Position numbers and translations under genes: made by a program
Shown here: piece after piece, positions 1 through 64,000 of the stretch
Position numbering within the stretch: the stretch's first letter is position 1
How the letters are laid out: each line of letters opens with the position of its first letter
The notes under the pieces: model-generated
What the model saw: the letters and a program-made list of their open reading frames with translations, nothing else
What the model was told of the DNA's origin: nothing
The model's database searches: none
Source: Candidatus Saccharimonadia bacterium
Lineage (GTDB): Bacteria; Patescibacteriota; Saccharimonadia; UBA4664
Direction of reading: 5' to 3'
DNA: 64,000 nt
NCBI GenBank assembly: GCA_041743505.1
Contig: JBGTMQ010000021.1
Coordinates: 64,521 to 128,520 of the forward strand

Positions 1-612
1 CTGGCATTTGGGGCTATCGCTGGACCGGTCCTATTTACGCTTAGCTGGTTCACCCTCGGCTTCCTAAGCACTGGCTATACACTTTTTGGCACCAGGATCG
101 AGCCTTACTCATCCATTACCCAGCCTATCAGTGGCTTGGGCATGGGCTCAACAGCTCCTTTTATGAATACAGCGTTTATTGTTATGGGTATTTTATTGAT
201 AGCTGGTGTTCTCGGTATTTTTCAGAGCATAAAGCAAATGAGTGCTGCTACCCGTTGGAGCTGTACGGTGCTGCTGGCGCTTCCAGGTTTAGGGGCTATT
301 ATATGCGGCATCTTTAATCTGGAATTGTTCATGCTGCACTTCCTGGGCTTTGGTTTGCTCTTGATGTCAGTTCCAGGATTTCTCGTTACAGGGTTTCTCC
401 TTCGTCGAGTTCCGCGCTGGCGGCGTTTTGGCAACTGGCTGATGATAGCCAGCCCGCTGACGGTCGTGCTAACAATTCTATACTTTGCGACTTTCAATCC
501 GGAGGCAGCCGGTCAGGGGCTTGGGGTAGCAGGCGTCACGCAGCGCATAATGGTCACTGAAATTCTGGTGTGGTATGTGGCCATGGGTTGGTTGGCTTTG
601 CGGCGGGGCTGA
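1..612 (+). CDS. Integral membrane protein (5' partial, continues upstream of window)
   Basis: Frame 1 is open from nt 1 with no stop. It contains the listed ORF 136..612. Multiple hydrophobic helices. A hairpin terminator follows. Confidence 0.5.
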   Translation: MAFGAIAGPVLFTLSWFTLGFLSTGYTLFGTRIEPYSSITQPISGLGMGSTAPFMNTAFIVMGILLIAGVLGIFQSIKQMSAATRWSCTVLLALPGLGAIICGIFNLELFMLHFLGFGLLLMSVPGFLVTGFLLRRVPRWRRFGNWLMIASPLTVVLTILYFATFNPEAAGQGLGVAGVTQRIMVTEILVWYVAMGWLALRRG

Positions 613-619
613 AATGAAA

Positions 620-645
620 GGGTGCGCTCTTGGTCGAGCGCACCC
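620..645. terminator. Bidirectional hairpin GGGTGCGCTC-ttggtc-GAGCGCACCC
   Basis: Perfect 10-bp inverted repeat just after the + gene stop. A T-rich tract lies on the minus side (TTTCATTTCA). Confidence 0.4.
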
Positions 646-660
646 GTTGGCGTGTAGAAG

Positions 661-801
661 TTACTTGTCCTCTTGCTGACTGCCTTGCCGTGAGTCGGTG
701 TCAAGACCCGCGAGCTGGCGGCCGGCTTGAATTGATGCATCACGTCCGGTATTGAGGGCGTTAGCCTGCTCATGGACCGTATCCCGGTCGGTTGATTCGG
801 G
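661..801 (-). CDS. Small hydrophilic protein (47 aa, MPESTDRD...), possible stress-type protein
   Basis: Internal ATG of ORF 661..1002 preceded by GAGAGG RBS. The upstream part of that ORF overlaps gene 920..1354. Confidence 0.3.
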   Translation of the reverse strand, partial: PESTDRDTVHEQANALNTGRDASIQAGRQLAGLDTDSRQGSQQEDK

Positions 802-919
802 CATGGTTTCCTGCCTCTCTTGGTTGGGCTGGTACCTTCGGTCATGATACCAGCTTTGGCGTAAGCTAAGAAAATAAAGGCGGGGCTCGGTGTGAGCCCC
901 GCAGAGGGAGTGGTTGAGG

Positions 920-1354
920 TCAGTAGCGCGAGTGGCAGCCCGGAATAAGGCTACGAACGATACAGGTAATAAGATGCGGCAGACCTCCTTCACTATCGGC
1001 ATGGCGACCGATACCGGCTACGATGCCAAACAGGATGATTACTGCACCGACCCAACCGATGGCCCAGACCCACTGGTATCCATGGCCGACGACGGAGGTA
1101 AGCAGTGCGACCGGTAAACTGGCAACGGCCAAGGGAACCATCCAGTAAGCATCCGCGATGTCCCCCAGGGAGTAGCCCAGCCACAAAACGGCAAGGCCGA
1201 TGAGTGACACGATGGAACCAAGTACTAGCCCGGCAGCGATGTGTCCGGAGACGGCCGCCGCAGTCAAACCAAGGCCGGCCGCGATGGGAAGGGCGATGGA
1301 CCAACCGGCGCCGCGCAGATGGCGGAATCCGGCACGACGAGCTGGATAATACAT
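920..1354 (-). CDS. Hypothetical integral membrane protein (4 TM)
   Basis: GGAGG RBS 6-8 nt upstream of ATG. Strongly hydrophobic 144 aa. Confidence 0.55.
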   Translation of the reverse strand: MYYPARRAGFRHLRGAGWSIALPIAAGLGLTAAAVSGHIAAGLVLGSIVSLIGLAVLWLGYSLGDIADAYWMVPLAVASLPVALLTSVVGHGYQWVWAIGWVGAVIILFGIVAGIGRHADSEGGLPHLITCIVRSLIPGCHSRY

Positions 1355-1448
1355 CCTTACTACCTCCTAAGGCAAAGGAATGGAGTTTCGAGCTGCCTAT
1401 TATTATACTACGTTTCTGATATAATTACAAGTATCAGGTATGCAAAAA

Positions 1449-1497
1449 GAGCCAAGATCTGGCTGCTATTGAAAGAGCTTGGGTTTGGCTCTTTAAG
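1449..1497 (-). terminator. Hairpin AAAGAGCCAA...TTGGCTCTTT downstream of tRNA
   Basis: 10-bp inverted repeat immediately 3' of the tRNA on the minus strand. Confidence 0.3.
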
Positions 1498-1508
1498 AAT
1501 AAAAACTA

Positions 1509-1584
1509 TGGTGCGCCCGGAGGGATTTGAACCCCCGACACCCAGTACCGGAAACTGGTGCTCTATCCCCTGAGCTACGGGCGC
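1509..1584 (-). tRNA. tRNA-Arg (anticodon CCG), CCA encoded
   Basis: Reverse complement folds as a 76-nt cloverleaf: acceptor GCGCCCG/CGGGCGC, D-arm GCTC/GAGC, anticodon stem CCAGT/ACTGG with loop TTCCGGT (anticodon CCG), T-arm GGGGG-TTCAAAT-CCCTC, 3' ACCA. Confidence 0.85.
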
Positions 1585-1600
1585 GTACTAACGTTTATGT

Positions 1601-1629
1601 ATTATATAGATAAGACGTGCGGTTGTCAG
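1601..1629 (-). promoter_or_regulatory. Sigma70-like promoter for tRNA-Arg: CTGACA-N17-TATAAT
   Basis: On the minus strand, -35 CTGACA (1624..1629) and -10 TATAAT (1601..1606) with a 17-nt spacer. The TSS falls about 10 nt upstream of the tRNA 5' end. Confidence 0.4.
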
Positions 1630-1664
1630 GGCCTCTGGAACATAGTGGCAATGTCAGTTAAGCT

Positions 1665-2075
1665 TTGAGTATGAGTAACGTGGCACTCGCAACCGAAGAA
1701 TCCAAGACAGCGCTGGAGGACAGCGTATCCTGGTATTTGGCCGACCGACTGACTGATCCGGCCATGCCGATTGCAACCAAAAAATATATGACCGGCGATA
1801 ATTTACTGGTGTATCTGACGCGGTGTAATGTGGCGGAATCGGCTGTGCCTAGGGTAAAGGTACAAGTGCTGCGCCGGGTAGACGGCGGGGTGCATGAGAC
1901 CGGTTACCAGCTGTATGGCGACCACCGGTTTGAGAAATATCAGAATGCCATGATTTTTGGCGGGCAGGCTACGGAAGGGGCCGCTGATGCCGGCCCCCAA
2001 CAAGTCACCCAAGAAGAGGCTGGGCAACTCCTTCAGCTGCTTTCGACCTTGCAGTCCGCCCGGCAAACACTGTAG
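1665..2075 (+). CDS. Hypothetical protein, translationally coupled to murB (TAGATG overlap)
   Basis: ORF stop abuts the murB ATG. No recognisable domain. Confidence 0.5.
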   Translation: MSMSNVALATEESKTALEDSVSWYLADRLTDPAMPIATKKYMTGDNLLVYLTRCNVAESAVPRVKVQVLRRVDGGVHETGYQLYGDHRFEKYQNAMIFGGQATEGAADAGPQQVTQEEAGQLLQLLSTLQSARQTL

Positions 2076-3008
2076 ATGAAGCTGGCGATTCCAAACTTGC
2101 AGCACAACGTGCCATTGGCGCCGTATACGACGTACCAGATTGGCGGACCGGCGGATGACTTTGTGGAGGTGCGTAACCAGCATGAGCTGGCTGCAGCGGT
2201 GCTGGCCGCCCGGGCTGCTGGCGTGCCGTATTTTGTGTTGGGTACCGGCGCCAATATCCTGGTGACCGACAAAGGCTTTCGCGGACTGGTTATTCGAAAC
2301 CGGGCCGACCGGGCGGTGGTGCATGGTAACCAGCTGACGGCCGAGAGTGGCGCCACTATCGCTAGCACTATTGATCTGAGCGCGGTTTATGGGCTGAGCG
2401 GCCTGGAGCATTTTGTACTTATCCCCTCTTCGGTGGGTGGCGCCATGTGGCAGAACCTGCACTTTGCCAGCGTGGATGCCCCTCATTGGGATAAAACCGG
2501 CGAACTCAAGGGTGGGCAGACACTGTATGTGGAAGAAGTGGTGCAGTCGGCAAAAGTAATGAACGAAGACGGTAAGATGCAGACGGTAGACCGGGGATTT
2601 TTTGCCTTTGGTTATGACGATAGCATTTTGCACCATCGCCAACTGATTGTGCTGGAGGTGACCTTTGAGCTTAAGCCCAAATCAAAGCGGGCTATTGAAC
2701 TGCAGATGCAAGCTAATGCGGCTTGGCGGCGGGCTAAGCAACCGCAATTACCTGATTTCCCGTCCTGTGGTTCGATATTCAAGAAGATTGAAGGCGTGGG
2801 CGCCGGCCGGCTGATTGACCAGACCGGACTTAAGGGCAAGACGATTGGCGAGGTGCAGGTCTCTGAGAAACACGCCAATTACATGGTGAACCTAGGCGGC
2901 GCCAAGGCGGCCGACGTGCTGGCACTGATTGAGCTGGTGCAGCGCGAGGTTAAAGCCGCCACCGGCTACGAGCTGCATACTGAGATCGGCGTTATTGGGG
3001 AGCGTTAA
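2076..3008 (+). CDS. murB: UDP-N-acetylenolpyruvoylglucosamine reductase
   Basis: N-terminal FAD-binding block (APYTTYQIGGPADDFVEV...VLGTGANILV) and C-terminal MurB domain. 310 aa. Confidence 0.9.
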   Translation: MKLAIPNLQHNVPLAPYTTYQIGGPADDFVEVRNQHELAAAVLAARAAGVPYFVLGTGANILVTDKGFRGLVIRNRADRAVVHGNQLTAESGATIASTIDLSAVYGLSGLEHFVLIPSSVGGAMWQNLHFASVDAPHWDKTGELKGGQTLYVEEVVQSAKVMNEDGKMQTVDRGFFAFGYDDSILHHRQLIVLEVTFELKPKSKRAIELQMQANAAWRRAKQPQLPDFPSCGSIFKKIEGVGAGRLIDQTGLKGKTIGEVQVSEKHANYMVNLGGAKAADVLALIELVQREVKAATGYELHTEIGVIGER

Positions 3009-4071
3009 TTGAGAGGGGGGTTTCCTTTGGGTGGCGGCGTAGGTAGGCGCGGGAGTCAAGGAAGGCGATGACGATGAAGAATATCCCGGCTAAGCCAATC
3101 ACCACCTGGGGAATTTCATAGCCGATCGTAATTAATAGCAGGACGGCCAGGACGCCGATGCCGTAATGGGCGCCGTGCTCCAAATAGACATAGCGGGCTA
3201 GAGTGCCTTCGCGCACCAGGTAAATGGTTAGTGACCGCACGAATAGCGCGCCAATACCAAGACCCAGAGCGATCACGAGAATCTGGTTACTGACCGCAAA
3301 GGCGCCAACTACCGCATCAAAGCTGAAGCTGGCATCCAGCACTTCCAGGTAGATAAAGCCAAACAAGCCGGCCTGCGTCAGGTGTTTGGCGGTTTGAGCT
3401 TTGAGTAAGCCTGATTTTTCGATCCGGTCAATATCAAACAACTTGGTCAGGCTGGTCACCGAAAGATAGACGGCCATCCCGGTTACGCCGGCCAAGAGGA
3501 CTGTGGAAGCGTGATGGTGGCCGATGGTGGCTGCCACGAGAGCCAGGGTAAATAGTGAAATGATGACGGTGAGGTTTTCCAGGCGGCCGATGGACGCCAG
3601 GGCGTTTTCCAGCCGGACCAGCCACTTGATGCGGCGGTCTTCAAAAATGAAGTCGAGGAATAACATTAACAGGAATATGCCACCGAAAGCCGCGATGGCC
3701 GGATGGGCCTGCAAAATGACGGCCTCGTACTTCTCGGGCGAGTTAACGGCCAAGTTAAGTACTTCTATGGGCCCGAGATTGCCGGCGATGCTGACGATGA
3801 GCAGAGGAAACACCAAGCGCATGCCGAACACGGCGATGAAAATGCCGAGTGTCAGAAACAGACGCTGCCAGAACGGGCTCATGCGGCTTAGGACTTTGGC
3901 GTTGACGACCGCATTATCGAAGGAGAATGTTAGCTCTAAGAGCACCAGTATCAATACGCTGAGGGTTATCGCCGGTCCGGCCGTGAATGGCAGAAGAATA
4001 AAAATGGCCGCAGTAATGACCACGGGGATACGGAAAGCATGAAACATATATCCCATTATGCCACAGCCCAC
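2992..4071 (-). CDS. TerC/DUF475-family integral membrane protein (YkoY-like)
   Basis: ELTFSFDNAVVNA signature of the TerC/DUF475 family. Many TM helices. Start may be at an internal Met (4056). Confidence 0.6.
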   Translation of the reverse strand: MGCGIMGYMFHAFRIPVVITAAIFILLPFTAGPAITLSVLILVLLELTFSFDNAVVNAKVLSRMSPFWQRLFLTLGIFIAVFGMRLVFPLLIVSIAGNLGPIEVLNLAVNSPEKYEAVILQAHPAIAAFGGIFLLMLFLDFIFEDRRIKWLVRLENALASIGRLENLTVIISLFTLALVAATIGHHHASTVLLAGVTGMAVYLSVTSLTKLFDIDRIEKSGLLKAQTAKHLTQAGLFGFIYLEVLDASFSFDAVVGAFAVSNQILVIALGLGIGALFVRSLTIYLVREGTLARYVYLEHGAHYGIGVLAVLLLITIGYEIPQVVIGLAGIFFIVIAFLDSRAYLRRHPKETPLSINAPQ

Positions 4072-4183
4072 GGGCTTTGATATAATATTATTGATTTAAT
4101 TGATGACTCATGTCATTATTTCTTGGTCATCCCACTAGGTGACACGCTCCTATACAACCTAGATACGAGGAGGTGGCTTTCGC

Positions 4184-4966
4184 ATGGGTATCTTGTATAC
4201 CAACCCGTTTACGCCGGAGCGGATTTTGGCTGCAACTGAGGACCAGGAGTTGGCTGACCGGGCCGGGCGGGCCTTGGCGGCGATTGAGTCGGCAGGTATT
4301 GATCCGTGGCGCCAACCGATTGACTGGGCTTTACTACTGCACGTTGAAGGGCCACATGGTGTGGCGGCGCCGCTCGGGACGGTAGCCGAGGTGCTTATGC
4401 TACTTGCGGCCGTTAGCGATCCGGACGGCGGTGCGCCGGCAAGCTTTTTTAGCCGGGACGTTTCTGCTCCCAAGCTGGAGCAGCGAATTAACCTGATCAA
4501 TAGCCGTGGCTGGGTGGGGCGCAACCGCCCTGATAGCCCACGTAGCGGGTGCAACGTCTCGGGGGCCATGGAAGAGATATTGGTTAGCATTGCTGACGAA
4601 CATGACATCCCCGCACTAAAACAGCTGGCTTCGTTGTCTGATAAGGCTGAACCGCCCACCATTGTCATGCGTCCGCATGCGGTGGCAATTGTGGCTTATG
4701 ACAAGCCTGACTATTACTACCGCTTTCGGGACCTGATTCATTTGACGAGTCTGGTGCCCATCCGGTGGATCATTCTTTCCAGCGGGGAAGAAGTGGCTTC
4801 GTTTTACCAGAGCGAGCTCGCATTGCGTCAAAACGCCCATGTCGTGACACTGTCCAAGCAGGGCGTTGCCCTGCCCGAGGACCAGTTATTTGTGGCTACC
4901 GCCGAGGGTCTCGGCGACTGGTACCGGCTTCAGGCTGGAGAAGGGCTTGTTCCTTCTGAGGCCTAG
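4184..4966 (+). CDS. Hypothetical protein
   Basis: GAGGAGG RBS 8 nt upstream of ATG. A strong terminator follows. Confidence 0.55.
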   Translation: MGILYTNPFTPERILAATEDQELADRAGRALAAIESAGIDPWRQPIDWALLLHVEGPHGVAAPLGTVAEVLMLLAAVSDPDGGAPASFFSRDVSAPKLEQRINLINSRGWVGRNRPDSPRSGCNVSGAMEEILVSIADEHDIPALKQLASLSDKAEPPTIVMRPHAVAIVAYDKPDYYYRFRDLIHLTSLVPIRWIILSSGEEVASFYQSELALRQNAHVVTLSKQGVALPEDQLFVATAEGLGDWYRLQAGEGLVPSEA

Positions 4967-4987
4967 CGATTGATGTTTTCAAGCGGG

Positions 4988-5030
4988 TAGTTGCGGCAAG
5001 CCTGCAACTACCCGCTATTTTGTGGCATAG
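4988..5030 (+). terminator. Rho-independent terminator AGCGGGTAGTTGC...GCAACTACCCGCT + ATTTTG
   Basis: 13-bp perfect stem followed by a U-tract. Confidence 0.6.
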
Positions 5031-5125
5031 ATGGCCGTTATAATGTTGACTTATCGGCTTCTATGTTATATTGTTCTAACCTGACGCGTGTCACGTGTCG
5101 TTCATCTTCAGATTTGGAGGCGGTT

Positions 5126-5962
5126 ATGGCTAACCCATTCGTCAAAGCATGGAAGTACCTCATGGCATTGTTCTCGTCCAAGGTTGACGAATATGCTGAC
5201 CCCAAGGTACAGATCCAGCAAGCCATCGAGGACGCCCAGCGCCAGCACCAGGCCTTGTCGCAGCAGGCCGCGGCCGTTATTGGAAACCAGCGGCAGCTGG
5301 AAATGAAGCTTAACCGGCAGCTTGGCGAGATCGAGAAGTACCAGTCCTCGGCGCGGCAGGCGCTGGTGATGGCTGATGAGAAGCGTCGCGGCGGCGATGA
5401 GGCCGGGGCCCAGCAATACGAGCAGGCCGCCGAGTCCTTCGCCACCCAGTTGGTGACCGGCGAGCAGTCGGTGGAAGACCTCAAGACGCTGCACGACCAG
5501 TCCCTGCAGGCGGCCGCTCAGGCCAAGGGCGCAGTCGAGCAAAATGCCCTGGCGTTACAGCAAAAGCTAGCTGAGCGGTCCAAGCTGCTAACCCAGCTGG
5601 AACAGGCCAAGATGCAGGAGCAGGTTTCGGGCGCGCTGCGATCGATGACCGAGCTGGCTGCGCCGGGCAATGTGCCGTCGCTGGATGAAGTCCGGGACAA
5701 GATCGAGCGCCGGTACGCCAACGCCATCGGGGCAGCCGACCTGGCCAAGAACTCGGTGCAGGGACGGATGCTGGAAGTCCAGCATGCGACCACGGATGCG
5801 GCCGGCCGCAGCCGGCTGGAGCAAATCCGCCAGTCGATCTATGGTGCTCCGGTGACCGGCGCAATGCCCGCAGCCGATGCACCGGCTGCTTTGCCCGAAC
5901 CGGCGCCCGCTCCGGCGGCGACGGTAACCGACATCACGGGGCGCCAGCAGCGCTCCTCGTAG
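5126..5962 (+). CDS. pspA: PspA/IM30/Vipp1 family protein (phage shock protein A-like) with Ala/Pro-rich C-tail
   Basis: [40 protein letters not shown] is the typical PspA N-terminus. Coiled-coil throughout. The ATG is internal to ORF 4991..5962 and preceded by GGAGG. Confidence 0.8.
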
Positions 5963-5987
5963 CACGTTTCTTTGTAGCAATCCCTTG

Positions 5988-6030
5988 CCGGGCAGTCGCC
6001 CGGCAAGGGATTATTTTTGACGGTTTGACT
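5988..6030 (+). terminator. Rho-independent terminator AATCCCTTGCCGGG-cagtcg-CCCGGCAAGGGATT + ATTTTTG
   Basis: 14-bp perfect stem followed by a U-tract. Confidence 0.65.
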
Positions 6031-6045
6031 GAACTATTATATAAA
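6017..6045 (+). promoter_or_regulatory. Promoter TTGACG-N17-TATAAA of the first LuxR gene
   Basis: Hexamers at 6017..6022 and 6040..6045. The same architecture recurs at 7066..7094. Confidence 0.4.
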
Positions 6046-6107
6046 CCGGTTAGCGGTTTGATTAAGCACTAATGAATGTTTATCTCCCATCATGAGATGA
6101 GGTTTTC

Positions 6108-6965
6108 ATGGCTGCCGTGTTAACCGTCGTACCTTACGACACCCCGGTAGGAGCAATGGACTCTGGGGGCGCTGAGATACGCTCCACGTCCAGTGCGGGC
6201 AAGTCTGAACTGGATATCCTGAAGCTGCTTGCCAAAGGCTTGCCGGATATGGAGGTAGCGGCCAAGCTGGGCATTGATGAGACTAGCGTCAAGCGTGATG
6301 TGCAGCTATTGATGACCAGGCTTATTACCTCGCTGGGGCAGGCACTTGAGCTGCTAACCGACCCCAAGCGCGAGCTGACTGTAGACGTATGGCTGCGGTT
6401 GTTTTGGGACTCCGCGCGGGAGCAAGGCTTGGTTTCTGAGGCTTTTTTGTTGCTATCGGCTGCTGCAACACACTTACCAAACCCGGGTATATCGCAGAGC
6501 GAAAAAGCTGATAATTCCCGGCTGACCAGGCGTGAGAAGGAGATTCTGCAGTACGTGGCTCGTGGTAGGAGAAACTATGAGATCGCCAACGAGTTGGTTA
6601 TCTCTTGCCGCACAGTGGAGTCCCATGCGAATGCGATAACCCGCAAGCTTAAGGCCCGGACCCGGGCGCATCTATTGCGCCGGGGCGTGGAAATGGGCGC
6701 TTTAGAGGTCCATAGCATATTCCATCCCTTTGGAATTTCAGAAGCGGTAACGCCGCAGCCGCGCTTCAGCCCCATGTGGTACCGGACACAGATTATGACC
6801 GGCCTCTCCTACGGCAAGTTCCATCAAGAAATTGGCAAGGAGCTGTCTCTCGATCATGCCGCCCTGGAAGGTCATCTCAAGTATCTGCGTGATATGCTGG
6901 ATGCCCGTACCTCGGCGGAGATTGTAGCGTTCGGTGCGCAGCGGGGTCTTCTGAGTTTTGGGTGA
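6108..6965 (+). CDS. LuxR/GerE-family regulator with three tandem LuxR-type HTH modules
   Basis: Canonical HTH at residues ~140-190 (TRREKEILQYVARGRRNYEIANELVISCRTVESHANAITRKL). Degenerate copies at ~30-75 and ~225-280. Confidence 0.7.
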   Translation: MAAVLTVVPYDTPVGAMDSGGAEIRSTSSAGKSELDILKLLAKGLPDMEVAAKLGIDETSVKRDVQLLMTRLITSLGQALELLTDPKRELTVDVWLRLFWDSAREQGLVSEAFLLLSAAATHLPNPGISQSEKADNSRLTRREKEILQYVARGRRNYEIANELVISCRTVESHANAITRKLKARTRAHLLRRGVEMGALEVHSIFHPFGISEAVTPQPRFSPMWYRTQIMTGLSYGKFHQEIGKELSLDHAALEGHLKYLRDMLDARTSAEIVAFGAQRGLLSFG

Positions 6966-6986
6966 CTTTCGAAGCGGCCTGCGATA

Positions 6987-7030
6987 AGACCGTAATGACG
7001 TTTCGACGTCTTTACGGTCTTAGTTTTGCT
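6987..7030 (+). terminator. Hairpin AAGACCGTAA-tgacgtttcgacgtc-TTTACGGTCTT + AGTTTTG
   Basis: Inverted repeat followed by a T-rich tract. Paralogous to the terminator at 7561..7607. Confidence 0.5.
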
Positions 7031-7065
7031 TGATGGCCGGCGACTTTGCGGATGGGGCTTTTTCG

Positions 7066-7094
7066 TTGACGTAAGCAATGGTCATTGGTATAAA
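7066..7094 (+). promoter_or_regulatory. Promoter TTGACG-N17-TATAAA of the second LuxR gene
   Basis: Paralogous to 6017..6045. Followed by a conserved GGTTTGATT box and a GAGATGAGGTTTTTCATG leader. Confidence 0.4.
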
Positions 7095-7155
7095 GCGAAT
7101 AGTGGTTTGATTTTGAGTATAGTGAATGATTGACTCAGCTGAGATGAGGTTTTTC

Positions 7156-7548
7156 ATGACCACCGCACCCGCTACACACTTGCAACCGAGACTTTGTGAT
7201 GAAGCACCACCCCTGGATCCGCTTGCCAGATTTAGCGTATCACCGCGCGAGCGGCAAGTCTTGAAAGGTTTGGCCCAAGGCAAAACAAATTCTCAGATTG
7301 GCCGTAGCCTGTTTCTGGCGGAGGACACAATCAAGACTCACCTGCGGCGGCTCTTTCGCAAGCTGGATGTGACGGACAGGACGCAAGCTATAACCTTCGT
7401 TGTTGGTATATACCAGCAAATGCTGCGCGAGATTCTCGACCCAAAATCTGACCTGACAGACTCCCGGCGGTTAGCCTTGATCCGCCGGCTGGAACAAGGG
7501 CTGGCCGAAGATATAGGACGGCCGGCGCCAGTTATCTTTCCCGGGTGA
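7156..7548 (+). CDS. LuxR/GerE-family regulator (single HTH). Alternative start at 7126.
   Basis: SPRERQVLKGLAQGKTNSQIGRSLFLAEDTIKTHLRRLFRKL. The start was chosen by homology of the leader/RBS to the first LuxR gene (GAGATGAGGTTTTTC-ATG). Confidence 0.7.
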   Translation: MTTAPATHLQPRLCDEAPPLDPLARFSVSPRERQVLKGLAQGKTNSQIGRSLFLAEDTIKTHLRRLFRKLDVTDRTQAITFVVGIYQQMLREILDPKSDLTDSRRLALIRRLEQGLAEDIGRPAPVIFPG

Positions 7549-7560
7549 ATCAGGCGACAT

Positions 7561-7607
7561 CAAAGACTGTAAAGACGCCCGGCGTCTTTACAGTCTTATT
7601 TTTGTTT
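7561..7607. terminator. Bidirectional terminator AAAGACTGTAAAGACGCC-cg-GGCGTCTTTACAGTCTT + TTTTTGTTT
   Basis: 18-bp perfect stem. Sits between the convergent LuxR (+) and trxB (-) genes. Confidence 0.6.
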
Positions 7608-8588
7608 GACGGCCGGCATTTTGGGGGAAGAGGTGCTTGCTGATGGATGCCGGGCCAGCCAGCGTTCGGCGTCGATGGCGGCGGCGCAACCTGATCCGGC
7701 GGCGGTGACAGCCTGGCGGTAGGTATGATCGACCAGATCGCCAGCCGCAAAGACTCCAGGCAGGTTGGTTTGGGTAGCCGGTTCTGTGCCGCCGCTTCCT
7801 TGGACACGGACGTAGCCGGCCGGGTCGGTGCCGACCTGGGCGCGGACGAGTCCACTGCGCGGATCGTGGCCAATGGCCATAAAGACACCTGATACCGGCA
7901 GCTCGGATGTTTGGCCCGTGATGGTGTCGCGCAGCTCGAGACCGGTGACCTTGTCGTGACCAAGGACGCGGGTTACCTGGGTGTTGGTGTGCCAGATTAT
8001 TTTGGGATTGGCCTTGGCTCGTCTCAGCATGATTTTGGAAGCTTTGAATTCATCTCGCCGGTGAACGACGGTGACCGAGTTGGCGAAGCGGGTGAGGAAC
8101 AAGGCTTCCTCCATGGCTGAGTCCCCGCCCCCGACCACGGCTATGTCTTGGCCGCGGAAAAAGAACCCGTCGCAAGTGGCACAGGCGGAGACGCCGTGGC
8201 CGAGGAGGGCTTGCTCGCCGGGCACATTGAGGTAGCGAGTGGCTGCGCCCATGGCCAGGATGACGGCTTTGGTGGCGTGTATTTGGCCGGCGGCGGTGAC
8301 ATATTTGGTGTCACCGGTGAGTTCCACGGCTTCGGCATCTTGTTGGCTTAACTGGGCGCCGAAGCGGGCGGCCTGGTCGCGCATTTGTTGCATTAACTCC
8401 GGACCCATGATGCCGTCCTTAAAGCCGGGATAGTTTTCGACTTCGGTGGTCGTCATGAGTGCGCCACCGTACTGACTGCCTTCGAAGACGAGTGGCTCGA
8501 GCCCCGCCCGGGCGGCATAGACGGCCGCGGTATAGCCGGCCGGGCCGGACCCAATAATGATGAGATTTCTGACGTGCTCAGGCTTCAC
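7596..8588 (-). CDS. trxB: Thioredoxin-disulfide reductase (GTG start)
   Basis: [20 protein letters not shown] motif. Redox-active CATCDG. Second Rossmann [10 protein letters not shown]. 330 aa. Confidence 0.9.
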
Positions 8589-8919
8589 TTATTATTTCTT
8601 CCTGTAATGCTGCCCCAATGGCTGTGGCCAGCTTAGACTGGTCCACGACGCCGACAGCTTCGAACCGGGTGCGACCGTTTTGGACTACCCGTACTGTCGG
8701 CAGAGCCATAATGCCCAGCCTGGTGGTGAGGCCCGGTTCCTCATCGACGTTTAATTTTGCTAGTACAATTTTACCATCAAAGGCGGCCTCCAATTCGCGT
8801 AGGCGCGGTTCCATGGTTAGGCATGGCCCACACCAGGGTGCCCAGACATCGAGCAGCACTAATTTTTCGGCTTTTACCACTACATCATCGTAGGTTTCTT
8901 CGGTCACGGACACAGGCAT
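8578..8919 (-). CDS. trxA: Thioredoxin
   Basis: WCGPC active site. 113 aa. Overlaps the trxB start by 11 nt. Confidence 0.9.
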
Positions 8920-8960
8920 CTCCCCTCCTCAAGCCATTCTTCGGTAGTGTAATAAAACTA

Positions 8961-8990
8961 TTGACGTACGCTATATGCAGCGTACATAAT
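8961..8990 (+). promoter_or_regulatory. Promoter TTGACG-N18-CATAAT upstream of nrdA
   Basis: -35 at 8961..8966 and -10 at 8985..8990. About 65 nt 5' of the nrdA ATG. Confidence 0.45.
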
Positions 8991-9013
8991 GCTAATGCTA
9001 ACACATGTGGTGT
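8966..9013 (+). promoter_or_regulatory. Candidate NrdR-box-like palindromes overlapping the nrdA promoter
   Basis: GTACGCT-ATATGC-AGCGTAC (8966..8985) and ACACATGTGGTGT (9001..9013), centres about 31 bp apart. They resemble NrdR boxes (acaCwAtATaTwGtgt) but do not fully fit. Confidence 0.25.
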
Positions 9014-9056
9014 ACATAAGGCAATCGATAACACTAGATGCACAGGAGGGTGCGAC

Positions 9057-11450
9057 ATGGATATTACCGTAACCAAGCGTGATGGCTCGAAACAGCCATA
9101 TGACGCCAATAAGATTAACCAAGCACTCGAACGAGCCAGCCGGGGTTTGCCGGATCAGATCAGCATGGTGGTGCAAGTGGCCACCGAGGTTCAGCTGACA
9201 CTGTTTGATGGTATCACCACTGAGCAGCTGGATGAAGCGGTGATCCAAACGGCGCTGCAAAACGTGAAAGACGACCCGGCCTTTGATGTGATTGCAGCCC
9301 GTTTGCTACTAAAGACTATTTACAAAAAAGTACTGGGCGATTATGCCACCGACGATGAGTTGGTGGCTTTGCACCGGGAGAAGTTTGTTGCTTATGTGAG
9401 GGATGGCGTGAAGCACGACTTGCTAGACAAGCGGATGGTCGAGGCGTTCGATCTGGACAAGCTGGCCGGTGCGCTGGTGCCGAGCCGCGACCAATTGATG
9501 AGGTATCTGGGCGTGGTGACAACGCGGAACCGTTACAGTTTGCGGCGAGATAGTGGCGAAGTGATTGAGGTGCCGCAATATACGTTGATGCGGGTGGCGA
9601 TGGGACTATCGTTTCATGAGCCGAATCCGACCGAGTCAGCGATTGGGTTTTATGACCATATGAGCCGACTGGAGTATTTGCCGGGTGGTTCGACGCGGGT
9701 AAACGCCGGCACCAAATATCCGCAGCTGGCTAATTGTTTCCTGATGGAAATGCAGGACGACATGGAGCACATTGCCAAAAGCAACCGTGACGTGATGTGG
9801 ATGACCAAGGGCACGGGCGGGATTGGTTTGGCGGTGACGAAGCTGCGGGCCGAGGGCTCGCCGGTACACAGCAACAACACGTTTTCGAGCGGCCCGATCC
9901 CGTTTATGCACACCGTAGATTCGATTTTGCGGGCGGTATCGCGGAACGGCAAGAAGTTTGGGGCGTTGTGCTTTTACATGGAAAACTGGCACATCGATTT
10001 CCCGGAGTTCTTGGACCTGAAGCAGAATTCCGGCGACCCGTACCGGCGGACGCGGACGGCTAACACAGCGGTGTGGATTAGTGATGAGTTTATGCGGCGG
10101 GCGCAGGCTGACGAGGACTGGTATTTGTTTGACCCAGCCGAGGTGCCGGACTTGAACGAGCTGTATGGCGGTGAGTTTAGTAAGCGGTACTCGGAATATG
10201 TGAAGCGGGCTGAGTCAGGACAGATGCGGGTGTTTAAAAAGATCCGGGCGCGGGAGCAGTTGAAAAGTATATTGATTACGCTGCAAACGACCTCGCATCC
10301 GTGGCTGACCTGGAAAGACACGGTGAACAACCGGGCATTGAATAGCAACACGGGCACGATTCACATGAGTAACTTGTGCACGGAGATTTGCCTGCCACAG
10401 GACCGTGACAATATTGCCGTGTGCAACCTGGCGTCGGTGAACTTGAGCGCGCATTTGTCGGTGGGAGCGGCTGATTTTGACTGGCCGCGATTGGAGGCCA
10501 GCGTGCGGTCGGCGGTACGGCAGTTGGATAACTTGATTGATATTACCGAGGTGCCGATTCCTGAGGCGATGCACTCGAATAAACAAAACCGGGCCATTGG
10601 CCTCGGGATGATGGGCTTCACCGACGCCTGCGAGCGGTTGGGACTGGCGTACGAGAGCGAGGAGGCCTACGGGCTGATGGACAAGCTGGCCGAGTTTATT
10701 AGCTACCAGGCGATAGATGAGAGTGCCCGGCTGGCCAAGGAACGTGGGGCTTACCCGAACTTTGAGGGGTCGCGGTGGAGCCAGGGACTGGTGCCATTTG
10801 ACACACTGAAGCTGACGGCGGCCGACCGCGGGATCAAGATTACGGTGGATCAGGGCGCCACACTGGACTGGGACGCGCTGCGGTCTAAGGTGAAGCGCGG
10901 TATGCGCAATGCGACGCTGATGGCCGTGGCGCCGACGGCCAACATGGCCCACGCGGCCGGGACCACGCCCGGGATTGACCCGCAGTTTTCGCAGATCTTT
11001 AGCCGTGCGACGTTGAACGGTAAGTTTCTAGAGGTTAATGGCAACCTGGTGAACGACTTGAAGGCACTCGGATTGTGGGAGAGCGTGCGAGAGGACATTT
11101 TGCGGGCACAGGGCGATATTCAGGGCATTGAGACAATTCCAGCGCGGGTTAAGGCCATATACAAGACCTCGTTTCAATTGTCGCCGTTGGCGTTTATTGA
11201 GATAGCGGCCCGGGCGCAAAAATGGATTGACCAAGCTATTAGCCGCAACATGTATCTGGAAACGCGCAATGTGGATGAGATGGTGGGTATTTACTCTGCG
11301 GCCTGGGAAAAGGGCCTCAAAACCACCTACTACCTTCACATGAAGCCCCGCCACACCGCCGAGCAGAGCACTGTTAAAGTCAACAAGTCCGCTGATATCG
11401 CTAAAGCCAAGCCGGGATTCGGCTTCGGGTTTTCGAAGCAGCCGTCGTAA
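9057..11450 (+). CDS. nrdA: Ribonucleoside-diphosphate reductase alpha subunit (class I, with ATP cone)
   Basis: ATP-cone N-terminus (VTKRDGSKQPYDANKINQALERAS). Catalytic core (NLCTEI...; C-terminal YYL). CAGGAGGG RBS before the ATG at 9057. The longer ORF from 8757 is an in-frame upstream extension. Confidence 0.9.
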   Translation: MDITVTKRDGSKQPYDANKINQALERASRGLPDQISMVVQVATEVQLTLFDGITTEQLDEAVIQTALQNVKDDPAFDVIAARLLLKTIYKKVLGDYATDDELVALHREKFVAYVRDGVKHDLLDKRMVEAFDLDKLAGALVPSRDQLMRYLGVVTTRNRYSLRRDSGEVIEVPQYTLMRVAMGLSFHEPNPTESAIGFYDHMSRLEYLPGGSTRVNAGTKYPQLANCFLMEMQDDMEHIAKSNRDVMWMTKGTGGIGLAVTKLRAEGSPVHSNNTFSSGPIPFMHTVDSILRAVSRNGKKFGALCFYMENWHIDFPEFLDLKQNSGDPYRRTRTANTAVWISDEFMRRAQADEDWYLFDPAEVPDLNELYGGEFSKRYSEYVKRAESGQMRVFKKIRAREQLKSILITLQTTSHPWLTWKDTVNNRALNSNTGTIHMSNLCTEICLPQDRDNIAVCNLASVNLSAHLSVGAADFDWPRLEASVRSAVRQLDNLIDITEVPIPEAMHSNKQNRAIGLGMMGFTDACERLGLAYESEEAYGLMDKLAEFISYQAIDESARLAKERGAYPNFEGSRWSQGLVPFDTLKLTAADRGIKITVDQGATLDWDALRSKVKRGMRNATLMAVAPTANMAHAAGTTPGIDPQFSQIFSRATLNGKFLEVNGNLVNDLKALGLWESVREDILRAQGDIQGIETIPARVKAIYKTSFQLSPLAFIEIAARAQKWIDQAISRNMYLETRNVDEMVGIYSAAWEKGLKTTYYLHMKPRHTAEQSTVKVNKSADIAKAKPGFGFGFSKQPS

Positions 11451-11470
11451 CTAATAAGAGGGACACCATT

Positions 11471-11671
11471 ATGTTAAACGTAACCACAACTACTAATCCG
11501 GCCGCGAATCTGAGCGAGCAAACGGTGCAAGAGCGGCTAACTGAGATTGCCGCGGCCGTGGCGGCTGCTTCAGGGAGCGGACAAATCATGCCTCAGGCTA
11601 GCCGGCCGCCCCGAGTCCTGGCCTGCCCGATTGATCCGGCCGAGCGGGCGGCTTGCGATAGCTGCCAATGA
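11471..11671 (+). CDS. Small hypothetical protein (66 aa) between nrdA and nrdB
   Basis: GAGGGA RBS. C-x9-C-x2-C near the C-terminus. Not NrdH or NrdI-like. Confidence 0.35.
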   Translation: MLNVTTTTNPAANLSEQTVQERLTEIAAAVAAASGSGQIMPQASRPPRVLACPIDPAERAACDSCQ

Positions 11672-11919
11672 AAGCGGGCTTTGGACGGTGGGGGCGTATT
11701 TCGGGCCGGCGGGCGCGATGTAATTTCGCCTTCCTCCGACCTCGGCGCCTTTTCTAGGCGTCGAACTTAGGGCTACTTTTTGAAAAATAAAAACGGGCCC
11801 AGCGTAAAACGCGAGGCCCGAGTGGACTTGATAGTTTCGCGCGAAGCGAAACGGGCGGTTCCTTCTCACTAATCGATTTCGAGCCGGATAACTTGTGTAT
11901 TAGGCGAAAGCTCGATTGA

Positions 11920-12285
11920 TTATCCCATGCGGATCCGGATCACGGGCGTGTCGGGCGACAGAATCAACTTATCGCCACCATCGGGACGACTCCGTAGGCT
12001 GCCGTTGTCGGTGCCGGTAAAGAAAAGGATTTCGGCCCATTGGTCGTCCAGCTTCCGTAGAAGTCCGGCTTCGGCCTGGACGGCGGAGCTGCCGTCGGAA
12101 CTAGAATCATCATCAGTGATGCGGATAATGAATTGAGCTCCGATGGGCAGGATGGCAAAGGTCCTGTGCCCGGTCGTTGTGCCGGTGATCCGGAGCAATC
12201 TTGGGCGGTCATGCGACACATCACTGAGCGCACGGATTGCCTCTAGCTCGTCGGGCTCGTAGTCTACTTCTGCTCTCTTCCCCAT
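11920..12285 (-). CDS. Hypothetical protein (121 aa) inserted between nrdA and nrdB on the opposite strand
   Basis: AGGA RBS 7 nt upstream. No recognisable domain. Confidence 0.35.
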   Translation of the reverse strand: MGKRAEVDYEPDELEAIRALSDVSHDRPRLLRITGTTTGHRTFAILPIGAQFIIRITDDDSSSDGSSAVQAEAGLLRKLDDQWAEILFFTGTDNGSLRSRPDGGDKLILSPDTPVIRIRMG

Positions 12286-12372
12286 TCGAATTCCTCATCT
12301 TTCAGAGACGGTAGAACAGATAATATATTTTAACAACTATAATTAAATATGTCAATAGTCGAAGGAGAATAA

Positions 12373-13368
12373 ATGGGTATTTTAGGAACCGGCATCCAGG
12401 ATGGATTGCTGCTTAAACCGATACATTATCAATGGGCGTATGACCTATATAACCAGGCGGTGGCTAATACTTGGTTTCCGAATGAGATTCAATTGGGCGA
12501 GGATTTGGGTGACTGGAAAAAGATGAGCGATGAGGAGCGTCATGCGTTGACGTTTTTAATGAGCTACTTTAACCCAAATGAGCTGCTAGTGAATAAGGCG
12601 CTGGCGTTTGGGGTGTATCCGTACATTAATGCGCCAGAGGCTCATTTGTACTTGGCCAAGCAAATGTGGGAAGAGGCCAATCACTGTATGGCGTTTGAGT
12701 ACGTATTAGAGACGTTCCCGATTGACCGAGAACAGGCTTATGAGGCGCATGTGGACGTACCGTCAATGGCGCGCAAGGAGGAGTTTGAGGTCAGGTTTAT
12801 TAAGCGCATGACCGAGCAGACGCTGGATATTACGAGTACTGAGGGTAAGCGCGATTTTGTACGCAATTTGGTGGCTTACAACGTTATTTTGGAAGGCATT
12901 TGGTTTTACTCGGGATTCATGGTGGCTTTGAGCTTTCGGCAGCGGAATTTGTTGCGAAACTTTGGTTCATTGATTGACTGGATTGTGCGGGACGAGAGTT
13001 TGCACTTGAAGTTTGGGATAAATTTGATTTTGACGGTGATGGAAGAGAATGCTGACTTGCAGACACCGGAGTTTGCCGACGAAATTAAGCAGATGATTTT
13101 GGATGGCGTGGAGATGGAGACCGAGTACAACCGGGATTTGTTACCGAGCGGGATTTTGGGTCTGAATGCGGATTATATAAACCAGTATGTGAAGTATTTG
13201 GCGGACCGTCGGCTGGTGGAGTTGGGCTTTGGCGCGCACTATAACGTGAGTAATCCGGCCAAGTGGATGGCCGCAGCTAATGACACGCTCCAACTAGTGA
13301 ATTTCTTTGAAGCCACTAATACCAGTTACGAAGTGAACGCTAATGCGCACAACAAAACGGATAAGTAG
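12373..13368 (+). CDS. nrdB: Ribonucleoside-diphosphate reductase beta subunit
   Basis: Ferritin-like di-iron ligand blocks (EEANHCMAFEYV..., IWFYSGF..., VRDESLH...). Confidence 0.9.
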   Translation: MGILGTGIQDGLLLKPIHYQWAYDLYNQAVANTWFPNEIQLGEDLGDWKKMSDEERHALTFLMSYFNPNELLVNKALAFGVYPYINAPEAHLYLAKQMWEEANHCMAFEYVLETFPIDREQAYEAHVDVPSMARKEEFEVRFIKRMTEQTLDITSTEGKRDFVRNLVAYNVILEGIWFYSGFMVALSFRQRNLLRNFGSLIDWIVRDESLHLKFGINLILTVMEENADLQTPEFADEIKQMILDGVEMETEYNRDLLPSGILGLNADYINQYVKYLADRRLVELGFGAHYNVSNPAKWMAAANDTLQLVNFFEATNTSYEVNANAHNKTDK

Positions 13369-14560
13369 CAGAGCGGCCCTATTGGGGCCGGCGTTTGTGG
13401 CGGCTATTGCCTATGTTGACCCGGGTAATTTTAGTACGAATTTGAGCGCCGGCTCGATGTATGGCTATCTGCTGGTGTGGGTGGTGGTGGCGGCTAATTT
13501 GATGGCTGGATTGGTACAGTATTTGTCGGCCAAGGTGGGCCTGGTGACTGGGCAGTCATTGCCGGAGGTAGTGCGGGACCGACTGCCCCGGTGGCCGCGG
13601 CTGGCGTATTGGGCGCAGGCCGAGATGGTGGCGATTGCGACCGATTTGGCCGAGGTCTTGGGCGGAGCCATTGCGCTGAACTTGCTGTTTGGACTGCCGT
13701 TATTGGTAGGCGGGCTGATTACCGGGTTGGTGTCGTTGGTGTTGTTGGCCAGCCAGAACCGCTATGGTCAACGGCCGTTTGAGCGGATTATTGCCGGGTT
13801 GCTGCTAATTATTCCGGTGGGATTTGTGGCCGGGTTGTGGCTGAAACCACCGGATTTGGCCGGGACGGTGGGTGGCCTGGTGCCGATACTGCAGGGACCG
13901 GACAGCCTGTTGCTAGCGGCCGGGATGCTGGGTGCCACGGTGATGCCGCACGTGATTTATTTGCATTCGGCGCTGGCCCGTGACCGGCATGGACATGTGA
14001 CTGATCCGGCGCGGCTGCGGCGATTACTGGGCGCCACCCGGATCGACGTGGCTATTGCCATGCTGGTGGCGGGTGGCATTAACCTGGCCATGGTGCTGTT
14101 TGCAGCTTCAACGCTGCATGGTGTACCGGGACTTGAGACCATCACTGACATGCATGCTGCTACTGCGGCCGTGCTTGGCGGTGGTGTGGCGACGCTGTTT
14201 GCGGTCGGTTTGCTAGTATCGGGGCTGGCCTCGACGGCGGTGGGCTGTTACGCCGGCGCCGTGATTATGGACGGGTTGTTGAAGCGGCGGATTTCGTTGC
14301 TGGTCCGGCGCGTGGTTACCCTGGTGCCGGCTCTGATTCTGCTTGGCTTTAATGTGGAACCCACTTGGTTGCTGGTGTTGTCGCAGGTCGCATTGTCATT
14401 CGGTATTCCGTTTGCCATTGTGCCTTTGCTGCTTGTGACTAGCCGGCGCAGCATTATGGGTGAGCAGGTAAACTCGCGGCTGGTGACCGGTCTGACTGGT
14501 TTGATTGTGGCGTTGATTGTGGCGTTGAATATCGCTCTGATTGGCCTGACGATTATGTAA
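13343..14560 (+). CDS. mntH: Nramp-family divalent metal (Mn2+/Fe2+) transporter
   Basis: LGPAFVAAIAYVDPGNFSTNLSAG (DPGN motif) and GATVMPH (MPH motif). 11-12 TM. The start overlaps the nrdB end by 26 nt. Confidence 0.85.
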   Translation: MRTTKRISSRAALLGPAFVAAIAYVDPGNFSTNLSAGSMYGYLLVWVVVAANLMAGLVQYLSAKVGLVTGQSLPEVVRDRLPRWPRLAYWAQAEMVAIATDLAEVLGGAIALNLLFGLPLLVGGLITGLVSLVLLASQNRYGQRPFERIIAGLLLIIPVGFVAGLWLKPPDLAGTVGGLVPILQGPDSLLLAAGMLGATVMPHVIYLHSALARDRHGHVTDPARLRRLLGATRIDVAIAMLVAGGINLAMVLFAASTLHGVPGLETITDMHAATAAVLGGGVATLFAVGLLVSGLASTAVGCYAGAVIMDGLLKRRISLLVRRVVTLVPALILLGFNVEPTWLLVLSQVALSFGIPFAIVPLLLVTSRRSIMGEQVNSRLVTGLTGLIVALIVALNIALIGLTIM

Positions 14561-14812
14561 CTACCAGGAACTGCCGCCCCGGGCTCGCCGGCGCGTTTCG
14601 TCGGCTTGCTGCGATAAGGCGGCTGCCTCGGCATTATTCTCCTGCACAGCTTCGCTGCTGGCCTGGCGATCAAGGGCGTCGGCCTCGGCGAGCATGGCCG
14701 CTTCGGCCATACGGGCTTGCGACTTTAGACTACTAGCCTCCGACTTTAAGGCATCTGCCTGGCGTTCTTTTTCTACTGCATCATCATATAATTCAACTGG
14801 ATCGGCCATCAT
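14561..14812 (-). CDS. Small coiled-coil protein (83 aa)
   Basis: AGAGG RBS. Ala/Glu-rich heptad-like sequence. Confidence 0.4.
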   Translation of the reverse strand: MMADPVELYDDAVEKERQADALKSEASSLKSQARMAEAAMLAEADALDRQASSEAVQENNAEAAALSQQADETRRRARGGSSW

Positions 14813-15302
14813 TACCTCTATTTATTCCAGCGCTTATCCTAATATGGGGCTTTGTCATGTGCATTGGTTATTCTCACGAGTAAAGCCCGCACCCAATGAA
14901 CAGATGCGGGCTTATTGGTGATAATTAGCCATCGTGATGGTCGTGCTCGTCGGTCCGGGCGTCTTGTATGCGATGGGCTTCGGCGTCGGGATCGGTGGCG
15001 TCAGGTTCAACGCTGTCATCATCAGGGTCGTAGCCGGCTGTGGTTATGACTCCCCCTTTTTACTGGTCGTTGTGGAGCAGGCTATTCCTCGTCCTCACTT
15101 CCGATCACAATGATCACCTCTTCGACAACTTCGCCATTTGAAGTTTCTCGGTCGCTACTCATGGCATTCCCCTTGCTTTTAGACCGGCTTTTGGAGACTT
15201 TGAGCGTCAGTCGGACTGACTGTAAGTAGCTTTGCCCTTTGATTACTTGCGTCTATGTTTGGCAGAAGCAATTGGTATTTTATATTAGCACCTGCTTGGT
15301 TG

Positions 15303-16658
15303 CTAGGGTTTTGTCGAGACACAGGTGCCGGCCACTGGTATGTCATTGGTGAGGTTGCTCATCCAGAGCAAAGTGTCGGCCAGGCTAATTGCCATGGTGC
15401 TGTAATGAGTGGCGCTGGGCCATACCCTTAGCTGTGCCGGCCCTTGGGAATTTGGGCAGATGCGCTTCATGGCGGCCTCTTGCTGGGACGGCAGGACTAC
15501 GTTGTCGTGTGCGCCCTCATTAATGAGCTTGGCGCTGTCGGTTTTAGCACTGCCGACAATATTGATGTCAAGCCGTTTCTTGAATTGCCGGTATGGACCG
15601 CTATTCAGACCGTCACGCAGGCTGGCCAGGAATTCGGGTGTGTAGACCGCGCTGGGGGTGTGACCCCAATAGGATAAGTTGGTGTCGATACAGTGGGACA
15701 GCACATCGGAGCGCAAGTTCTGGCGAAAACGTGGCTGTAACATGGTGGTTAGATCATAATCGTCGCGGTAATAGTCGGCGTAGCTAGTCAGGACGTAGGG
15801 GCCGAACCAATTGATGTTTGCCGAATGCAGAATGTCGGCCAGTGTCTGGCGGACATCCATGACCGGACCAAAACCGACGACACCGCTGATACCCAGCTCC
15901 GGTGCGTAGTCCTCGGCGATCTGGTCAGCCCAGAACGCGCTATGACCGCCTTGTGAATAACCACCCAGGAAGACATGGCTAGCATCGAGTGCATCGGTGC
16001 CTTGATTGAGATTGATGAGCGCCCGGACGCTATCGAGGACCGCGCGGCCCTCCAAGGCACCAACCATGTAGTGGTGGATGCGGTTAGGGTCACGCATGCC
16101 TTCGTAATCGGTAATGACTGTGGCATAACCCTGGCCGGCGTAGGTGACCATGTGCGACTGATAGTTGGCCCAGTTGGCCTTGGCCGGGTTCTCCAGGCTG
16201 GGCGCACATTGATCGCCGACGCCGACGGTGCCCGTGGCAAAGCCAAAGATAGGCGCACTCGTTTTGCCGACCGGCTGATACACCCGCGCGTAAACCTTAA
16301 TTGGCGTGCCGTCCTCCAGGTACGAGCGGTATTGCAGTTCGGTTTTGGCGACGCCGAAAACCGGTTTGGGCGTATGGGTGGTGTAGTTTTGGTGCGATAA
16401 GGCCTCCACTTCCTCGGGCGTGAAGTTGACGACCGTGCTCTGCGATAAAATCTTACCGGCGTCGACCATGGCCGGCTTTGGCTTAGCGATGGGGGTTATC
16501 GGCGTTTTGGGTTGAGGACGCAATACCGAATACGCCTCAAACACAATCATGACCCCAATAACTAGCGCCGTAGTCAAGATGAGTCGCCGGCGGGTACGCT
16601 GCAGACGGCGCTTAACGACTAAGGTCGTAGGCGAGGACGTATTTCGTGTATTGTCCAT
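15303..16658 (-). CDS. Secretory lipase (LIP family) / alpha-beta hydrolase with N-terminal membrane anchor
   Basis: GYSQGG nucleophile elbow. Conserved LIP-family blocks. N-terminal TM. Confidence 0.65.
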   Translation of the reverse strand: MDNTRNTSSPTTLVVKRRLQRTRRRLILTTALVIGVMIVFEAYSVLRPQPKTPITPIAKPKPAMVDAGKILSQSTVVNFTPEEVEALSHQNYTTHTPKPVFGVAKTELQYRSYLEDGTPIKVYARVYQPVGKTSAPIFGFATGTVGVGDQCAPSLENPAKANWANYQSHMVTYAGQGYATVITDYEGMRDPNRIHHYMVGALEGRAVLDSVRALINLNQGTDALDASHVFLGGYSQGGHSAFWADQIAEDYAPELGISGVVGFGPVMDVRQTLADILHSANINWFGPYVLTSYADYYRDDYDLTTMLQPRFRQNLRSDVLSHCIDTNLSYWGHTPSAVYTPEFLASLRDGLNSGPYRQFKKRLDINIVGSAKTDSAKLINEGAHDNVVLPSQQEAAMKRICPNSQGPAQLRVWPSATHYSTMAISLADTLLWMSNLTNDIPVAGTCVSTKP

Positions 16659-17124
16659 CCGGTATCTTCTCGATTAGTCTAAATCCTTGGCGCGCATAAT
16701 ACTTGGCATGATCGTGGGTGACAAGGCTAGCAGTGTGGGCCCCTCGGGCCGCCATCTCCTTAAGACCCCGGGACAGGAGCTGCAGGCCAATGTTTTGTCC
16801 CCGGTAGGCAGGATCCACGAACAACCAGTACATCTGGCCATTTTTGTCCCGGGGTACACTGGCGATAATATAACCGATAATTTTGGCGTTATCCTTGGCT
16901 ACTAAAATGATCCGGCGGGGATGCACGGCTGCCCAGGCCATACCGACGAGCGTATTGTCGGCCAGGACAGACTGCTTGTATGAATCATCGAAATGCTCGA
17001 AATGCGCCATGAGTGCGTCGACAAATACCTGATGGACCCGCCGTGCATCACGCAAACGCATTGGTTTTACGGTTACTGCTATACCTGCCGTCTGATTATC
17101 CTGAGTCCCGCTTGCCTGCTTCAT
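16612..17124 (-). CDS. GNAT-family N-acetyltransferase
   Basis: Acetyl-CoA motif YRGQNIGLQLLSRGLKEMAARG. Confidence 0.75.
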   Translation of the reverse strand: MKQASGTQDNQTAGIAVTVKPMRLRDARRVHQVFVDALMAHFEHFDDSYKQSVLADNTLVGMAWAAVHPRRIILVAKDNAKIIGYIIASVPRDKNGQMYWLFVDPAYRGQNIGLQLLSRGLKEMAARGAHTASLVTHDHAKYYARQGFRLIEKIPDGQYTKYVLAYDLSR

Positions 17125-17146
17125 TCTGTAACTAGTGTACCATCCC

Positions 17147-17602
17147 TTACTGAACTGTCACACGGGTAGTTTGAGCAGGGTTGAGATGGTTATGCAGGCC
17201 AAAGCTGCCTTTTTTAGTTGCGGTTACCGTTTTACTCTGACCGGGCTCAAGTTTACCCACATTTAGCTCAGAATTGTCTGTGTGCGCCGGGTGGTTGTCG
17301 GAGTTGGGGTCAACCACTTTGGAGGACTTATTAATAAAGGTGATGGTCTCGCCGGCCTTAACGGTTGTTTGGTTAGGTATAAACATATTGCCGTCATAGG
17401 CAATAGTGGGCTGGGTCTTGGCGGCGGGCGAAGCCGACGCCAAGGGTGAAGCTGGTGAGCTGGCCGTGGTGGCCGGCGACGGACTGGGAGACGGACTGCT
17501 GGCCGGACTGTGGGCAGTACGCGTAAGCGCGAAGACGAGTATAGCCAGAATGAGCACCGCCACTGCCACAGCCACGGCCGCTATTGTTGTCGGGCGCGCC
17601 AT
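17147..17602 (-). CDS. Secreted/anchored cupredoxin-like domain protein with Ser/Pro-rich linker
   Basis: N-terminal TM, low-complexity SP linker, C-terminal beta-sandwich-like 90 aa (TVKAGETITFINKS...GSFGLHNHLNP). Confidence 0.4.
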   Translation of the reverse strand: MARPTTIAAVAVAVAVLILAILVFALTRTAHSPASSPSPSPSPATTASSPASPLASASPAAKTQPTIAYDGNMFIPNQTTVKAGETITFINKSSKVVDPNSDNHPAHTDNSELNVGKLEPGQSKTVTATKKGSFGLHNHLNPAQTTRVTVQ

Positions 17603-17782
17603 ACGTCCCTCCTGCTATTATCTTTGATAGGCCTCATTATAACTTAGATGGTTTCGGGAATAAAAATACGGTGAGTAGAATGCCAATCCGGCATCCCGCT
17701 CACCGTTTCGAGGCTCTTCCGGGGCGAAGCTTGATTCGGTCATGTAACCGGATGCGGAGGGCGAACGGCAGACCGAGCCCTC

Positions 17783-18532
17783 CTAGTTTCCGAGTGCGGA
17801 TCCGCGTTGCCAGCCGAGCCGTCTGAGTAATTCAATGAGATTCTCGAGCTCAGTGGCCGCCGGCTGATTACTCGCCGCGCGGGTACGAAGAAGTTTGATC
17901 CGATCCGGTGTAAAGCTCGCAAGCCGTGTGCCCGGCTTGACGCCAATACTTGCGAGCTTGGAGGCTATGTAGCCGTTGTCTACTTGGGCAACTGTGGTGG
18001 AATTAGCGAGCGGAGCAAAATCAAGCTCGAAGTAAGATAGAGCCTCCCTGACCGCCTGAAAATCAAACCAACCCAGCCGGTTGTAGGCTTCGAGCTCACT
18101 CATGCGGGTAAGGCTTGTCAGGCAGCTAAAGCCCATCTTCCGCAGCCGTTTATAGGCCTGCGGACTGAGTTCAAGGAGCTCGATACTGCTACTGTAACCG
18201 GGGCTGCCGGCTAAACTCAATTCTCGTAGGGCGAGTGCCCGGATAATCCTCCGGTAGCTGAAAAGATCCACTGCAAGATCTTCTCTCAGATATTGCTCGG
18301 TTAGCGCCGCAAGCTCTGACGCAGTGCCGACACCAGCCTTTGTCAATGAGGTTGTGAGCTGGGCACTAAGCCCGAGTTCGCGCAGCTCAGTTGATGTCTG
18401 CCGGCACTTAACATCGATGATGCTGACATCATCGAAATATTCAAGAAGGCCTTCTAGTTGTCTTCGGACTGTGTTTTCGTTACCCTGGCAACGAAAAGTG
18501 ACTTTAAAGATGAGCTCTGTCACGCTACCCAT
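17783..18532 (-). CDS. Hypothetical protein with HhH-like repeats
   Basis: Repeated L..LGLS..L...L.KAG segments reminiscent of RNAP-alpha-CTD-like HhH. Confidence 0.35.
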   Translation of the reverse strand: MGSVTELIFKVTFRCQGNENTVRRQLEGLLEYFDDVSIIDVKCRQTSTELRELGLSAQLTTSLTKAGVGTASELAALTEQYLREDLAVDLFSYRRIIRALALRELSLAGSPGYSSSIELLELSPQAYKRLRKMGFSCLTSLTRMSELEAYNRLGWFDFQAVREALSYFELDFAPLANSTTVAQVDNGYIASKLASIGVKPGTRLASFTPDRIKLLRTRAASNQPAATELENLIELLRRLGWQRGSALGN

Positions 18533-18679
18533 GGCGCTCCATTCGGAGGATGTAGGGGCACTTCAGTCTGATGTTTATATCACCGTTTTTTACTTTCGTC
18601 CAGATGACTCTTGCCGCTAAACTGAAATTCCGCTCCAGATTGTAGTCCGGAGCGGAATAGGTAATGCCACCGCTGACTG

Positions 18680-19303
18680 TTATTTCAGCTTGGCGGTAAG
18701 CGAGACAAGATGACTGCGGCCTTGCAACCTATCCCACTTGAAAACCGCAAAGGCGTACGGTGGTGGCGATTGCTCGAGGTAGTAGTCGGTATAATGCCCG
18801 ACATAGGCTGCCGGCGACACGAAGCCAGGGCCTGACCAGGCCAGTAATTCCGCGGCCTGACCTGGGGTTAGCTGGTCAATTGCTACCAGACAATGGAGGC
18901 CGGGGTACTGGACATTACGGGCATAATAGTGCCGGTCCACGTAACGATGATCAAAGCCAGGGCCGGCCAGTACTAACTCGGGCCTCGTCCAGTAGCGGAC
19001 CTGCCCATCCTCAATGTCTGCCATTAGCGTAGACCCCGCAGCAGGTTGGCGCATATTGTAATGTTTGCTGGCAGGATGATCGCCGGGCTTAACGAAATGG
19101 AGCGAGCCGTCGATCTCTTTGACGGGAACACGGCTATCGGTGCCGGCGAATGGATAGGTGTGCCCATCCATCAGTCTCAGCCGGCCGGCAATTACGGGGT
19201 CTTGGCCGGACACCTGATCATAACCTGGATCGACGCTCACTACGATAGCAAATTGCAGAGCACCCCTGGCAAGTGCGCATGGCCTTGTCGATGGCCGCAC
19301 CAT
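18680..19303 (-). CDS. Hypothetical protein
   Basis: ORF 18680..19393 with a probable internal start (MVRPSTRP...). Confidence 0.4.
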   Translation of the reverse strand: MVRPSTRPCALARGALQFAIVVSVDPGYDQVSGQDPVIAGRLRLMDGHTYPFAGTDSRVPVKEIDGSLHFVKPGDHPASKHYNMRQPAAGSTLMADIEDGQVRYWTRPELVLAGPGFDHRYVDRHYYARNVQYPGLHCLVAIDQLTPGQAAELLAWSGPGFVSPAAYVGHYTDYYLEQSPPPYAFAVFKWDRLQGRSHLVSLTAKLK

Positions 19304-19461
19304 ACCACAACCTCCTTGGTCTGTTGGTGGGCATGTAGCTGACAATTGTGAAGTCTCATCCGCATTACGCGGATGATGCAAACGATAGCACAAAACTTGA
19401 CGCGGTTTATAGTCTTATTTATAGTGGCTTGGCCATTTCCCATCCCGAGAGTGGGTTTGTG

Positions 19462-20313
19462 ATGCGGTCATTACGACTTGTACCCCCCTTGCCGCCCGGT
19501 ATTAAGGGTGATGAGGGGATGATCGGCCAGAACTCGATTGTTTGGAGGATTGCGCGGGATAAACGGGTGATCCTGGGTGGTCCCAGCGCCCTACTCCTGC
19601 AAGTCGCCCACCCGATGGTGGCGGCGGGCGTGGCCGACCATAGTACCTTTGAGCGAGATCCACTAAAACGCCTCATTGGCACGCTTCACGCCACGCTCGT
19701 CACGACGTTTGGCGACAGCAAGCAGGCGGCCGCCGCCGCCCGAGCCGTCCGTGAGGTGCACCGGCGCATTCATGGTCCCCTTGATAAGACACGCGGCGCC
19801 TGGCAGGCCGGCAGCTACTACAGTGCTTTTAGCCCGGACTTGTGCCTTTGGGTCTACGCTACGCTAGTGCAGCTGGCGCTCGACTCCTACAGCGAATTTG
19901 TACGAGAGCTGAGCTTTGAGGAGCGAGAAAGGTATTACCACGAGAGCGCGCCTTTTGGTGAGTTGTTTGGGGTGACATCGCAGGTCCGGCCAAGTGATTA
20001 TGGCGACTTTCTCGGGTATTACCACACGATGCTCGAGCAGCTGGTGGTAGACGAGCGTGCCAAGCAGATAGCCCAGTCGATATTTGACGCCAAGCTCTAC
20101 GGCATACCAGTCTCGCCATTGGGCCAAGTGTTTGCGGCCGGGCTGCTGCCGGCGCCAATCCGGCAAGCCTATGGGCTGAACTGGGGTTGGGCCACGCGGG
20201 TGGCTTGGCAGACTTGCCGCCTCAAGGCTCGCCTGGCCGGCAATTTGGCGCCGGCGCGTTGGCTGCACTGGCAGCATTATCACATGGCTCAGGCAAGGGT
20301 CGTGGCAGATTAA
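19462..20313 (+). CDS. MpaB/DUF2236-family oxygenase-like protein
   Basis: LLLQVAHPMVAAGVADHSTFERDPLKRLIGTLHATLVTTFG...VREVHRRIHGPL matches the DUF2236 core. Start at MRSLRL, or 19348. Confidence 0.6.
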   Translation: MRSLRLVPPLPPGIKGDEGMIGQNSIVWRIARDKRVILGGPSALLLQVAHPMVAAGVADHSTFERDPLKRLIGTLHATLVTTFGDSKQAAAAARAVREVHRRIHGPLDKTRGAWQAGSYYSAFSPDLCLWVYATLVQLALDSYSEFVRELSFEERERYYHESAPFGELFGVTSQVRPSDYGDFLGYYHTMLEQLVVDERAKQIAQSIFDAKLYGIPVSPLGQVFAAGLLPAPIRQAYGLNWGWATRVAWQTCRLKARLAGNLAPARWLHWQHYHMAQARVVAD

Positions 20314-20423
20314 TCGCCCCCGATGAAGCCCCCAACATGGTTTTGTCGGGGGCTTCGTTTACGGTCTATAATAGAATCGCCTGGCAAAGATGTCCCTCAC
20401 CGACTGAACCGGAGGTTTCAACG

Positions 20424-20885
20424 ATGTTACGGCGTGCGGCAGGATTGCTGGCCATTTTGTCGTTTGTACTCATTGCGGGTTGTGGAAGTAATACCCCGGC
20501 GCCAGCGGGCCCCGCTGCAGTCAAGCCCGAAACTACCCTGACTCTCAACGGTAAAACCTATACCTGCGAGTCCGTGGCCGGAGTAGCGGAGGGTGAGGGC
20601 AGCTGCTCGGCTGAGGCCCAGGATACGTTTGACCTCTACAAAGGTAATATTGACAGTTATGTCAATGGCGGGCGGCTCGGTAAACTCGGTGAAGAGCCAT
20701 TCACCCTCGAGGATCGCGCCTATGCTGGACTTGCGGCGTGTGCCCATCAGAAGCGCAGCCAGAGCCAGCAGGACTTTGTCGCCTTTATGCTGAGCGAGGA
20801 GGCGTTCAAGAACCTCTCGCCTGGCGACCTAACGCCGGCCTGGTCCGAGGCGAGTAAGAGTCTATGCAATGGCTACCCGGACTAG
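20424..20885 (+). CDS. DUF732-like lipoprotein (paralog 1)
   Basis: Lipobox LIAGCGS. 4 conserved Cys shared with the paralog at 21051. Confidence 0.6.
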   Translation: MLRRAAGLLAILSFVLIAGCGSNTPAPAGPAAVKPETTLTLNGKTYTCESVAGVAEGEGSCSAEAQDTFDLYKGNIDSYVNGGRLGKLGEEPFTLEDRAYAGLAACAHQKRSQSQQDFVAFMLSEEAFKNLSPGDLTPAWSEASKSLCNGYPD

Positions 20886-21050
20886 ACAGCCAGGGTAATA
20901 AGGCTGCGAGGTGGACATCATGCACCACTTCGCAGCCTTTCTAACGCCTCTACTAATTTCTGCGTGGGATGGCGTGCCAAATTATAAATATTATGCTATC
21001 ATGTCTTAACCTTGGCAAGAAAATGTTCCTTTCCGCTTTGGAGGTTTAAC

Positions 21051-21566
21051 ATGAGAGTGCAGTATCTGGCGGGACTATTGGCTGCCGTGGCAATCCTTGT
21101 GGCGGGCTGTGGAAGTGGTCAAACCGTGGCGGTGGGAGCGCCGAATACGGGCCCAACAACAGCATCACCGGGAAAAGCGGCACTCAATTTGCCCCGGAAT
21201 CCTAGCTCGACTGTTACCATCGACGGCCAGGTTTATATTTGCGAGACTGTCACCGGTATCAATAATGGTAACTGCTCCGTGGAAGCCCAGCAGGTGTTCG
21301 ACTCGCACAAGGACGATATTGACCCATACGTCAATAGTGGCCGGCTCGGAGAGCTCAGCGACTACCGGTATTCAATTCAGGATGCCGCCTATGTTGGCAT
21401 CGGGTCTTGCGCTTATCATATGCGCGGTCAGAGCATAGAGGTATTTATCGCCTTTTTAAGAAAGGAGCCAACTTTTAAGGATGTTCCTGATGAAGACATA
21501 AGGCTAGCCGGACGGGAGGCACAAAAGATGTTATGTCCGGCCGGCACCGGCCAGAATACCGTGTGA
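21051..21566 (+). CDS. DUF732-like lipoprotein (paralog 2)
   Basis: Lipobox LVAGCGS. Clear paralogy with 20424..20885 (TIDGQVYICETV / TLNGKTYTCESV, etc.). Confidence 0.6.
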   Translation: MRVQYLAGLLAAVAILVAGCGSGQTVAVGAPNTGPTTASPGKAALNLPRNPSSTVTIDGQVYICETVTGINNGNCSVEAQQVFDSHKDDIDPYVNSGRLGELSDYRYSIQDAAYVGIGSCAYHMRGQSIEVFIAFLRKEPTFKDVPDEDIRLAGREAQKMLCPAGTGQNTV

Positions 21567-21574
21567 CTTAGCAC

Positions 21575-21665
21575 GAGTTACTGCGGCGAGGTAGCGCTAA
21601 ATGCGCTCTTCGCCGCTTTTTTTAATAGTAAAACGCCCGCCGGCACAAGGCCGGGGGCGTTATTG
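21575..21665. terminator. Tandem hairpins: GGCGAGGTAGCGC-taaat-GCGCTCTTCGCC+T7 (+ strand) and AACGCCCGCCGGC...GCCGGGGGCGTT (minus strand)
   Basis: Convergent terminators between the lipoprotein gene (+) and the small membrane gene (-). Confidence 0.55.
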
Positions 21666-21701
21666 GAGTGGACGGGGATTGAGCGGGCTCGTGCCGTCGG
21701 G

Positions 21702-21941
21702 CTAGTGATGCCTGGCCAGGTTGTACAGCTTCGCAACCCTGCGGGTGGCGAGGCCAATGAGAAGGGTCAGGCCTCCGACTGCCACACCGCTGGCGAAGAT
21801 GAAGTCGTCGCTAACCCAGGGCAGGTTGATGATACGCGAGGCCATCAGGCTACTCAGGACGCCGGCGATGATCAGGGTGACCCCGCCGATAATGAGGCAA
21901 ACGGCGGGCCAGGCTGGCTCGTGCGTACGGGCAGTGCTCAC
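21702..21941 (-). CDS. Small 2-TM membrane protein (79 aa, GTG start)
   Basis: AGGAG RBS 8 nt upstream of GTG. Confidence 0.45.
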   Translation of the reverse strand: MSTARTHEPAWPAVCLIIGGVTLIIAGVLSSLMASRIINLPWVSDDFIFASGVAVGGLTLLIGLATRRVAKLYNLARHH

Positions 21942-22078
21942 TGCGTCACACTCCTAAGGTACGATCTCGTATGATGAGAGCTTATACTCATTATAACACT
22001 TAATGATTCATAATGCAAGTTTTATTCATAGCGCAGTGAGTCGATGGGGCTTTGGCGGGCGGCGCGGTAGGTGGATTA

Positions 22079-22348
22079 CTAGTGTCTACTCTGCTTTTTT
22101 TGTAACTTTGTTTCGAATAAGAGATCGGCTAGGAATACAAAGAGCATAAAGCCCAAGACGCTCATAATGCTTTCGAGAAGGCTGTTGCCACGCCAATATA
22201 GTACCGCGAGCAATAGAAGTGCAGCGAGGCCGAGAACTAACCAAAAAATATGGATTTTGCCCTTTTGTCTCGCATATGATGCCGCGAGAATGAGGCAGAC
22301 AATTGGTAGGCCGATCAATAAGTCTACTAAATAATTCATAAATATCAT
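22079..22348 (-). CDS. Small 3-TM membrane protein (89 aa) in a lower-GC stretch
   Basis: Hydrophobic. AT-skewed codon usage relative to its neighbours. Confidence 0.4.
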   Translation of the reverse strand: MIFMNYLVDLLIGLPIVCLILAASYARQKGKIHIFWLVLGLAALLLLAVLYWRGNSLLESIMSVLGFMLFVFLADLLFETKLQKKQSRH

Positions 22349-22635
22349 TATACTCAGAATCGATCAATCCTTTAATTTAAGACTGCTTACGGTCTGTTTC
22401 TCCGGTGACTGCGACTTTTTATCAATTTTAGTGCGCTTCTTGTGCGCCTCAATAAGCTGCAATATGAAGAACCACCCGAGGAAGAATACGAGTATACCAA
22501 TCAGGGGCTCAAGCATATGTCATCAACATAGATTACTTGCATATAGGAGACGCGAAAGATGTTTACTATTGCTTTTCGCAATGTCCACCGGTATTTCATA
22601 ACTATGGCCGCTGCCTTGGCTTGTGAGTAGCTAGA

Positions 22636-22878
22636 CTACTCAGAATCTTTACCAGCCTTGCCTTTGCCATATATCGCTTTATGCGTACGCCACATTAGGT
22701 AAGCTATTCCAAAACTGATTAGAGGAGTGACTACCTGCTGGAAGAACTGAGAGCCACTAGTATATGCGCCTGCAAATATAACGAGAAGCAGGTCAATAAA
22801 GAAGGCCAATACAAAGATAGAGGCAATTGTTGTTACCACTGTCCGCAAATTAAGCGTGCGCTTTGTCATACTTCTCAT
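22636..22878 (-). CDS. Small 2-TM membrane protein (80 aa)
   Basis: Hydrophobic. Same lower-GC stretch. Confidence 0.4.
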   Translation of the reverse strand: MRSMTKRTLNLRTVVTTIASIFVLAFFIDLLLVIFAGAYTSGSQFFQQVVTPLISFGIAYLMWRTHKAIYGKGKAGKDSE

Positions 22879-22960
22879 CTACAGTTATCAGCTTTCAGTA
22901 TACATTATGATCGAAAATAATTGTCGCCCGCGAAAGATGTAATCGCGGGCGACCTGGTGC

Positions 22961-23305
22961 TTACGAGACGCAGTACCAGCTGTTTGGGCCGTACCCAATT
23001 ATTTCGGCGTGGGTACCTGGATGGATAGCATGACAGTAGCCGTTCATATCGGGTCTACCCTCAGATCCAAACAGCGGGACGATAAATGGAAACGAGCCGC
23101 TAAGATCAGTACACATCCAGCCATATGGCCCTGCGTTCCAGTTTGTTGCGGAGAAGTGGCCCTGTCTCTGGCAAGCCAGAACTGCATCCGCCCGGCCTCG
23201 AACCGGAGAACTGTTTTTCCCTGAGGCTGCAACTGGCGTAGCGGTACCTATAGTCGTTGATGCCATGGCTGGTGCGGCAGATACTCCTAACACACTGAGT
23301 ACCAA
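22961..23305 (-). CDS. Secreted 4-Cys small protein. The signal peptide appears to extend upstream of the annotated TTG start.
   Basis: The in-frame upstream sequence reads KTGEGTAAQRLFSRVAVIATLVLSVLGVSAAPAMA|STT (n-region, h-region, AXA). The mature part has 4 Cys. AGGAGG sits upstream but no canonical start codon is at the right distance. Confidence 0.4.
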   Translation of the reverse strand: MVLSVLGVSAAPAMASTTIGTATPVAASGKNSSPVRGRADAVLACQRQGHFSATNWNAGPYGWMCTDLSGSFPFIVPLFGSEGRPDMNGYCHAIHPGTHAEIIGYGPNSWYCVS

Positions 23306-23535
23306 TGTCGCAATTACAGCGACGCGCGAGAACAGGCGTTGCGCCGCCGTACCTTCACCGGTCTTCAGACCGGGTGTGACTGACGTCTTCTCCTCCTAGG
23401 GGCTGGAAAGCTGAGATGTACCCTGTAAGAACCTGATGATCTGACAGTGAGGCGATTATAAGGACGGTCTGAGTAATTGGTCAAGCATAGTCGAGATGGT
23501 GTGGGTTGATACTCCGCGGAAGCCTATTTATGGGC

Positions 23536-24831
23536 TTACTCGTAGCGGAGTGAGTCGATGGGGCTTTGACGGGCGGCGCGGTAGGCCGGGAGGGTGCCGG
23601 CTAAAAAGGCGATGGCCATGACAAGTCCGATGATGGCAGCGATGGAGGTTAGCGGGAAGGATAACAATTGCAGGCCGACGAGGTCCTTGAGAAAGTTTTT
23701 CGAGACGACATCATTAATGACCTGGCCGGCGAGAATGGCTGTGCCGGCGCCGAGGAGACTGCCCCAGAACCCCAGCATCACGGCCTCGGTGCTAAACAGT
23801 AGGAAGATGCGGCCGCCGCCCATGCCCATGGCTTTCATGAGGCCGATTTCTTTGGTGCGCTCTTGCACCGACATGAGGAGCGTGTTGATGATGCCAAAGC
23901 TGGCCGCCAGTAGGGCGATGATGGCGAAGGCGTCCAAGGCCAGGATGATACCATTGATAACTTGTTTGAAGCTGCCGATTTGGTCGACAAAGGTAGTGGC
24001 TTCGTAGCCGTCTTTTTTGAGGGCCTCCTTGAGCGCGGTGACTTGCTGCTCTGTTGAGTTGCCGTCAAACTTGGCGATGAGCATTTGGTAGCTGTTGATG
24101 GCAGACGGGGGCAGCCCGATGGTTTGGGCTTTAAATATGGCACTGGTGAGGGTTGAATTGGTATTCATGCCCCCGGAGTTGGTTAGACCCTTTTGCTGCA
24201 CCCCTTTGAGGGTGGTTTTAATTTCATGCTGCTTGCCGGTACCATCAGTGACACCGATCCTAACCTCCTGGCCGACGACAGCTTGGTTGCTTGAGTAACC
24301 AAGTACTGATACGTACTCAACCGGTAGAAGCGCTTGATGCTCGCTGGCGGAGTTGCTGAGCTGGCTGCCCGAGGCCAGGTCAATATTGGTGCCGGTAATG
24401 TAGGGGCCGGCCGACATCTGATACTTCTTGCCATTAGCACCGACGATATAATCCGGCGTTATTATCAGGTTTGGTTCGACGCTTTTGATACCGGAAACTT
24501 TCTTAATTTTGGCGACATCAGCGTTGGTCAAGACGGTGGTAGTGGTGCCGAAGGCTGTAGCTGAAACTTTTTTGGCCGGGTCATAGGCCTTGGGGTCGCC
24601 GCCACCTCCTGGTCCGCCATCGTTGCTACCGGCGGCTTGGATTATCATGACGTCTTTGGCGCCAAGGTTTTCGACCTGCTTATCGATGTAGCTGGATATG
24701 CCGGTACCGAGTCCACTGGTCAGCGTGAGGGTAAAGGCGCCAATAAAAATGGCCAGGATGGTGAGGACGGTCCGCAGTTTGCTGCGGAACATGTTGCTAG
24801 AGGCAGTGGTGAGAATATCGATGAGTCTCAT
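23536..24831 (-). CDS. MacB/FtsX-type ABC transporter permease with large extracytoplasmic domain
   Basis: N-terminal TM, ~250-aa periplasmic domain, C-terminal FtsX 3-TM bundle. 4-nt overlap with the ATPase gene. Confidence 0.8.
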   Translation of the reverse strand: MRLIDILTTASSNMFRSKLRTVLTILAIFIGAFTLTLTSGLGTGISSYIDKQVENLGAKDVMIIQAAGSNDGGPGGGGDPKAYDPAKKVSATAFGTTTTVLTNADVAKIKKVSGIKSVEPNLIITPDYIVGANGKKYQMSAGPYITGTNIDLASGSQLSNSASEHQALLPVEYVSVLGYSSNQAVVGQEVRIGVTDGTGKQHEIKTTLKGVQQKGLTNSGGMNTNSTLTSAIFKAQTIGLPPSAINSYQMLIAKFDGNSTEQQVTALKEALKKDGYEATTFVDQIGSFKQVINGIILALDAFAIIALLAASFGIINTLLMSVQERTKEIGLMKAMGMGGGRIFLLFSTEAVMLGFWGSLLGAGTAILAGQVINDVVSKNFLKDLVGLQLLSFPLTSIAAIIGLVMAIAFLAGTLPAYRAARQSPIDSLRYE

Positions 24832-25622
24832 AGGTGGACCAATCTTTTGGTGGGTGTGGCAGGGGGCTGAGGCTTAACACGAGGTGCAGGGGGTTGAGTG
24901 TCCGTGGGAGCATCGGGATGTACAGGTGGGCGGGTGGCAGGTCGGGCGGGTACATAAATTGCGCCGTCCTTGATGTAGATTTGCCGGTGGCAGCGCCGGG
25001 CCAGTTCCTCGTCGTGGGTCACCAGGATAAGGGTGATGCCTTGATCTTTATTGAGCGAAAAAATCAGGTCCTCGATCCTCTGGCCGGTGGTGCTGTCGAG
25101 ATTGCCGGTCGGCTCATCGGCGAAGATGATCTGGGGTTGATTGATGAGGGCCCGGGCGATGACGACGCGCTGCTTCTGGCCGCCGCTGAGGTCACTGGCT
25201 TTGTTGCGCGCCTTGTCCTCCAGCTCGACTTGACGCAACGCCTCAAGGCCGCGGCGCTTACGTTCTCCGCTGTGGACGCCGGCGATTTTGAGCGGCAAAA
25301 TGACGTTTTCGAGCACGCTGGTGTTGGCGTTTAGAAAGAATTGTTGGAAGACGAAGCCGAAGGTTTTATTGCGGAGCAGATTGAGGTTCCGGCCCGACAG
25401 CTTGCCGGCGTCTTGACCGGCCACACTGATGATGCCGCTGGTAGGTTTGTCGAGCAGCGCTAAAAGATGCATGAGGGTGGATTTACCCGAGCCACTTTTG
25501 CCTAGAATGGCCACGCTTTCACCTTTGGCGACGGTCAGCGTTACATTTTGCAAGGCGGTAAACAAGTTGCCGCCTTTGCCGTAGGTTTTGGTGAGAGCCT
25601 GGGTTTCGAGGATAGCGTTCAT
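24828..25622 (-). CDS. ABC transporter ATP-binding protein (MacB/LolD-like) with Pro-rich C-tail
   Basis: Walker A GKSGSGKST, signature LSGGQKQRV, Walker B IIFADEPTGNLD. Confidence 0.85.
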   Translation of the reverse strand: MNAILETQALTKTYGKGGNLFTALQNVTLTVAKGESVAILGKSGSGKSTLMHLLALLDKPTSGIISVAGQDAGKLSGRNLNLLRNKTFGFVFQQFFLNANTSVLENVILPLKIAGVHSGERKRRGLEALRQVELEDKARNKASDLSGGQKQRVVIARALINQPQIIFADEPTGNLDSTTGQRIEDLIFSLNKDQGITLILVTHDEELARRCHRQIYIKDGAIYVPARPATRPPVHPDAPTDTQPPAPRVKPQPPATPTKRLVHL

Positions 25623-25746
25623 ATTGATCTCGCTGTTGAACTTTACTGGCGGCTGCTTAGGTAAGACTGAATTACTGACTGGTGTTATACATATGGATAG
25701 TATAGCGAGGTTAGATGCTCACCGATACATAACACCCGGTTTTACA

Positions 25747-26091
25747 TTATGGTAGCTGAATTAGCCCGACTATATTTTCATCGGCATCTTTTACGGAAGC
25801 CATTAATAGGCCACCGCCCATGTCCTTAACGTCTTGGTTAGCTCTTGCACCAGAGTGTAGGCATAACTGTAAGCTTTCTTTAATATCGCTGACCTGCCAA
25901 TAACTAACGGGGCCTGTCATTCCTTCGTGGTGGCCGCTGGGGTCCAGACCAATTTCTTGATCTCCAACTTTGAACCCGACATAAAAAGGTTCATCAAAAT
26001 AGGGCTCTGCCCCTAGGAGCTTGCTATAAAGTGCTTTTGCCTGAGTTAGGTTTTTAACCGGATAGATGGTTGATTTGATGCCTTGAACCAT
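25747..26091 (-). CDS. VOC/glyoxalase-bleomycin-resistance family protein
   Basis: 114 aa with a VOC-like beta-alpha-beta-beta-beta pattern. Confidence 0.5.
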   Translation of the reverse strand: MVQGIKSTIYPVKNLTQAKALYSKLLGAEPYFDEPFYVGFKVGDQEIGLDPSGHHEGMTGPVSYWQVSDIKESLQLCLHSGARANQDVKDMGGGLLMASVKDADENIVGLIQLP

Positions 26092-26104
26092 AATAACGCC
26101 TCAA

Positions 26105-26383
26105 TTAGTTTGCTGTATCTTTCCAATTCCACCACAATAATTTGTCTGGCTCTGGATTGGTCGTACTAGCATAATATACTGCACATCGAAACACGTATAA
26201 AACGCAGCGGTCGACATACGTTCCGCAGGCAGCCATGAGCCGCTTATACATTATTTCTGGATCTTGTCCTTGTAAGTCTAATGGCTTTTCATAGCCTAAC
26301 GATTGGAGATCTTGGGCAATGGATGGGCCGACACCGGGTATGTCGGTTAAGGATTGAGCTTGTGCAATTGGGATGGATTTCAT
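26105..26383 (-). CDS. Helix-hairpin-helix (Cdd1-like) small protein
   Basis: SLTDIPGVGPSIAQDLQSLG HhH motif. The start at MKSIPIAQ gives a 4-nt overlap with the upstream gene. Confidence 0.45.
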   Translation of the reverse strand: MKSIPIAQAQSLTDIPGVGPSIAQDLQSLGYEKPLDLQGQDPEIMYKRLMAACGTYVDRCVLYVFRCAVYYASTTNPEPDKLLWWNWKDTAN

Positions 26384-27624
26384 GCTAGGTAATCGGTCCA
26401 CATAAACAAATAAGTGGCGTAGGCGCTCATGGCAATTGAGACTAGCCAAAGCCCGGTTTCGAGCTTGGTAGCGCGGTTAGGTAAATATTCGACCAGCAGG
26501 ACGAGGAACCAGGGCAAGAGGATCATGGCGTAGCGGTAAGAGTATTGCCAGCCGCCGGGATTGCCATGGACCCAGAGAGAGAATGTGAGTATGACAATGG
26601 CGGTCCAGGCTAGTGAGATGCGTAATATATCGCCCTTTGGCTTGCGGATCAGGAGCAGCAGGAACGGGCTGGCCAGCAGGATGGAGCCGCCCCAGCCGGT
26701 TGGTACCAGGTGTGGCCACTGCTGGATCTGTTTCCAGCCGGCCCAGAGCATTTGATGGGCGTTTTCGCCGATGGCTGAGAGCGAGAAAATGCCCTGCTGG
26801 TACCATGGCTCATCGAGGACGCCGGGGATGCGGGCGTAACCAAAGTCGAAGATGGAGCCGAAGCGGGCCTGGTTGTAAGCTAGTGTGGCCAAGCCGAGCA
26901 TAACGGGCGCCAGGCAGAATTGGATGATGGTGGAGCGGCTTTCTTCGAGGAAGTGGGCCCAGGAGCGGGTGCCATGCCAGTACGGGCGGAGGAGAAAGGC
27001 TAGAATAATGGGCGAAATAAGGATGACCTCGGTGCGGTTGCCGAAGGCTACGGCTAGAGCCAGGCCGGCCCAAAATGGCCGCCGGTGCACCACACTCCAA
27101 TACAGGGCCGCCAGCTGGCCGAGTACGGCAAAGCCTAAGGCCAGCTGCCAGGCGCCGGCAAATAGCAGATTGGTCATAAACCAGGTCCCGGCGACCAGCC
27201 AAAGGGCCAGCATTGCGCGCTTCTCGGGTGTCAGCTGCGGGCGGAGGCGAGTGTATAGGTAGGCGAATCCGGCGCATCCGGCCGCCAGCAAGCCGACGAG
27301 TAGATTGACAGGATAATCACGGATGATACCCAGCGAGACGAGGGTGCTGAGCGGCCAGACAGATAGAACAGAGCCGAGCGGGAAAACCGAGTAATACAGC
27401 CCGCCGGACATGGGTACCAGTTCGTTGAGCCATGTGGGCGCCTCGGTGACACCGAGATGGCCTTGCAGAAGGGCCGTGGCGATAACAAACGTGTAGTTGA
27501 GGGCTTGGTAGTAGGTTTTTTGGGCCAGGAGCCAGAAGACGGCGCCGATGAACAAAGTTAAGCCAAGGCCGAGCCAGAGGTTGATACCGCTTGACCCTAG
27601 CGGTTCTGATTTATGCATAGCCAT
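26380..27624 (-). CDS. Polytopic membrane glycosyltransferase (GT-C fold, ArnT/PMT-like), tentative
   Basis: About 12 TM helices with loop motifs typical of GT-C mannosyl/arabinosyltransferases. Confidence 0.5.
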   Translation of the reverse strand: MAMHKSEPLGSSGINLWLGLGLTLFIGAVFWLLAQKTYYQALNYTFVIATALLQGHLGVTEAPTWLNELVPMSGGLYYSVFPLGSVLSVWPLSTLVSLGIIRDYPVNLLVGLLAAGCAGFAYLYTRLRPQLTPEKRAMLALWLVAGTWFMTNLLFAGAWQLALGFAVLGQLAALYWSVVHRRPFWAGLALAVAFGNRTEVILISPIILAFLLRPYWHGTRSWAHFLEESRSTIIQFCLAPVMLGLATLAYNQARFGSIFDFGYARIPGVLDEPWYQQGIFSLSAIGENAHQMLWAGWKQIQQWPHLVPTGWGGSILLASPFLLLLIRKPKGDILRISLAWTAIVILTFSLWVHGNPGGWQYSYRYAMILLPWFLVLLVEYLPNRATKLETGLWLVSIAMSAYATYLFMWTDYLA

Positions 27625-27729
27625 GTTGGGAATATTATACTATGGGAGGATAAGGTCCGGCTTCTGTTTGCGCAAAATGCCCTCGCCGGTCAGACCGGCG
27701 AGGGTTGGTGTTGGCGCTTATGCGCTACA

Positions 27730-28356
27730 TCAGGGCCAATTAGACGCGGGCGTCATGGTTAGTGCAGCGACGGCGGCAAGAGCATCCTGGTACTCCTGGC
27801 CGGGCGCGTTTGAGGGGTTATACCAGCCGTGGCTGGCTTTGGTTCGCTGATCGGCCAGCCAGTCGTCGCGCCGGTGGCGAATGGGGTCATAAAAGTCTTT
27901 GAGCATGCCGTAGACCATGTCGCGATCCTGCTTAGCAGACAGTCCGCTACCTCCGCCAATAGCCCGACGGTACTCGGCGCTATTACCCCAGGCGAAGTCG
28001 TTATTGCCGAGGCAGTGGCTGGCCTCTTTGACCAATTCGCCATTTGGCAGACCGTGACGGTCGTGGGCATCGGCCTTAGCTAGCCCGTTGGGCAGGAATT
28101 TGGCGCCGTTTGGACCGAGCTCGATGGTGGCTAGGATCCGATCGGCCAGACATGTTACATGGCGCGGGCGGGTGGGATCAAAAAATACAGCACCAAATGA
28201 GTCACGGCCGTCCTCTACCTCCCCCGCTACAATCATGCCTTGGAGCCGGCCATCGGCTTTGACGGCCGCAGCCCTCATGATTAGCAAAATATCTTTGTTG
28301 CTGAGCGTGTGGCGCCAGGGGTTACGGTAGAGCTTCACAACAGGCGGCGGCCTCAT
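27730..28356 (-). CDS. Hypothetical protein (208 aa) with GGGSG...Q motif
   Basis: No confident family. Weak resemblance to macro/PARG-like GGG-x6-Q signatures only. Confidence 0.45.
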   Translation of the reverse strand: MRPPPVVKLYRNPWRHTLSNKDILLIMRAAAVKADGRLQGMIVAGEVEDGRDSFGAVFFDPTRPRHVTCLADRILATIELGPNGAKFLPNGLAKADAHDRHGLPNGELVKEASHCLGNNDFAWGNSAEYRRAIGGGSGLSAKQDRDMVYGMLKDFYDPIRHRRDDWLADQRTKASHGWYNPSNAPGQEYQDALAAVAALTMTPASNWP

Positions 28357-28457
28357 TGCTCCTCCTTGTACTCAGGTCCGGGGTCTTTTCCCTTGGACAA
28401 GTTATTTTCTTATACACCTCCGTTGTTTGGGCGTCAATGAGTGGAATGCTCGGAAGA

Positions 28458-29039
28458 CTATTTAACTTGGACCCGCAGGTACTGAAACGTGCGCTGGCGT
28501 CCATGCCCCAGACGCTTGGCCCAACTAGTGGGATAGTGCTTGAGGTCATGGCCGGAGATTGGTTTTTGCTCGACTAAGTTGAAGCCTATTTTACTTAATT
28601 TGGGGGCAAGCTGCTGATAAAGGTAGGCGTCGTCGAGTTTGGGAAGGTTTCGGTGCTGAATTTCGGCGCTTTCGTAGCTGTCTTGATAGCCAAATAGGAT
28701 ATCGACAAAGGCGCCGGGCTGGCAAATACGGTGAATATTGCTCCATACGACCGGATCAGCGGTGACAATTCCGGATAATAACCCGGCCCAGGGGAAATTG
28801 ATGAATACTTGATTGGCCTGGCCGTTAAGCTCCACGGGTAAATCTTCGATACTGGCCAGCGCAAACAGAACGTTCTCCAGGCCGCCTTTGGCCGACTTGG
28901 CTAGGGCTTTGGCGGACGGCTTAATCATGGCTTTATGGTTGGGATCAAGGCCAATAAAAAGCCGGTCCGGATGCTGTTTGGCCATTTGATACACAAAGTC
29001 ACCGTCTCCGGTGCCAATGTCGACGACTATTCCCGGCAC
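28458..29039 (-). CDS. Class I SAM-dependent methyltransferase, KamB/NpmA-like (candidate 16S rRNA m1A1408 MTase)
   Basis: Motif I VVDIGTGDG. Blocks KGGLENVLF, INFPWAGLL, YQDSYESAEI, SWAKRLGHGRQRTF match the conserved pattern I recall for aminoglycoside-resistance A1408 methyltransferases. Needs HMM confirmation. Confidence 0.45.
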   Translation of the reverse strand: MPGIVVDIGTGDGDFVYQMAKQHPDRLFIGLDPNHKAMIKPSAKALAKSAKGGLENVLFALASIEDLPVELNGQANQVFINFPWAGLLSGIVTADPVVWSNIHRICQPGAFVDILFGYQDSYESAEIQHRNLPKLDDAYLYQQLAPKLSKIGFNLVEQKPISGHDLKHYPTSWAKRLGHGRQRTFQYLRVQVK

Positions 29040-29319
29040 TACGTTTGCCTACCCTTCTTTTGGCCCTTTTTAGCTAGGCTAACTAGGGGGCTTAACGGCA
29101 TATAGTTCTCTTGACCAGTTCGATAGCGTCAGATGACTTAATGGTCTGAGCGGTGATATTTAACTAATATTTTGCCGCGTACTACTTTCATAATGCCATT
29201 ATTTTACTATAAAACTTATGGTTTGGCAATAAACTTTTTACTACTTTCGGCACGCGTCCTACAAACGTGAGACAATGCTGGCAACTAGAAACATGATGGT
29301 ATTTTGCCTGCGTTATGGA

Positions 29320-29361
29320 GATTGGGTGCTGCGGCTTGGGAGCAACTGCCAGCACCCAATC
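29320..29361. repeat. Perfect 12-bp inverted repeat GATTGGGTGCTG ... CAGCACCCAATC (18-nt loop)
   Basis: Lies in the AT-rich intergenic region between the divergent MTase gene and the AT-rich ORF. Confidence 0.5.
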
Positions 29362-29416
29362 CTTATTCCAGAGTATTAACGCTCTAGCTAAGATAACCCT
29401 TGGCTAAGAAGGTAGG

Positions 29417-29767
29417 ATGAATGATAAATCCCCTCGGGAAGCTTTAAAGGTGGCTATGGAAAAGCGGATTCTCAATGAATTCGGTTCTAAAATCCTTAAC
29501 GAAGAACGACTGGATAAGGTAGTTCAGTCAAGAAATAGTAAGCGCTTAGGTAGCTACGCCGACATGGCTTTTCATTGCGAATGTGACGATAAAGAGTGCA
29601 ATGAGACGATTTCGATGTCAACGGAAGAATACCAAAGGATGCACAATAAAACCAAGTATTTCATTGTGGTTCCTAGTCATGTTCGTCATGATATCGAGGA
29701 GATTATTAATTCCTTTGGTAACTATGCCTTGGTGGCTAAATATTTTCCGCACCCGAATACGCATTAA
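29417..29767 (+). CDS. AT-rich small protein (116 aa) with H-C-x-C-x4-C cluster, probably horizontally acquired
   Basis: Codon usage and GC differ sharply from the flanks. AAGGTAGG RBS. Confidence 0.4.
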   Translation: MNDKSPREALKVAMEKRILNEFGSKILNEERLDKVVQSRNSKRLGSYADMAFHCECDDKECNETISMSTEEYQRMHNKTKYFIVVPSHVRHDIEEIINSFGNYALVAKYFPHPNTH

Positions 29768-30236
29768 CAATATAATCCAGCACTTCCGGGAATTCCTGGC
29801 GCTCGATAAAATGTTTGGCGCCAGGGATTTTGTGGACTTCGGGTTGTAGGTGTCCGGAAACATACTCGAAATCGGCTTGCGGGATGTACGGGTCGTCGTC
29901 GCCATAGAACAAGCCGCTTTGTTTTTCGAGTTCGTCACCGAGTTCGGTGTGGTAGGGCGAGATGAGGACCGAGCCCTTGATGTGGTGGGTTTCGGCATAA
30001 CACATAGCGGCTATAGCGCCTGATGACCAGCCGACAATGACGTCGTTCTGGCCGATCTTAAAGAAGTCTTGCATGAAGGGTAGCCAATATTCGGCCCGGG
30101 CAATGATGGAATCGGGCATAGTTTCGAAGACGGTTTCAAAGCCGTATTGGTCTAGTTCGTGCTTGAGCCAAGGCGTCCAGGCAAAGCGCCAGTTGGTGGC
30201 TTGGTTGCCATGGATAAAAATGATGCGTGGCTTCAT
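29736..30236 (-). CDS. YdeN/RBBP9-like serine hydrolase (alpha/beta fold, 166 aa)
   Basis: GWSSGA nucleophile elbow. Short alpha/beta hydrolase typical of the DUF1234/YdeN family. Confidence 0.55.
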   Translation of the reverse strand: MKPRIIFIHGNQATNWRFAWTPWLKHELDQYGFETVFETMPDSIIARAEYWLPFMQDFFKIGQNDVIVGWSSGAIAAMCYAETHHIKGSVLISPYHTELGDELEKQSGLFYGDDDPYIPQADFEYVSGHLQPEVHKIPGAKHFIERQEFPEVLDYIVNAYSGAENI

Positions 30237-30313
30237 AGGTGTAGTGTATCAAATGCCCGGCAATAAGAGCCCCTTACCGCAAGGTCATTTGTGCACGCGG
30301 TAAGGGGTGGTTG

Positions 30314-30946
30314 TTATAGCTGGCGGGCCATGATGACGCGGCCGCCGGCATCATGGTACTGGGCGATGGTTTTATAGCCGGCTTGGCCGAACCAGTGGTA
30401 GGCCACGCTTGGTGGGCTCGACATAGTCCTGAGCATGACAACGCTGTAGCCGAGATGAGCATAGCCTTGCAGCCACGCATGGTAGAGCTGTTTGGCTATT
30501 CCAAGCCTTCGGAACCGCCGAATAACACCTATGTCGTCCAGATAGACTACGCTGGGCGTTTGCTTGGAGCTTTGGAGTGCTGCGCTGATGCCACCCAGAC
30601 CAAGGTGGGTGTCGGCTTGGCCGGGTTCTAGCGGGTAGCCCCAGCAAAAGCCGACGACTTCCCCGCTTTCGAGGGCTAGTTGGCATGACGCTCCGGGCAT
30701 GGCCAGCTCGCGGACCAGATCGTTTTTGACTTGTTCGGCAGGCCAAAACTCTTCAACTGGGCGGTTGCAATGCGTGAAGTTGAGGCTTTTAAGCTGATAC
30801 CCCTGGTGCTTCCCCCACTGCTCGCCGCAGACAACGCAACGGCGCCACTCATTCCATGGCTTATCCGCAAATACCTCCTGGTAACACGCGATTAGGCCGG
30901 GTAGCGTATTCGAATCAGCTTCCGGGTTGAAGCTTTGATATCTCAT
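30314..30946 (-). CDS. GNAT-family acetyltransferase with N-terminal Cys/His cluster
   Basis: IRRFRRLGIAKQL acetyl-CoA motif. Confidence 0.6.
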   Translation of the reverse strand: MRYQSFNPEADSNTLPGLIACYQEVFADKPWNEWRRCVVCGEQWGKHQGYQLKSLNFTHCNRPVEEFWPAEQVKNDLVRELAMPGASCQLALESGEVVGFCWGYPLEPGQADTHLGLGGISAALQSSKQTPSVVYLDDIGVIRRFRRLGIAKQLYHAWLQGYAHLGYSVVMLRTMSSPPSVAYHWFGQAGYKTIAQYHDAGGRVIMARQL

Positions 30947-31018
30947 GGTACCGCTCCGATCTGCCTAGACGGTAGGACTGCTACTGGCAACCGGTTTGAG
31001 CCAGTAGCACGCTACCGT

Positions 31019-32155
31019 CTAGGCCTGGCAGTAGTGTTGGATGATGCGGGTGTACATATCCATGAGCGTTTTGAGAGAGGCGATGTCCACCCATTCATCG
31101 ACGGCGTGCGGGTTCGCGCCTTTGGGGCCAAGATTGGCTACGGGAACTCCCCAGGCCTCCTGAATTAACTGGCCGTCGCCGTAGCCTTTGGTGGCAGCAT
31201 TGAGGTAAGTGGCGCCCGTTATGGCTTCGATTGCTGTTAGCTCTTGAGGGTCGGTATAGAGTGCCCCTAAATCGTGACGCACCTCCACTTTGAGCAGCTC
31301 TAGCCCGGCAGCTGCTATGAGTTTTTCGAGCCGGCTGACAACGGCGCCGGCCCGGAGCTCAGGCTTGGTTGGCCGGATGTCGAGGATGGCCTCGGCGTAG
31401 TCGGCTATGTTGTTGCCGTCTTTGCCAAGCACCACTTCGCCCTGGTCTTCGCCCCGCTTTAGCCCGCCGCGCAAGTAGGCCACATTGAGCGAAGAAGATC
31501 CAAGGCTGGGTGTGCGGGCCGCCTTCAGCCAATCATGTAATTGGGATAAAACTAGTTGCAGGCCGGTAATGGCGTTTACCCCGGCGGCAGGGTTGGCGGC
31601 ATGGCCGGTGATACCCTTGAGTGCCAGATGGAGCTCGATGAGGCCGCGGTGCGTATTCCATATTTGTAGGTTGCTTGGCTCGGCGGTGAGTACTAGCTTG
31701 GGGTATGGCGGCTTTTCCTGCTTGATAAACGTTTTCATACCACTAAATCCAAATTCTTCGTCGCAGTAGAACAGCAAGGTTAAGCCGGAAGGTTCGGGGA
31801 TTTGATTTAGGGCGCTCAGAACGGCGGCTATTCCGCCTTTCATGTCGTAGGTTCCGAGGCCATACAGCCGGGAACCTTCGATGGCGCCTTTGAACTGATC
31901 GTGGGTCCAGCCTTCCTTGGGGACGACAGTATCCATGTGACCGGCTAGCAATAACTTTGGCTCACCAGCGGTCCGGGCAATGACATTGAATCTGCCGGGG
32001 GCAATGACTTGTTTGGTAACCGTGAGATAGCTAAATTGCTGCAAATAGTTGAATATATACTCCCCCACCCCGGCCTCTTGCTCGTAACTAGGCAGTTTAA
32101 CCAGGTCACGAGTAATGGTGACGGGGTCTAGGCGTTTGGTGACATTTGTGGCCAT
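31019..32155 (-). CDS. M20-family metallopeptidase (ArgE/DapE-like deacylase)
   Basis: LLAGHMDTVVP metal-binding motif and dimerisation-domain pattern. Start at MATNVTKR inside ORF 31019..32272. Confidence 0.7.
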   Translation of the reverse strand: MATNVTKRLDPVTITRDLVKLPSYEQEAGVGEYIFNYLQQFSYLTVTKQVIAPGRFNVIARTAGEPKLLLAGHMDTVVPKEGWTHDQFKGAIEGSRLYGLGTYDMKGGIAAVLSALNQIPEPSGLTLLFYCDEEFGFSGMKTFIKQEKPPYPKLVLTAEPSNLQIWNTHRGLIELHLALKGITGHAANPAAGVNAITGLQLVLSQLHDWLKAARTPSLGSSSLNVAYLRGGLKRGEDQGEVVLGKDGNNIADYAEAILDIRPTKPELRAGAVVSRLEKLIAAAGLELLKVEVRHDLGALYTDPQELTAIEAITGATYLNAATKGYGDGQLIQEAWGVPVANLGPKGANPHAVDEWVDIASLKTLMDMYTRIIQHYCQA

Positions 32156-32542
32156 GGTATTTCTCCAATTAAAAAACTCGTTCCTCGAACGCATGATCGT
32201 GAAATCATGTATCCAAGGAACGAGAGGCATATAAAAAGGACCTCCCGCGGTCCCATCCTTGTTCCCAATCAATCTCTTGACTGGGCTCTCAGGCCGGCTC
32301 CGCTACTGCGACATCGGCTGCTAGATTTTACGGTTTAGCTTCCGTAGTGCATTTTGGCACTCAGCTCGCGGATCGTGACTCCGCTATAGCGCTTTATAGA
32401 TATTTAGTTGTATTGAGTAACATAACAGGTATTGAAATATTTGTCAATGGCGTAATCAGTTTTACTTCCCTTTCCGGCTATCTTACGGTTAACTTGTTAT
32501 CCTTGAGAAATGATCATAAGATTTAGCGATACATGATCCGGA

Positions 32543-32576
32543 GCTGAAAAACCCGTCAACCACGTGGCTGACGGGC
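32543..32576 (-). terminator. Rho-independent terminator CCCGTCA-gccacgtggt-TGACGGG + TTTTTCAG
   Basis: Immediately 3' of gene 32601..32993 on the minus strand. Confidence 0.55.
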
Positions 32577-32600
32577 TGTTTTGATGCGATGTGTCCGGCA

Positions 32601-32993
32601 CTAAGATGTGGCCAAGCTGCCATCGTATAAGAAGCTGCCGAACTTAACCCCGGCTTTCTCGCAGGCCAGCTGTAGTCGCGGTAGGGCGTCCTGAGTGGTT
32701 AGCACGACCGCGTCCGGCACGTCATGGCGGAGCATTAGGGCGAGTCCTTCTTCATCATCGCTCTGATCGACACCGCTATCAAGTAGGCGCTGCGAACCGT
32801 TTCGGACACTGATATACCAGCGGGGTGTGTCGTCGTCTCCGACCGCCCGGGGTTGCCCTTTGAGAAGTAAGGTACCCACGTTGTTGGTGAACCTGGCCTC
32901 ATCTGGAGCTTCGGACTTGATGATGAACCACCAGGTCGTGGCTGGGCGTTCCTCGACCTCGGTAGCTGCGACAGCAAATACCTGGGTAGCCAT
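32601..32993 (-). CDS. Hypothetical protein (130 aa), translationally coupled to the upstream Myb-like gene
   Basis: Its start ATG shares nucleotides with the upstream gene's stop. Confidence 0.45.
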   Translation of the reverse strand: MATQVFAVAATEVEERPATTWWFIIKSEAPDEARFTNNVGTLLLKGQPRAVGDDDTPRWYISVRNGSQRLLDSGVDQSDDEEGLALMLRHDVPDAVVLTTQDALPRLQLACEKAGVKFGSFLYDGSLATS

Positions 32994-33418
32994 TACTTGC
33001 CTTTCGTCTGTTGTCCTGCGGCAGGAGGCTGGATGGATAGGCTCTTTACTACATTGCGCCGGTTTTGGATGGCGCGGACCGTCCGGCCAAGTTGTACGGC
33101 TAGAACCCGGTCGGTTGGCCGGTTTGAAGCCGTAATGGCACGGTCTTCAGCCTGGCCCCACGACTGGTACTCGTTGTGCTTGGGTCCTTCGCCGGTGTCA
33201 TAGTGACGGTTCTTGTCCCGGCGTCTTCTGTCGGGATGGTTTTTTCGCCACCGTTTGTTGACCTGGTAGGCGGTACCCGGGTTTCGCAACCGGTATCTGC
33301 GACCGGTTATCGCTTGTGGGGATCTTTGAAGTTCCCGGCTCAGTTCTTGGGCGGACTTCGTGGATGATAAGACGAGCTGGTCTTCTTCGGGTGTCCAGGC
33401 CGTTCCCGGCTTCCCCAT
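32993..33418 (-). CDS. Tandem SANT/Myb-like (RsfA-like) DNA-binding domain protein
   Basis: Two W-x2-EED-x-L... repeats (WTPEEDQLVL..., WGQAEDRAIT...). AGGTG RBS before ATG (MGKPGTAW...). Confidence 0.5.
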   Translation of the reverse strand: MGKPGTAWTPEEDQLVLSSTKSAQELSRELQRSPQAITGRRYRLRNPGTAYQVNKRWRKNHPDRRRRDKNRHYDTGEGPKHNEYQSWGQAEDRAITASNRPTDRVLAVQLGRTVRAIQNRRNVVKSLSIQPPAAGQQTKGK

Positions 33419-33515
33419 CACACCTCCCAGGGCAAAGGAATGAAAGAACGCTTTCAAAGAGCAGTCATAGTGTGCCATAACATGGGGTATATGTAAATAA
33501 GCAATAGGGCTTCAC

Positions 33516-33550
33516 AAGCAAAGCGCCCGCCGACCGCAAAGGCCGGGGGC
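33516..33550 (-). terminator. Hairpin GCGCCCCCGG-cctttgcggt-CGGCGGGCGC + TTTGCTTG
   Basis: 3' of the HNH-like gene. Confidence 0.45.
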
Positions 33551-33577
33551 GCTCTGGGTCAGCGGGCGGTCCCCGGA

Positions 33578-34186
33578 TTAGATTCCGAGGATGTCTGAAA
33601 TTTCTTCTACGAGGCCAGAGCTTGCTCCTCCGGTGTAGCGGTCATTAAAGAGCTGCTCCAGGCGATACTTCCGATCAGCCACTGGCCCTTCGATTGGGTG
33701 GGGTTTGGTAATGCCGGGGATGGCCCGAACGAGGCGGCACTGGATCAGGCTGAGCGAAGTACTATCGCCGGGCATCTCACAGGCCTGAGTCAACAGCTCG
33801 ATGAGCTGGAGGCGGGTCAGAGGCATGTACTCTGGTCTTTCTGATGCTCGTAAGGCCAGATGCGTGAAGTAGGATTGGGCCCACTTCTCAGCCCGGTGGA
33901 GTATGGCCCGTAGCGTGGCGCCTGTGGGGCGGACAACGATACCGCAGCATTCGCAGACTCCGTCTACCTGGCGGCCGCCGTTGCGGCTGTGCTGGAGCGT
34001 ATCCTGCAGGATACGCAAATCGGTTATCCCGAGATCGCCAACGACGAACTCACTGAGCGTAACGATATTGCTGCATCCTGTGGGGCAGTTAACCTTGCCC
34101 TTAGCATGAATCTCCTCGCCGTGGAACACACCGAGGGAACATTTGCGCTCGAAATGAACGCGCATAAGCCTCTGTCGAGAACTCAT
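33578..34186 (-). CDS. HNH (His-Me finger) nuclease-like protein with unknown C-terminal domain
   Basis: CPTGC ... LQHSRNGG ... CECCG matches the C-x2-C / H-x-x-RGG / C-x-x-C HNH pattern. AAGGTGG RBS before MSSRQR. Confidence 0.4.
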   Translation of the reverse strand: MSSRQRLMRVHFERKCSLGVFHGEEIHAKGKVNCPTGCSNIVTLSEFVVGDLGITDLRILQDTLQHSRNGGRQVDGVCECCGIVVRPTGATLRAILHRAEKWAQSYFTHLALRASERPEYMPLTRLQLIELLTQACEMPGDSTSLSLIQCRLVRAIPGITKPHPIEGPVADRKYRLEQLFNDRYTGGASSGLVEEISDILGI

Positions 34187-34329
34187 AATGGTTACCACCT
34201 TTCCAGATGGTAGAGGGTACACCTCAAGTATCCAGGAGGATTATTTAATTATAACATTTTTGTGTTTTATAGTCAAATGTTTCGCTGGCTTTTGTGTGAG
34301 GAGCGACAGGGCCGGGATAATCTATTACC

Positions 34330-34869
34330 ATGAGTGGTATGAAGAAAATTGTTGTAGCATCGAAGAATCCCGCGAAACTACAGGCAGCTATGGTTGGCTT
34401 TGAGCGGATGTTTCCGGATGAAGAGTTCGTGGTTGAAGGTGCTGCGGGTGACTCTGGCGTGAGTGACCAGCCTGTTAGTGACGCCGAGACCTGTCAAGGT
34501 GCTTATAACCGGGTGGTTAACGCCAGGAAAGCAGTGCCCGAGGCGGATTATTGGGTAGGTTTAGAAGGCGGGATTGAGGCGCAAGAAGCCGAGATGAAGG
34601 CGTATGCCTGGGTGGTAGTGCAATCGAGGAGTGGCCAGACAGGCAAAGGGAAGACCGGCGTTTATTTTTTACCGTCCAAAGTTGCCAAGCTTGTGCGAGA
34701 CGGCGAAGAGCTTGGCACAGCCAATGATATGGTGTTTGGTACGAGTAATTCGAAACATACGAGCGGGGCGGTCGGTTTATTGACTCATGAGCTTATTGAT
34801 AGGGCGGGATATTATGCCGAGGCCGTAATATTTGCTTTGATACCTTTTAAAAACCCAACGCTGTACTAG
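34330..34869 (+). CDS. yjjX: Non-canonical purine NTP phosphatase (inosine/xanthosine triphosphatase, YjjX family)
   Basis: KNPAKLQA, SGVSDQP, NRVVNARK, PEADYWVGLEGGI, AVIFALIPFKN blocks are collinear with E. coli YjjX as I recall it. Confidence 0.7.
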   Translation: MSGMKKIVVASKNPAKLQAAMVGFERMFPDEEFVVEGAAGDSGVSDQPVSDAETCQGAYNRVVNARKAVPEADYWVGLEGGIEAQEAEMKAYAWVVVQSRSGQTGKGKTGVYFLPSKVAKLVRDGEELGTANDMVFGTSNSKHTSGAVGLLTHELIDRAGYYAEAVIFALIPFKNPTLY

Positions 34870-34890
34870 AAGCATGAAAAAATGATCCTC

Positions 34891-34922
34891 AGCTCCGGGG
34901 TGGGTTCCGGGGCTGAGGAGTG
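34891..34922. terminator. Bidirectional hairpin CCTCAGCTCCGGGG-tgggtt-CCGGGGCTGAGG
   Basis: Between the convergent yjjX (+) and the OMP-decarboxylase-family gene (-). Confidence 0.5.
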
Positions 34923-34940
34923 TGCCGGCCGACTGGACAC

Positions 34941-35690
34941 TTAGGGCATGGCAGCAATGCTAGCAACGATCCTATCGAGGTTCTGGCTGGGATTGCCGAG
35001 CGTGATGGGCCGGCCAATCACCAGCCGCGTGGCTCCGGCTGCCAAGGTGGCTTCAGGAGTGTCTGTCCTGGCCTGGTCATCAGGGCGGAAACCAATCGGG
35101 CGGATACCTGGCGTGATGAGGTCAAGCGTGTCGAAACGCCTGTCTGACCGGATTGCGTCAACTTCGGCCGGCGAGCAAATCAAATCCGTGAAGCCGAATT
35201 TGAGCAGCATTTCGGCATAGTAGAGCGTCTGCTTGGCGGTGTTGCGGTCGTTGAACTCGTCGCGGACAATGCGCGCCGCCTTGCTGGTCAATACGGTGAC
35301 GCCACAGGGCTTTGTACCGGCTTCATGGCAAGCATCAGCGAACCGCTTGAGGCAGTCGATCTTGACGGGGTCATCATTGGTCACAAAACCGGTGGACAGT
35401 GCTCCGGCCATGCAGCTGAGCATAAACGGCCGGTGTGCCAGGTGCCTTTGGGTAATTTCGGCGACCTTGGATGGAACTTCGATGATTTTCGCGTCGTCGA
35501 ATACCAGCAGCCCGCGTTCGTTCAGCCGGTCGACGATGCCCAGGCCGGTCTCGGTGACGAATAGGCTGTCGATCTTGACTATGCGCAGGTCAGGCATGCT
35601 GTCGAGGTGGTCCATCAGCGCCGCTTCGTCTGTAACATCGGCGCTCCAAATAACGCGCTCGATGGGTTGGATGGATTGGATGGTAGTCAT
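34941..35690 (-). CDS. Orotidine-5'-phosphate decarboxylase family protein (PyrF-like)
   Basis: GVTVLTS, LITPGIRP, LVIGRPIT blocks and the DxK motif (DDAKIIE). AGGAGG RBS before MTTIQS. Confidence 0.6.
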   Translation of the reverse strand: MTTIQSIQPIERVIWSADVTDEAALMDHLDSMPDLRIVKIDSLFVTETGLGIVDRLNERGLLVFDDAKIIEVPSKVAEITQRHLAHRPFMLSCMAGALSTGFVTNDDPVKIDCLKRFADACHEAGTKPCGVTVLTSKAARIVRDEFNDRNTAKQTLYYAEMLLKFGFTDLICSPAEVDAIRSDRRFDTLDLITPGIRPIGFRPDDQARTDTPEATLAAGATRLVIGRPITLGNPSQNLDRIVASIAAMP

Positions 35691-35839
35691 GTCCGTTCCT
35701 CCTTGCAAACCAGATACGGTCATATTTTAAGGTCCGTTTATCTAGGATACTGATTGTTTTGATCCTCGGCAAACGACAAATGCGTTAAACAACCTAAAAT
35801 CTCGATCGGTTGATCCAGAACTTGGGTTGATGCCCGGCC

Positions 35840-35868
35840 CCCGTGAAGGGGCCGGGCGCTGCTTGAGC
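35840..35868 (-). terminator. Hairpin GCCCGGCCCC-ttcac-GGGGGCCGGGC 3' of the vWA gene
   Basis: 11-bp GC stem right after the vWA stop. No U-tract. Confidence 0.35.
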
Positions 35869-35891
35869 CTCGTGGTGAGGCGTTAGCAGAG

Positions 35892-36782
35892 TTAGACGAG
35901 CTCGTCGTCGTCGGTAACGGCGGCAGTCGTGACGACGGCCGAGACGTTACGAGCGGCACTGACGCGACTCATAACCGCCATGAGGCGGCGGAACCGGCTG
36001 GCCTGCTCCTTAGGCGTTTCGCCGGGCTTGCGAGCGAAGGCCTGGACCTGCTCGCCGTCGATGCCCAGACCGTTGATGGCGTACTTCTCCAGTTCGGAGA
36101 GTTCGTTCGGCCGGTGACGCTTGACCGACAGGCCCCACTCGGTCTCAAAGTAGAAGAACACGTAGCGTACGCGAGTCTTGTCGCGTCCGGTGATGATCTG
36201 CCTGACGCCACTTGGGTCGGTTGGAGCGCCATTGTTGGCACCATCCGATAGGATCACGATATCGACGTCAACGTCCATACCGATTTCTGCCTGGAGGTCA
36301 CCCGCATAGCGAAATGCCTGTGCGGAGCCCTCCGTGATGGCCCGGTGCAAATCGGTACCATTGCCCCAAGCCGGGTTGTAGTCTCCGGTAGTGATCTGGG
36401 GGAGCTGGTCGAACGGGTGGAAGTAAGACTCGTTGCCATCGGCATCGGTTCCCTTCCAGATTGGCACGGGTGAGCCGCTACTGAAGGCAACGCCACCAAC
36501 GCGCAAGGCGCTGATGTCGTCCTCGCGCGCTGCGGTGACGGCGGGCACGAAGTCCTCGTTAAACCCATTGCGCAATGCAGCGGCGACCGGGTCCATCGAC
36601 GGCGAAGCGTCGAGGATGAAGTACACGACACGCATGCCGCCGCCCGACATCATTTCGTCGGTGGTGAGGGCAGTGCCCTGGACAATCGGTGCTGCGATTT
36701 GAAATGCTGCGTGTACGACTGCATCTGAGGCATCGGGGTCCTGGAAAAACGAAGCAATCTCGGGGCTAACTGAACTGGCCAT
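35892..36782 (-). CDS. von Willebrand factor A domain protein (TerY-like)
   Basis: MIDAS DxSxS (VVYFILDASPSMD). Later T and D ligands (DIVILSDGANNG). AAGGGAG RBS before ATG (MASSVSP). Confidence 0.7.
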   Translation of the reverse strand: MASSVSPEIASFFQDPDASDAVVHAAFQIAAPIVQGTALTTDEMMSGGGMRVVYFILDASPSMDPVAAALRNGFNEDFVPAVTAAREDDISALRVGGVAFSSGSPVPIWKGTDADGNESYFHPFDQLPQITTGDYNPAWGNGTDLHRAITEGSAQAFRYAGDLQAEIGMDVDVDIVILSDGANNGAPTDPSGVRQIITGRDKTRVRYVFFYFETEWGLSVKRHRPNELSELEKYAINGLGIDGEQVQAFARKPGETPKEQASRFRRLMAVMSRVSAARNVSAVVTTAAVTDDDELV

Positions 36783-36874
36783 TTGAAGCACTCCCTTGCT
36801 TTTGGGGTGGGTTTTCGGGGGTAGGGAGCCTGCCTGCGGCCGGGCTGGCCGCAGGCAGGCTAGTCAACAACGAG

Positions 36875-38002
36875 TTACGCTGCGGCCTGGAACTTCGCGT
36901 CGTGGGTGATGAAGCGCACACCCTTGGCTTCAGCCTCAGCATAAAACTTCACCACGTGCGGAGCGTCCGGAACGATAGCCGCTGTGCAGTCGGTGACGAA
37001 GGCCAACTTCTCGAGGAGCCGGGCGTTGGTGTTGTCGAAGTACCGTACTGCCTGCTGCTCTGTGTGGTAGTTGCAGAAGTCTTCGGTAACACCCACGAAG
37101 TCGCTCGTGCCTTTCACTTGGCCGAACAGATCAACGATGGTCTTCTGGAAGCCGCCTTGCGGATGAGTAGAATCTGGACGGCAGGGCTGGAATGCGCCGA
37201 ACCAGTCCGTATCGCGAATGTGCCCCTTGAACAGTGGCACCGGCTCCAGCATACGAGCGCCCTCCATGAACGCAAGCGTCTCGGATAGCAGCGGGTGCAG
37301 ATTGGTGCCGTCGGTGCCGATTTTGCAGTGCATGGCGAAAACCCAAACGGGGCCTTGGCCGGTGCCTTGCAGATGGTGCCAGTACTTAACCGTGTCGTCG
37401 GCATTGAACATTGACTTGATGTGGCCCATGTCGATTGGCCCGTTGGGACCAAAGCACGTAGCCTTGAAGATGCCACGACGCTCATCGGCCAGATCTAGCA
37501 CGGCTGCTTTGTGCTCGCGCAGGTCAAACGGCAGGCCATCCTCGGCCCACCAACGCGACCCGAAGCTGAGGTGCAGCGGCGGGTGGCTGTCCTGAGAGTG
37601 CACAGCCAGCGTGTAATGGTCGAGAATGGTACCGTTGATAGCTCGCACACAGGCGCGAAGCACGGCGGTGTCGGTGCCGTTAACTCCCAGTCTGCCGCCC
37701 TCGCGGAAGTCATCCTGGAGGTCGGTGAACATGATGGCGTTGGAGATGCCAAGTTCAATCAGCTGGGCTGCTGTTCGCAGCTTGTTGTTCTTGCGGTAAG
37801 CAACGCCCTCGCGGAAGGCAGTCTCAACGTCAGGGCGGTACCGGATGTAGGCCTTACGTGGGTCCCAAAACTCGGGGGTGTAGAGCAGCGGCGCGTGAGA
37901 CGCCACAGTTACACCAGCCGGAAGGGTCAGGTCGATTGCAGTAGACACGTTCTTTCTCCTTTTGCCATCATAACCGGATGGAACAGAGGGGGGGTAGTAC
38001 AA
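36875..38002 (-). CDS. Long-form nicotinamidase/isochorismatase-family hydrolase (PncA-like) with ~85-aa N-terminal extension
   Basis: FTDLQDDFREGG...SQDSHPPLHLSF...FAMHCKIGTDGTNLHPLL...GVTEDFCNYHT is collinear with PncA catalytic D/K/C and the metal-binding D-H-H-H blocks. TTG start at 38002, or GTG at 37948 with an AGGAG RBS. Confidence 0.6.
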   Translation of the reverse strand: MYYPPSVPSGYDGKRRKNVSTAIDLTLPAGVTVASHAPLLYTPEFWDPRKAYIRYRPDVETAFREGVAYRKNNKLRTAAQLIELGISNAIMFTDLQDDFREGGRLGVNGTDTAVLRACVRAINGTILDHYTLAVHSQDSHPPLHLSFGSRWWAEDGLPFDLREHKAAVLDLADERRGIFKATCFGPNGPIDMGHIKSMFNADDTVKYWHHLQGTGQGPVWVFAMHCKIGTDGTNLHPLLSETLAFMEGARMLEPVPLFKGHIRDTDWFGAFQPCRPDSTHPQGGFQKTIVDLFGQVKGTSDFVGVTEDFCNYHTEQQAVRYFDNTNARLLEKLAFVTDCTAAIVPDAPHVVKFYAEAEAKGVRFITHDAKFQAAA

Positions 38003-38018
38003 GGGGCCAGGGTGGCCC

Positions 38019-40001
38019 CTATTTCTTGCTTGTCATGGTCAAAATGCCACTGCGACGCACGATGCCAACACGTCCGTTTACACGGATGAGCTGGTCATCG
38101 ATGGACACCTTACCCGTGGTATCGGCGAGCGTGGTGCAGCTGCCATCGGACAGTTGCTGCTTCACAATGCCGCTTGGGGTGGCGTGCAGGATGCTCTTGC
38201 CCTGGTACAATTTGCCACGCAGGTTGGACCAGGGCTCATAGCTTGGGTCGGACTGGCCGATGGTTTGGTTCTGGTGAATTTTTCCATCGAGCCCGATGAC
38301 TGCGTAGCGCACGTAGTCGCGCCCATTGAAGGACGTCTGCATGACCAGGAGCACTGAGCTTTTACTGAAGTAAACGGCGAAGTCTTCCACCGTTTCTCCG
38401 GTGCGGATGCCCAGATCGCCAACCTTGTGGTACTGGTAGCGGCTACCCTTGGCGTTGCCGTGGATAATGAACCACTCCCAGTTGCGAAGCGCCCGGTCGT
38501 AACCGAAGATTACTTCGCGGTCGGCATTGGTGGCATGGTCGGCCGTGAACCAGCTCTGACGCTGGTGCACTTCGGCCACTGGTTCGTCAAAGACGACGCC
38601 GGCCGGACCGAACAGGTCGCTGCGCACTAATGTGTTGCCAGCGACACGGTACAAGAACCGGGAGGTTGTGTCGAACACAGCGGTTTCGCCTTCGAGTACT
38701 CCCGTAGCAGTACCCTGCAGGCGACGCAAATTGCTGCCTTCGATCCGGTAAAGCTCCAGCACGGCCGGTGCCGGCTGGCTTGGGTTCGGACAGACAACCA
38801 GGCAATTCTTGAAGAACCGGTAGCGCGCGCCGGGAATGCTGGGGAGTTCCGGGGAAAGAATCGTGCTTGCCCCATGCTCATCAATGCGGACTACCTGCAC
38901 CGTGCCACCGAGACGGCAGACCAGGTACAGATCTTTTTCGACGAGTTGAGCAAACAGAAGTACTCCCTGAGTTTTGAACAACTCCTCGATGAGGAAGCTG
39001 GTCAACACAGGCACCTGCACCAACGTGATTTCCTGACACTTCGGACATTGCCGGCGCGAGGTGTGGTATTCGGCGCCGCATTTCTTGCACCCGGTGACTT
39101 CGAGCGCGAACGCGCGAAGCATGTCCGGATCCAGCGGTGAGTCAACCCGGCGCTTGAGCCGCTCCACGAGAGCGTGAAGCACCTCGTCGCTGAGCATTTC
39201 GGGCGCGCCGATCATGGCCGGGAAAGTGACGCCAGGATCGTAGATGGTGAGTCCGGCATTTGCCCGGTTCTGGATGCCTTTTACTGTGGGATGTGTCCCC
39301 ATTTTGAACGGATGCGCCCCCGGAATCGCCATCAACGAGAAAGCGACTAGAAAGGCAAACCGGTCGTGGTGAGGCCGGGCCGAAACGTGGGTGCCATTTT
39401 CCTCCAGATTAGGATACAGATCCGGATGGGCAAACAGCTCCGTAGTTGCTAAGCATGGAAATCCGGGAAAGCCCCAACTACCAGTGTCGACCCAGACGCG
39501 ACTGCCGTCGGGTTGGAACATGACGCAACCAAGGTTAACGTCGCCAACCACCAGGCCTTTGCCGTGTAATAAGCCGAGATCATCGAAGAGGTCGGCGAAG
39601 AGCTGTGCAATCATGCGCAAGCCAACTTGATGACTGGTACGGAATGATCCGTCCAGGAGCATCTTGAGCTTGTGATAGCTGGCCGGAATGCGGCGCATTT
39701 GAAAGCCAACCGCGCGGCGTCCGGTTGGGTCGAACACGGGGAGCATGGGAAGCGTGAATTGGGGCGGCAGGGCAAGCCCCTGGCTACAGATAGCCTGGAT
39801 TTTTTTAGAGTGATAGGCTGCGTTACCCGCGGCCTTCTTGTCTCCGGGATCAGCCGGGTGCAAGAGCTTGACACAGAGGGCGGGATCACGCGGATGGGCA
39901 ATGACCATGCCCTCGGAACCGGCGCCGAGCTTGGTTTGGAGGTCGACCTGGTAGGTGACTCCGCCAAGCATGTAGCGGTCAGTTGTAGGTGGTTTGTTCA
40001 T
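38019..40001 (-). CDS. Ser/Thr protein kinase-like protein with Zn-ribbon and ~330-aa uncharacterised C-terminal domain
   Basis: Gly loop LGAGSEG, catalytic Lys (CVKLL), HRD-like LVVGDVNLGCV, DFG-like DTGSWG. C-x2-C...C-x2-C ribbon (CKKCGAEY...CPKCQ). ATGA overlap with the PP2C stop. GGAGG RBS. Confidence 0.65.
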   Translation of the reverse strand: MNKPPTTDRYMLGGVTYQVDLQTKLGAGSEGMVIAHPRDPALCVKLLHPADPGDKKAAGNAAYHSKKIQAICSQGLALPPQFTLPMLPVFDPTGRRAVGFQMRRIPASYHKLKMLLDGSFRTSHQVGLRMIAQLFADLFDDLGLLHGKGLVVGDVNLGCVMFQPDGSRVWVDTGSWGFPGFPCLATTELFAHPDLYPNLEENGTHVSARPHHDRFAFLVAFSLMAIPGAHPFKMGTHPTVKGIQNRANAGLTIYDPGVTFPAMIGAPEMLSDEVLHALVERLKRRVDSPLDPDMLRAFALEVTGCKKCGAEYHTSRRQCPKCQEITLVQVPVLTSFLIEELFKTQGVLLFAQLVEKDLYLVCRLGGTVQVVRIDEHGASTILSPELPSIPGARYRFFKNCLVVCPNPSQPAPAVLELYRIEGSNLRRLQGTATGVLEGETAVFDTTSRFLYRVAGNTLVRSDLFGPAGVVFDEPVAEVHQRQSWFTADHATNADREVIFGYDRALRNWEWFIIHGNAKGSRYQYHKVGDLGIRTGETVEDFAVYFSKSSVLLVMQTSFNGRDYVRYAVIGLDGKIHQNQTIGQSDPSYEPWSNLRGKLYQGKSILHATPSGIVKQQLSDGSCTTLADTTGKVSIDDQLIRVNGRVGIVRRSGILTMTSKK

Positions 40002-40804
40002 GACGTACCTCCGTCGATACGCTCCATTGCAATAACGCCACAGTCATCGCCCATATATTCGCCAAACTCCTTGCGGAGCAGGTTGAGCAGATACTGCAAG
40101 CCCATTGGATTGTTTGGCGCATGGCTGAACAACCGGTCGGGCAACCCAATGTTGGGCAGGCCGAGCAATTCTTCGATACCATCGGTCGCCAATGCGATTC
40201 GCTGGATTTCGGCTGACGGGTAGTTTGCAGTGTCAAATCCGCCACCAATGGCAGGATAAGCCGGCCGGTCATTCTGGTCGACGATGTGAATATCATCATT
40301 AATGATGATGACACCGTCGCCGGCCTGGAATGTGACCAGATCCTCGCCGTCATCAACGAACCCGATTATCGTGGCTGCCAAGTAGTCGGTCGTAAACCGT
40401 TGCGTGGCATTCAGCTCGTTACGGAATTCGTTTGCGCCCTTGAGCTTTACAATCAGCGGCCAATGGATATTGGACGGCATGACTGTGCTGGCGAGGTTAC
40501 GCAGAAAGTTGATGACGGCGTGGTACAAAGGCAGCGGAATTTCCGCCATCTTGGCACCGCCGACGATCAACTCCTGAATGTGTGCCAGGCAAAACACGAC
40601 CAATAGGTTCGAGCCGACTTCACTATGAGTGAATGCCGGAATACCACTACAACCGTCTGATGCCAACCCTATCCGGTAGTTCTTGCCCCGTTTGGGGATA
40701 CTAAACTCCTGATACAGGACGGCATCCTGGTTGTTGGTGCCGTGCTGGATGTGTTTGACGCCCTGTATGGTGCCCGACCTCAAGCGGTATGCTGGGCTAG
40801 TCAT
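39998..40804 (-). CDS. PP2C-family Ser/Thr protein phosphatase
   Basis: GTNNQDAV (motif 1 Asp), ASDGCSG (metal-binding DG), C-terminal GDDCGVIAM (DDxT-like). Confidence 0.75.
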   Translation of the reverse strand: MTSPAYRLRSGTIQGVKHIQHGTNNQDAVLYQEFSIPKRGKNYRIGLASDGCSGIPAFTHSEVGSNLLVVFCLAHIQELIVGGAKMAEIPLPLYHAVINFLRNLASTVMPSNIHWPLIVKLKGANEFRNELNATQRFTTDYLAATIIGFVDDGEDLVTFQAGDGVIIINDDIHIVDQNDRPAYPAIGGGFDTANYPSAEIQRIALATDGIEELLGLPNIGLPDRLFSHAPNNPMGLQYLLNLLRKEFGEYMGDDCGVIAMERIDGGTS

Positions 40805-40848
40805 TGCGCCCTACCCTTCTTCTCGATTTGTCAACGATCGTGCTGGAC

Positions 40849-40877
40849 ACCATACTATCTGAAATGACGTTTGTAAA
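40849..40877 (-). promoter_or_regulatory. Candidate promoter TTTACA-N17-TATGGT for the PP2C-kinase-PncA-vWA operon
   Basis: Read on the minus strand in the divergent intergenic region. About 45-nt leader to the PP2C ATG. Confidence 0.25.
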
Positions 40878-40921
40878 GCCAAGCGTCTGTTATTTGTATA
40901 TAAAGCTGTCAAAGTTCATTC

Positions 40922-41000
40922 GTTAGCGTAGAACATACACTAACAAAATCAATGTATACCAGTGTTTGTGTATTGTCAACACTAACTTATAGCGCTATAA
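40922..41000. promoter_or_regulatory. Candidate NrtR operators: GTTAGCGTA-gaac-ATACACTAAC (40922..40944), direct ACACTAAC repeats, and perfect palindrome TTATAGCGCTATAA (40987..41000) overlapping the nrtR -10
   Basis: Palindromic elements in the divergent intergenic region, one coincident with the promoter -10. Confidence 0.3.
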
Positions 41001-41001
41001 T
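40973..41001 (+). promoter_or_regulatory. Near-consensus sigma70 promoter TTGTCA-N17-TATAAT for nrtR, with a leaderless-type start
   Basis: -35 at 40973..40978 and -10 at 40996..41001. The ATG at 41008 is only 7 nt downstream of the -10. Confidence 0.5.
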
Positions 41002-41007
41002 GCTCTT

Positions 41008-41685
41008 ATGAATTCTTTACGCCCAGGCTTAGCACAAATCCGGCTGACCGTAGACGTCGTTATTTTTACGATTGATAACAATGAACTTAAACTTCTCTTG
41101 ATTGAGCGGGTTGGCGAGCCGTTTATTGGCCAGGCCGCACTTCCGGGAGGTTTTTTATGGGAGGGCGAATCAACGGAGGAGGCGGCCCGGCGGGTATTAA
41201 AAGATAAGGCAGGTGTGAGCGGGACGTATCTTGAGCAACTGTATACGTTTGATAAGCCGGGCCGTGACCCGCGTGGCCAGATTATCAGTGTGACGTACTT
41301 TACGCTGGTGCCTAGTGAGGCGCTGCGACTAGAGCCCAGCGGCACAACCCAGCGGCCCCATTTGCAGCCGCTTGATGGTCTCCCACAGTTGGCGTTTGAC
41401 CACAACGAGATTGTAGATTATGCCATGAACCGTTTGAGATCCAAGCTTGAATATACCAATGTGGCTTATTCGCTGTTGCCGTCGGTGTTTACGTTTGCCC
41501 AGCTACAGCAGGCTTACGAGATTATTTTGGGGCAGATGTTGGACCGCCGGAATTTCCGCAAGAAATTTATGTCACTGGGCCTGATTAAGCCGACGGGGGT
41601 TCACCAAGAAGGTGGCCGGCACCGTCCCGCTGAATTGTATACGTTTGTGTCGCGGCAGCCTTCGGAACTCGAGCGGTGGTTTTGA
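41008..41685 (+). CDS. nrtR: NrtR-family Nudix-related transcriptional regulator of NAD metabolism
   Basis: N-terminal Nudix box GGFLWEGESTEEAARRVLKDKAG. C-terminal wHTH with the NrtR signature (FTFAQLQQAYEIILGQMLDRRNFRKKF). Confidence 0.7.
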   Translation: MNSLRPGLAQIRLTVDVVIFTIDNNELKLLLIERVGEPFIGQAALPGGFLWEGESTEEAARRVLKDKAGVSGTYLEQLYTFDKPGRDPRGQIISVTYFTLVPSEALRLEPSGTTQRPHLQPLDGLPQLAFDHNEIVDYAMNRLRSKLEYTNVAYSLLPSVFTFAQLQQAYEIILGQMLDRRNFRKKFMSLGLIKPTGVHQEGGRHRPAELYTFVSRQPSELERWF

Positions 41686-41720
41686 TTAAAAATACCCGCT
41701 AGCCACATTCGGCTAGCGGG
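41686..41720. terminator. Bidirectional terminator CCCGCTAGCC-acattc-GGCTAGCGGG (T-tract on minus side)
   Basis: 10-bp perfect stem between the convergent nrtR and the small minus-strand gene. Confidence 0.55.
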
Positions 41721-41730
41721 CTGGTACTGG

Positions 41731-41934
41731 TTATAGCGGTGGGAGCCCCATAGCGGCCCGCCATTCTGGAAGTGCCCGGATGGTGAGGATCTCCTCGAAA
41801 GAGAGGGCGTCCTTGCTTTTGCCATGCTCTTCGCACCATTGGGTGACAACTTGATCGGTCGTCCTGATACGACCGGCCAGATCCGGGTTAGCTTCGATCA
41901 ACTGATCGCGGATTTTGTCTGCACTAGGCTCCAT
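41731..41934 (-). CDS. Small hypothetical protein (67 aa)
   Basis: AGGAG RBS 6 nt upstream of ATG. Confidence 0.4.
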   Translation of the reverse strand: MEPSADKIRDQLIEANPDLAGRIRTTDQVVTQWCEEHGKSKDALSFEEILTIRALPEWRAAMGLPPL

Positions 41935-42018
41935 CGTCTCGCTCCTAAGCTATCCGGCTGCTGTGAATGAAAGCGGCAGAGCCCCGGGGAGGGCCCTGCC
42001 GTCACGCGGATACGAAGC

Positions 42019-42579
42019 CTAAGCTTCGGAAGTTAAGCGAATACGTGGACGGATGCTTGAGACCGGCTGGTAAGGTTGGCCGGCGAGGTCGGCTCCGGCG
42101 CCTCTGATACCGCGCATTTGGGTCTTGTACGCCTCCCAGCCGTCGGTGAACCTGGCGGAGTCGATGAGCTGCTCGTATTCCGAGGCCACACTTCCGGCAT
42201 GCTTAAATCCGGACTCCGTAATAGCCAGCGAGTAACCATCGGCGCCAAGAAGCCTCCCAAACATGAGCTGATGGTTGCCGGGAACCAGAATGATCACCCA
42301 CTTGTCGGTCTGCTCGGCCAGCTCTTTGTATTGGCGGCGGTAGCGTCGCCGGTCACCGCGCTGAACGACACCGTTGGTCATCATGAGTCCGTGGAGCTTG
42401 TAGTCGTTGACAACCGCCCGTCGTTGGGCCTCGGTAATAGCGCCGGCATGACGCAGGCTATGAAACACGCTACTGCCGGGCCGCGTCAGCTCACCGGGAC
42501 GATCGACGCGAAGGAACATTAGCCCGAGCAGCAGGAGGTCCAGCAGCTGTTCAGTCGAAAAGGACTGCGGTTTGGTCAT
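42019..42579 (-). CDS. Hypothetical protein (186 aa)
   Basis: No family assignable from sequence. Lies upstream of the 67-aa gene on the same strand. Confidence 0.4.
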   Translation of the reverse strand: MTKPQSFSTEQLLDLLLLGLMFLRVDRPGELTRPGSSVFHSLRHAGAITEAQRRAVVNDYKLHGLMMTNGVVQRGDRRRYRRQYKELAEQTDKWVIILVPGNHQLMFGRLLGADGYSLAITESGFKHAGSVASEYEQLIDSARFTDGWEAYKTQMRGIRGAGADLAGQPYQPVSSIRPRIRLTSEA

Positions 42580-42879
42580 AGTGCCTCTCCACTCTGTCTA
42601 CTTTTGGGGGAGCTATCCCGGATTCCGCCGGGACAACGGTTATTTATAATGCCATAAGTGATATATTAATGCAATGATCTTTCTGCAAAAAGGGCAGGTA
42701 GTTTGGTGTGGTGGCCAAACTACCTGCTGTGTTAATCCCCTGTTCTACGCGGTAATTTTGAAGGCAGTTCCCGCGGCGAATGTGCGCGGTACTTATTTTA
42801 CGATGCAGCTGTGTTTCGTCAACATGATGCCTAAAGCCTATCCTGAGGCTTCAATCGAAATTGAAATCTCGGGATAGGC

Positions 42880-42950
42880 CCGGTGCCCACGTCTGGAAGA
42901 CGCGAGCACCGGGTAGGCGGGCTGAGCTGGTTCAGCTCTTGATGTCTGCC
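42880..42950 (-). terminator. Compound hairpins (GAGCTG-aac-CAGCTC; CCCGGTGC...GCACCGGG) 3' of the SPFH gene
   Basis: Nested inverted repeats followed by a T-rich tract on the minus strand. Confidence 0.4.
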
Positions 42951-43858
42951 CGGGGGTTTGGCTGATCATCCGGGCTGGCCGCGCCACGGGCGGTGGAGCC
43001 GGCAGCAGCACCGGCAGCAGCCTGAGCGGCAACATTGTCACCAGACATGTCGGTCACGATGAATGTGGCCTGGTCGGCACCGATCTGAGTGAGGACCTGC
43101 AGCCGCCGCAGCACCAGTGCCTCGGGGGTCAGCTCGTCGGCCGCTTCACGCAGAATACTGGCACTCCGCTTCTCGCCTTCGGCAGCAGCGACCTTTGCAT
43201 CAGCGTCACGCTTGGCCTCTGCCACGGCAGCCATGGCCCGCTTCAGGTTATCAGGGAGTTCGACGTCCTGAAGTGCGACACCTTGGACTTCGATGCCCCA
43301 GGTGCTGACAGTTTCCTTGATCTGGTCAGCGATTGCGGTAGTGACCTTTTCCCTGTCCGATAGCACCTCGGTCAAGTCGTGCTCGCCGATGACCGACAGC
43401 ATGGCTGACTGAGCTAGCTGTTGAATAGCGTTGTCGAAATCTTCTACGTCAACCTCAGCCTTGATGGGGTCGACGACGCGGAAATAAACGACGGTCCGGA
43501 TAGTGAGCGAGACGCCGTCCTTGGTCATGGCGGTTTGCTTGCTCAGGCTCAGGGCCTCGATAGCCACCACCACCTTCACCATTCGTTCGATGAACGGGAT
43601 GATGAAGTTGAGACCGGGCTGGCGGGCTTTGCGCTCGCGGTCGACTTTGCCGAGCCGGTAAACGACCCCACGCTCGAATTGCTTGACGATTTTCGCCGTG
43701 GCTACGACGAGAGTGATACCAACCAGGATGAACAGTCCGATGAGCAGGAGCAGGCCCCATGGGATGCCGGCGTCCGGTTCGATGCCGTACTGGGAGGCGC
43801 ATTGGGTGGCATTGTAGAAGTAACTGTCAGGGTCACAGACTTCTTGAACGCTGAACAT
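42932..43858 (-). CDS. SPFH/Band-7 (stomatin/HflK-C-like) domain membrane protein
   Basis: N-terminal TM, SPFH core, C-terminal coiled-coil and Ala-rich tail. Confidence 0.8.
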   Translation of the reverse strand: MFSVQEVCDPDSYFYNATQCASQYGIEPDAGIPWGLLLLIGLFILVGITLVVATAKIVKQFERGVVYRLGKVDRERKARQPGLNFIIPFIERMVKVVVAIEALSLSKQTAMTKDGVSLTIRTVVYFRVVDPIKAEVDVEDFDNAIQQLAQSAMLSVIGEHDLTEVLSDREKVTTAIADQIKETVSTWGIEVQGVALQDVELPDNLKRAMAAVAEAKRDADAKVAAAEGEKRSASILREAADELTPEALVLRRLQVLTQIGADQATFIVTDMSGDNVAAQAAAGAAAGSTARGAASPDDQPNPRADIKS

Positions 43859-44004
43859 TATGGTCCTTTCGAGGTGCGGGAACTGGAACAGTTATGTATT
43901 ATATCACTATCTCTGATATTAGTCAACTTCTAGGGGCTTGGGCACCAAAAAAAGACTCCACCGGCCACAAAGGCTAGCGGAGTTGGTGCGGGAGCAGTGA
44001 CGAT

Positions 44005-44349
44005 TTAGTCGTTGATTTGCCTCGGCTTCTTTTTCTGGGGTGGAAGCTCCGGCCGTTGCAGATGCTGAGCGAGAAAGGCGTCGACGCGGATGCGCGTGTC
44101 CATGGGCAGTTGGGGGAAAGCCCGGTCGGCCGCCTCAACATCGCGCATGATGTCTGTCGCTACGACAACAGTTTGCTGAGCTTCTTGGGCCATTCGCCTC
44201 AATGCTTTCTCTTCTTTGCGGGAAAGACGGCGCTTTTCCCGCTGACCGATGATGGCGTAAAAGCCATTGCTGAGGCTTTCGCCGAAGAATATCCAAATGA
44301 CGAAGGCAATGAGAAAGAGCGACCAAAAGTGCTCGATGAAACTGTCCAT
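44005..44349 (-). CDS. Small single-TM protein (114 aa) in the SPFH operon
   Basis: TM near the N-terminus, charged helical tail. 4-nt gap to the upstream gene. Confidence 0.45.
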   Translation of the reverse strand: MDSFIEHFWSLFLIAFVIWIFFGESLSNGFYAIIGQREKRRLSRKEEKALRRMAQEAQQTVVVATDIMRDVEAADRAFPQLPMDTRIRVDAFLAQHLQRPELPPQKKKPRQIND

Positions 44350-44352
44350 GAG

Positions 44353-45141
44353 CTAGACCTGCTTTCCAGATGCGGGAGGGCTCCATGGCTGTTTGTCCGG
44401 TGTCAGCAGGACCCGCTGATAAGGTGGTTCGCCGAGCAGAAACGCTGGACTGTCGATTTGGGGCCGCGGGATGACGCCGGCTTGGGTGAGGATGAGCAAC
44501 AGCTGACCTTTGACTCCATCGGCTGCAGCATAGTCGGCTTCTGGCTCCCATCCGGAAGCACCAGTAACGGCGTTGAGCTCCTGGTCCGGTGTTAGCATGA
44601 GACGGAATCTGGAGCTACCGAAGGTGCGCGTGTCCCCTGGCCGCAGATTCCGCTCCCACATGACGGCTGTGTGAGTATCGTAGCCAAACCGGAGCGTGGT
44701 GCGGATTTTGAGGTGGGCAATTTCGTAGGGCGATAGCCCGACCCCGGGGATGGGAACCTGGAAGTCGCCAATGCCATACTCGCCCAGCAGGCCGAGCCGG
44801 ACTTGTTTGACTACGGCCGCGACGTAACCTGATTCGTCGTCAAAGTCTCCGCGCTCGGGTAGAGATTCGTGGTCCGGCTCTGGTACTTGGGAAAAACCCT
44901 CCACTACCAGAAGGTAGAATGGATTGTCCGGCCAAGCGCCCGTGGTTAGATTCCGTGTAATCTGGATGCTTCGGACTGATTGGCTGGCGGCAAGATCGAA
45001 GTGCTCCCGCGGGATATCACTTATCAACACGAACTTCACCTTTCCAGTGTCGTACGGAACATGTAAAGTACTACCCACACTTCTGTATGGATTCACCAAC
45101 GATACAATAAACTGTTTTTTTATAAAAGTACTATTGAGCAA
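44353..45141 (-). CDS. Hypothetical soluble protein (262 aa), first gene of the SPFH operon
   Basis: No TM and no recognisable motif. Confidence 0.45.
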   Translation of the reverse strand: MLNSTFIKKQFIVSLVNPYRSVGSTLHVPYDTGKVKFVLISDIPREHFDLAASQSVRSIQITRNLTTGAWPDNPFYLLVVEGFSQVPEPDHESLPERGDFDDESGYVAAVVKQVRLGLLGEYGIGDFQVPIPGVGLSPYEIAHLKIRTTLRFGYDTHTAVMWERNLRPGDTRTFGSSRFRLMLTPDQELNAVTGASGWEPEADYAAADGVKGQLLLILTQAGVIPRPQIDSPAFLLGEPPYQRVLLTPDKQPWSPPASGKQV

Positions 45142-45179
45142 AAAAATGCCGGAACCCCTATTATTCCAGAGGTTCCGGC
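45141..45179 (-). terminator. Rho-independent terminator GCCGGAACC-tctggaataatagg-GGTTCCGGC + T7
   Basis: 9-bp stem plus a U-tract, 3' of gene 45198..46265. Confidence 0.6.
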
Positions 45180-45197
45180 TCTAAAGATTGCACGCTC

Positions 45198-46265
45198 CTA
45201 GTAGCGGTCGTACAGGGTGGGTGTGAAAGGATGCAATTTGACTTCAAGGGTCAGGGCTATATCCTCATTCCCTTTGGCCCACGCGCTATTAAGCTTCAGC
45301 TGTAGCCGCTCGCACGCTTGACTAGAGGTGTCATGTGAGTAAAAACCGATAGGCAGCGTTACGCCGGCGGAGGTCTTGTAGGATTCGCCGTTGCCAATAT
45401 GATAGCGCCGCACAGCGGGCTCGGAGGCTAGAACCTCCGCTACCATGGCTTCGATTTGCGCGCAGACATGCTCGTCCAGCCGCTCGAACCCACCGGTGTG
45501 AGCGCTCATGAGACCCAGAGGATAAGCCGGCGTGAGCTCAGACTCGTTAATGGGCAGCAGGAGTGCCCGAACATACTCTGGCGTAGTTTCGAGGAGGTCA
45601 TCATTCACGAGTTCTGATAACAATTCCTCGAATAGCTCACCCACGCGGGACTGGGTTTCCGGAGCTGAAGCGCTCCAGTCCCGAGCCACGGCTTTGCGGA
45701 GAATATCTCTCCGCATCATCGTTGAGCCCTCATAGTAAAGCTGCGCGTAGACGAATTGCATGAGAATCGCCCGGACCACCTTGGCTCGAAGCGATACCTC
45801 GGCTAGATAGGCCTGATGCAGTTCATCCAACCTGGGGAGGAGCCAACCGAGCAGGTCATGAAGGTTGGTGAATATTGCAGCGTCGGGATGAAACTCCCGT
45901 TCTCGCACGAGGGCTCTTTCGAGCTGCTTTCGCACGTGGCCTTCGGGCATATTTTCGACGTCAAATACCGCGGCAGCCCGGTCGCCGTAGCGGGTGAGGA
46001 CCTGGCCGGTGCGCTGCAACGAATAGCTTGACAGAGGGTTTCCCTCTTGCATTGGATCGCCGTTGAAGTAGATGTATAAAGCACTGCGCTCCGCTACGGC
46101 ATCCTCATTCTGTTGCTCGCTATAGCCCCAAGTGCCGGGCGAAACTGATGGATCGTAGAACATTGCTTCGGGATATCCCAGCTTCACAAGCAGGGCAATG
46201 AGTGGCTTGCGCCACGGGTTATTGCCGACTGTTCCGCCAAAGAACACTATCCAATGCTGATTCAT
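45198..46265 (-). CDS. Protein with N-terminal nucleoside 2-deoxyribosyltransferase-like (Rossmann/SLOG-like) domain and helical C-terminal domain, tentative
   Basis: HWIVFFGGTVGNNPW resembles the (T)IYFGAGWF N-terminal strand-loop of NDT-fold proteins. AGGAGG RBS before ATG (MNQHW). Confidence 0.35.
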   Translation of the reverse strand: MNQHWIVFFGGTVGNNPWRKPLIALLVKLGYPEAMFYDPSVSPGTWGYSEQQNEDAVAERSALYIYFNGDPMQEGNPLSSYSLQRTGQVLTRYGDRAAAVFDVENMPEGHVRKQLERALVREREFHPDAAIFTNLHDLLGWLLPRLDELHQAYLAEVSLRAKVVRAILMQFVYAQLYYEGSTMMRRDILRKAVARDWSASAPETQSRVGELFEELLSELVNDDLLETTPEYVRALLLPINESELTPAYPLGLMSAHTGGFERLDEHVCAQIEAMVAEVLASEPAVRRYHIGNGESYKTSAGVTLPIGFYSHDTSSQACERLQLKLNSAWAKGNEDIALTLEVKLHPFTPTLYDRY

Positions 46266-46375
46266 TACCAGCCTCCTAGACGGTTGTGATGTACGCACTC
46301 TCCTAACTTAGATTAAAACATATTTCTCTTAAAAGTGCAACTATGCCGATGCTGTAGGGTAAGTGGGAGCTTTTG

Positions 46376-46795
46376 CTAAACGCCGAGGAAGCCGATAATG
46401 AGGCCCATAACCATGATGGTGGCGAACTCATTGCTAATGTTGAGTAATGTTAGTTTGGGGGGCCGGCCCTCAAAGGCGTCGTGAGTAATGAAGCGGGCAG
46501 CCGTAAAGCCGAGCCACATCCAGAAGGCAGTGGTGAGGGAGTCTTGCAGGAAGCTGTTTTGAAAGAATTGGTTGGAGAGAAATGCGACATGAGCGAGTAC
46601 GTAGGCTGTTATGAGGCTGACAACCATAGTAGCGGCGATGGGCTTAAAGACGCTGCCGCCGTCTTTTGACATATCGATTTTAGCGAGCTTGATCCAGGTA
46701 TTACCAAATACTGAGCGGGCATACCAGATGCTGCCGACGACTAACGAGCTGAGCATAGCCAGGATGACTGCTAGAATATTGATTTGTACTTCCAC
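46376..46795 (-). CDS. DUF1761-like small membrane protein
   Basis: 4 TM, 139 aa. Confidence 0.45.
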   Translation of the reverse strand: MEVQINILAVILAMLSSLVVGSIWYARSVFGNTWIKLAKIDMSKDGGSVFKPIAATMVVSLITAYVLAHVAFLSNQFFQNSFLQDSLTTAFWMWLGFTAARFITHDAFEGRPPKLTLLNISNEFATIMVMGLIIGFLGV

Positions 46796-46859
46796 GTATT
46801 TTAGACTCCCTTATGCCTAAATTGTACTCCTCGCGAATTGTTTTCCCTAGCCCGGCGCC

Positions 46860-48107
46860 TTAATCGTGGCGGAGGGCCTCGATGGGATTGACACGAACGG
46901 CCCGCCAAGCCGGGTAGGCGACCACGAGCAGGGCGACCACGATAACCAATCCGAGAGTGCTAAAGACAAGCCACCAGGGCAGGCTAAAGATATTGACGGG
47001 ATCGGTGACGCCACGTGAGCTGGCCAGCCGGGTGAGACCGAGGTTAATGGCGACGCCCAGCAGCCAAGATGAGGCAATGCCGCAGATACCGCCCAAGACG
47101 GCCAGGCCAACGGCTTCGGCAACAAACAAGCGGCGGATGTCTTTGCGCCGGGCGCCGAGGGAGATCATAAGAGCGATTTCACGGGTGCGTTCGAGCAGAG
47201 AGATGGTGAGGGTGTTGAACATGCCTAAAACGGCGATGAGCATGCCAATGCCACCGAAGCCGGCCAGGATAAAGTTGAAGAAGACGAAAACCTGCTTGAT
47301 CTGGTTAAGGGTATCGATGGGCGATGTGGTGTTAAAGCCGAGCACCTCAATGCGCTTGCGAACGGCCGCGACATTGGACTCAGAGTCGACCATGACTTTG
47401 GCTTGCGCGTAATTGGTGACGCCGGCAGACGCGAAAAAGGTGTCGGGCATAAAGACCTCGGACCCGCTGCCGGTATCAACCACACCTTTAATAACGCCGT
47501 TGGCTAGGAGATGCCGTTTGGCGCCGTCGCCGGCGGGGGCCAAGATATCTAGGCGCAGGACTTTGCCGGTGGCTTTGGCGGGATCGCTAATGCCAATGAG
47601 CCTAGTGAGCGACGAGTTTACGAGTATCTCGCCGGGGCCGAGCTTGAGGCTGCCTTTGGTGGTGAGACGCAGCGAGCTGAGATTTAAGTAGGTTGAATCG
47701 GCGCCATAGACTACAGCATCGGTACTCGATTGGCCGAGCGTGACCTTGCTAGCCAGTGTGTAGCTTTTGGCAACGTCGGTGACATGAGGGATCTGGCGAA
47801 TTTTGGAGATATTCGGGGCATCGAGCGGGACAATATTGGAGCTGGGAGGCGTGACATCGACGGCGGTGACTGATTTGGATCCGATAACCTGCTTGAAAAC
47901 AAGATTTTGCAGGCCAAGACTAAATGAGAGTAAAAATGTGATGGAGCCAATGCCAATGAGAACGCCGCCGGCCGTGAGGAAGGTGCGGAGTTTGCGGGCA
48001 ATAAGGTTACGGTAGGCCATGTACAGGATTATTTTGGGACGAAGATGGCGCGTGCCGGCGTTGGCCTCGAATTCGACGTAGGCGGTCGACTTGACTGATT
48101 TAGCCAT
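46860..48107 (-). CDS. FtsX/MacB-type ABC permease
   Basis: N-terminal TM, ~250-aa extracytoplasmic domain, C-terminal 3-TM FtsX bundle. 8-nt overlap with the ATPase gene. Confidence 0.8.
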   Translation of the reverse strand: MAKSVKSTAYVEFEANAGTRHLRPKIILYMAYRNLIARKLRTFLTAGGVLIGIGSITFLLSFSLGLQNLVFKQVIGSKSVTAVDVTPPSSNIVPLDAPNISKIRQIPHVTDVAKSYTLASKVTLGQSSTDAVVYGADSTYLNLSSLRLTTKGSLKLGPGEILVNSSLTRLIGISDPAKATGKVLRLDILAPAGDGAKRHLLANGVIKGVVDTGSGSEVFMPDTFFASAGVTNYAQAKVMVDSESNVAAVRKRIEVLGFNTTSPIDTLNQIKQVFVFFNFILAGFGGIGMLIAVLGMFNTLTISLLERTREIALMISLGARRKDIRRLFVAEAVGLAVLGGICGIASSWLLGVAINLGLTRLASSRGVTDPVNIFSLPWWLVFSTLGLVIVVALLVVAYPAWRAVRVNPIEALRHD

Positions 48108-48831
48108 GTTTCACCCCTATTTTCCGGCGTCTGGCGGCATTTTGCTCGGTAGTGTCGGTGAGGAGGCCGTCTTTAATTTCTAGTTGTTGGGTACTAAAGC
48201 TCAGATAATCGAGGTTGTGGGTCACGAGAATGACGGTTTTACCCTGCTCTTTGACGCTCCGTTCGAGCAGGCCCATGATGAGCTCGCCGTTTCGGGAATC
48301 TAGATTGCCGGTGGGCTCATCGGCCACGATAACACGGGGGCTGGCAATAAGTGCGCGGGCCATGGAGACACGCTGTTGCTGCCCGCCCGAAAGTTGCGTT
48401 GGGTTGTGGGCCGAAATATTGCCGAGGCCGACCTGCTCGAGCCGCAACTGGGCGAGACTAGTGGCCTGCTGCCGGTCGTAGCCCGCTAGATAGAGCGGGA
48501 AGGAAACATTTTCGATGACATTGAGGCTACTAACCCAGTAGTTGGTTTGGTTGACCATGCCGAGGGTGAGCTGGCGGAACCGCGCCCGATCGTCCGGAGT
48601 GAGCTGGTAAAGGTCCTGTCCGAGCATGTCCACGGTTCCGCTAGTGGGAGGTTCGAGGCCGACAATGGTGTTGAGCAAGGTCGATTTACCTGAGCCGGAC
48701 GGTCCGTAGATGATGGCAAAAGCGCCCTCTTTGATTTCAAAGTTTACGTCGATGAGCGCCTTGACCGTCTCGGTGGCCAGGTCGAATTGTTTATGTAGAT
48801 TGGTGATTTTGAGAAGGGTTTTACTGCTCAT
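48100..48831 (-). CDS. ABC transporter ATP-binding protein (FtsE/MacB-like)
   Basis: Walker A GPSGSGKST, signature LSGGQQQRV, Walker B VIVADEPTGNLD. 4-nt overlap with the giant gene stop. Confidence 0.85.
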   Translation of the reverse strand: MSSKTLLKITNLHKQFDLATETVKALIDVNFEIKEGAFAIIYGPSGSGKSTLLNTIVGLEPPTSGTVDMLGQDLYQLTPDDRARFRQLTLGMVNQTNYWVSSLNVIENVSFPLYLAGYDRQQATSLAQLRLEQVGLGNISAHNPTQLSGGQQQRVSMARALIASPRVIVADEPTGNLDSRNGELIMGLLERSVKEQGKTVILVTHNLDYLSFSTQQLEIKDGLLTDTTEQNAARRRKIGVKHG

Positions 48832-51800
48832 TTGAGGAATCCAAATATGTTTGACAGGGCATTGAAGATGATGCTGAGAACGCTTTCGGTGCCCCGCCCG
48901 ATGATGGTGGACTGATCGGTGGAGCTACCTTCATTGCCGGCGCGGTCGCGGGAGATGGCCTTGAGATGGAAAACGGTGGAAGTGGGTAAATCGGAAATAA
49001 TAACCACGTGGTCGTAGGTGTAATTTTGGTCTTCGGCGGTTTTGGTGCTGTAGCTGTCGCCGGACGAGCCTTGATTGAAGGCGACCTGGCTGGCGGCTGG
49101 CTCGTCGGTCTTCCAGCTAACCACCATCTGGCCGCGGGCGTCTGAGCCAGTGCCCTTGATGCTGGATTCTATGGTGACTCGCGAGACTTTGGGTGGGCGG
49201 GTGTCGAGGGCGGTGCGGAAGACTTGTTGATCGGAAACGGCCAGATTGCCGCTGCCGTCACGCGAGGAGGCGGTGAGAATGTATTCGCTATTATCGACGA
49301 GGTCGCTAATGGTGATCTGGTGGTCGGTGGTGAGCTTGGATTCGCTGACCTCCAACTGTTTTTGGCCGCGGGGCCCGTACTGGAGGCCGGAGGTGGCGGG
49401 CACATTGGTGGTCCAGGAGACAAGCTGAGTGTTCGTGGGGGCTCCGGCGACCGGCTGGAAGCGCAGGTCCGAGATACGGGGCCGGGCCGGGGTGGTAAAG
49501 GTGAAGATACTGGAATTGTACTCATTGCCATCGGCATCGAAGGTGTTGATTTTGTAGAAGTATTTAGTCCCGTCATCGAGGTTAGTGAGTTGGGCGGTAT
49601 AGGAAGATTCGGCGGTGGAGGTGTTGAGAATCTGGACGCCGCCAAAACTGTCGGTCTTGCCAAAGTAAATCTTGGTGCTGGTGGCGTCTTTGGAGGTGAA
49701 ATGAATGGAAGTACTGGTAAGCCCGACGGACGGATTGGTGACTTCTTTGATGAGGGGGGCCGGCGCCGTGGTGAAGCTAAACTCATCGGAGCTGCCCAGG
49801 TTGCCGTCTTCGTCGATCCATTTGGCTTTGGCAAAGTAGAGTGTACCGGGAGACAAGTTGGTGAGATTGATGGTGTGAGCTGTCACCTGGTTGGAATTGG
49901 CGACTTCATCGCTGGAGTAATTGCCGCTGGAGGTACCAAGCGCGATGCGCGAGTCACTGGCGCGGTTGGTGACCCAGCTAATGGTGGCGCGGCGGGTGGT
50001 GACATTTTGCACGGCCACCTGGTTGAGCAGGCCGGCCGGGCTGGTGAAGCGGCCGGTAGGCAGCTTGGAGACTGAGTTAGAGGCTACGCCACAGTTATTG
50101 GCTGAGTCACAGGCTTTGATTTTGTAGTAGTACGTGATTTGACTGAGGCCGCTGTCGACCAGGCTGGTGGCGCTGGTGGTGGCGACGACGCTAAAGTTGA
50201 CGTTGTCGGTGGAGCGGAAGACGCGGTAGGTGGCCACGCCGGCGCCCGGATTGGTGGGTGGTTCCCAGGTGAGAGCCAGGCGCCAGTTGGCGGTGGATTT
50301 GATGGAGGCGTCGACGACGTCCGGGTTGAGCGGCATACCCGGGGCGGAGGTATTGGCCGTGAAGATGACACTAGCTGCAGTGGCGTAGTTAATGTTGCCG
50401 GCCTCATCTTTGGCTACAACATAGAACGTGTTATCGCCGGGCTGGGTGGCGTAGGGTCCGGCAGTAATGTTGGTAACGCCGGCAGCGGTGAAGGTGCAGT
50501 TGGAGACGGTGGGTGTGGCATTGACGGTGTAGCAGTAGGTGAGGTTGGCGGCTTGCCCGGCAAATGAGGCCGGAGCCACCCAGTTGAAGCTAAATGAGTT
50601 GGTGGTGTTGGTAGTGGGGATGGCGGCGAGGTTTTGAGGTGAGCTCGGTGAACTGGTATTAATTTTAAGCGCAGTGGTGACATAGACGGGTGAGACATTA
50701 CCGGCCAGATCCCAGGTGCGGAAGTAAATGGTGTTGTTGCCCTCAATGAGGTTGGCAAAGTCCGGGGTATTTTGGGTGGTATAGGACCCATCGTTGGCGA
50801 GCAGGTCGGTGGCGTCCTGAGTGCCGAAGTGGTTGTCCCCATACCAGGGGCTGGAGGCGCCAATGCGATACTGGAGGCCGGCCACACCAGAGTTGGCGTC
50901 GCTGGCGGCATCACTGCCACTGGTTTGCCAGGTGAGCGTGGCGGTTTTGGTGGCAATGAAGTTTGATGGGGCCGTGATGAAGGCCGGATTGGTGGGCGTG
51001 GTGTTATCGAAGCGGAACTGGAAGTTGGTGCTGGTGCTTGAGACAGCATTGCCGGCCCGGTCGATGGCGGTGACGTAGAGGTAGTAGGGATTGTTTGATG
51101 ACGTGAGCGCACTGGCAAGGTAGCCGCTGGTAGCCAGGTCCACGCTGTCGCCCGGCACAATGAACTGGCACGGCGTACCGGTGGTGGCCAATGGCGAGTT
51201 ACCAAGGATACCTTTGGTGCTGGTCGGGTCGGAGCCGGCTGTTTGACCGAGGTACAGGCAGTAACCGTAGATGCCAGCGCCAGCGTCGGAGCCGGCGGTC
51301 CAGCTGAAGTACGGCGAGCCGCCGTTGGTCCAGTCATTTGAGGCCACGGTGGGCCCACCGGCCGACTTGTACATGACGGCCGCGGTGGCGTTGGTTTCGG
51401 GTGGGGTTATGTCAGTGATGCCGGAAACGGTGACTGAGTCCAAGGTAACCCGTTGTGTGCCGTCACCTTGGGCGATAGCCTGCCATTTGATACCACCACC
51501 CATGACTACGGGGAACGTGGCGATGTTGCTGTTGATGACTGCGGCGGAGTTGGTTTGGGTGGTGTCGGCCGATACAACCCAGGCACTGCCGCTCCAGTAT
51601 TTCCACGTAGTGCCATTATCGGTCGAGAGGCGGTAGTTGATACTGCCTCCACCCAGTGTGGAACTGTCGCTAAAGGCGCTCCAGCTGGCAACGCCAGTGC
51701 CGAGGACGGCGCTGAGCGGGCTGACGGCGAGCGGAGCATTGGAGTAGGGTTTGGTGGTAAAGCTACTGCGGGCAGAGTCGCTGATGCGAACTTCGTCGAG

Positions 51801-54800
51801 TGAGCCGGCAAAGTAGCCCTGAGCCACGCCGGCCTGGGCGGCGCCAAAGGTGGTGCCGAGCAGAAGCGGCTGGCTGGTATTGGGCAGTGACAGCGAGGCG
51901 GAAGTGGAAGCATTGAGCGTGCCATCAATGTATAACTTCATGGTACCGCCGTCATAAGTGGCCGCCAGGTGATGCCAGCTGGTATTCTGGCCGACGGTGG
52001 CCGACTGCAAGAAGCCGTTGTTGCCATAGGACCAGATGGCGGCGTCGACGTTGGCTGAGTCGCCCAGGCCGGCGTAGAGTTTGCCGCGATAGGTGGTCAT
52101 GGCGCGGACTGTTTCGGTAGCATTGACGGCCCAGCTGCCATTCATGGCGTCGCCGCCGATTTGGGTCCAGGCGCCATTGTCGTATTGCCAGACCTCGCCA
52201 TCGCTGGCGGTGTTGGCCAGTCCCGCGTAGAGTCCGCCGTTGTAAACCGACAAGCCCTTGGCTTGCTCGTATTGGCCGTCGATCCAGCTACCGCCTATGG
52301 CGTCGCCGCCGATTTGCGACCAGGCCGTGCCATTCCACTCCCAGATTTCGGCGTCTGCGGTGGTGTTACCGAGGCCGGCGTAGAGTTTGCCATTGTAGGC
52401 TTGAAGAGATTCTACCTGCTCGTAGACGGTATTCCAGCTGCTGTTTAGGCCATCGCCGCCGATCTTGGTCCAGGTGGCTCCACCCCATCGCCAGACTTCG
52501 GCGTCGGTGGCGCTGGCGCCCAGCCCAACGTGGAGCTGTCCGCCGAAGACGGTCATGGAGCTGACGCGCTCAAAGCCGGCCGCCCAGCCGCTGTTTAGGC
52601 TGTCGCCGCCGATCTTGGTCCAGGCCGTGCCGTTCCAACGCCAGACTTCGGCGTCGCCCGCAGTATTACCGAGGCCGGCGTAGAGATTGCCACCAAAGGT
52701 AGCGAGCGAATAGACTTCCTCGTATCCGGCGGCCCAGCCGCTGTTTAGGCTATCGCCGCCAATTTGGGTCCAGGCAGTGCCGTTGTAGCGCCAGACTTCG
52801 GCGTCCCCGGCGGTAGTGCCCAGGCCGACATACAAATTCCCACCATAGCTGGTCATGCTGAGAACGTTTTCGAAGGTATTAACCGCCCAGCTGGAGTTAA
52901 TCCCCTGCCCGCCCACAAGCGCCCATGATGTGCCGTCAAAGCGCCAGACTTGGGCGTTGCCGGCCACGGTATTACCGAGACCGGCGTACAGATAGTCGCC
53001 CGAGACGGTCATACTTTCAACATCTTGAAGATTGAAAAAGCCCCAGCTTTTATTGACGTAGCCGCCGCCCATCCGCGTCCAGGACGTACCGTTGTAGGTC
53101 CAGATTTCGGCGTTGTTGCCGGCCGCGGTTAGGCCGGCGTAGAGGGTGCTGCCCGTATAAAGCAGAGACTGCACAATAGTATGCGTGTTGGTGAAGCCGC
53201 TATTTAACCCATCGCCGCCAATTTGGGTCCAAGCCGTGCCGTTGTAGCGCCAGACTTCATTGTCGCCGGCAGTATTGCCTAGGCCGGCGTAAACGTTGGT
53301 GCCATCGTCGGTTAAGGCGTAAACCCCTTCATAGTTGGTGTTCCAGCTACTATTTAAGCCGTCGCCGCCAATTTGGGTCCAAGCCGTGCCGTTGTAACGC
53401 CAGACTTCGGCGTCGGTGGTGCTGAGGCCGATGCCGGCGTAGAGATCACTGCCGAGCCAGCGCAGACTCTGGACGGTCTCGTAGGTCACATCTGCCCAGC
53501 TGGAGTTGACGGCATCACCGCCGATTTTGGTCCAGGCCGGTGTGGTGCCACAGTTGCCGCAGCGCCAGACCTCGGCGTCCCCGGCGGTAAGCCCTAGGCC
53601 GGCGTAAATGTTGGTGCCGTCTGTCGCCAGAGACGGGACGATTTCGTAGTTGGTGGTCCAGCCGCTAGCCAGGCTGTCGCCGCCAACTTTGGTCCAGGCA
53701 CTGCCATTCCAGCGCCAGACTTCGGCGTCGTTGGCCGAGCTGCCGATGCCGGCGTACAAGTTAGAGCCCATCACGACCATACTGGTGACTTCCTCATAGG
53801 TGTTGACGACCCAGCTGCTGTTAATGCCGTCGCCGCCGATCTTGGTCCAGCTGGAACAGCCAGTGGAGGTGTCACAGCTCCAGACTTCGGCATCCCCGGC
53901 ACTGGAACCCAGCCCGGCGTAAAGCGTGTTGCCATTGGCGGCTAGTGACAGGACATTTTCGAACGTTTGGTCGGACCAGCTGGAGTTCTTGCCGTCGCCG
54001 CCGATTTGGGTCCAGGTGGACCCATCCCATTTCCAGACCTCAGCATCAGCCACGGCATTGCCTAACGCGGCATAGACGTTGCCGCCGATAGCAACCTGGG
54101 CGTTGACAGATAACTTACCGTTTAGGTCCCAGCTACTCTTGACGTCGTTGCCGGCTTGTTGAGTCCAGTTGGTGGCTGCGGAATTAGCCAGCTCATACGT
54201 GACCTTGCCGGTTTCCTGGTCGTAATACAGCTTGTAGGAGCCCTTGTCGATGACACCCTGCTGATGGTCGTGGCTGGTGTCCGAGAACGTGCCCGCGAAT
54301 TTGGTCCAGGCCTCCAGGGTATTGTCCTGGTCCAATGAGAGTGAGGCAGAATCTGTGGCCGATACTTGATCGCTGGTTCCGTTAAGCGTGAGGCCGTTGT
54401 TTAAGTTACCGAGGCCGAACGTGCCGCCGGTGACTGCACCCGTGTTGCTATTGGTTGAGGAATCGGCGGCGCTACCACCGCCGGCTTCATCCAGGTGGTA
54501 GAGGGCTTCGGTGGCGGCATCAGGGGTGTAGTTTTGAGCTTTATGACGGACGCTGGTACCACTAACCTCGAGGGCGCTGTCGATGGAGAAATTGCTGGGT
54601 GTAGTGAAGTCCCAAGTATGGGATGAGTCAGCAAAGATAGCGTGGTGCAGGCCGCTCACAAAGAAAATACCAATGATGTAGGCTGTGAGGGCGGCGTAAT
54701 GCACCCGATGATGGTGACGATGGTTATGCCAGCGATCATACCAGTCAAACTGACGACGGAGGTGCTGATGCGGACGGGCGGCAAGATGGTGGTGGGCTGT

Positions 54801-54998
54801 GCGAAGGTGCGTTGCGGCCTGACCGGCGACGGACATGACGGCGGCCAAGCCACCTACTAGACGCGGCCGCACTGTTGACATGGCACGGCTAGCCCATCGC
54901 TGGACATAGGCTACACCGCGCCTTACCAGCACTGACCTAGCGGTTGCGCTACGGCGTCGTGCGGCTTTGTTTGCTCCTCCTAGTTTCGACCGGGCCAT
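48828..54998 (-). CDS. Giant (2056 aa) signal-anchored surface protein: LamG/ConA-like, ~15-17 propeller-like tandem repeats, second LamG, multiple Fn3/Ig-like domains
   Basis: Basic cytoplasmic N-terminus then a TM. LamG_3-like blocks (W.HLAATYDG..MKLYIDG...SLDEVRISD). ~50-aa repeats (LYAGLGNTAGDAEVWRYNGTAWTQIGGDGLNSSW...). C-terminal Fn3-like modules. Confidence 0.8.
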   Translation of the reverse strand: MARSKLGGANKAARRRSATARSVLVRRGVAYVQRWASRAMSTVRPRLVGGLAAVMSVAGQAATHLRTAHHHLAARPHQHLRRQFDWYDRWHNHRHHHRVHYAALTAYIIGIFFVSGLHHAIFADSSHTWDFTTPSNFSIDSALEVSGTSVRHKAQNYTPDAATEALYHLDEAGGGSAADSSTNSNTGAVTGGTFGLGNLNNGLTLNGTSDQVSATDSASLSLDQDNTLEAWTKFAGTFSDTSHDHQQGVIDKGSYKLYYDQETGKVTYELANSAATNWTQQAGNDVKSSWDLNGKLSVNAQVAIGGNVYAALGNAVADAEVWKWDGSTWTQIGGDGKNSSWSDQTFENVLSLAANGNTLYAGLGSSAGDAEVWSCDTSTGCSSWTKIGGDGINSSWVVNTYEEVTSMVVMGSNLYAGIGSSANDAEVWRWNGSAWTKVGGDSLASGWTTNYEIVPSLATDGTNIYAGLGLTAGDAEVWRCGNCGTTPAWTKIGGDAVNSSWADVTYETVQSLRWLGSDLYAGIGLSTTDAEVWRYNGTAWTQIGGDGLNSSWNTNYEGVYALTDDGTNVYAGLGNTAGDNEVWRYNGTAWTQIGGDGLNSGFTNTHTIVQSLLYTGSTLYAGLTAAGNNAEIWTYNGTSWTRMGGGYVNKSWGFFNLQDVESMTVSGDYLYAGLGNTVAGNAQVWRFDGTSWALVGGQGINSSWAVNTFENVLSMTSYGGNLYVGLGTTAGDAEVWRYNGTAWTQIGGDSLNSGWAAGYEEVYSLATFGGNLYAGLGNTAGDAEVWRWNGTAWTKIGGDSLNSGWAAGFERVSSMTVFGGQLHVGLGASATDAEVWRWGGATWTKIGGDGLNSSWNTVYEQVESLQAYNGKLYAGLGNTTADAEIWEWNGTAWSQIGGDAIGGSWIDGQYEQAKGLSVYNGGLYAGLANTASDGEVWQYDNGAWTQIGGDAMNGSWAVNATETVRAMTTYRGKLYAGLGDSANVDAAIWSYGNNGFLQSATVGQNTSWHHLAATYDGGTMKLYIDGTLNASTSASLSLPNTSQPLLLGTTFGAAQAGVAQGYFAGSLDEVRISDSARSSFTTKPYSNAPLAVSPLSAVLGTGVASWSAFSDSSTLGGGSINYRLSTDNGTTWKYWSGSAWVVSADTTQTNSAAVINSNIATFPVVMGGGIKWQAIAQGDGTQRVTLDSVTVSGITDITPPETNATAAVMYKSAGGPTVASNDWTNGGSPYFSWTAGSDAGAGIYGYCLYLGQTAGSDPTSTKGILGNSPLATTGTPCQFIVPGDSVDLATSGYLASALTSSNNPYYLYVTAIDRAGNAVSSTSTNFQFRFDNTTPTNPAFITAPSNFIATKTATLTWQTSGSDAASDANSGVAGLQYRIGASSPWYGDNHFGTQDATDLLANDGSYTTQNTPDFANLIEGNNTIYFRTWDLAGNVSPVYVTTALKINTSSPSSPQNLAAIPTTNTTNSFSFNWVAPASFAGQAANLTYCYTVNATPTVSNCTFTAAGVTNITAGPYATQPGDNTFYVVAKDEAGNINYATAASVIFTANTSAPGMPLNPDVVDASIKSTANWRLALTWEPPTNPGAGVATYRVFRSTDNVNFSVVATTSATSLVDSGLSQITYYYKIKACDSANNCGVASNSVSKLPTGRFTSPAGLLNQVAVQNVTTRRATISWVTNRASDSRIALGTSSGNYSSDEVANSNQVTAHTINLTNLSPGTLYFAKAKWIDEDGNLGSSDEFSFTTAPAPLIKEVTNPSVGLTSTSIHFTSKDATSTKIYFGKTDSFGGVQILNTSTAESSYTAQLTNLDDGTKYFYKINTFDADGNEYNSSIFTFTTPARPRISDLRFQPVAGAPTNTQLVSWTTNVPATSGLQYGPRGQKQLEVSESKLTTDHQITISDLVDNSEYILTASSRDGSGNLAVSDQQVFRTALDTRPPKVSRVTIESSIKGTGSDARGQMVVSWKTDEPAASQVAFNQGSSGDSYSTKTAEDQNYTYDHVVIISDLPTSTVFHLKAISRDRAGNEGSSTDQSTIIGRGTESVLSIIFNALSNIFGFLK
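51950..54150 (-). repeat. Nucleotide-level tandem repeats (~150-156 bp units) encoding the propeller-like blades
   Basis: Recurring near-identical strings, e.g. gtcgccgccgatttgggtccaagccgtgccgttgtagcgccagacttc at ~53211 and ~53361. Confidence 0.6.
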
Positions 54999-55221
54999 TG
55001 TTGTCTCACAATTTCTTATTGTATTTTAGCATAAGAATCATGAAATTGTACCGTTGCATTGGGCAAAACTCCAGTCTGTTTATTTGGTCCGAGGCTCACA
55101 TTAATCGCTATTGCCTAGACGAGAGTTCCTGATCTGCGTTTGTACTTTTTACGTTTATGTGTTATAATATAATCATCCACTACGGAGCACCCCTAACCCT
55201 TTCCTTGAGGAGCGTGACCCC

Positions 55222-55806
55222 TTGTGGCGTTGGCTCAACCGGTTACTCGCCGGCAGCGAAGAGACCCGAGTAAGGAGCCGCTATTACCTGGCGCCCGATG
55301 CTGATCTGGACCCGGAGCTGATCGACAAGCTTGAAGGCCATGTGCGCTGGGTAGCCAGCTGGCTGAATAGCCCGGCCAGGAATGCCGCCATTGAGTCGTT
55401 CCAGGTTCGCCCCAGCGAAGACGGCAATAGCCGCGTTATTGGCTTATGCTGGACGCAGGACACAGCATTGGGTCCAGAGCCGAGACAAATCTGGATAGAA
55501 TCAGCTCTCAACTTAACGGACGAGGCAGCGACTTTGATCCACGAGCTTTGCCACGCGTTCTGCTTATCGGGTGAAAGCCATGGACGGCGGTTTCGCCGGA
55601 TGTACATAGTGGCATGGTCGCTCTACTTCCGGGCCAATGACTTCACGGTTAAGTACCAGATATCGAGTCATTTGCGCCGGTATCAGGCGGGCGGCTTCTG
55701 GGCCAGGCGACGTGAGAACAGAGAGCTGTTGAACCTGGTGAGGGAGACCCGAAAGGCCGCTGCCAAAGCCCAGGGCTCAGCCTCCGCATCGAGGCGGGCG
55801 GCCTGA
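55222..55806 (+). CDS. SprT-like zinc metallopeptidase domain protein
   Basis: LIHELCHAF (HExxH) followed by GESHGRRFRRM, typical of the SprT-like family. Confidence 0.45.
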   Translation: MWRWLNRLLAGSEETRVRSRYYLAPDADLDPELIDKLEGHVRWVASWLNSPARNAAIESFQVRPSEDGNSRVIGLCWTQDTALGPEPRQIWIESALNLTDEAATLIHELCHAFCLSGESHGRRFRRMYIVAWSLYFRANDFTVKYQISSHLRRYQAGGFWARRRENRELLNLVRETRKAAAKAQGSASASRRAA

Positions 55807-55932
55807 TTTTCTGTGAGGTTACCAATCCATGGGACCGGCTAATTATAGTCGGTCCCATTTTTTGGTTATAAAAGCTAAGCCCGGGTTGGCATGTAGTTGC
55901 CGCACCGGGCTGAGGATAGAAGCCGGGACATA

Positions 55933-56376
55933 TTATGAGGGGTGCGAGAGCTGATCGATGTCCCCGGTGGCTATTTTTAGGTGGTGCACCCAACCTGAGG
56001 GAGTATGGAAGCCCCAGTTCCGCAAGCGCCCAGTCGTGATGAATAATGTCCAGACATACGGGGTGAGGAGCGTAAGGCGATGAGGGCTGGTGGCTAGTCG
56101 AATCCGGATACTGCCGGCCCGGTGCACTTTGATGCCGGCTGGGCGCTCCTCACGATATGCTCCCCAGAGCATGAGCGAGAACCAATGCCAGGGATGATCG
56201 TGCAGATATGGATCCGTGTCGCTTCTCAGAATCTTATGTAGCTTGACGCTAAACCAAGGCGTGCGGAACAGCGTTATGCGGTAAAGGTGAGGCACCAGTT
56301 GACCCCTGAAATCTGGCTGCTTGACGAGCTTGCGCTCCATAAAAGCCCATTTGTCACCTGGACGTCGCCGGCTCAT
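55933..56376 (-). CDS. Hypothetical protein with conserved HDHPW motif
   Basis: 147 aa. LHDHPWHWFSLMLWGAYRE block. Confidence 0.4.
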   Translation of the reverse strand: MSRRRPGDKWAFMERKLVKQPDFRGQLVPHLYRITLFRTPWFSVKLHKILRSDTDPYLHDHPWHWFSLMLWGAYREERPAGIKVHRAGSIRIRLATSPHRLTLLTPYVWTLFITTGRLRNWGFHTPSGWVHHLKIATGDIDQLSHPS

Positions 56377-56479
56377 ACTTACTCCTACCAGTAGATGCTA
56401 CCCGGTTTCGGGCTATATCAAATTATAACAATACCCGCCGACCACAAGTAATTCTTGCGGCGGGCGGGCGGGGGCGGAC

Positions 56480-56935
56480 TTATTTCGTGATCCCAATCAA
56501 CGCCATACCCCACTCGCAGTAGCTATCTGGCGTAGTGAGTAGATTGGTGGCGTAGGCCCTAAAAATCTGGTCCGCCGTGGCATGCAACCCGGGATACCAG
56601 ATCATGGCAAAGATAAGCGGGTTCCAGCGTGGTTGATCGTGTTGGGTGTGTGGGCAATGACACGGCGCTGCCGACAAGACATAGGGCTCAACGCTGCCGT
56701 CTGGGTGTATATCCGAGCCGGCGAACATGAAGAAAACCGGCCGTGGACAGACGAGGCGGAGGGTGGCACCTTTGGCATAAACCGTCAGGTCGATCACCGT
56801 CAAAGGGTCTGATACTAAAAGGGCGGTGATTTTGAGGCCGTCATCGCCGATGTTGGCGAGGTCTTCGGAGGTCACTCGATGGGCTTGCGGGTCGATACTC
56901 AGCAACTCTGCATCGAAGGGATGTTGAGCGCTCAT
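56480..56935 (-). CDS. Hypothetical protein (151 aa)
   Basis: ORF with a reasonable codon-bias match. No family assigned. Confidence 0.35.
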   Translation of the reverse strand: MSAQHPFDAELLSIDPQAHRVTSEDLANIGDDGLKITALLVSDPLTVIDLTVYAKGATLRLVCPRPVFFMFAGSDIHPDGSVEPYVLSAAPCHCPHTQHDQPRWNPLIFAMIWYPGLHATADQIFRAYATNLLTTPDSYCEWGMALIGITK

Positions 56936-56942
56936 TGGGCAC

Positions 56943-57518
56943 CTATATTCCAGGGACGTTTTTGACCACTACCTTATTGGCAAGTTGCCCGACGTACAGT
57001 GAGCTCTCGGTGTGATGCTGCTGTCCGTGAATGCCGCGGCATTGGCTTTCTTCGTGCTGGAGCCGAAGCATACAGGTATCGACTTCAGGGTTGTCGACGC
57101 CGAGCGGAATCCATCGCATCAAGCACCAGGGACCACTGGTTGGCGCCCAGTCAGGTAGCTGGGGTCGTTTATTATCCCACTGCTTGTGTTGCTCTGGCGT
57201 CCAGGCCGGAGTAGCAGCGATGAACAAGCGCATATTACCTTCCCAGTAATACTGTTCGTTTGGCTCAATCAGTACCAGGTCACCTGAGTCTAGATGGTGC
57301 CCGGCGTCCCCGATGACCAGTCGGCCGCTTCCCCCCAGCACAAAGGCCATCTCGGTGCAGGCCTGGTTATAGACCACTCCGTCGGCCGGGTAGCGGCCAT
57401 AGATTTGGGCAACTGCTCCATTGACGAGGTCATAGTCCATTGGATATTCATGGACAACGCAACTGTCACTGTTGGCATGCTCGATTGTCTCGGTGATGCG
57501 CACTAATCTCATTGTCAA
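56943..57518 (-). CDS. Cupin-domain protein
   Basis: G..LVIGD..H.L..GDLVLIEPNE cupin motif pattern. Confidence 0.55.
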   Translation of the reverse strand: MTMRLVRITETIEHANSDSCVVHEYPMDYDLVNGAVAQIYGRYPADGVVYNQACTEMAFVLGGSGRLVIGDAGHHLDSGDLVLIEPNEQYYWEGNMRLFIAATPAWTPEQHKQWDNKRPQLPDWAPTSGPWCLMRWIPLGVDNPEVDTCMLRLQHEESQCRGIHGQQHHTESSLYVGQLANKVVVKNVPGI

Positions 57519-57670
57519 TCCCGTCTGGAAGGGGCTGGTTCGTCAACCTGCGATTATTTTGCAAGCGTTACTTCATAGAAGCAACCATAACTAAAAAGAG
57601 AGGGCAACAGCCGGCAGCTATTTGGCCCATCCTAAAACTTTAAAAATTGATTAAAATCTTGGGGTGAGCC

Positions 57671-57697
57671 CACCCGCGCCGGATGGCGGGGTGGGAG
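57671..57697 (-). terminator. Hairpin CCCACCCCGC-catccggc-GCGGGTGGG 3' of gene 57737..58078
   Basis: GC-rich stem followed by a T-rich tract on the minus strand. Confidence 0.45.
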
Positions 57698-57736
57698 TTT
57701 GGTGAGCCTGGAAGGCGTGAGGCAGAGACGGGGGCT

Positions 57737-58078
57737 TTAACTGCCGGACGAGTCCTTGACTTGCCGACTCAGGGCGGCCCGGAATTCTTCCTGAGTGCAG
57801 ATCCCGTACCGAACCATGCCCACTTCCTGGTTCCACCAGCCGTCAATTTTGTACTCGAAGACATAGGCTAGCGCCTGGCGGAAGAGATCCTCCTGCTCCT
57901 TAGCAAACCCAGGATAGACACCTGACTTGACCACTGGGTAGCCGGCTTGCCGAAGAGCGGCCTCGATGCAGCCCATCTGCCCAAGGTCGCCAGTGAAGGT
58001 GAAGTAGGCGCGGTCGTCGTGGGTATTGGTTAGAGCCGTAACAGCGCCGGGGGCAACAGTGAAGCTTAACTCGGTCAT
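57737..58078 (-). CDS. Hypothetical protein (113 aa)
   Basis: No family assigned. Confidence 0.4.
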   Translation of the reverse strand: MTELSFTVAPGAVTALTNTHDDRAYFTFTGDLGQMGCIEAALRQAGYPVVKSGVYPGFAKEQEDLFRQALAYVFEYKIDGWWNQEVGMVRYGICTQEEFRAALSRQVKDSSGS

Positions 58079-58197
58079 GTCGTACTCCCTGATTGAGATT
58101 AAACTCGGGCAGCTTGGGTCGGGTTTATGACTCAGTGTTAGGTATTAAATACCGTTTCTTTTAATACCATATATTATCTGTTTGGGCAATACCGGAC

Positions 58198-58566
58198 TTA
58201 GTCGCCGAAGTCGAACATGTCTCCGAGGAAACCTTCGCGCTTGCGTTTTTTGGGGTGTTCGCCATAGCGGTCGCCGGAGTATTGGTCACCACGACGGTCG
58301 CCGTGATCGCTATCGCGGCGGGTATCCCGGTAGTCATCGTGGCGGTCGTTGCTGAGGTCGTGATCATAGGGCTGCGGCTGCGGAGCTTGGCGATCTTGAT
58401 GGCCGGTTTCGTAGGAGGCGGCGCGGTCGATGACTTTGTCGAGTTCGCCGCGGTCAAGCCAGACACCGCGGCACTTGGGGCAATAATCGATTTCGATGCC
58501 TTGGCGGTCGGCTATTACGAGCGGCGTGTTATCTACTGGACATACCATGCGGGTTCTCCTGAACAT
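58198..58566 (-). CDS. Zinc-ribbon (zf-TFIIB-like) protein with D/H/R-rich C-terminal tail
   Basis: CPVDNTPL...IDYCPKCRGVWLDRGELDKV zinc ribbon. Low-complexity RD/DH tail. Confidence 0.5.
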   Translation of the reverse strand: MFRRTRMVCPVDNTPLVIADRQGIEIDYCPKCRGVWLDRGELDKVIDRAASYETGHQDRQAPQPQPYDHDLSNDRHDDYRDTRRDSDHGDRRGDQYSGDRYGEHPKKRKREGFLGDMFDFGD

Positions 58567-58607
58567 TACTTCATTAGTTTATCAGCAATGGCTGAAATTA
58601 AGCTGGA

Positions 58608-60119
58608 TTATAGACCTGAAAAGTAATCGGTTTTGATGCGGCTGTGTTTGATGCCGAGTTGGCGGAGCATGGTGCGGTAGGATTCGACCATGACGTTGGG
58701 GCCGGAGAGGAAGAACATGACTTCCTGATAATGAGGTACTTGGTTTTTGATAATGTCAGCCGTGAGAAAACCTGTCTCCCCTGTCCAGTCTTTGGGTACT
58801 TCGCGGGCCGTGAGGAGATAGTGGGTGGTTAGGCCGATGGTTTTGGCCTCGTCCAACAAGGGCCGGTAGACGAAGTCGCTGGGATTATTGGCAGAGTAAA
58901 ACATGGTTATGTCGCGGTGTTGATTGGTGTCGAGGAGGTGCTTGATCATGCTGCGGAAGGGGGTGATGCCGATGCCACCGGCGATGAACACGAGCTTTTG
59001 GTTGGGTTCGGCGGGCAAAATGAAGTTGCCGGCGAGTTGTCCGGCCATGACGGTATGGCCGGGTTTGAGGTCGTGCAGGGCGGTTTTGAAGCTGCTGGAC
59101 GGGGTGTAGAACCGGGTGGTCAGGTGTAATTCTGGTTCGGTCGGCGATGAGGAGATGGAAAAGGTGCGGCGGTTACCGCGGATATCGGTGCGGCCGTGCG
59201 GGACCAACACATCCATGTATTGGCCGGGCTGAAACTGAGCCGGGCGGTCCTTGGTGAAGCGGAATTCGGTGATGTCGGGTGAGAGCTGGACTTGTTCTTT
59301 GAGCTTTAGGCGCAGACGGTACTTGGGGCTCATGAAGTAGGCAAAGACGTTACCAATGAGGAGCGCAACTTCGGGAGTGCTATAGATGGGGCCGATGTGG
59401 ACTTGGGAGCCAAATATGACACCAACGAGCGCGCCATAGATGAGGATGTCGCGGTTGCGGGGCGGCATGGTGGCGGGTTCGGTTAGCATAATGGTGCCAA
59501 GGAAGATGAGCGGCCAGGATAGGTAGGCCGTGGCTAAAACGTCGGTGACGGAGCGGTCTGCGGCCACCAGGAGCATCGTGGCCAGCGTGGCCAGTACAAA
59601 GGCGGTGACGAGCTGAAAACGGCGGACTTTGCGGGCTACCAATAGACCCAGCGCGATGACGAACGGCAAGAGGATGGGCGTGGCAACCCACCAGGTGGCG
59701 GCGTAGAGCCCGGTGAGGCCGACCGCGGCGGCGCCGAAAGCGGCCGGATTGAAGATGTGCTTGCGGCCTGTAGCCAGGAGGTACTTGGAGGCCATGGCAA
59801 TGAGGCCGGCGAGCGCGATCATGGCCAGGTCACGGACATTGGCGGGCGGCGCCAGGAGGAAGAATAAAATGATTGCAGTAATGGAAGCCGACTCAGCGCC
59901 GGTGGGAGCGTCGAATAGGGTGCTAAATAACCAGTTGGCGGCGTAGCAGACCAAAAACAGCGTAACAAGCGAAACCAAAAGCGCAGGGCCGGATAGGCTG
60001 AGCGCGCCCATGAAGGCAAATATGATGGCGACGGCAGCTAGCGCCATGAGGCCGTACAGCATCAAGCGGTACATAGTGATGCCGTTCAGGAACCGATCAA
60101 TTTGCCGAATCACTACCAT
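58608..60119 (-). CDS. Membrane oxidoreductase: N-terminal NqrB/RnfD-like domain fused to C-terminal FNR-like FAD/NAD(P)-binding domain
   Basis: HIFNPAA and IMLTEPATMP (RnfD/NqrB FMATDPVT-like) in the TM domain. RTFSIS (RxYS-like FAD motif) and GGIGITP NAD(P) motif in the C-terminal domain. Confidence 0.55.
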   Translation of the reverse strand: MVVIRQIDRFLNGITMYRLMLYGLMALAAVAIIFAFMGALSLSGPALLVSLVTLFLVCYAANWLFSTLFDAPTGAESASITAIILFFLLAPPANVRDLAMIALAGLIAMASKYLLATGRKHIFNPAAFGAAAVGLTGLYAATWWVATPILLPFVIALGLLVARKVRRFQLVTAFVLATLATMLLVAADRSVTDVLATAYLSWPLIFLGTIMLTEPATMPPRNRDILIYGALVGVIFGSQVHIGPIYSTPEVALLIGNVFAYFMSPKYRLRLKLKEQVQLSPDITEFRFTKDRPAQFQPGQYMDVLVPHGRTDIRGNRRTFSISSSPTEPELHLTTRFYTPSSSFKTALHDLKPGHTVMAGQLAGNFILPAEPNQKLVFIAGGIGITPFRSMIKHLLDTNQHRDITMFYSANNPSDFVYRPLLDEAKTIGLTTHYLLTAREVPKDWTGETGFLTADIIKNQVPHYQEVMFFLSGPNVMVESYRTMLRQLGIKHSRIKTDYFSGL

Positions 60120-60134
60120 ATAGTCACCTCTTGG

Positions 60135-61022
60135 TTATGTGGCTGAAAAAAACGTGGCGGGGAATCCCGGCGACTGCTGCAGTGAGCCGCCGCTATGTAC
60201 GAGTGCAGACTCAAACTTATAATACCCGTCTAAGACGGACTGATCCACAAAAAACAACGCTGTAGCGAGGGCATCAGCTATGAGGGCGGTGGGGGCGGTG
60301 ACCCAAACCGCCTGGAGGTGGCGGGGAGAGGTGAGGGTGTGGGGATTTAGGATATGGTGGTAGTCGCCCCAGGCGCGGCGGTTGCCGGCCGAGGCACAGA
60401 GGCTGGTGTTGGACAGTTCGGCTACGCCGATGACTTGGGTTGGGTCGGCCGGGTGCTCGAGGCCGACCCGAAGTGGCGGGCCGTCCAGGCGACGGTAGCG
60501 CATGTCACCGCCGGCGTCGACGCAGTAGGACGTGAGGCCGTGATCTTCGAGCAGTTCGCTGACGAGGTCGACCAGGTAACCTTTGCCGGCGGCGCCGAGG
60601 TCGAGCAAGGCGGGTTGGTGGAGGGTGAGATGCGGGAAGTCGTAGGTTAGGGTTTCGTCCCAGGCCGGCGGGGACGTGAGCGGTTTGGGCGTGAGCGAGT
60701 AGGCTGCGTCGTAGCCGGCGTCGGACAGGGTCTGGCCGATGAGCGGCGTGACGGCCCCGTTGGTGATGCGGTACAAATCTTGATAGATGTCGAATAGGGG
60801 CTGAGCGTCAGCCGGTAATTCGTAGCGGCCGGCCTGGTGGGACAGGCGCGTGATGAGCGAATCGGGGCGGAACCGCGAATAGGCCAGGTCGAATTGTTCG
60901 ACGCGGGCGGCTATAGCGTGCTTGATTTTGGCGGACATGGGGGCTCGGGATACGGGCTCATAGACCTCCACGGACCAGGCGGTGCCGATGGCTTCGAACC
61001 GTAACTCCAAAGCCGCCCCCAA
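60135..61022 (-). CDS. apbE: FAD:protein FMN transferase (ApbE/Ftp family)
   Basis: GAAGKGYLVD and HILNPHTLTSP blocks typical of ApbE. Confidence 0.75.
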   Translation of the reverse strand: MGAALELRFEAIGTAWSVEVYEPVSRAPMSAKIKHAIAARVEQFDLAYSRFRPDSLITRLSHQAGRYELPADAQPLFDIYQDLYRITNGAVTPLIGQTLSDAGYDAAYSLTPKPLTSPPAWDETLTYDFPHLTLHQPALLDLGAAGKGYLVDLVSELLEDHGLTSYCVDAGGDMRYRRLDGPPLRVGLEHPADPTQVIGVAELSNTSLCASAGNRRAWGDYHHILNPHTLTSPRHLQAVWVTAPTALIADALATALFFVDQSVLDGYYKFESALVHSGGSLQQSPGFPATFFSAT

Positions 61023-61027
61023 GTGCT

Positions 61028-61525
61028 TTAGCCTTTGGCTTTGGACTTAATTTGCTCCAGGGCCGAGTTAAAGCCTTTGGAGGTCAGAGATGAGCCGGAC
61101 ACCCTTGAGATACTGACGTCATCAATGCTCTTGCCAAGAATTTGGGCTTTGTAGCCATTAATAAATTGACCCTGGTAATTGCGGCCGGTCGGATTGGCGG
61201 ATCCAGAAACCGCTGTAGTGTCGGCGACGGCGCCGTCTTTGATGGTGACCGAAATATCGATTGATTCGCGTCCGCCCGGTGATTGGTATGTGCCGGTGGC
61301 GGAGTATGTACCATCTTTATAACCCGACGAGGGATTGGACGAGTTGGATGTCGGGGACGGCGTGACGCTAGCTGAAATACTTGGCGTAGGTGAGCTGGTA
61401 GCCTGGTTGGAGGTATCAGTTTTCTGGCTCGACATCATAACGCCAATGGCGATGGCCGCCACTATGACCAGCAAACCGACAATGGCGATAATCTTCTTGT
61501 TATTATCCTGTGGTTGTTCGTTCAT
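61028..61525 (-). CDS. Membrane-anchored FMN-binding domain protein (NqrC/RnfG/PplA-like flavinylation substrate)
   Basis: N-terminal TM, S/T-rich linker, FMN_bind-like C-terminus with a flavinylation-type motif (SRVSGSSLTS). Confidence 0.55.
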   Translation of the reverse strand: MNEQPQDNNKKIIAIVGLLVIVAAIAIGVMMSSQKTDTSNQATSSPTPSISASVTPSPTSNSSNPSSGYKDGTYSATGTYQSPGGRESIDISVTIKDGAVADTTAVSGSANPTGRNYQGQFINGYKAQILGKSIDDVSISRVSGSSLTSKGFNSALEQIKSKAKG

Positions 61526-61650
61526 GCACCCTCCTATCAGCGAGTATTCTCGTTGTTAGCACAATTTTATTAATGTATCCTGAGAGTGAGCTGTAATCTG
61601 GGTTTGATTACACCATATATGACTGTACAAGCTATGTTTGTGGTTTTGGA

Positions 61651-62358
61651 TTAATGCCGACCCGTGAATACCCGTTCCAGCGTCCCGTCTGCCACTAGTC
61701 TATGCGGGTCGCCGTGGGCGACTACCCGGCCTTTGTCCAGAATATAGCCGCGGTCGGCGATTTCGAGAAGAGATTTTAAATTGTGCTCTACTACCATGAC
61801 GGCGGTACCCTGTTGTTGGTTGATGTCTTTGACAAAAGCAAACACCTCTTTGACAACCTTGGGAGCCAGACCTAATGACGGCTCGTCGAGGAGGAGGACC
61901 TTGGGGTTGGTCATGAGACCGCGGGCGATGGCGAGCATCTGCTGCTGTCCACCCGATAACGTACCGGAGCGTTCCCGGCGCTTGGTGGCGAGCACCGGGA
62001 ACATCTCAAATAGCTCTTTGATCCGCTGCCGCCGCTGTTGAGGGCTATCAATGATGAAGCCGCCGATTTCCAGATTCTCCTCTACAGTGAGGTCTGTAAA
62101 GACCCGGCGGCCTTGGGGTACAAAGGCGATACCACGGCGCACTACCTCGTGCGACACCGGTGTAAATTCCCGGCCTTCCCACAACACCTGGCCAGATGAT
62201 ACTTTGGCTAAGCCAAAAATGGCCTTTAGGACAGTTGATTTGCCCGCCCCATTGGGCCCCATGAGGGCGACAATTTCGCCCTTGCTTAGCTCCACATCCA
62301 CTTTGTCTAGAGCCGTTACGCCGCCGTACTGGACTGATAATTTCTTGGTCTCAAGCAC
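61651..62358 (-). CDS. livF: Branched-chain amino acid ABC transporter ATP-binding protein (LivF-type)
   Basis: Walker A GPNGAGKST, signature LSGGQQQML, Walker B LLLDEPSLGL. Confidence 0.8.
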   Translation of the reverse strand: MLETKKLSVQYGGVTALDKVDVELSKGEIVALMGPNGAGKSTVLKAIFGLAKVSSGQVLWEGREFTPVSHEVVRRGIAFVPQGRRVFTDLTVEENLEIGGFIIDSPQQRRQRIKELFEMFPVLATKRRERSGTLSGGQQQMLAIARGLMTNPKVLLLDEPSLGLAPKVVKEVFAFVKDINQQQGTAVMVVEHNLKSLLEIADRGYILDKGRVVAHGDPHRLVADGTLERVFTGRH

Positions 62359-63088
62359 CTAAGTATGCCTCAATTACCCGCTTGTCGGCCAGCACTTCGT
62401 GCGGTGTACCCTCGGCCAGGAGCTTGCCAGCATCCATTACCACGACCCGGTCGCATAATTGTCGGATGAGGGCCATATCATGCTCAATTAATATGATGGT
62501 CTTACCTTCCTCGCGTAGCTCCGTCATGATCCCGCTAACCATTTTGACCATCTCAGGGAAGAGTCCGGCGTATGGTTCATCGAATAGAACAATATCGGCC
62601 TTGGTGGCGAGGGTGCGAGCAATTTCTAATAACTTCCGTTGGCCATACGACAGCTCTGCCGCCTTGGCGCCCTGTTTATTCCATAAGCCGACCCGCTCTA
62701 ATACCTCTTTCGCCTGATCGTAATGAAACTTTTGATGCCGTTCAAATAATGCGCCCCAGACGCTGCGCTTGGTCACGACTACCAGCACGTTATCTAGCAC
62801 GCTGAGTTGCTCAAACAGCCGCACACCTTGAAATGTGCGGGTGATTCCGAGCTCTAGCACTTCACGTGACCGCAGCCGTCCGTGCTCAGTTTCGCCGTTA
62901 ATGACGATGGTGCCGCCGTCCATTTGGTGGAATCCGGTTAGCACATTGGTGAGGGTGGTTTTGCCGGAGCCGTTTGGACCGATGATGCCGGTAATTTTGC
63001 CCTTGGAGAGGCTGATTGACAGCTTGTCGATGGCTCTGACGCCGCCGAATTCTTTGACCATGCCTTTGGTTTGGATAGCGTATTTCAT
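62351..63088 (-). CDS. livG: Branched-chain amino acid ABC transporter ATP-binding protein (LivG-type)
   Basis: Walker A GPNGSGKTT, signature LSYGQRKLL, Walker B VLFDEPYAGL. Confidence 0.8.
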   Translation of the reverse strand: MKYAIQTKGMVKEFGGVRAIDKLSISLSKGKITGIIGPNGSGKTTLTNVLTGFHQMDGGTIVINGETEHGRLRSREVLELGITRTFQGVRLFEQLSVLDNVLVVVTKRSVWGALFERHQKFHYDQAKEVLERVGLWNKQGAKAAELSYGQRKLLEIARTLATKADIVLFDEPYAGLFPEMVKMVSGIMTELREEGKTIILIEHDMALIRQLCDRVVVMDAGKLLAEGTPHEVLADKRVIEAYLGA

Positions 63089-63951
63089 AATCTATACTCC
63101 CCCATTAACCCTTGCGGACGGTAGTGCATCAAGAGGATTAGAATTATGCCGTAGACCACTAAGCGCATTTGGGCTGCTATATCGGGCGTGAAGCCGACGA
63201 ACCGTAATATTTCAGGCAGCAGGACCAGCACCAGCGCGCCCACCGCCGCTCCGCGCAACGAGCCCAGGCCTCCGAGCACGATGATGGCCAGCATAAAAAT
63301 TGAATCACTGACGGTAAAGGTATGTGGGTCAATAAAGCTGGTATAGGAGGCGTATAACGCGCCGGCTACGGCGGCCATGGCGGCGGCGATGACAAAGATG
63401 ACTAGCTTATAAGTCTGGGTGCGATAGCCAAACACGCCGAGCGCCTCCTCGTCCTCGCGGATGGCCTTGAGAACCCGGCCAAACGATGAGGATACAATCG
63501 CTTGCGATAGCCAGTACACACCCGCGGCGAGGATTAAGGCTAAGACCAAGAAGGCGAAGCTATTGCTAAACACCAGGCCAAACAATTCCGGGCGCAATAT
63601 TCCCGGGATACCCAGCGGTCCCTGTGTCACGGCCTGCCAATTGAGCAGGACGGAAAACACAATCACGTTAAAACCCAGGGATACAAGCGCATAATAATCG
63701 CCCCGGAATTTCGCGAGCACCATACTAATGGGCAAAGCTAACAGCATGGCTGCCAGTACGCCAGCCCCTAGGCCGACGAAAAAGTTCGCGCCATGACCGA
63801 CCATTAAAATCCCGGTGACATAGGCCCCAATACCATAAAAGGCCGCGTGGGTCAGTGATAGCAGGCCGGTGTAGCCCACGACTAAGTTTAGTGACAGGGC
63901 CAGAATGGAGAAGATTGAAAATAAAACTGCTAGATGGATAAGGTATTCCAC
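63085..63951 (-). CDS. livM: Branched-chain amino acid ABC transporter permease (LivM/LivH family)
   Basis: 8-10 TM with the conserved LivM blocks. Confidence 0.75.
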   Translation of the reverse strand: MEYLIHLAVLFSIFSILALSLNLVVGYTGLLSLTHAAFYGIGAYVTGILMVGHGANFFVGLGAGVLAAMLLALPISMVLAKFRGDYYALVSLGFNVIVFSVLLNWQAVTQGPLGIPGILRPELFGLVFSNSFAFLVLALILAAGVYWLSQAIVSSSFGRVLKAIREDEEALGVFGYRTQTYKLVIFVIAAAMAAVAGALYASYTSFIDPHTFTVSDSIFMLAIIVLGGLGSLRGAAVGALVLVLLPEILRFVGFTPDIAAQMRLVVYGIILILLMHYRPQGLMGEYRL

Positions 63952-64000
63952 TACGGCCGCTTTCCTAAAATGCCTTGTGGCCTAAATAGCAAAAATAGAA

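What the first reader, a model, noticed from the sequence alone, without database searches (positions are those of the whole stretch)
28458..29039. KamB/NpmA-like methyltransferase: candidate 16S rRNA A1408 N1-methyltransferase (aminoglycoside resistance determinant)
Beyond the generic SAM motif (VVDIGTGDG), several blocks (KGGLENVLF, INFPWAGLL, YQDSYESAEI...LPKL, SWAKRLGHGRQRTF) match the conserved pattern I recall for the KamB/NpmA family that methylates m1A1408 and confers kanamycin/apramycin-class resistance. The gene sits immediately beside an AT-rich, evidently foreign islet.
Basis: partly seen in the sequence, partly recalled or inferred. Interest (0 to 1): 0.6.

Follow-up and report, generated by a model that had tools for sequence, protein, structure and literature searches.

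The report
Short-form NpmA/KamB-family 16S rRNA methyltransferase
This gene encodes an intact, divergent relative of the enzymes that methylate ribosomal RNA base A1408 and so block kanamycin- and apramycin-type antibiotics; it belongs to a shorter environmental branch of that known family, its effect on drug resistance is untested, and nothing suggests it was recently acquired.

Summary

- **Family:** it matches Pfam NpmA (PF24675) at 202.9 bits against a cutoff of 60.
- **Fold:** the AlphaFold model (pLDDT 92.7) superposes on NpmA at TM 0.94 and 1.6 Å. The 19 best PDB matches are all A1408 methyltransferases.
- **Residues:** the residues that bind SAM, flip A1408 and stack on it in NpmA/KamB are all present (D7, D32, E65, W84, E123, R130, T171, W173, R176, R181, R183).
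- **What differs:** the roughly 24-residue N-terminal beta-hairpin seen in every solved family member is absent. This is native. About 50 relatives of 189-196 aa, mostly from Patescibacteria, Dehalococcoidales and Dependentiae MAGs, start at the same MPGI(I/V)VDIGTGDG.
- **Precedent:** NCBI's model of WarA, which the literature cites as a proven resistance enzyme, starts at the same point.
- **Named genes:** the protein is only 28-38% identical to characterised enzymes and scores far below the NCBIfam cutoffs for WarA, NpmA, KamB and NpmB.
- **Host and context:** the host is probably a Candidatus Saccharimonadia bacterium. The gene's GC content is typical of the window. Only the upstream spacer and one small 116-aa ORF are AT-rich, and there are no mobility genes or flanking repeats.

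Verdict: a new member of a known kind. Activity and resistance phenotype are untested.

The parts
28458..29039 (-). CDS of 193 aa (GTG start, TAG stop): short-form Kam/NpmA-family SAM-dependent methyltransferase
   Evidence: ORF list. Pfam PF24675 at 202.9 bits, covering profile positions 25-210 of 214. An identical protein is called as a gene on two Logan contigs. About 50 homologues begin at the same MPGI(I/V)VDIGTGDG.
29001..29027 (-). Motif I (VVDIGTGDG, residues 5-13): the SAM-binding GxGxG loop, with D7 equivalent to NpmA/KamB D30
   Evidence: Alignment to NpmA. In alignment A1, D is present in 52/54 and the three G in 53/54. KamB D30A drops the kanamycin MIC to 20 ug/ml (PMC2995053).
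28881..28934 (-). Beta2/3 linker (residues 36-53, KAMIKPSAKALAKSAKGG): the basic surface predicted to dock on 16S rRNA. K44, K48 and K51 correspond to NpmA K67, K71 and K74; the K66 and K70 equivalents are Ala.
   Evidence: Residue mapping. Role of the linker taken from PMC4705659.
28788..28790 (-). W84 codon (TGG), equivalent to NpmA W107 / KamB W105: first tryptophan of the A1408 stacking pocket
   Evidence: Invariant in 54/54 homologues. KamB W105A and W105F abolish resistance.
28650..28673 (-). Beta5/6 linker segment (residues 123-130, ESAEIQHR): E123 corresponds to NpmA E146 and R130 to NpmA R153
   Evidence: Residue mapping. Roles taken from PMC4705659. E or D occupies the E123 column in 51/54 homologues. 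R130 is not conserved in the clade.
28485..28529 (-). Beta6/7 linker (residues 171-185, TSWAKRLGHGRQRTF). Equivalences: T171 = NpmA S195 / KamB T191; W173 = W197 / W193; R176 = R200 / R196; R181 = R205 / R201; R183 = R207 / R203.
   Evidence: Residue mapping. W173 is invariant in 54/54 and R183 is present in 53/54. The KamB substitutions W193A, R196A, R201A and T191A each abolish resistance. NpmA R207 stabilises the flipped A1408.
29048..29057 (-). Purine-rich Shine-Dalgarno-like stretch (GAAGGGTAGG), 8-12 nt upstream of the GTG start. It overlaps the in-frame TAG at 29051-29049 that closes the frame upstream.
   Evidence: Read directly from the sequence. Function is inferred.
29201..29229 (-). 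Sigma-70-like promoter candidate (TTGCCA-17-TAAAAT, 10 of 12 matches), about 160 nt upstream of the start
   Evidence: Consensus scan. The number of sites found does not exceed the shuffled expectation, so this is only a candidate.

Best explanation
The gene encodes a SAM-dependent class I methyltransferase of the Kam/NpmA family (16S rRNA adenine1408-N1 methyltransferase, EC 2.1.1.180), in a naturally short form without the N-terminal hairpin.

Inferred mechanism, by homology to the NpmA-30S complex:
1. The enzyme docks on the assembled 30S subunit through its basic beta2/3 linker (K44, K48, K51).
2. The beta6/7 linker arginines (R183, helped by R176 and R181, and braced by E123 of the beta5/6 linker) hold A1408 of helix 44 flipped out.
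3. The base stacks between W84 and W173.
4. A methyl group passes from SAM, bound by D7, G9/G11/G13, D32, E65 and T171, to N1 of the adenine.

Ribosomes carrying m1A1408 bind kanamycin-, neomycin- and apramycin-class aminoglycosides poorly. The expected phenotype is therefore intrinsic, chromosomally encoded aminoglycoside insensitivity in the host, which is probably a Candidatus Saccharimonadia bacterium.

Shown here: the intact ORF, family membership, fold, conservation of the functional residues, and the existence of a coherent short-form clade. Inferred: the target nucleotide, catalytic activity and resistance phenotype.
For: - **Profile and sequence:** Pfam NpmA 202.9 bits against a cutoff of 60, E=4.8e-60. 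The ten best PDB sequence hits are all A1408 methyltransferases (NpmA, Kmr, CacKam, NpmB1, KamB, UncKam) at E 1e-36 to 1e-26. The next family, TrmB, reaches only 2e-4.
- **Structure:** AlphaFold2 model with pLDDT 92.7, pTM 0.88 and a seven-strand core. Foldseek ranks 19 A1408 methyltransferase chains first, with NpmA 3mte at TM 0.94 and rmsd 1.6 Å over 192 columns. Scores then drop to TM about 0.6 for unrelated methyltransferases.
- **Residues:** all functionally defined NpmA/KamB residues are present. Across 54 homologues W84 and W173 are invariant and R183 is present in 53/54 (roles).
- **Short form is native:** homologues of 189-196 aa all start MPGI(I/V)VDIGTGDG. In a neighbour-joining tree the query sits in a clade of about 51 sequences, 49 of them short.
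- **Hairpin is probably dispensable:** the KamB authors judged it not critical, and R8A had no effect. In the account of the NpmA-30S structure given in PMC4705659, contacts are made only by the beta2/3, beta5/6 and beta6/7 linkers. NCBI's 190-position WarA model starts at the position equal to NpmA model position 27-29. WarA is cited as conferring broad aminoglycoside resistance.
- **Selection:** constraint against the two closest relatives is strong. pN is 0.20 and 0.30, while synonymous sites are saturated at pS 0.77 and 0.87.
Against: - No biochemical or phenotypic data exist for this protein or for any member of its short clade.
- Identity to characterised enzymes is only 28-38%.
- Scores are far below the NCBIfam cutoffs for the named enzymes: WarA 132 against 305, NpmA 130 against 470, KamB 111 against 350, NpmB 102 against 460.
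- Two of the four NpmA beta2/3 lysines (K66, K70) are alanine here, and the N-terminal hairpin present in all solved structures is missing. 30S docking could therefore be weaker or different.
- Within this family, conserved residues do not always carry the same functional weight in different members (PMC4705659).
- The closest relative found (70% identity, L084 from GCA_029288455.1) carries a 2-nt deletion inside motif I. If that is not an assembly error, the gene is dispensable in a related lineage.
- The distribution across genomes is patchy, so this is not a universal housekeeping function.
Confidence: 0.8

Rival explanations
1. Same fold, different substrate. The short-form clade could methylate another RNA, for example a tRNA as its nearest outgroup TrmB does, or another rRNA nucleotide. 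It would then have no effect on aminoglycosides.
For: The N-terminal element is missing and two beta2/3 lysines are lost. R130, the equivalent of NpmA R153, is not conserved across the clade. TrmB is the nearest other family: TIGR00091 at 40.3 bits and Pfam Methyltransf_4 at 37.9 bits.
Against: The TrmB similarity covers only residues 4-83, the generic SAM-binding half, and is below cutoff (40.3 against 112.65). The A1408-specific elements are all retained and nearly invariant: the two stacking tryptophans, the beta6/7 linker WAKRLxxGRxR, and the acidic residue of the beta5/6 linker. The structural match to NpmA spans the whole chain at 1.6 Å.
Confidence: 0.1
2. It is a genuine m1A1408 methyltransferase, but its physiological role is ribosome fine-tuning or housekeeping modification in small-genome bacteria. 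Drug insensitivity would be a side effect, not a selected resistance determinant.
For: The gene is chromosomal and has host-like composition. It has no mobility context and no conserved neighbours or biosynthetic cluster. Relatives occur mostly in uncultured Patescibacteria, Dehalococcoidales, Dependentiae and Acidobacteriota that are not known aminoglycoside producers.
Against: The distribution is patchy. Only about a dozen short forms appear among the 80 best loci from 185,579 species genomes. The family has only 561 representatives at E<=1e-10 among 1.84 billion cluster representatives. The closest relative appears frameshifted. This pattern fits an accessory trait better than a core ribosome-biogenesis function.
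Confidence: 0.08
3. It is an inactive relic: an ORF that remains open but no longer encodes a working enzyme.
For: The closest relative has a frameshift in motif I. The gene uses a GTG start with only an imperfect Shine-Dalgarno sequence, and the promoter candidate is no better than chance.
Against: The ORF is full length with every catalytic residue intact. The model is confident. pN is much lower than pS. GTG is also the start in the 58%-identical relative L083.
Confidence: 0.02

Closest known systems
NpmA (plasmid-borne 16S rRNA m1A1408 methyltransferase of E. coli ARS3; PDB 3MTE, 3P2E, 4OX9)
   Same: It is the best sequence and structure match: E=1.6e-36, 37.7% identity over 183 aligned residues, TM 0.94 and rmsd 1.6 Å. 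Its residues D30, D55, E88, W107, E146, R153, S195, W197, R200, R205 and R207 all have equivalents here.
   Different: The query lacks NpmA residues 1-26, the N-terminal extension. The K66 and K70 equivalents are alanine. The gene is chromosomal in an uncultured environmental bacterium, not on a plasmid in a pathogen. It scores 129.7 bits against the NCBIfam NpmA cutoff of 470.
WarA (Nocardia wallacei chromosomal A1408 methyltransferase; Hershko et al. 2024, cited in PMC12406665 and PMC13493296)
   Same: It gives the highest NCBIfam score, 132 bits. NCBI's WarA model is 190 positions long and begins at the position equal to NpmA model position 27-29. On that evidence it is likewise a short, hairpin-less, chromosomally encoded Kam enzyme, and it is reported to confer broad aminoglycoside resistance.
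   Different: The score is well below the equivalog cutoff (132 against 305), so the query is not WarA. The host phylum differs: Actinomycetota for WarA against probable Patescibacteria here. The WarA sequence and paper were not available, so direct identity and tree placement were not determined.
KamB / Kmr / CacKam / NpmB1 / UncKam (other structurally solved Kam-family enzymes)
   Same: They share the same fold and active-site architecture. Foldseek TM is 0.70-0.87 at 28-35% identity. The KamB-critical residues W105, W193, R196, R201, D30, D55 and T191 all have equivalents.
   Different: All of them carry the beta-N1/beta-N2 hairpin and are 214-250 aa long. KamB is a self-resistance gene of an aminoglycoside producer, whereas no biosynthetic context is present here.
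TrmB (tRNA m7G46 methyltransferase), the nearest outgroup family
   Same: It shares the class I methyltransferase core and the idiosyncratic topology described for NpmA and TrmB (PMC3061052). There is weak similarity over residues 4-83.
   Different: It lacks the A1408-specific tryptophans and the beta6/7 arginine motif. Scores are below cutoff (40.3 against 112.65 bits) and Foldseek TM is only 0.61.

Membership tests
Kam/NpmA family (Pfam PF24675; 16S rRNA adenine1408-N1 methyltransferase) | Profile-HMM match above the curated gathering threshold | tested here: met
   202.9 bits against a cutoff of 60, E=4.8e-60, covering profile positions 25-210 of 214.
Kam/NpmA family | Class I (Rossmann-like) SAM-methyltransferase core of seven strands, with GxGxG motif I and the acidic and hydroxyl SAM ligands (NpmA D30, D55, E88, S195) | tested here: met
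   The AlphaFold2 model has seven strands and pLDDT 92.7. D7, G9/G11/G13, D32, E65 and T171 align to the NpmA residues.
Kam/NpmA family | Two conserved tryptophans that position the flipped A1408 (NpmA W107/W197; KamB W105/W193) | tested here: met
   W84 and W173 are present and invariant in 54/54 homologues.
Kam/NpmA family | Extended beta6/7 linker with critical arginines (NpmA R207; KamB R196/R201) | tested here: met
   The query reads W173-AKR176-LGHG-R181-Q-R183. R183 is present in 53/54 homologues.
Kam/NpmA family | Extended beta5/6 linker carrying the acidic residue that supports the flipping arginine (NpmA E146) and a basic rRNA contact (R153) | tested here: met
   E123 and R130 align to E146 and R153. 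E or D occupies that column in 51/54 of the clade, but R130 is not conserved in the clade.
Kam/NpmA family | Positively charged beta2/3 linker for docking on the 16S rRNA tertiary surface (NpmA K66, K67, K70, K71) | tested here: inconclusive
   K44, K48 and K51 correspond to K67, K71 and K74, and K36 and K40 add further charge. The K66 and K70 equivalents are Ala in this protein, although the K70 column is K or R in 48/54 relatives. Whether the remaining charge is enough cannot be judged from sequence.
Kam/NpmA family | Short N-terminal beta-hairpin (beta-N1/beta-N2) present in all solved family structures | tested here: not met
   The match starts at Pfam profile position 25. An in-frame stop lies four codons upstream of the start. 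No remnant of the hairpin is encoded upstream. The literature regards the hairpin as not critical for function, and the WarA model lacks it as well. I therefore treat it as a common embellishment, not a defining feature.
Kam/NpmA family | N1-methylation of A1408 in the intact 30S subunit | not testable with these tools
   Needs in vitro methylation with primer extension (stop at C1409), or mass spectrometry.
Kam/NpmA family | Confers resistance to kanamycin, neomycin and apramycin | not testable with these tools
   Needs heterologous expression and MIC assays.
Named resistance enzymes WarA, NpmA, KamB and NpmB (NCBIfam models NF051863, NF000030, NF000363, NF040634) | Score at or above the curated cutoff of the model | tested here: not met
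   WarA 132 against 305, NpmA 129.7 against 470, KamB 110.9 against 350, NpmB 102 against 460. The protein is not an allele of any named gene, and these model cutoffs would not name it.
TrmB (tRNA m7G46 methyltransferase) | Full-length match above the TIGR00091 or Pfam Methyltransf_4 family level | tested here: not met
   TIGR00091 scores 40.3 against 112.65 bits. Only residues 4-83 align.

The most novel reading that the evidence does not exclude
The 190-196-aa hairpin-less proteins would form a distinct 'minimal Kam' lineage that circulates among ultra-small or host-dependent bacteria (Patescibacteria including Saccharimonadia, Dependentiae, Dehalococcoidales). They would give these organisms intrinsic m1A1408-based aminoglycoside insensitivity. 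For Saccharimonadia, which live attached to Actinobacteria, this could be protection against antibiotics made by the host's own guild. It would also make candidate-phyla-radiation bacteria an unrecognised reservoir of pan-aminoglycoside resistance genes that the curated cutoffs of the four named-enzyme models do not reach.
Probability: 0.3. Interest if true: 0.5.

Novelty: new member of a known kind. Interest (0 to 1): 0.3.

Why it matters
m1A1408 methylation gives very high-level resistance to several aminoglycoside classes, and only a handful of such enzymes (KamB, Kmr, NpmA, NpmB, NpmC, WarA) have been characterised.

This gene shows three things. First, an intact, strongly constrained family member sits on the chromosome of a probable Saccharimonadia bacterium. 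Second, it belongs to a coherent short clade that lacks the N-terminal hairpin. Third, it scores far below the curated cutoffs of the four named-enzyme NCBIfam models.

If the clade is active, it would define the minimal catalytic unit of the family. It would also add uncultured small-genome bacteria to the environmental reservoir of these genes.

As it stands, this is a well-supported annotation, not a discovery. JGI already labels several close homologues '16S rRNA (adenine(1408)-N(1))-methyltransferase'.

Tried and rejected
1. **Truncated or frameshifted long-form gene.** A small upstream ORF, MKVVRGKILVKYHRSDH (29190-29137), superficially resembles Kam N-termini. I rejected this for three reasons. 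All close homologues start at the same MPGI.... The short proteins also form one clade.
2. **Leader-peptide or riboswitch-type regulation of the 5' region.** No Rfam family matched. The fold of 29020-29200 is no better than shuffled sequence, at z=-0.48.
3. **Mobile element or genomic island around the gene.** Only short chance repeats were found. The neighbours are a DapE/ArgE-type deacylase, a GNAT, a small alpha/beta hydrolase and proteins without family matches, with no integrase or transposase. The gene's GC content is ordinary.
4. **Conserved operon partners.** None of the window's neighbours recurs beside the homologues in 80 other genomes.
5. **A resistance cluster with the nearby GNAT (30314-30946).** The only hit to an aminoglycoside acetyltransferase model is AAC(3)-I at 17.6 bits against a cutoff of 200, which is not evidence.
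6. **Obtaining WarA itself.** The paper is not held. None of ten other short forms reached the WarA cutoff.
7. **Acidobacteriota 213-aa relatives as 'long forms'.** Their 20-aa N-terminal tail is unrelated to the hairpin. Pfam coverage starts at profile position 20-24.
8. **dN/dS.** Synonymous sites are saturated, so only pN and pS are reported.
9. **Papers not held.** Dunkle 2014 and Witek & Conn 2014 could not be read. Their content is cited only as summarised in PMC4705659.

Full report
**1. Observation**

The ORF list shows a 193-aa ORF at exactly 28458-29039 on the - strand, starting with GTG. Reading the sequence and the three upstream frames shows an in-frame TAG four codons upstream, at 29051-29049. 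GTG at 29039 is therefore the first possible start. A purine-rich GAAGGGTAGG lies 8-12 nt upstream.

**2. Family assignment**

- Pfam gives NpmA (PF24675, '16S rRNA (adenine(1408)-N(1))-methyltransferase') at 202.9 bits against a gathering score of 60, E=4.8e-60. Generic methyltransferase families score below 38 bits.
- NCBIfam lists WarA (132 bits), NpmA (129.7), KamB (110.9) and NpmB (102) as the top four. All are far below their cutoffs of 305-470, which are set for the named proteins themselves.
- The ten best matches among PDB sequences are all A1408 methyltransferases: NpmA, Kmr, CacKam, NpmB1, KamB and UncKam, at E 1.6e-36 to 1.4e-26. TrmB follows at 2.4e-4.
- An AlphaFold2 model built on 54 homologues has mean pLDDT 92.7 and pTM 0.88, with seven core strands.
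- Foldseek against the PDB returns 19 A1408 methyltransferase chains first. NpmA 3mte gives TM 0.94 and rmsd 1.6 Å over 192 columns at 36% identity. There is then a clear drop to TM about 0.6 for unrelated methyltransferases.

**3. Functional residues**

With the NpmA alignment (query residue + 23 = NpmA residue up to the beta5/6 linker, + 24 after it), the equivalences are as follows.

| Query | NpmA | Query | NpmA |
|---|---|---|---|
| D7 | D30 | T171 | S195 (KamB T191) |
| G9/G11/G13 | GxGxG | W173 | W197 |
| D32 | D55 | R176 | R200 |
| E65 | E88 | R181 | R205 |
| W84 | W107 | R183 | R207 |
| E123 | E146 | | |
| R130 | R153 | | |

The roles of these residues come from the literature. In the NpmA-30S complex, contacts are made only by the beta2/3, beta5/6 and beta6/7 linkers. 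R207 holds the flipped A1408 phosphate, W197 positions the base, E146 supports R207, and R153 contacts rRNA (PMC4705659 introduction). In KamB, the substitutions W105A/F, W193A/F, R196A, R201A, D55A and T191A each reduce the kanamycin MIC to background (PMC2995053 Table 2).

Across the 54-sequence alignment W84 and W173 are invariant. R183 is present in 53/54, D7 in 52/54, and the E123 column is E or D in 51/54.

The beta2/3 linker keeps K44, K48 and K51 (NpmA K67, K71 and K74), but the equivalents of K66 and K70 are alanine. The whole protein has pI 8.6.

**4. What differs: the N-terminus**

The Pfam match starts at profile position 25. The roughly 24-26 residues that form the beta-N1/beta-N2 hairpin in all solved structures are absent (the hairpin is described).

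This is not a truncation artefact:
- 50 of the 54 database homologues are 176-207 aa, most of them 189-196 aa, and they begin MPGI(I/V)VDIGTGDG.
- The 58%-identical relative L083 also uses a GTG start at the same residue.
- No hairpin-like coding remnant lies upstream.
- In a neighbour-joining tree of 174 family members, the query sits in a clade of about 51 sequences, 49 of which are short.

Typical family members are 213-226 aa, and their match to the query begins near residue 27. The Acidobacteriota relatives (40-46% identity, 213 aa) carry an unrelated, low-complexity 20-aa tail in place of the hairpin.

A functional precedent exists. NCBI's WarA model is 190 positions long. In the query and in ten other proteins, the residue that aligns to WarA model position 1-3 aligns to NpmA model position 27-29. 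WarA is cited as a chromosomal enzyme of Nocardia wallacei that confers broad aminoglycoside resistance (Hershko et al. 2024, as cited in PMC12406665 and PMC13493296). I could not read the original paper. The KamB authors also concluded that the hairpin is unlikely to define function, since R8A had no effect.

**5. Distribution and host**

The family is small. Among 1.84 billion cluster representatives there are 928 hits at E<=1e-3, 561 at E<=1e-10 and 42 at E<=1e-30.

A scan of one genome per species found 408 loci that encode a relative. The short forms with at least 47% identity come from MAGs labelled Dehalococcoidales, Patescibacteria group, Falkowbacteria, WWE3, Microgenomates and Dependentiae. 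Single MAGs labelled Gammaproteobacteria and Bdellovibrionales also carry one.

The window's own genome was not among these. Its MurB is 77% identical to a protein from a 'Candidatus Saccharimonadia bacterium' MAG, and the next named hits are at about 60%. Its ribonucleotide reductase has named hits at 72-75% in a Patescibacteria MAG, in a MAG labelled Candidatus Acidoferrum and in Microbacteriaceae. I infer, with moderate confidence, that the host is a Saccharimonadia (candidate phyla radiation) bacterium.

**6. Context**

- The gene's GC is 0.521 (z=-0.84) and its GC3 is 0.598 against a window mean of 0.635, so it is compositionally native.
- The 377-nt upstream spacer has GC 0.43, similar to other spacers at 0.38-0.46.
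- Only the divergently oriented 116-aa ORF at 29417-29767 is a strong outlier (GC 0.40, z=-3.6). It has no family match.
- No tRNA, integrase, transposase or meaningful flanking repeat lies nearby.
- None of the neighbouring genes recurs next to homologues in 80 other genomes.
- A 208-aa gene of unknown function follows 101 nt downstream on the same strand, with a strong AAGGAGG ribosome-binding site and no intervening - strand terminator. Co-transcription is possible.
- A sigma-70-like site (TTGCCA-17-TAAAAT) lies about 160 nt upstream. The scan found no more sites than shuffled sequence gives.
- The 5' region has no significant RNA structure and no Rfam match.

The 'foreign islet' reading therefore applies at most to the small ORF, not to the methyltransferase gene.

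**7. Selection and the closest relative**

Against the 70%- and 58%-identical relatives, non-synonymous differences are 0.20 and 0.30 per site. Synonymous sites are saturated at 0.77 and 0.87, which indicates long-term purifying selection.

The 70% relative (contig JARIHE010000215.1 of GCA_029288455.1) has a 2-nt deletion inside the GTGDG motif, so its called gene starts downstream. This is either an assembly error or a sign that the gene is dispensable in a sister lineage.

**8. Conclusion**

This is a Kam/NpmA-family enzyme and a credible candidate 16S rRNA m1A1408 methyltransferase.

It is not any named resistance gene. It belongs to a hairpin-less short clade of environmental, mostly small-genome bacteria, and it shows no sign of recent acquisition. 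Catalytic activity, target and phenotype remain inferences from homology. Family studies warn that conserved residues can weigh differently in different members.

I rate it a new member of a known kind, of modest interest. The most novel reading still open is that this clade is a minimal, active Kam lineage that gives intrinsic aminoglycoside insensitivity to candidate-phyla-radiation bacteria.

Noticed in passing
window 29417-29767 (+): A 116-aa ORF with the lowest GC in the window (0.40, z=-3.6), Cys/His-rich in its centre (HCECDDKECNE). It has no Pfam match and only a sub-threshold NCBIfam hit, HxsD-like at 19 bits against a cutoff of 41. Its 3' end overlaps by 32 nt the convergent 166-aa alpha/beta-hydrolase gene (29736-30236). 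It is called as a gene on the Logan contigs. It may be foreign, and its function is unknown.
   Followed up: partly
L084 107-688 (contig JARIHE010000215.1 of GCA_029288455.1): The closest relative of the methyltransferase (70% identity) reads ATCGGCCGGAGACGG where the window has ATTGGCACCGGAGACGG. This is a 2-nt deletion inside SAM motif I that shifts the frame. The gene there is either a pseudogene or carries an assembly error.
   Followed up: partly
window 8757-11450 (+) and 12373-13368 (+): Class I ribonucleotide reductase alpha and beta genes. The longest-ORF call for alpha (897 aa) is about 100 codons longer than all homologues (794-797 aa cover 89% of it), so the true start is probably downstream. 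Named best hits at 72-75% identity include Microbacteriaceae (Actinobacteria) as well as a Patescibacteria MAG. This hints at gene exchange between Saccharimonadia and actinobacterial hosts.
   Followed up: no
window 25094 (ends of L001 and L002): Two independent Logan assemblies (SRR28170471 and SRR28170470) are 100% identical to the window. Both contigs end at window position 25094, inside the ABC-transporter ATPase gene (24828-25622). This suggests a recurrent assembly break or strain-variable junction there.
   Followed up: no
window 22086-22367 (-), 25747-26091 (-) and spacer 22368-22960: Further AT-rich patches: a 93-aa ORF (GC 0.41, z=-3.4), a 114-aa ORF (GC 0.45, z=-2.4) and a 593-nt spacer (GC 0.43). 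AT-rich small ORFs and spacers are a recurring feature of this window and are not specific to the methyltransferase locus.
   Followed up: partly
window 48828-54998 (-): A giant 2056-aa ORF with Laminin_G_3 (concanavalin-like), fibronectin-III and purple-acid-phosphatase N-terminal domains. It lies immediately downstream of MacB/FtsX-type ABC transporter genes (46860-48831). It is probably a large surface protein.
   Followed up: no
window 30314-30946 (-): A 210-aa GNAT acetyltransferase lies two genes upstream of the methyltransferase. Its only resistance-related hit is AAC(3)-I at 17.6 bits against a cutoff of 200, so there is no evidence that it is an aminoglycoside acetyltransferase.
   Followed up: partly
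window 27730-28356 (-): A 208-aa ORF lies 101 nt downstream of the methyltransferase on the same strand, with a strong AAGGAGG ribosome-binding site. It has no Pfam or NCBIfam match and no counterpart next to homologues in 80 other genomes. It may be co-transcribed, and its function is unknown.
   Followed up: partly
L014-L082 (Acidobacteriota / Pyrinomonadaceae MAGs): Dozens of Pyrinomonadaceae and other Acidobacteriota genomes carry a 213-aa Kam-family gene. Its conserved N-terminal tail (MAAPSDNS..ENLS..TGEG) is unrelated to the canonical beta-hairpin. This is a second hairpin-less lineage that appears widespread in that family.
   Followed up: partly

What the first reader, a model, noticed from the sequence alone, without database searches (positions are those of the whole stretch)
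35892..41685. TerY-P-like phosphorylation triad (PP2C, Ser/Thr kinase, vWA) with an embedded nicotinamidase, divergent from an NrtR NAD/ADP-ribose regulator
Four minus-strand genes are tightly packed. PP2C and the kinase overlap by 4 nt (ATGA). The kinase and the PncA-like gene are separated by 16 nt. The PncA-like gene and the vWA gene are separated by ~90 nt. Together they encode a PP2C phosphatase, a Hanks-type kinase with a Zn-ribbon and a ~330-aa unknown C-terminal domain, a long-form nicotinamidase that retains the PncA catalytic D/K/C and metal-binding D-H-H-H blocks, and a MIDAS-containing vWA protein. From established knowledge, vWA + PP2C + STK is the 'TerY-P triad' of Anantharaman, Iyer and Aravind, and is reported as an anti-phage system (TerY-P) in defence-system surveys. 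I do not know of a nicotinamidase as an integral member of that triad. The only divergent neighbour is an NrtR regulator. NrtR proteins are known to respond to ADP-ribose and to control NAD salvage genes such as pncA. ADP-ribose and nicotinamide are exactly the products of NAD+-cleaving immune effectors. An ADP-ribose-derepressed operon that couples a phospho-signalling triad to nicotinamide recycling is therefore a plausible and, as far as I know, undescribed NAD-linked stress or defence module.
Basis: partly seen in the sequence, partly recalled or inferred. Interest (0 to 1): 0.88.

Follow-up and report, generated by a model that had tools for sequence, protein, structure and literature searches.

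The report
NAD-salvage nicotinamidase inside a kinase-phosphatase-vWA switch
In an ultra-small (CPR/Saccharimonadales-type) bacterium, the enzyme that recycles nicotinamide into NAD is always encoded inside a kinase/phosphatase/vWA signalling cassette, often under the NAD-breakdown sensor NrtR; this suggests that a switch so far known mainly from phage-defence and stress loci here controls vitamin B3 salvage.

Summary
Four co-directional minus-strand genes encode a PP2C phosphatase, a YegI-like Ser/Thr kinase with a Zn-ribbon and a β-propeller, a long-form nicotinamidase, and a MIDAS vWA protein. An NrtR regulator is transcribed divergently from them. Three of the five assignments fail standard Pfam thresholds. 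They were confirmed by family profiles, AlphaFold models and fold search.

The order PP2C-kinase-PncA-vWA recurs in all 18 independent contexts that cover that position. All are Patescibacteria/CPR lineages, with identities down to ~35%. The cassette is repeatedly joined to PncB, NadD, NadE and ADP-ribosylglycohydrolase genes. In 8 of 17 contexts with long enough flanks there is an NrtR gene nearby. In each of those eight, a 21-bp palindrome (TTAGTGT-N7-ACACTAA) of the published NrtR operator type lies upstream of PP2C. In the window, two such sites overlap both divergent promoters.

Best reading: this is an NrtR-repressed, probably ADP-ribose-induced, Preiss-Handler salvage operon, in which a TerY-P/YegI-type phospho-switch gates the nicotinamidase. 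The gating step is inferred.

No evidence supports an anti-phage role. A strong terminator-like hairpin between pncA and the vWA gene makes a simple single transcript uncertain. I class it as a new variant of a known kind.

The parts
41008..41685 (+). nrtR: Nudix-related transcriptional regulator (degenerate Nudix box plus C-terminal winged helix)
   Evidence: Pfam NrtR_WHD E 4.2e-23 and NUDIX E 3.4e-12. NCBIfam NrtR model E 4.9e-44, below the equivalog cut-off. The Nudix box reads GGFLWEGESTEEAARRVLKDKAGV, so REUxEE has become RVLKDK (read from the translation). This is typical of non-catalytic NrtR proteins.
40965..40985 (.). NrtR operator-like palindrome, site 2 (TTTGTGTATTGTCAACACTAA); it overlaps the -35 hexamers of both divergent promoters
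   Evidence: Only 2 matches (≤2 mismatches) occur in 64 kb, against 0.05 expected. It fits the published 21-bp palindrome with a GT-N7-AC core (PMC2330246).
40923..40943 (.). NrtR operator-like palindrome, site 1 (TTAGCGTAGAACATACACTAA), just downstream of the predicted operon promoter
   Evidence: Homologous sites lie upstream of PP2C in L002, L006/7, L008, L010, L016, L019 and L021.
40973..41001 (+). Predicted nrtR promoter (TTGTCA-17-TATAAT, 11/12)
   Evidence: consensus scan only.
40951..40979 (-). Predicted promoter of the PP2C-kinase-pncA(-vWA) operon (TTGACA-17-TACATT, 10/12)
   Evidence: consensus scan only.
39998..40804 (-). PP2C-type Ser/Thr phosphatase (268 aa)
   Evidence: Pfam PP2C_2 E 2.5e-11. 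The metal-binding Asp motifs are invariant in 9 orthologues: D27, D50-G51, D163-G164, D208-G209, D253-D254.
38019..40001 (-). YegI-like Ser/Thr kinase, Zn-ribbon and β-propeller (660 aa)
   Evidence: AF2 pLDDT 85.6. Foldseek matches Aurora/BRAF kinases (TMt ~0.64) and the clathrin terminal-domain propeller, E 6e-9. hhalign against E. coli YegI gives probability 98.1, E 1.1e-13. Catalytic and CxxC residues are invariant.
38002..38020 (-). 8-bp GC hairpin directly after the kinase stop codon (no U tail)
   Evidence: -14.9 kcal/mol, z -2.4.
36875..37948 (-). Long-form nicotinamidase (PncA-like, 357 aa; revised GTG start)
   Evidence: The catalytic residues D76/K241/C292 and the metal site D120/H122/H126/H207 are invariant.
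36827..36861 (-). 15-bp perfect GC hairpin between pncA and the vWA gene (terminator/attenuator-like, no U tail)
   Evidence: -37 kcal/mol, z -6.7; same class as the hairpins at other gene ends in the window.
35892..36782 (-). MIDAS-containing vWA protein (296 aa; revised ATG start) with a conserved acidic-hydrophobic C-terminal tail
   Evidence: VWA E 0.083 for the window protein; invariant DxSxS, T, D; 5/7 family members hit VWA, best E 4.4e-6.
35832..35857 (-). GC hairpin after the vWA gene (end of the cassette)
   Evidence: (-41.6 kcal/mol for the region, z -6.0).

Best explanation
This is an NAD-salvage operon of a Patescibacteria (Saccharimonadales-like) genome. A divergent long-form nicotinamidase (PncA) is built into a TerY-P/YegI-type phospho-signalling triad: a PP2C phosphatase, a Ser/Thr kinase with a Zn-ribbon and β-propeller, and a MIDAS vWA protein.

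Shown:
- The four genes form an invariant cassette across CPR lineages.
- The cassette is repeatedly fused to, or flanked by, the other Preiss-Handler genes (pncB, nadD, nadE) and an ADP-ribosylglycohydrolase.
- In about half of the contexts it lies next to an NrtR gene, with NrtR-type 21-bp palindromes in front of PP2C.
- In the window, two such sites overlap the predicted divergent promoters.

Inferred from established NrtR biology:
- NrtR represses both nrtR and the cassette.
- ADP-ribose, the by-product of NAD cleavage, releases NrtR, so the operon is switched on when NAD is being consumed.
- PncA then converts nicotinamide to nicotinate for resynthesis of NAD.

Inferred from gene order only:
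- The kinase and PP2C reversibly phosphorylate PncA and/or the vWA protein.
- The vWA MIDAS and the β-propeller act as the docking or sensing parts.
- Salvage flux, or free nicotinamide, is thereby gated post-translationally.

In this genome a strong hairpin after pncA probably lowers vWA expression relative to the three upstream genes.
For: Protein identities.

Conserved order PP2C-Kin-PncA-vWA: found in 18/18 independent contexts that cover it, at 35-68% identity, with unrelated flanks.

NAD genes joined to the cassette:
- L005: a divergent PncB lies between the kinase and PncA (NCBIfam NAPRTase E 8e-23).
- L010: NrtR-PP2C-Kin-PncA-vWA-NadD-ARH-PncB-NDT-NadE, all on one strand.
- L014, L015, L016, L017, L021: PncB and/or NadD adjacent.

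Operator:
- 2 sites in the window against 0.05 expected.
- Equivalent sites lie upstream of PP2C in all 8 contexts that hold an NrtR gene.
- The motif fits the published NrtR operator class, and nrtR-pncA-pncB-nadD-nadE regulons are known (PMC2330246).
- The promoters overlap the operators.
Against: - No experiment or transcript data exist. Phosphorylation of PncA or the vWA protein is pure inference.
- NrtR and its operator are missing from the flanks in 9 of 17 contexts (L003, L005, L009, L011, L014, L015, L017, L020, L022), so NrtR control is not intrinsic to the cassette.
- NrtR-family members can sense other ligands (for example AraR), so ADP-ribose responsiveness here is assumed.
- The PncA-like protein scores far below the curated nicotinamidase cut-off (33 vs 174 bits). 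It also carries an N-terminal extension and a β-insertion, so its substrate could differ.
- The strong hairpin between pncA and vWA could uncouple vWA expression.
Confidence: 0.6

Rival explanations
1. Anti-phage or NAD-depletion defence (or self-rescue) module. In this reading a TerY-P-type defence triad uses the nicotinamidase as its effector or recovery arm, and is induced by ADP-ribose produced when NADase immune effectors fire.
For: The architecture matches TerY-P, and relatives of TerY-P act as stand-alone defence systems (PMC11090510). NrtR/ADP-ribose logic would fit an NAD-cleavage alarm (PMC2330246). The cassette has a patchy distribution and variable flanks across CPR classes.
Against: - No defence-model hits for any member, although the control shows this library also misses the E. 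coli triad.
- No TIR/SIR2 or other NADase, nuclease or defence gene lies in any flank.
- The neighbours are housekeeping genes: ribosomal proteins, Mur ligases, SecY, RecG.
- The recurrent companions are ordinary NAD-biosynthesis genes.
- There is no similarity to phage records.
Confidence: 0.12
2. The triad is a general signalling switch whose targets lie elsewhere (cell envelope, host contact, stress). Under this reading pncA is merely co-transcribed, sharing NAD/ADP-ribose-dependent expression, and is not itself a substrate or partner.
For: vWA/STK/PP2C operons with other roles exist, for example E. coli yegL-pphC-yegI (10.1101/819920) and a Deinococcus DNA-damage operon (abstract). No direct evidence of an interaction with PncA exists.
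Against: pncA sits between the kinase and vWA genes, splitting the triad, in every context down to ~35% identity. This long-form PncA family was found only in such cassettes in every context that could be inspected. That degree of order conservation is typical of physically or functionally coupled products.
Confidence: 0.15
3. The PncA-like enzyme does not act on free nicotinamide. Its substrate would be a related amide, such as NMN, nicotinamide riboside or another pyridine carboxamide. The cassette would then process a different, possibly host-derived, metabolite.
For: The match to curated PncA models is sub-threshold. There is a ~65-aa N-terminal extension and a ~70-aa β-insertion compared with classical PncA. 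Some lineages add a further ~240-aa N-terminal domain of unknown function.
Against: The metal site that distinguishes nicotinamidases from other isochorismatase-like hydrolases is fully conserved. The top 11 structural matches are all nicotinamidases. The repeated adjacency to PncB, the enzyme that consumes nicotinate, fits the canonical reaction.
Confidence: 0.1

Closest known systems
TerY-P triad (Anantharaman, Iyer & Aravind 2012; as defined in PMC11090510) and Gao-2020 TerY-P-like defence systems
   Same: A vWA protein with MIDAS, a PP2C phosphatase and a Ser/Thr kinase followed by a Zn-ribbon, encoded together in a tight co-directional cluster.
   Different: - The triad is always split by a nicotinamidase gene.
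- The kinase carries an additional C-terminal β-propeller.
- The gene order is PP2C-kinase-(PncA)-vWA.
- The genomic company is NAD biosynthesis and NrtR, not restriction, Ter or defence genes.
- The distribution is restricted to Patescibacteria.
- The vWA protein shows no significant specific similarity to E. coli YegL.
E. coli yegL-pphC-(yegJ)-yegI module (YegI is a characterised Hanks-type kinase; 10.1101/819920)
   Same: The kinase domain is specifically related (hhalign 98%, E 1e-13; K45/D154 align with the catalytic K39/D141 of YegI). The partner proteins are also a PP2C_2-family phosphatase and a vWA protein.
   Different: [quoted passage not shown] The protein here is soluble, with a Zn-ribbon and a β-propeller. 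The PP2C and vWA similarities to PphC and YegL are weak. The E. coli locus has no nicotinamidase.
NrtR regulons of NAD salvage, e.g. nrtR<>pncA-pncB or nrtR-pncA-pncB-nadD-nadE (Rodionov et al. 2008, PMC2330246)
   Same: A Nudix-wHTH regulator lies next to pncA (and elsewhere pncB/nadD/nadE). The operator is a 21-bp palindrome with a GT-N7-AC core that overlaps the promoters.
   Different: The regulated operon begins with a phosphatase and a kinase and ends with a vWA protein. None of these is listed in the described NrtR regulons. The taxon (CPR) is not covered in that work.
Classical nicotinamidases (A. baumannii 2wta, yeast Pnc1 2h0r/3v8e, M. tuberculosis PncA 3pl1)
   Same: The isochorismatase-like fold, the Asp-Lys-Cys catalytic triad, the Asp/His metal site and the conserved DFC motif.
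   Different: It is 357 aa rather than ~180-235 aa, with an N-terminal helical extension and an inserted β-subdomain. Sequence identity is 13-19%. It scores below the curated HMM cut-offs. It is encoded only within the kinase/vWA cassette.

Membership tests
TerY-P triad | vWA-domain protein with a MIDAS motif | tested here: met
   DxSxS, T and D are invariant. Five of 7 family members hit Pfam VWA, best E 4.4e-6; the window protein alone reaches only E 0.083.
TerY-P triad | PP2C-like phosphatase | tested here: met
   PF13672 PP2C_2 E 2.5e-11, above the gathering score. The metal-binding Asp motifs are invariant.
TerY-P triad | Ser/Thr kinase fused at its C-terminus to a zinc ribbon | tested here: met
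   Kinase fold by Foldseek. YegI-like by hhalign, 98%. CxxC-x10-CxxC at residues 305-322 is invariant, and there are weak Zn-ribbon matches. An extra β-propeller follows the ribbon.
TerY-P triad | The three genes form a contiguous three-gene unit | tested here: not met
   A nicotinamidase gene separates the kinase and vWA genes in 18/18 contexts.
TerY-P triad | The vWA protein belongs to the TerY/YegL clade | tested here: inconclusive
   hhalign against E. coli YegL gives E 0.073 and probability <1%, although the MIDAS blocks align. No TerY profile was available.
TerY-P defence system (Gao 2020 / defence-finder models) | Recognition by defence-system HMMs | tested here: inconclusive
   No PADLOC hit for any member. 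However, the E. coli YegL/PphC/YegI control is not recognised as TerY-P either, so the library is uninformative. DefenseFinder was not available.
TerY-P defence system (Gao 2020 / defence-finder models) | Protects against phage | not testable with these tools
   This needs a phage challenge of a host carrying the cassette.
Nicotinamidase (PncA) | Isochorismatase-like fold closest to nicotinamidases | tested here: met
   AF2 pLDDT 94.4. The top 11 Foldseek PDB hits are nicotinamidases, E 1e-11 to 1e-8.
Nicotinamidase (PncA) | Catalytic Asp-Lys-Cys and the Asp/His metal-binding site | tested here: met
   D76, K241, C292, D120, H122, H126 and H207 are invariant in 28 sequences. The blocks align with 2wt9.
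Nicotinamidase (PncA) | Passes curated family HMM thresholds | tested here: not met
   No Pfam Isochorismatase hit even at E ≤ 10. NCBIfam NF008623 scores 33 bits against a cut-off of 174, over residues 88-151 only.
Nicotinamidase (PncA) | Hydrolyses nicotinamide to nicotinate | not testable with these tools
   This needs an enzyme assay.
NrtR regulator/regulon | N-terminal Nudix-like domain plus C-terminal NrtR winged helix | tested here: met
   PF00293 E 3.4e-12 and PF21906 E 4.2e-23.
NrtR regulator/regulon | 21-bp palindromic operator with a GT-N7-AC core in the promoter region of target genes | tested here: met
   Two sites in the window against 0.05 expected by chance. They overlap the predicted promoters. 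Sites are conserved in 8 contexts. The definition comes from PMC2330246.
NrtR regulator/regulon | DNA binding is relieved by ADP-ribose | not testable with these tools
   This needs EMSA with and without ADP-ribose.
YegI-family kinase | Kinase domain homologous to E. coli YegI, with the catalytic Lys and Asp | tested here: met
   hhalign probability 98.1, E 1.1e-13 over residues 21-255. K45 and D154 align with YegI K39 and D141 (residues from 10.1101/819920).
YegI-family kinase | Membrane-anchored C-terminal region, as reported for YegI | tested here: not met
   The C-terminal 330 aa model as a soluble β-propeller. hhalign similarity stops at the kinase domain.

The most novel reading that the evidence does not exclude
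A TerY-P/YegI-type kinase-phosphatase-vWA switch has been recruited in CPR bacteria as a dedicated post-translational controller of nicotinamidase. The whole unit is transcriptionally induced by the NAD-breakdown product ADP-ribose. This would be the first case in which such a triad has an identifiable enzyme partner and a defined physiological input, and it would add a new layer of NAD homeostasis in obligate epibionts that cannot make NAD de novo.
Probability: 0.4. Interest if true: 0.75.

Novelty: new variant of a known kind. Interest (0 to 1): 0.62.

Why it matters
- TerY-P-like triads are widespread next to defence and stress systems, yet their inputs, substrates and outputs are unknown. 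A variant that always carries one well-understood enzyme (PncA), and often a well-understood regulator (NrtR/ADP-ribose), gives a concrete and testable hypothesis for what such a switch acts on.
- For Patescibacteria, it points to regulated nicotinamide salvage as an important function that has been retained in very small genomes.
- It also extends the NrtR regulon to signalling proteins.
- It defines a distinct long-form nicotinamidase subfamily that standard HMMs miss.

Tried and rejected
- Phage or plasmid origin: megablast of 20 kb against phage records found nothing, and tblastn of PncA-like gave only two remote hits. PHROGs hit only the Nudix protein. Rejected.
- Defence annotation: PADLOC was negative for all proteins and families. 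The E. coli triad control was also negative, so this line is uninformative rather than evidence against.
- Single-sequence and profile PDB searches for the kinase and vWA proteins gave only marginal hits. Structure prediction and hhalign were needed.
- hhalign of the vWA and PP2C families against E. coli YegL and PphC was weak or inconclusive.
- A search of the 64-kb window for pncB, nadD, nadE, ARH, or the udk-like kinase found none.
- Rfam found no riboswitch in the window, only a tRNA.
- The repeat finder setting for hairpins returned only palindromes with overlapping arms. It was replaced by a custom scan.
- The afdb50 fold library was unavailable.
- The original TerY-P paper (PMC4104200) is not held, so I could not check whether it mentions a nicotinamidase-containing variant.
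- Literature searches found no paper that links NrtR or nicotinamidase with Patescibacteria, or nicotinamidase with TerY-type triads.

Full report
**1. What is in the sequence**

ORF listing confirms four co-directional minus-strand genes at 35892-40804 and a divergent plus-strand gene at 41008-41685.
- PP2C and the 660-aa gene overlap by 4 nt (ATGA).
The identical database protein is 357 aa (P0001), and the family alignment begins at the same point. A GTG at 37948 is preceded by AAAGGAG. The real gap is therefore 70 nt.
- The vWA gene most likely starts at ATG 36782 (296 aa), 92 nt after pncA.
- The nrtR/PP2C intergenic region is 203 nt.

**2. Protein identities**

Only two of the five assignments pass standard Pfam thresholds: PP2C_2 (E 2.5e-11) and NrtR (Nudix plus NrtR_WHD, E 4e-23). 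The other three gave nothing significant in Pfam. I tested them separately.

*PncA-like protein*
- NCBIfam's PncA model matches residues 88-151 at E 4.5e-8, far below its cut-off.
- A profile of 28 homologues hits only nicotinamidases in the PDB, best 2wt9 at E 2.6e-8. The alignment pairs the DLQxDF Asp, the D-x-H-x3-H metal block, the 'HC' His and the DFC Cys.
- D76, K241, C292, D120, H122, H126 and H207 are invariant.
- The AlphaFold model is confident (pLDDT 94.4). Its top 11 Foldseek PDB matches are nicotinamidases from Acinetobacter, yeast, Leishmania, M. tuberculosis, Drosophila and Pyrococcus.
- It is a nicotinamidase-family enzyme with a ~65-aa N-terminal extension and an inserted β-subdomain.

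*660-aa protein*
- The model (pLDDT 85.6) has an N-terminal protein-kinase fold (Aurora/BRAF, TMt ~0.64), a Zn-ribbon and a C-terminal β-propeller resembling the clathrin terminal domain (E 6e-9).
- The family profile aligns to the E. coli kinase YegI with 98% probability (E 1e-13). K45 and D154 pair with YegI's experimentally defined K39 and D141.
- G26/G28, K45, D154, N156, D172 and four Zn-ribbon cysteines are invariant in 35 sequences.

*vWA protein*
- A 7-member alignment shows an invariant MIDAS (D61xS63xS65, T146, D183).
- Five of the 7 members hit Pfam VWA, best E 4.4e-6.

*NrtR*
- Its Nudix box is degenerate: REUxEE has become RVLKDK (read from the translation). This is as expected for a regulator rather than a hydrolase.

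**3. Is the adjacency real biology?**

I retrieved contexts by three routes:
- exact-protein look-ups of PncA-like and kinase homologues;
- a scan of species-representative genomes with the kinase profile;
- tblastn mapping of all five window proteins onto every locus.

After merging duplicates there are 19 independent contexts. They come from Saccharimonadales, Saccharibacteria, Peribacteria, Adlerbacteria, Parcubacteria and Pacebacteria MAGs. One 5.9-kb contig is binned as Gammaproteobacteria, which is probably a binning error.

In all 18 contexts that cover the position, the PncA-like gene lies between the kinase and vWA genes, on the same strand, in the order PP2C-kinase-PncA-vWA.
- One of these (L014) carries an internal deletion.
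- The order holds down to ~35% PncA identity and ~27-30% identity in the kinase C-terminal region (L023, L024).
- The flanks are unrelated and largely housekeeping: Mur ligases, FolD, G6PD, a ribosomal protein operon, SecY, RecG.

An exhaustive HMM search shows that the long-form family is small, with 28 representatives at E ≤ 1e-30, and that it grades into ordinary ~300-aa nicotinamidase-like proteins.

**4. The link to NAD metabolism**

The genes that recur around the cassette are NAD genes.
- L005: a divergent nicotinate phosphoribosyltransferase (NCBIfam NAPRTase E 8e-23) is inserted between the kinase and PncA.
- L010 (a Patescibacteria MAG): NrtR, PP2C, kinase, PncA, vWA, NadD-like, ADP-ribosylglycohydrolase, PncB, a Nuc_deoxyri_tr2 protein and NAD synthase lie on one strand.
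- L014, L015, L016, L017 and L021: PncB and/or NadD lie beside the cassette.

In total, 12 of 17 contexts with adequate flanks have NrtR and/or another NAD gene next to the cassette. The 64-kb window itself holds no other NAD gene.

**5. NrtR and its operator**

- The window intergenic region has two copies of a 21-bp palindrome: 40923-40943 (TTAGCGTAGAACATACACTAA) and 40965-40985 (TTTGTGTATTGTCAACACTAA).
- With up to 2 mismatches to TTAGTGT-N7-ACACTAA, these are the only matches in 64 kb, against 0.05 expected.
- Rodionov et al. describe most NrtR operators as 21-bp palindromes with a GT-N7-AC core that overlap promoters. They list nrtR<>pncA-pncB and nrtR-pncA-pncB-nadD-nadE among the regulons (PMC2330246).
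- The predicted nrtR promoter (TTGTCA-17-TATAAT) and a divergent promoter for the cassette (TTGACA-17-TACATT) both have their -35 hexamers inside site 2. Site 1 lies at the predicted start of the cassette transcript.
- An NrtR gene lies within the fetched flanks in 8 contexts: divergent, upstream co-directional, or a few kb downstream. In every one of these, a palindrome with ≤2 mismatches lies upstream of PP2C. This includes L002, where nrtR is 5 kb away.
- In the nine contexts without an NrtR gene in the flanks, no such site lies upstream of PP2C.
- NrtR control is therefore frequent and well supported by comparative evidence, but it is an accessory feature. Its ligand (ADP-ribose) is inferred from the family.

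**6. Operon structure**

- PP2C/kinase translational coupling is clear.
- An 8-bp hairpin follows the kinase stop codon.
- A 15-bp perfect GC hairpin (-37 kcal/mol, z -6.7) lies between pncA and vWA. Another strong hairpin follows vWA.
- A window-wide scan finds only ten such stems, most of them just past the 3' ends of ORFs, including the one after nrtR. Here they therefore look like terminator-type signals without U-tails.
- Only ~44 nt separate the pncA-vWA hairpin from the vWA start codon, which leaves no room for a promoter. vWA is therefore probably expressed by partial read-through (inference).
- In other lineages the pncA-vWA gap is only ~24 nt (L002, L003), so the hairpin is not a conserved feature.
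- 'One transcript' remains unproven for this genome.

**7. Comparison with known systems**

- The architecture satisfies the published description of TerY-P: TerY-like vWA, PP2C, and STK with a C-terminal Zn-ribbon (PMC11090510).
- The kinase is specifically YegI-like.
- It differs in five ways: the nicotinamidase is always embedded; the kinase has an added β-propeller; the gene order differs; the company is NAD metabolism; and the distribution is limited to CPR.
- The PP2C and vWA proteins show only weak similarity to E. coli PphC and YegL.
- PADLOC models hit nothing. They also fail to recognise the E. coli triad as TerY-P, so this result is uninformative.
- No NADase, nuclease or other defence gene was seen in any flank. 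The defence reading therefore has no positive support.
- Literature searches found no description of NrtR or nicotinamidase in Patescibacteria, and none of a nicotinamidase within such triads. The original TerY-P paper could not be read.

**8. Verdict**

The most likely function is regulated Preiss-Handler NAD salvage. Transcriptional control by NrtR is supported by comparative genomics. Post-translational gating of PncA by the kinase/PP2C/vWA switch is inferred from strict gene-order conservation.

The defence interpretation and the single-transcript claim are not supported by present evidence.

I rate this as a new variant of known kinds, of moderate to high interest. It offers a tractable handle on what TerY-P/YegI-type triads act on, and it reveals a conserved NAD-homeostasis module in CPR bacteria.

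Noticed in passing
window 35892-35925 (vWA C-terminus); alignment A3: All vWA orthologues end in a conserved acidic-hydrophobic tail ([DE][DE][DE][LIF][VI]-COOH). It follows an Ala/Val/Thr-rich linker. It looks like a short docking peptide, possibly for the kinase's clathrin-terminal-domain-like β-propeller or for a MIDAS site.
   Followed up: no
L005 10001-10750; L021 10981-11727: In some lineages the PncA-like protein carries an extra ~240-aa N-terminal domain, giving total lengths of 554-607 aa (P0032, P0033, P0035, P0092, P0095, P0104, P0108). The domain has no Pfam or NCBIfam match. It is 55% identical between L005 and L021.
   Followed up: partly
L010 12813-13862 and 15083-16375: The extended NAD operon of this Patescibacteria MAG includes an ADP-ribosylglycohydrolase and a 430-aa Nuc_deoxyri_tr2-family protein between nadD, pncB and nadE. 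Homologues recur near the cassette in L014 and L015. They may be extra salvage steps that release nicotinamide or ADP-ribose.
   Followed up: partly
L002 16941-17837; L003 12180-13082: A uridine-kinase/PRK-family gene (udk model E ~1e-21, below the cut-off) lies immediately downstream of nrtR in L002 and immediately downstream of the cassette in L003/L004/L013. It could be a nucleoside kinase, perhaps for nicotinamide riboside, linked to the same regulon.
   Followed up: no
window 620-645, 5979-6012, 7563-7597, 27680-27704, 35832-35857, 36827-36861, 41695-41720, 42694-42727: Long perfect GC-rich stem-loops (9-16 bp), most without U-tails, sit close to gene 3' ends throughout the window. This suggests that this organism uses U-tail-less hairpins as terminators or mRNA-end signals.
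   Followed up: partly
L014 4737-5730: In one Peribacteria MAG the cassette carries a deletion that joins PncA (query residues 24-297) almost directly to the last ~50 residues of the vWA protein. This looks like a decaying copy, still followed by nadD and an ADP-ribosylglycohydrolase.
   Followed up: no
L019 (CAYYDP010000057.1, 5.9 kb): A contig with NrtR-PP2C-kinase and two near-perfect operators is binned in a 'Gammaproteobacteria' MAG. All other carriers are Patescibacteria, so this is probably a binning error.
   Followed up: no
window 48828-54998 (-): A 2056-aa ORF lies on the minus strand in a region of strong GC skew. I did not examine it.
   Followed up: no
window 34941-35723 (-) and 34330-34869 (+): Directly downstream of the cassette lie an OMP-decarboxylase/HUMPS-family gene and an NTPase_I-T (ITP/XTPase) gene. 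They are not conserved next to the cassette in other genomes, so they are probably unrelated neighbours.
   Followed up: partly

What the first reader, a model, noticed from the sequence alone, without database searches (positions are those of the whole stretch)
46860..54998. Operon of a 2056-aa signal-anchored surface protein (LamG-propeller-LamG-Fn3 array) with an FtsEX/MacB-like ABC pair
The giant gene stop overlaps the ATPase start by 4 nt, and the ATPase overlaps the permease by 8 nt. The coupling implies the ABC pair acts with the giant protein, for example in its export, surface remodelling or signalling, analogous to FtsEX-PcsB or MacB-adhesin arrangements. The protein has a long basic cytoplasmic N-tail, one TM, two ConA/LamG-like lectin modules bracketing ~15-17 ~50-aa blades, then at least 6 Fn3/Ig-like domains. 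That architecture fits an adhesin or carbohydrate-binding sensor.
Basis: partly seen in the sequence, partly recalled or inferred. Interest (0 to 1): 0.6.

Follow-up and report, generated by a model that had tools for sequence, protein, structure and literature searches.

The report
Surface-protein gene with its own ABC motor
A Saccharibacteria (TM7) genome encodes a 2056-residue surface protein directly coupled to its own MacB-type ABC ATPase and permease. This three-gene cassette recurs across hundreds of related genomes with interchangeable binding "heads" on one constant stalk and tail, so it looks like an undescribed surface apparatus of these host-dependent bacteria.

Summary
The gene triplet is real and lies exactly where stated. 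On the minus strand are a 2056-aa protein (48828..54998), an ABC ATPase (48100..48831, 4-nt overlap) and a MacB_PCD/FtsX permease (46860..48107, 8-nt overlap).

The domain reading needs correction:
- There is one LamG domain, split by an insertion of 14 four-stranded blades (two tandem 7-bladed propellers).
- About nine or ten beta-sandwich domains follow.
- The protein ends in a conserved C-terminal amphipathic helix.
- The N-terminal hydrophobic segment is followed by a conserved signal-peptidase-like site, so "signal-anchored" is unproven.

Linkage is essentially absolute. The ATPase follows the giant gene in 77 of 77 species-representative genome loci, and the permease follows in 70 of 70. 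No other flanking gene is conserved.

The new result concerns the last ~850 residues (stalk plus tail). They also occur behind other heads: DUF2341, NHL, RCC1, FG-GAP, F5/8 type C and BclA/TNF-like. Each such gene is again followed by its own ABC pair, and one contig carries three cassettes.

Best reading (inferred): a type VII ABC mechanotransducer dedicated to the constant stalk and tail of a polymorphic-head surface protein. It is neither FtsEX nor MacAB proper. I found no description of it in the searched literature.

The parts
54999..55221 (-). Upstream intergenic region (223 nt) between the giant gene and a divergent SprT-like gene. It is the likely promoter region of the cassette.
   Evidence: Sequence read (AT-rich, with TACAAT and TAAAAT hexamers). 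The consensus scan found nothing above chance inside the cassette. The promoter itself is not shown.
48828..54998 (-). Giant protein gene, 2056 aa (stop codon 48828-48830).
   Evidence: More than 120 full-length homologues at 53-72% identity, all labelled Saccharibacteria or Patescibacteria where named. 217 species-representative genomes encode a relative.
54834..54998 (-). Residues 1-55: variable, strongly basic N-terminal (cytoplasmic) region.
   Evidence: charge; column conservation 0.20.
54699..54833 (-). Residues 56-100: conserved His/Trp-rich juxtamembrane motif HxHxAxRPHxHLxxxxxWYxxWHxWxxHxxVH.
   Evidence: Alignment. The same motif occurs in other-head members L087, L116, L143, L144, L157 and L158.
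54633..54698 (-). Residues 101-122: hydrophobic segment (signal-peptide h-region or TM anchor). It is followed at about 120-124 by a signal-peptidase-I-like site (AIFA|DSS).
   Evidence: Hydropathy, helix in the model, (-3,-1) site in 103/103 homologues. Cleavage is not shown.
54174..54617 (-). Residues 128-275: N-terminal half of a single LamG (concanavalin A-like) domain.
   Evidence: Splice test against Pfam Laminin_G_3.
52014..54173 (-). Residues 276-995: 14 repeats of about 51 aa, forming 14 four-stranded blades (two tandem 7-bladed beta-propellers) inserted into the LamG domain. No Pfam family matches at E<=1.
   Evidence: pLDDT 82.9, pTM 0.82. GH74 xyloglucanases, Elp2 and Utp double propellers, E about 1e-18 to 1e-15.
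51744..52013 (-). Residues 996-1085: C-terminal half of the same LamG domain.
   Evidence: Sequence match to the LamG of PDB 4qvs.
51411..51743 (-). Residues 1086-1196: beta-sandwich domain with one helix, linking head and stalk.
   Evidence: model residues 1-112, pLDDT about 85-90.
48900..51410 (-). Residues 1197-2033: constant stalk of about 8 Ig/Fn3-like domains (the last four are Pur_ac_phosph_N-type Fn3). It is shared with proteins that carry other heads.
   Evidence: Fn3/Ig arrays. Other-head proteins align to giant residues about 1170-2053. Sequences.
48831..48899 (-). Residues 2034-2056: conserved tail G-R-x-x-x-SVLSIIFNALSNIFGFLK. This is an amphipathic helix at the extreme C-terminus. 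The invariant I-I residues at 2032-2033 lie just upstream, at the end of the stalk part.
   Evidence: alignment; helix; polar residues at 1, 4, 8, 11/12, 15; muH 0.44, reached by 0.4% of shuffles; 55 cluster representatives in 1.84e9 proteins, and in nearly all the tail lies at the very end.
48100..48831 (-). ABC ATPase, 243 aa, of the LolD/FtsE/MacB-NBD type, with catalytic motifs intact. Its ATG overlaps the giant gene's TGA (ATGA).
46860..48107 (-). Type VII ABC permease, 415 aa. TM1, then a MacB-type ectodomain, then TM2-TM4 (FtsX domain). 8-nt overlap with the ATPase gene.
47283..47909 (-). Permease residues 67-275: extracytoplasmic MacB_PCD (Porter plus Sabre) domain, the candidate contact surface for the stalk and tail.
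   Evidence: profile 1-205 of 207; identity to the window's ectodomain is the same for permeases of other-head cassettes (0.38) as for giant-linked ones (0.37).

Best explanation
WHAT IT IS
This is one member of a conserved three-gene cassette of Saccharibacteria (Patescibacteria).
- The first gene encodes an exported surface protein built as an interchangeable N-terminal ligand-binding head, a constant stalk of about 8 Ig/Fn3 domains, and a constant C-terminal amphipathic helix.
- In this window the head is a LamG lectin fold with two 7-bladed propellers inserted in it.
- The next two genes, translationally coupled to it, encode a dedicated type VII (MacB/LolCDE/FtsEX-class) ABC ATPase and permease.

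PROPOSED MECHANISM (inferred)
- The protein is exported by Sec and its long signal peptide is probably cleaved.
- The C-terminal amphipathic helix then settles at the outer leaflet of the membrane, with the stalk pointing outward and the head at the far end.
- The ABC permease dimer engages this constant membrane-proximal end, in the way LolCDE, HrtBA and MacB take amphipathic clients from the outer leaflet.
- It uses cytoplasmic ATP hydrolysis (mechanotransmission) to control whether the stalk protein is held, pushed out through the wall, or released.
- The head binds a glycan or surface ligand, most likely on the host bacterium.

SHOWN VERSUS INFERRED
- Shown: the gene structure, the domain architecture, the head/stalk/tail modularity, and the strict 1:1 linkage with the ABC pair.
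- Inferred: the physical contact, which end of the protein is contacted, cleavage of the N-terminus, and the ligand.
For: COUPLING
- 4-nt and 8-nt overlaps in the window.
- The ATPase follows the giant gene in 77/77 genome loci that have at least 300 nt downstream, with a median spacing of 2 nt. The permease follows in 70/70, with a median spacing of -4 nt.
- No other neighbouring gene is conserved. The next gene cluster is present in only 20/80 loci, and the flanks differ between lineages.
- Reverse linkage holds in 3 of 3 permease homologues tested.

THE LINK IS TO THE CONSTANT PART OF THE PROTEIN
- The tail profile finds proteins of 900-2050 aa, and in nearly all the tail is at the extreme C-terminus.
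- Their heads are DUF2341, DUF2341+NHL, RCC1, FG-GAP, F5/8 type C, BclA_C/TNF-like, or absent.
- Each is followed by its own ATPase and MacB_PCD/FtsX permease.
- One 263-kb contig has three such cassettes. One locus has two tandem stalk genes sharing one pair.
- The permease ectodomain does not track head type.

OTHER POINTS
- ABC class: Pfam and NCBIfam place the pair in the MacB/LolCDE/FtsEX superfamily, with active-site motifs intact.
- Tail: a predicted helix with an i/i+3/i+4 polar stripe.
- Export: members such as P0254 have plain signal peptides (...HSTANA|TSPS). The giants have a conserved (-3,-1) site.
- Family precedent, from the review PMC5985334: type VII ABC proteins act on extracytoplasmic clients by mechanotransmission. 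The N-terminal TM and cytoplasmic tail of MacA stimulates the MacB ATPase.
Against: - No direct evidence of contact exists.
- The conserved cytoplasmic His/Trp motif plus hydrophobic segment could be the real contact, as with MacA. In that case the N-terminus is an anchor and the head, not the tail, sits at the membrane.
- Co-duplication of whole cassettes could by itself explain why every copy has a pair.
- The permease ectodomain is less conserved than its TM region (0.53 against 0.70).
- MacB-type pairs are commonly peptide or lipid exporters, and a second pair without such a partner lies in the same window.
- The cultivated model Southlakia epibionticum seems to lack the cassette, so no genetic data exist.
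Confidence: 0.5

Rival explanations
1. Adaptor-like reading. The giant protein stays anchored by its N-terminal TM segment and takes the place of a MacA/YknX-type adaptor. Its conserved cytoplasmic motif and TM helix regulate the ATPase. The pair expels some other client (peptide, lipid or glycolipid) from the outer leaflet, and the head sits beside the permease ectodomain.
For: - The gene order giant-NBD-TMD is that of adaptor-NBD-TMD operons in Gram-positive bacteria. The N-terminal TM and cytoplasmic tail of MacA stimulates MacB (PMC5985334).
- The conserved His/Trp juxtamembrane motif occurs in giants and in many other-head members.
- The head starts only about 6 residues after the hydrophobic segment.
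Against: - No lipoyl, beta-barrel or hairpin (HlyD-type) domain is found by Pfam or in the models.
- About half of the other-head members have plain signal peptides without the motif, yet keep the ABC pair.
- A conserved signal-peptidase-type site follows the segment.
- The head is the variable part, which is unexpected for a contact with a conserved permease.
Confidence: 0.2
2. Sensor reading. The stalk protein is an extracellular sensor and the ABC pair relays or senses its state, as in Bce-type flux sensing or FtsEX-type signalling. The output goes to a two-component system or to cell-wall enzymes.
For: - FtsEX and BceAB are signalling members of the same superfamily.
- A receiver-domain gene lies just after the permease in 15 of 108 loci, and a histidine kinase lies within 5 kb in 15 of 108.
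Against: - The two-component genes are present in only about 14% of loci, are mostly on the opposite strand, and occur together in only 3 loci.
- None is in this window.
- The permease has 4 TM helices and a MacB_PCD, not the 10-TM BceB layout.
- Scores fall far below the FtsE and FtsX cut-offs.
Confidence: 0.1
3. Neighbours only. The ABC pair is an ordinary antimicrobial-peptide or lipid exporter that merely shares a promoter with a large envelope or S-layer-like structural protein. There is no physical or functional interaction.
For: - Sources name the homologues 'ABC-type antimicrobial peptide transport system permease'.
- The LamG half resembles that of an S-layer-domain protein, PDB 4qvs.
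- MacB-type pairs without such partners exist in the same window and in Southlakia.
Against: - Linkage is 100% across hundreds of diverged genomes while every other neighbour changes.
- Each of three paralogous cassettes on one contig keeps its own pair.
- Overlapping stop and start codons are the rule.
- The linked permeases form their own group at 42-50% identity. The window's second pair is only 24-35% identical to them.
Confidence: 0.12

Closest known systems
FtsEX with its extracytoplasmic partners (PcsB, EnvC, CwlO, RipC)
   Same: A type VII ABC ATPase and a 4-TM permease use cytoplasmic ATP hydrolysis to act on a protein bound outside the membrane. No substrate is transported.
   Different: - Scores fall far below the FtsE and FtsX family cut-offs.
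- The ectodomain is a full MacB_PCD with a Sabre subdomain, not the FtsX type.
- The partner has no coiled coil and no peptidoglycan-hydrolase domain.
- The partner is encoded in the same operon, immediately upstream.
- There can be several cassettes per genome.
Gram-positive MacAB-like pumps (YknXYZ, Spr0693-0695, AS-48EFGH)
   Same: - A monoderm setting.
- Gene order: N-terminally anchored extracytoplasmic protein, then NBD, then MacB-type permease.
- Separate NBD and TMD genes.
- A partner whose N-terminal cytoplasmic tail and TM can regulate the ATPase (PMC5985334).
   Different: - The upstream protein is not a membrane-fusion or adaptor protein. It has no HlyD-type domains.
- It is 5-6 times larger.
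- It has swappable lectin or propeller heads and a conserved C-terminal amphipathic helix.
LolCDE and HrtBA (outer-leaflet extraction by type VII ABC proteins)
   Same: The proposed action is the same: capture of an amphipathic or lipidic moiety at the outer leaflet between the TM helices, then ATP-driven expulsion.
   Different: - The client would be a peptide helix at a protein's C-terminus, not acyl chains or haem.
- There is no LolA-like acceptor.
- Scores fall below the LolC, LolD and LolE cut-offs.
- The contact itself is untested.
GH74 xyloglucanases and other tandem 7+7 beta-propellers (Elp2, Utp)
   Same: These are the best structural matches to the head (Foldseek E 3e-18 to 1e-15). 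GH74 enzymes bind a polysaccharide in the cleft between the two propellers. The blade motif xNGTxWTxIGG resembles an Asp-box (this last point is from my own knowledge and is a lead only).
   Different: - Identity is 14-16% and TM-scores only 0.3-0.4.
- No sequence-level match to any Pfam propeller repeat or to any PDB chain.
- The propellers are nested inside a LamG domain.
- Catalytic residues were not examined.
Large modular bacterial adhesins (LPXTG proteins of Gram-positives; RTX adhesins such as LapA and SiiE with type 1 secretion ABC proteins)
   Same: A long stalk of Ig/Fn3-like domains carries a ligand-binding head. The gene sits next to an ABC transporter in the RTX case.
   Different: - There is no LPXTG, PEP-CTERM or GlyGly-CTERM type signal. 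The tail lacks the motif, TM segment and basic cluster layout.
- The ABC protein is type VII (FtsX/MacB fold), not the 6-TM type 1 secretion exporter.
- There are no RTX repeats.
- An N-terminal Sec-type signal is present.
PBP5-type C-terminal amphipathic-helix membrane anchors (own knowledge)
   Same: A short amphipathic helix at the very C-terminus of an exported protein, holding it on the outer face of the cytoplasmic membrane.
   Different: There is no sequence relationship. Here the helix is conserved together with a dedicated ABC pair.

Membership tests
Type VII ABC superfamily (MacB/LolCDE/FtsEX fold) | Nucleotide-binding subunit with Walker A, ABC signature, Walker B and H-loop | tested here: met
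   GPSGSGKS at 43, LSGG at 147, VIVADE at 167, THN at 204. ABC_tran 1.9e-31. The best NCBIfam matches are LolD, FtsE and the MacB NBD.
Type VII ABC superfamily (MacB/LolCDE/FtsEX fold) | Permease with four TM helices, a large extracytoplasmic domain between TM1 and TM2, and an FtsX domain over TM2-TM4 | tested here: met
   Hydrophobic segments at 48-66, 279-305, 327-358 and 379-397. MacB_PCD at 42-254 and FtsX at 284-408.
Type VII ABC superfamily (MacB/LolCDE/FtsEX fold) | Mechanotransmission: ATP-driven movement of the ectodomain without transmembrane transport | not testable with these tools
   Needs biochemistry or structures. Assumed from family knowledge (PMC5985334).
FtsEX cell-division system | Sequences reach the FtsE and FtsX family (equivalog) scores | tested here: not met
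   FtsE 180.4 bits against a cut-off of 264.85. The FtsX models score 23-28 bits against 225-255.
FtsEX cell-division system | Partner protein with a coiled coil that docks on FtsX and controls a peptidoglycan hydrolase | tested here: not met
   The giant protein is all-beta apart from its two terminal helices. No hydrolase, LytM, CHAP or NlpC domain was found.
MacAB-type pump (including Gram-positive YknXYZ and Spr0693-0695) | Cognate membrane-fusion or adaptor protein with lipoyl, beta-barrel and hairpin domains | tested here: not met
   No HlyD-family hit in the giant protein. The models show LamG, propellers and Fn3 domains. No such gene lies in the flanks.
MacAB-type pump (including Gram-positive YknXYZ and Spr0693-0695) | Gene order: N-terminally anchored extracytoplasmic partner, then NBD, then permease with a MacB_PCD | tested here: met
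   This is a resemblance of layout only.
LolCDE lipoprotein-release system | LolC, LolD and LolE family scores, and a diderm envelope with LolA and LolB | tested here: not met
   LolD 196.7 against 307.75. lolCE 52.5 against 362.45.
BceAB-type sensing and detoxification module | Ten-TM permease with a large ectodomain, plus an adjacent BceRS-like two-component system | tested here: not met
   The permease is 415 aa, read as four TM helices. Receiver or kinase genes lie nearby in only about 14% of loci and in none in this window.
C-terminal sorting signals (LPXTG/sortase, PEP-CTERM, GlyGly-CTERM, PGF-CTERM) | Signature motif, then a full hydrophobic TM segment, then a basic cluster at the C-terminus, on many proteins per genome | tested here: not met
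   The tail is a 16-18 residue amphipathic helix with N, K and K inside it and no basic end cluster. No NCBIfam model matches it. In 1.8 Mb of flanking DNA it occurs only on stalk proteins.
Glycoside hydrolase family 74 | Tandem 7-bladed propellers with two catalytic carboxylates in the cleft, and sequence membership of GH74 | tested here: inconclusive
   The fold match is significant, but there is no sequence match.
Stalk-tail cassette family defined here (variable head, constant Ig/Fn3 stalk, IIGR-amphipathic tail, own type VII ABC pair) | Constant stalk and tail at the C-terminus, with the ATPase and permease immediately downstream | tested here: met
   Window. Family.

The most novel reading that the evidence does not exclude
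Saccharibacteria, and perhaps other Patescibacteria, possess an undescribed ATP-powered surface apparatus. It is a family of host-recognition proteins with swappable lectin or propeller heads on one conserved stalk. Each protein is plugged by a conserved C-terminal amphipathic helix into its own MacB-type ABC motor. The motor deploys, holds or releases the protein and so governs attachment of the epibiont to its host.
Probability: 0.3. Interest if true: 0.8.

Novelty: new variant of a known kind. Interest (0 to 1): 0.62.

Why it matters
Saccharibacteria and other Patescibacteria live attached to host bacteria. Apart from type IV pili, almost nothing is known about how they recognise and hold their hosts.

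This cassette has the shape expected of a recognition system:
- It is present in at least 217 species-level genomes.
- It is sometimes present in several copies per genome.
- Its heads are drawn from classic glycan- and ligand-binding folds.
- Its stalk, tail and ABC pair stay constant.

It would also add a new kind of client to the type VII ABC mechanotransducers: the end of a giant surface protein. This gives a concrete, testable link between cytoplasmic ATP and events at the epibiont surface. Finally, the constant stalk-tail module and its tail profile offer a simple handle for finding such proteins in metagenomes.

Tried and rejected
- Exact look-up of the giant protein's contig found nothing on record. 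The cluster look-up gave no names.
- The consensus promoter and terminator scan inside the cassette was at chance level and uninformative.
- Orthology with the essential envelope proteins of Southlakia epibionticum (SEML1_0890 and 0891, Wang et al. 2023) was rejected.
  - SEML1_0890 is only 195 aa, and the tables hold no PF13385 or PF16656 protein.
  - The MacB-type pair SEML1_0041/0042 of that strain has no giant gene upstream and is non-essential.
- Literature searches for the cassette found no description. They combined Saccharibacteria or Patescibacteria with MacB/FtsX, LamG, surface protein or S-layer.
- The third homology search, with the RCC1-headed member P0258, was swamped by unrelated RCC1 proteins. 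It served only to unlock two context look-ups.
- A link to a two-component system was considered and found weak, at about 14% of loci.
- A search for the tail on other ORFs in 1.8 Mb of flanks found none.
- My first automatic 'giant-head versus other-head' label was unreliable. It was replaced by protein length plus Pfam scans of the heads.
- The apparent exception L088 (no ABC pair after the gene) turned out to be two tandem stalk genes sharing one pair.

Full report
**1. The observation**

The junctions read ...TTCCTCAAATGAGCAGT... and ...GTGAAACATGGCTAAATCAGTC.... The giant gene's TGA therefore shares ATGA with the ATPase start (4 nt). The ATPase's TAA lies inside ATGGCTAA of the permease start (8 nt).

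Pfam gives ABC_tran for the ATPase and MacB_PCD (42-254) plus FtsX (284-408) for the permease. The ATPase keeps Walker A, the signature motif, Walker B with its glutamate, and the H-loop. The permease has hydrophobic segments in four regions, read here as four TM helices, with a 210-residue ectodomain after the first.

A consensus scan finds no promoter or terminator excess inside the cassette. A 223-nt AT-rich spacer separates it from a divergent SprT-like gene.

**2. Anatomy of the giant protein**

*N-terminus.*
- The first ~55 residues are variable and very basic.
- Residues 56-100 carry a conserved His/Trp-rich motif (HxHxAxRPHxHLxxxxxWYxxWHxWxxHxxVH).
- Residues ~101-122 are the only strongly hydrophobic stretch.
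- Directly after it, all 103 homologues with a recognisable landmark have a site obeying the (-3,-1) rule, such as TFA|ADL or ALS|DLT. In the window the site is AIFA|DSS.
- This test is permissive, so cleavage is possible but not shown. 'Signal-anchored' should be read as 'signal peptide or signal anchor'.

*Head.*
- Splicing residues 121-270 to 996-1100 gives an end-to-end match to Laminin_G_3 (profile 1-146 of 151, 75.7 bits).
- The N half alone matches nothing, and the C half alone matches only profile positions 62-146.
- It is therefore one LamG fold with the repeats inserted in a loop.
- There are 14 repeats of ~51 aa. The D-A-E-V-W motif was found at 13 positions. A 14th copy, DNEVW at about residue 579, was read from the translation. 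They match no Pfam family at E<=1.
- An AlphaFold2 model of residues 96-1100, built on 16 homologues, has pLDDT 82.9 and pTM 0.82. It shows a TM helix followed by 14 four-stranded blades.
- Its best solved matches are proteins with two tandem 7-bladed propellers: GH74 xyloglucanases, Elp2 and Utp proteins (E 3e-18 to 1e-15; 14-16% identity for GH74; TM-scores 0.3-0.4).

*Stalk and tail.*
- The model of residues 1085-2056 (pLDDT 78.5, pTM 0.37, as expected for beads on a string) shows about nine beta-sandwich domains and a terminal helix at 2038-2052.
- Its matches are Fn3/Ig arrays.
- The last 23 residues (IIGR-x-x-x-SVLSIIFNALSNIFGFLK) are conserved.
- They have polar residues at positions 1, 4, 8, 11/12 and 15. 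This makes an amphipathic helix too short to span a membrane.

**3. Who has it**

More than 120 full-length homologues (53-72% identity, ~2000-2100 aa) exist. All named ones are labelled Saccharibacteria, Saccharimonadales or Patescibacteria.

A scan of one genome per species found relatives in 217 genomes, and 80 loci were fetched. The window is thus almost certainly from a member of Saccharimonadia.

The cultivated oral model Southlakia epibionticum seems to lack the family. Its annotation tables hold no PF13385 or PF16656 protein. Its MacB-type pair SEML1_0041/0042 has no giant neighbour and is non-essential. No Tn-seq data therefore bear on this cassette.

**4. Linkage**

- In every genome locus with at least 300 nt after the giant gene (77/77), the ATPase follows at once, with a median spacing of 2 nt.
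- In every locus with enough sequence (70/70, combining), the permease follows the ATPase, with a median spacing of -4 nt.
- Clustering all flank ORFs shows no other conserved neighbour. The next real cluster is in 20/80 loci.
- None of the window's own neighbours (DUF1761, SPFH, SprT-like and others) recurs.
- In other lineages the cassette sits among housekeeping genes such as NrdR, L25, DinB, ThrRS and MurT.
- The reverse test also holds. Three permease homologues picked from the permease search all lie behind an ATPase and a ~2000-aa LamG/Fn3 protein.
- The linked permeases are 42-50% identical to the window's (72% for the nearest). They are only 24-35% identical to the window's second MacB-type permease at 23536..24831.

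**5. The constant module and the variable heads**

A profile of the last 35 residues was searched against 1.84 billion representative proteins. It found 55 clusters, and in nearly all of them the match lies at the very C-terminus. Lengths run from ~900 to ~2050 aa.

The sequences share the last ~850 residues (stalk and tail, giant residues ~1170-2053) but have different N-terminal parts.

Pfam scans of the heads give:
- DUF2341 (L087, L088)
- DUF2341 plus NHL propeller (L089)
- RCC1 propellers (L132, L138)
- FG-GAP propeller (L144)
- F5/8 type C (L143)
- BclA_C/TNF-like (L116)
- nothing recognisable (L157, L158)

P0254 (919 aa) is just a plain signal peptide plus stalk and tail.

A metagenome scan returned 79 loci, some of them the same contigs as the genome loci. 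In 77 of the 78 loci with usable downstream sequence, the ATPase follows directly. The one exception, L088, has two tandem stalk genes followed by a single pair.

Two low-GC RCC1-headed members show the same layout in independently called genes. One 263-kb contig carries three cassettes with NHL, F5/8 and FG-GAP heads, each with its own pair.

The permease ectodomain of other-head cassettes is as similar to the window's (0.38) as that of giant-linked ones (0.37). What travels with the ABC pair is therefore the stalk and tail, not the head.

**6. How it most likely works**

*Shown.*
- The cassette is conserved and translationally coupled.
- The ABC pair is an intact type VII system.
- The protein has a variable head and a constant stalk and tail.
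- The coupling is 1:1.

*Inferred.*
- The variable, ligand-binding end is expected to face outward, and the constant end to meet constant cell machinery.
- Several members have ordinary cleavable signal peptides.
- I therefore think the N-terminus is removed. The amphipathic C-terminal helix would rest on the outer leaflet, the stalk would project outward, and the head would sit ~35-40 nm away.
- Type VII ABC proteins either take amphipathic clients from the outer leaflet and expel them (LolCDE, HrtBA, MacB, BceAB) or move a bound extracytoplasmic partner (FtsEX) (PMC5985334).
- The simplest transfer of that logic is that the permease dimer grips the tail and last stalk domain. ATP hydrolysis would then decide whether the protein is held, pushed through the wall, or let go.
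- I put 0.5 on 'the ABC pair acts on its cognate stalk protein', and about 0.3 on the tail being the gripped element.

*Rivals.*
- An adaptor-like reading, in which the N-terminal motif and TM stay in the membrane and regulate the ATPase as MacA does (0.2).
- A sensor or signalling reading (0.1). Two-component genes are nearby in only ~14% of loci.
- Mere co-expression with an ordinary exporter (0.12).

**7. Comparison with known systems**

- It works like FtsEX with its partner, or like a Gram-positive MacAB pump, in layout. It is a member of neither.
- Family scores are far below the FtsE, FtsX, LolC/D/E and MacB cut-offs.
- The ectodomain is a complete MacB_PCD.
- The partner has neither coiled coil and hydrolase domains nor adaptor domains.
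- The tail is not a known sorting signal.
- The head's fold resembles GH74, but without sequence membership.

**8. Verdict**

- The domain map is corrected.
- The finding widens into a family of cassettes with swappable heads.
- I found no description of it in 8 million papers and preprints.
- I class it as a new variant of a known kind: a type VII ABC mechanotransducer with a new type of client. Interest is about 0.6. The mechanism is untested.

Noticed in passing
window 23536..25622 (-) and 26380..27624 (-): A second MacB-type ATPase and permease pair lies in the same window without any stalk-tail gene. Two small ORFs upstream (25747..26091 and 26105..26449) separate it from a 414-aa polytopic membrane protein with no Pfam match.
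   Followed up: partly
L089, L143, L144 (contig ERZ650304.2-NODE-2, 263 kb): Three paralogous cassettes lie on one contig, with DUF2341+NHL, F5/8 type C and FG-GAP heads. Each has its own ATPase and permease.
   Followed up: yes
L088 3434..14286: Two stalk-tail genes in tandem (1403 aa and 1526 aa, 4-nt overlap) are followed by a single ABC pair. One pair can therefore serve two proteins.
   Followed up: yes
L034, L044, L048 (permease ORFs, e.g. L044 14888..16963): In three loci the cassette permease is 690-700 aa instead of about 410 aa and only ~31% identical. It may carry an enlarged ectodomain or be a duplicated permease.
   Followed up: no
window 54699..54833 (-); also L087, L116, L143, L144, L157, L158 N-termini: A conserved cytoplasmic His/Trp-rich motif (HxHxAxRPHxxLxxxxxWYxxWHxWxxHxxVH) precedes the hydrophobic segment in giants and in about half of the other-head members. 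The rest have plain signal peptides. Its function is unknown; metal binding or ATPase contact are possibilities.
   Followed up: partly
e.g. L003 18100..18489 (-), L006 19836..20858 (-): A stand-alone receiver-domain gene lies just after the permease in 15 of 108 loci, mostly convergent. A histidine kinase lies within 5 kb in 15 of 108 loci. The two occur together in only 3.
   Followed up: yes
L166 13435..14568 (-): A sortase gene lies directly after the permease of an RCC1-headed cassette, on the opposite strand, although the tail has no LPXTG motif.
   Followed up: no
window 46376..46795 (-): A DUF1761 membrane protein lies 64 nt downstream of the permease on the same strand. It is not conserved next to the cassette in other genomes.
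   Followed up: partly
window 58608..61022 (-): A 503-aa fusion of an RnfD/NqrB-like membrane domain with FAD- and NAD-binding domains lies next to an ApbE flavin transferase. This is an unusual redox module for a reduced genome.
   Followed up: no
window 38019..40804 (-): A PP2C phosphatase gene overlaps by 4 nt a 660-aa protein that has no clear family match.
   Followed up: no
window 48001..52000: GC skew on the plus strand is unusually high (0.24-0.25) across the stalk-coding half of the giant gene. This probably reflects the Thr/Ser/Ala-rich composition read from the minus strand.
   Followed up: no
giant residues 1925-1936 (window about 49191..49226): The segment QxFRTALDTRPPK, between the last two stalk domains, is the most conserved stretch of the whole family. 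The scanning tool used it as the search pattern in both collections.
   Followed up: no
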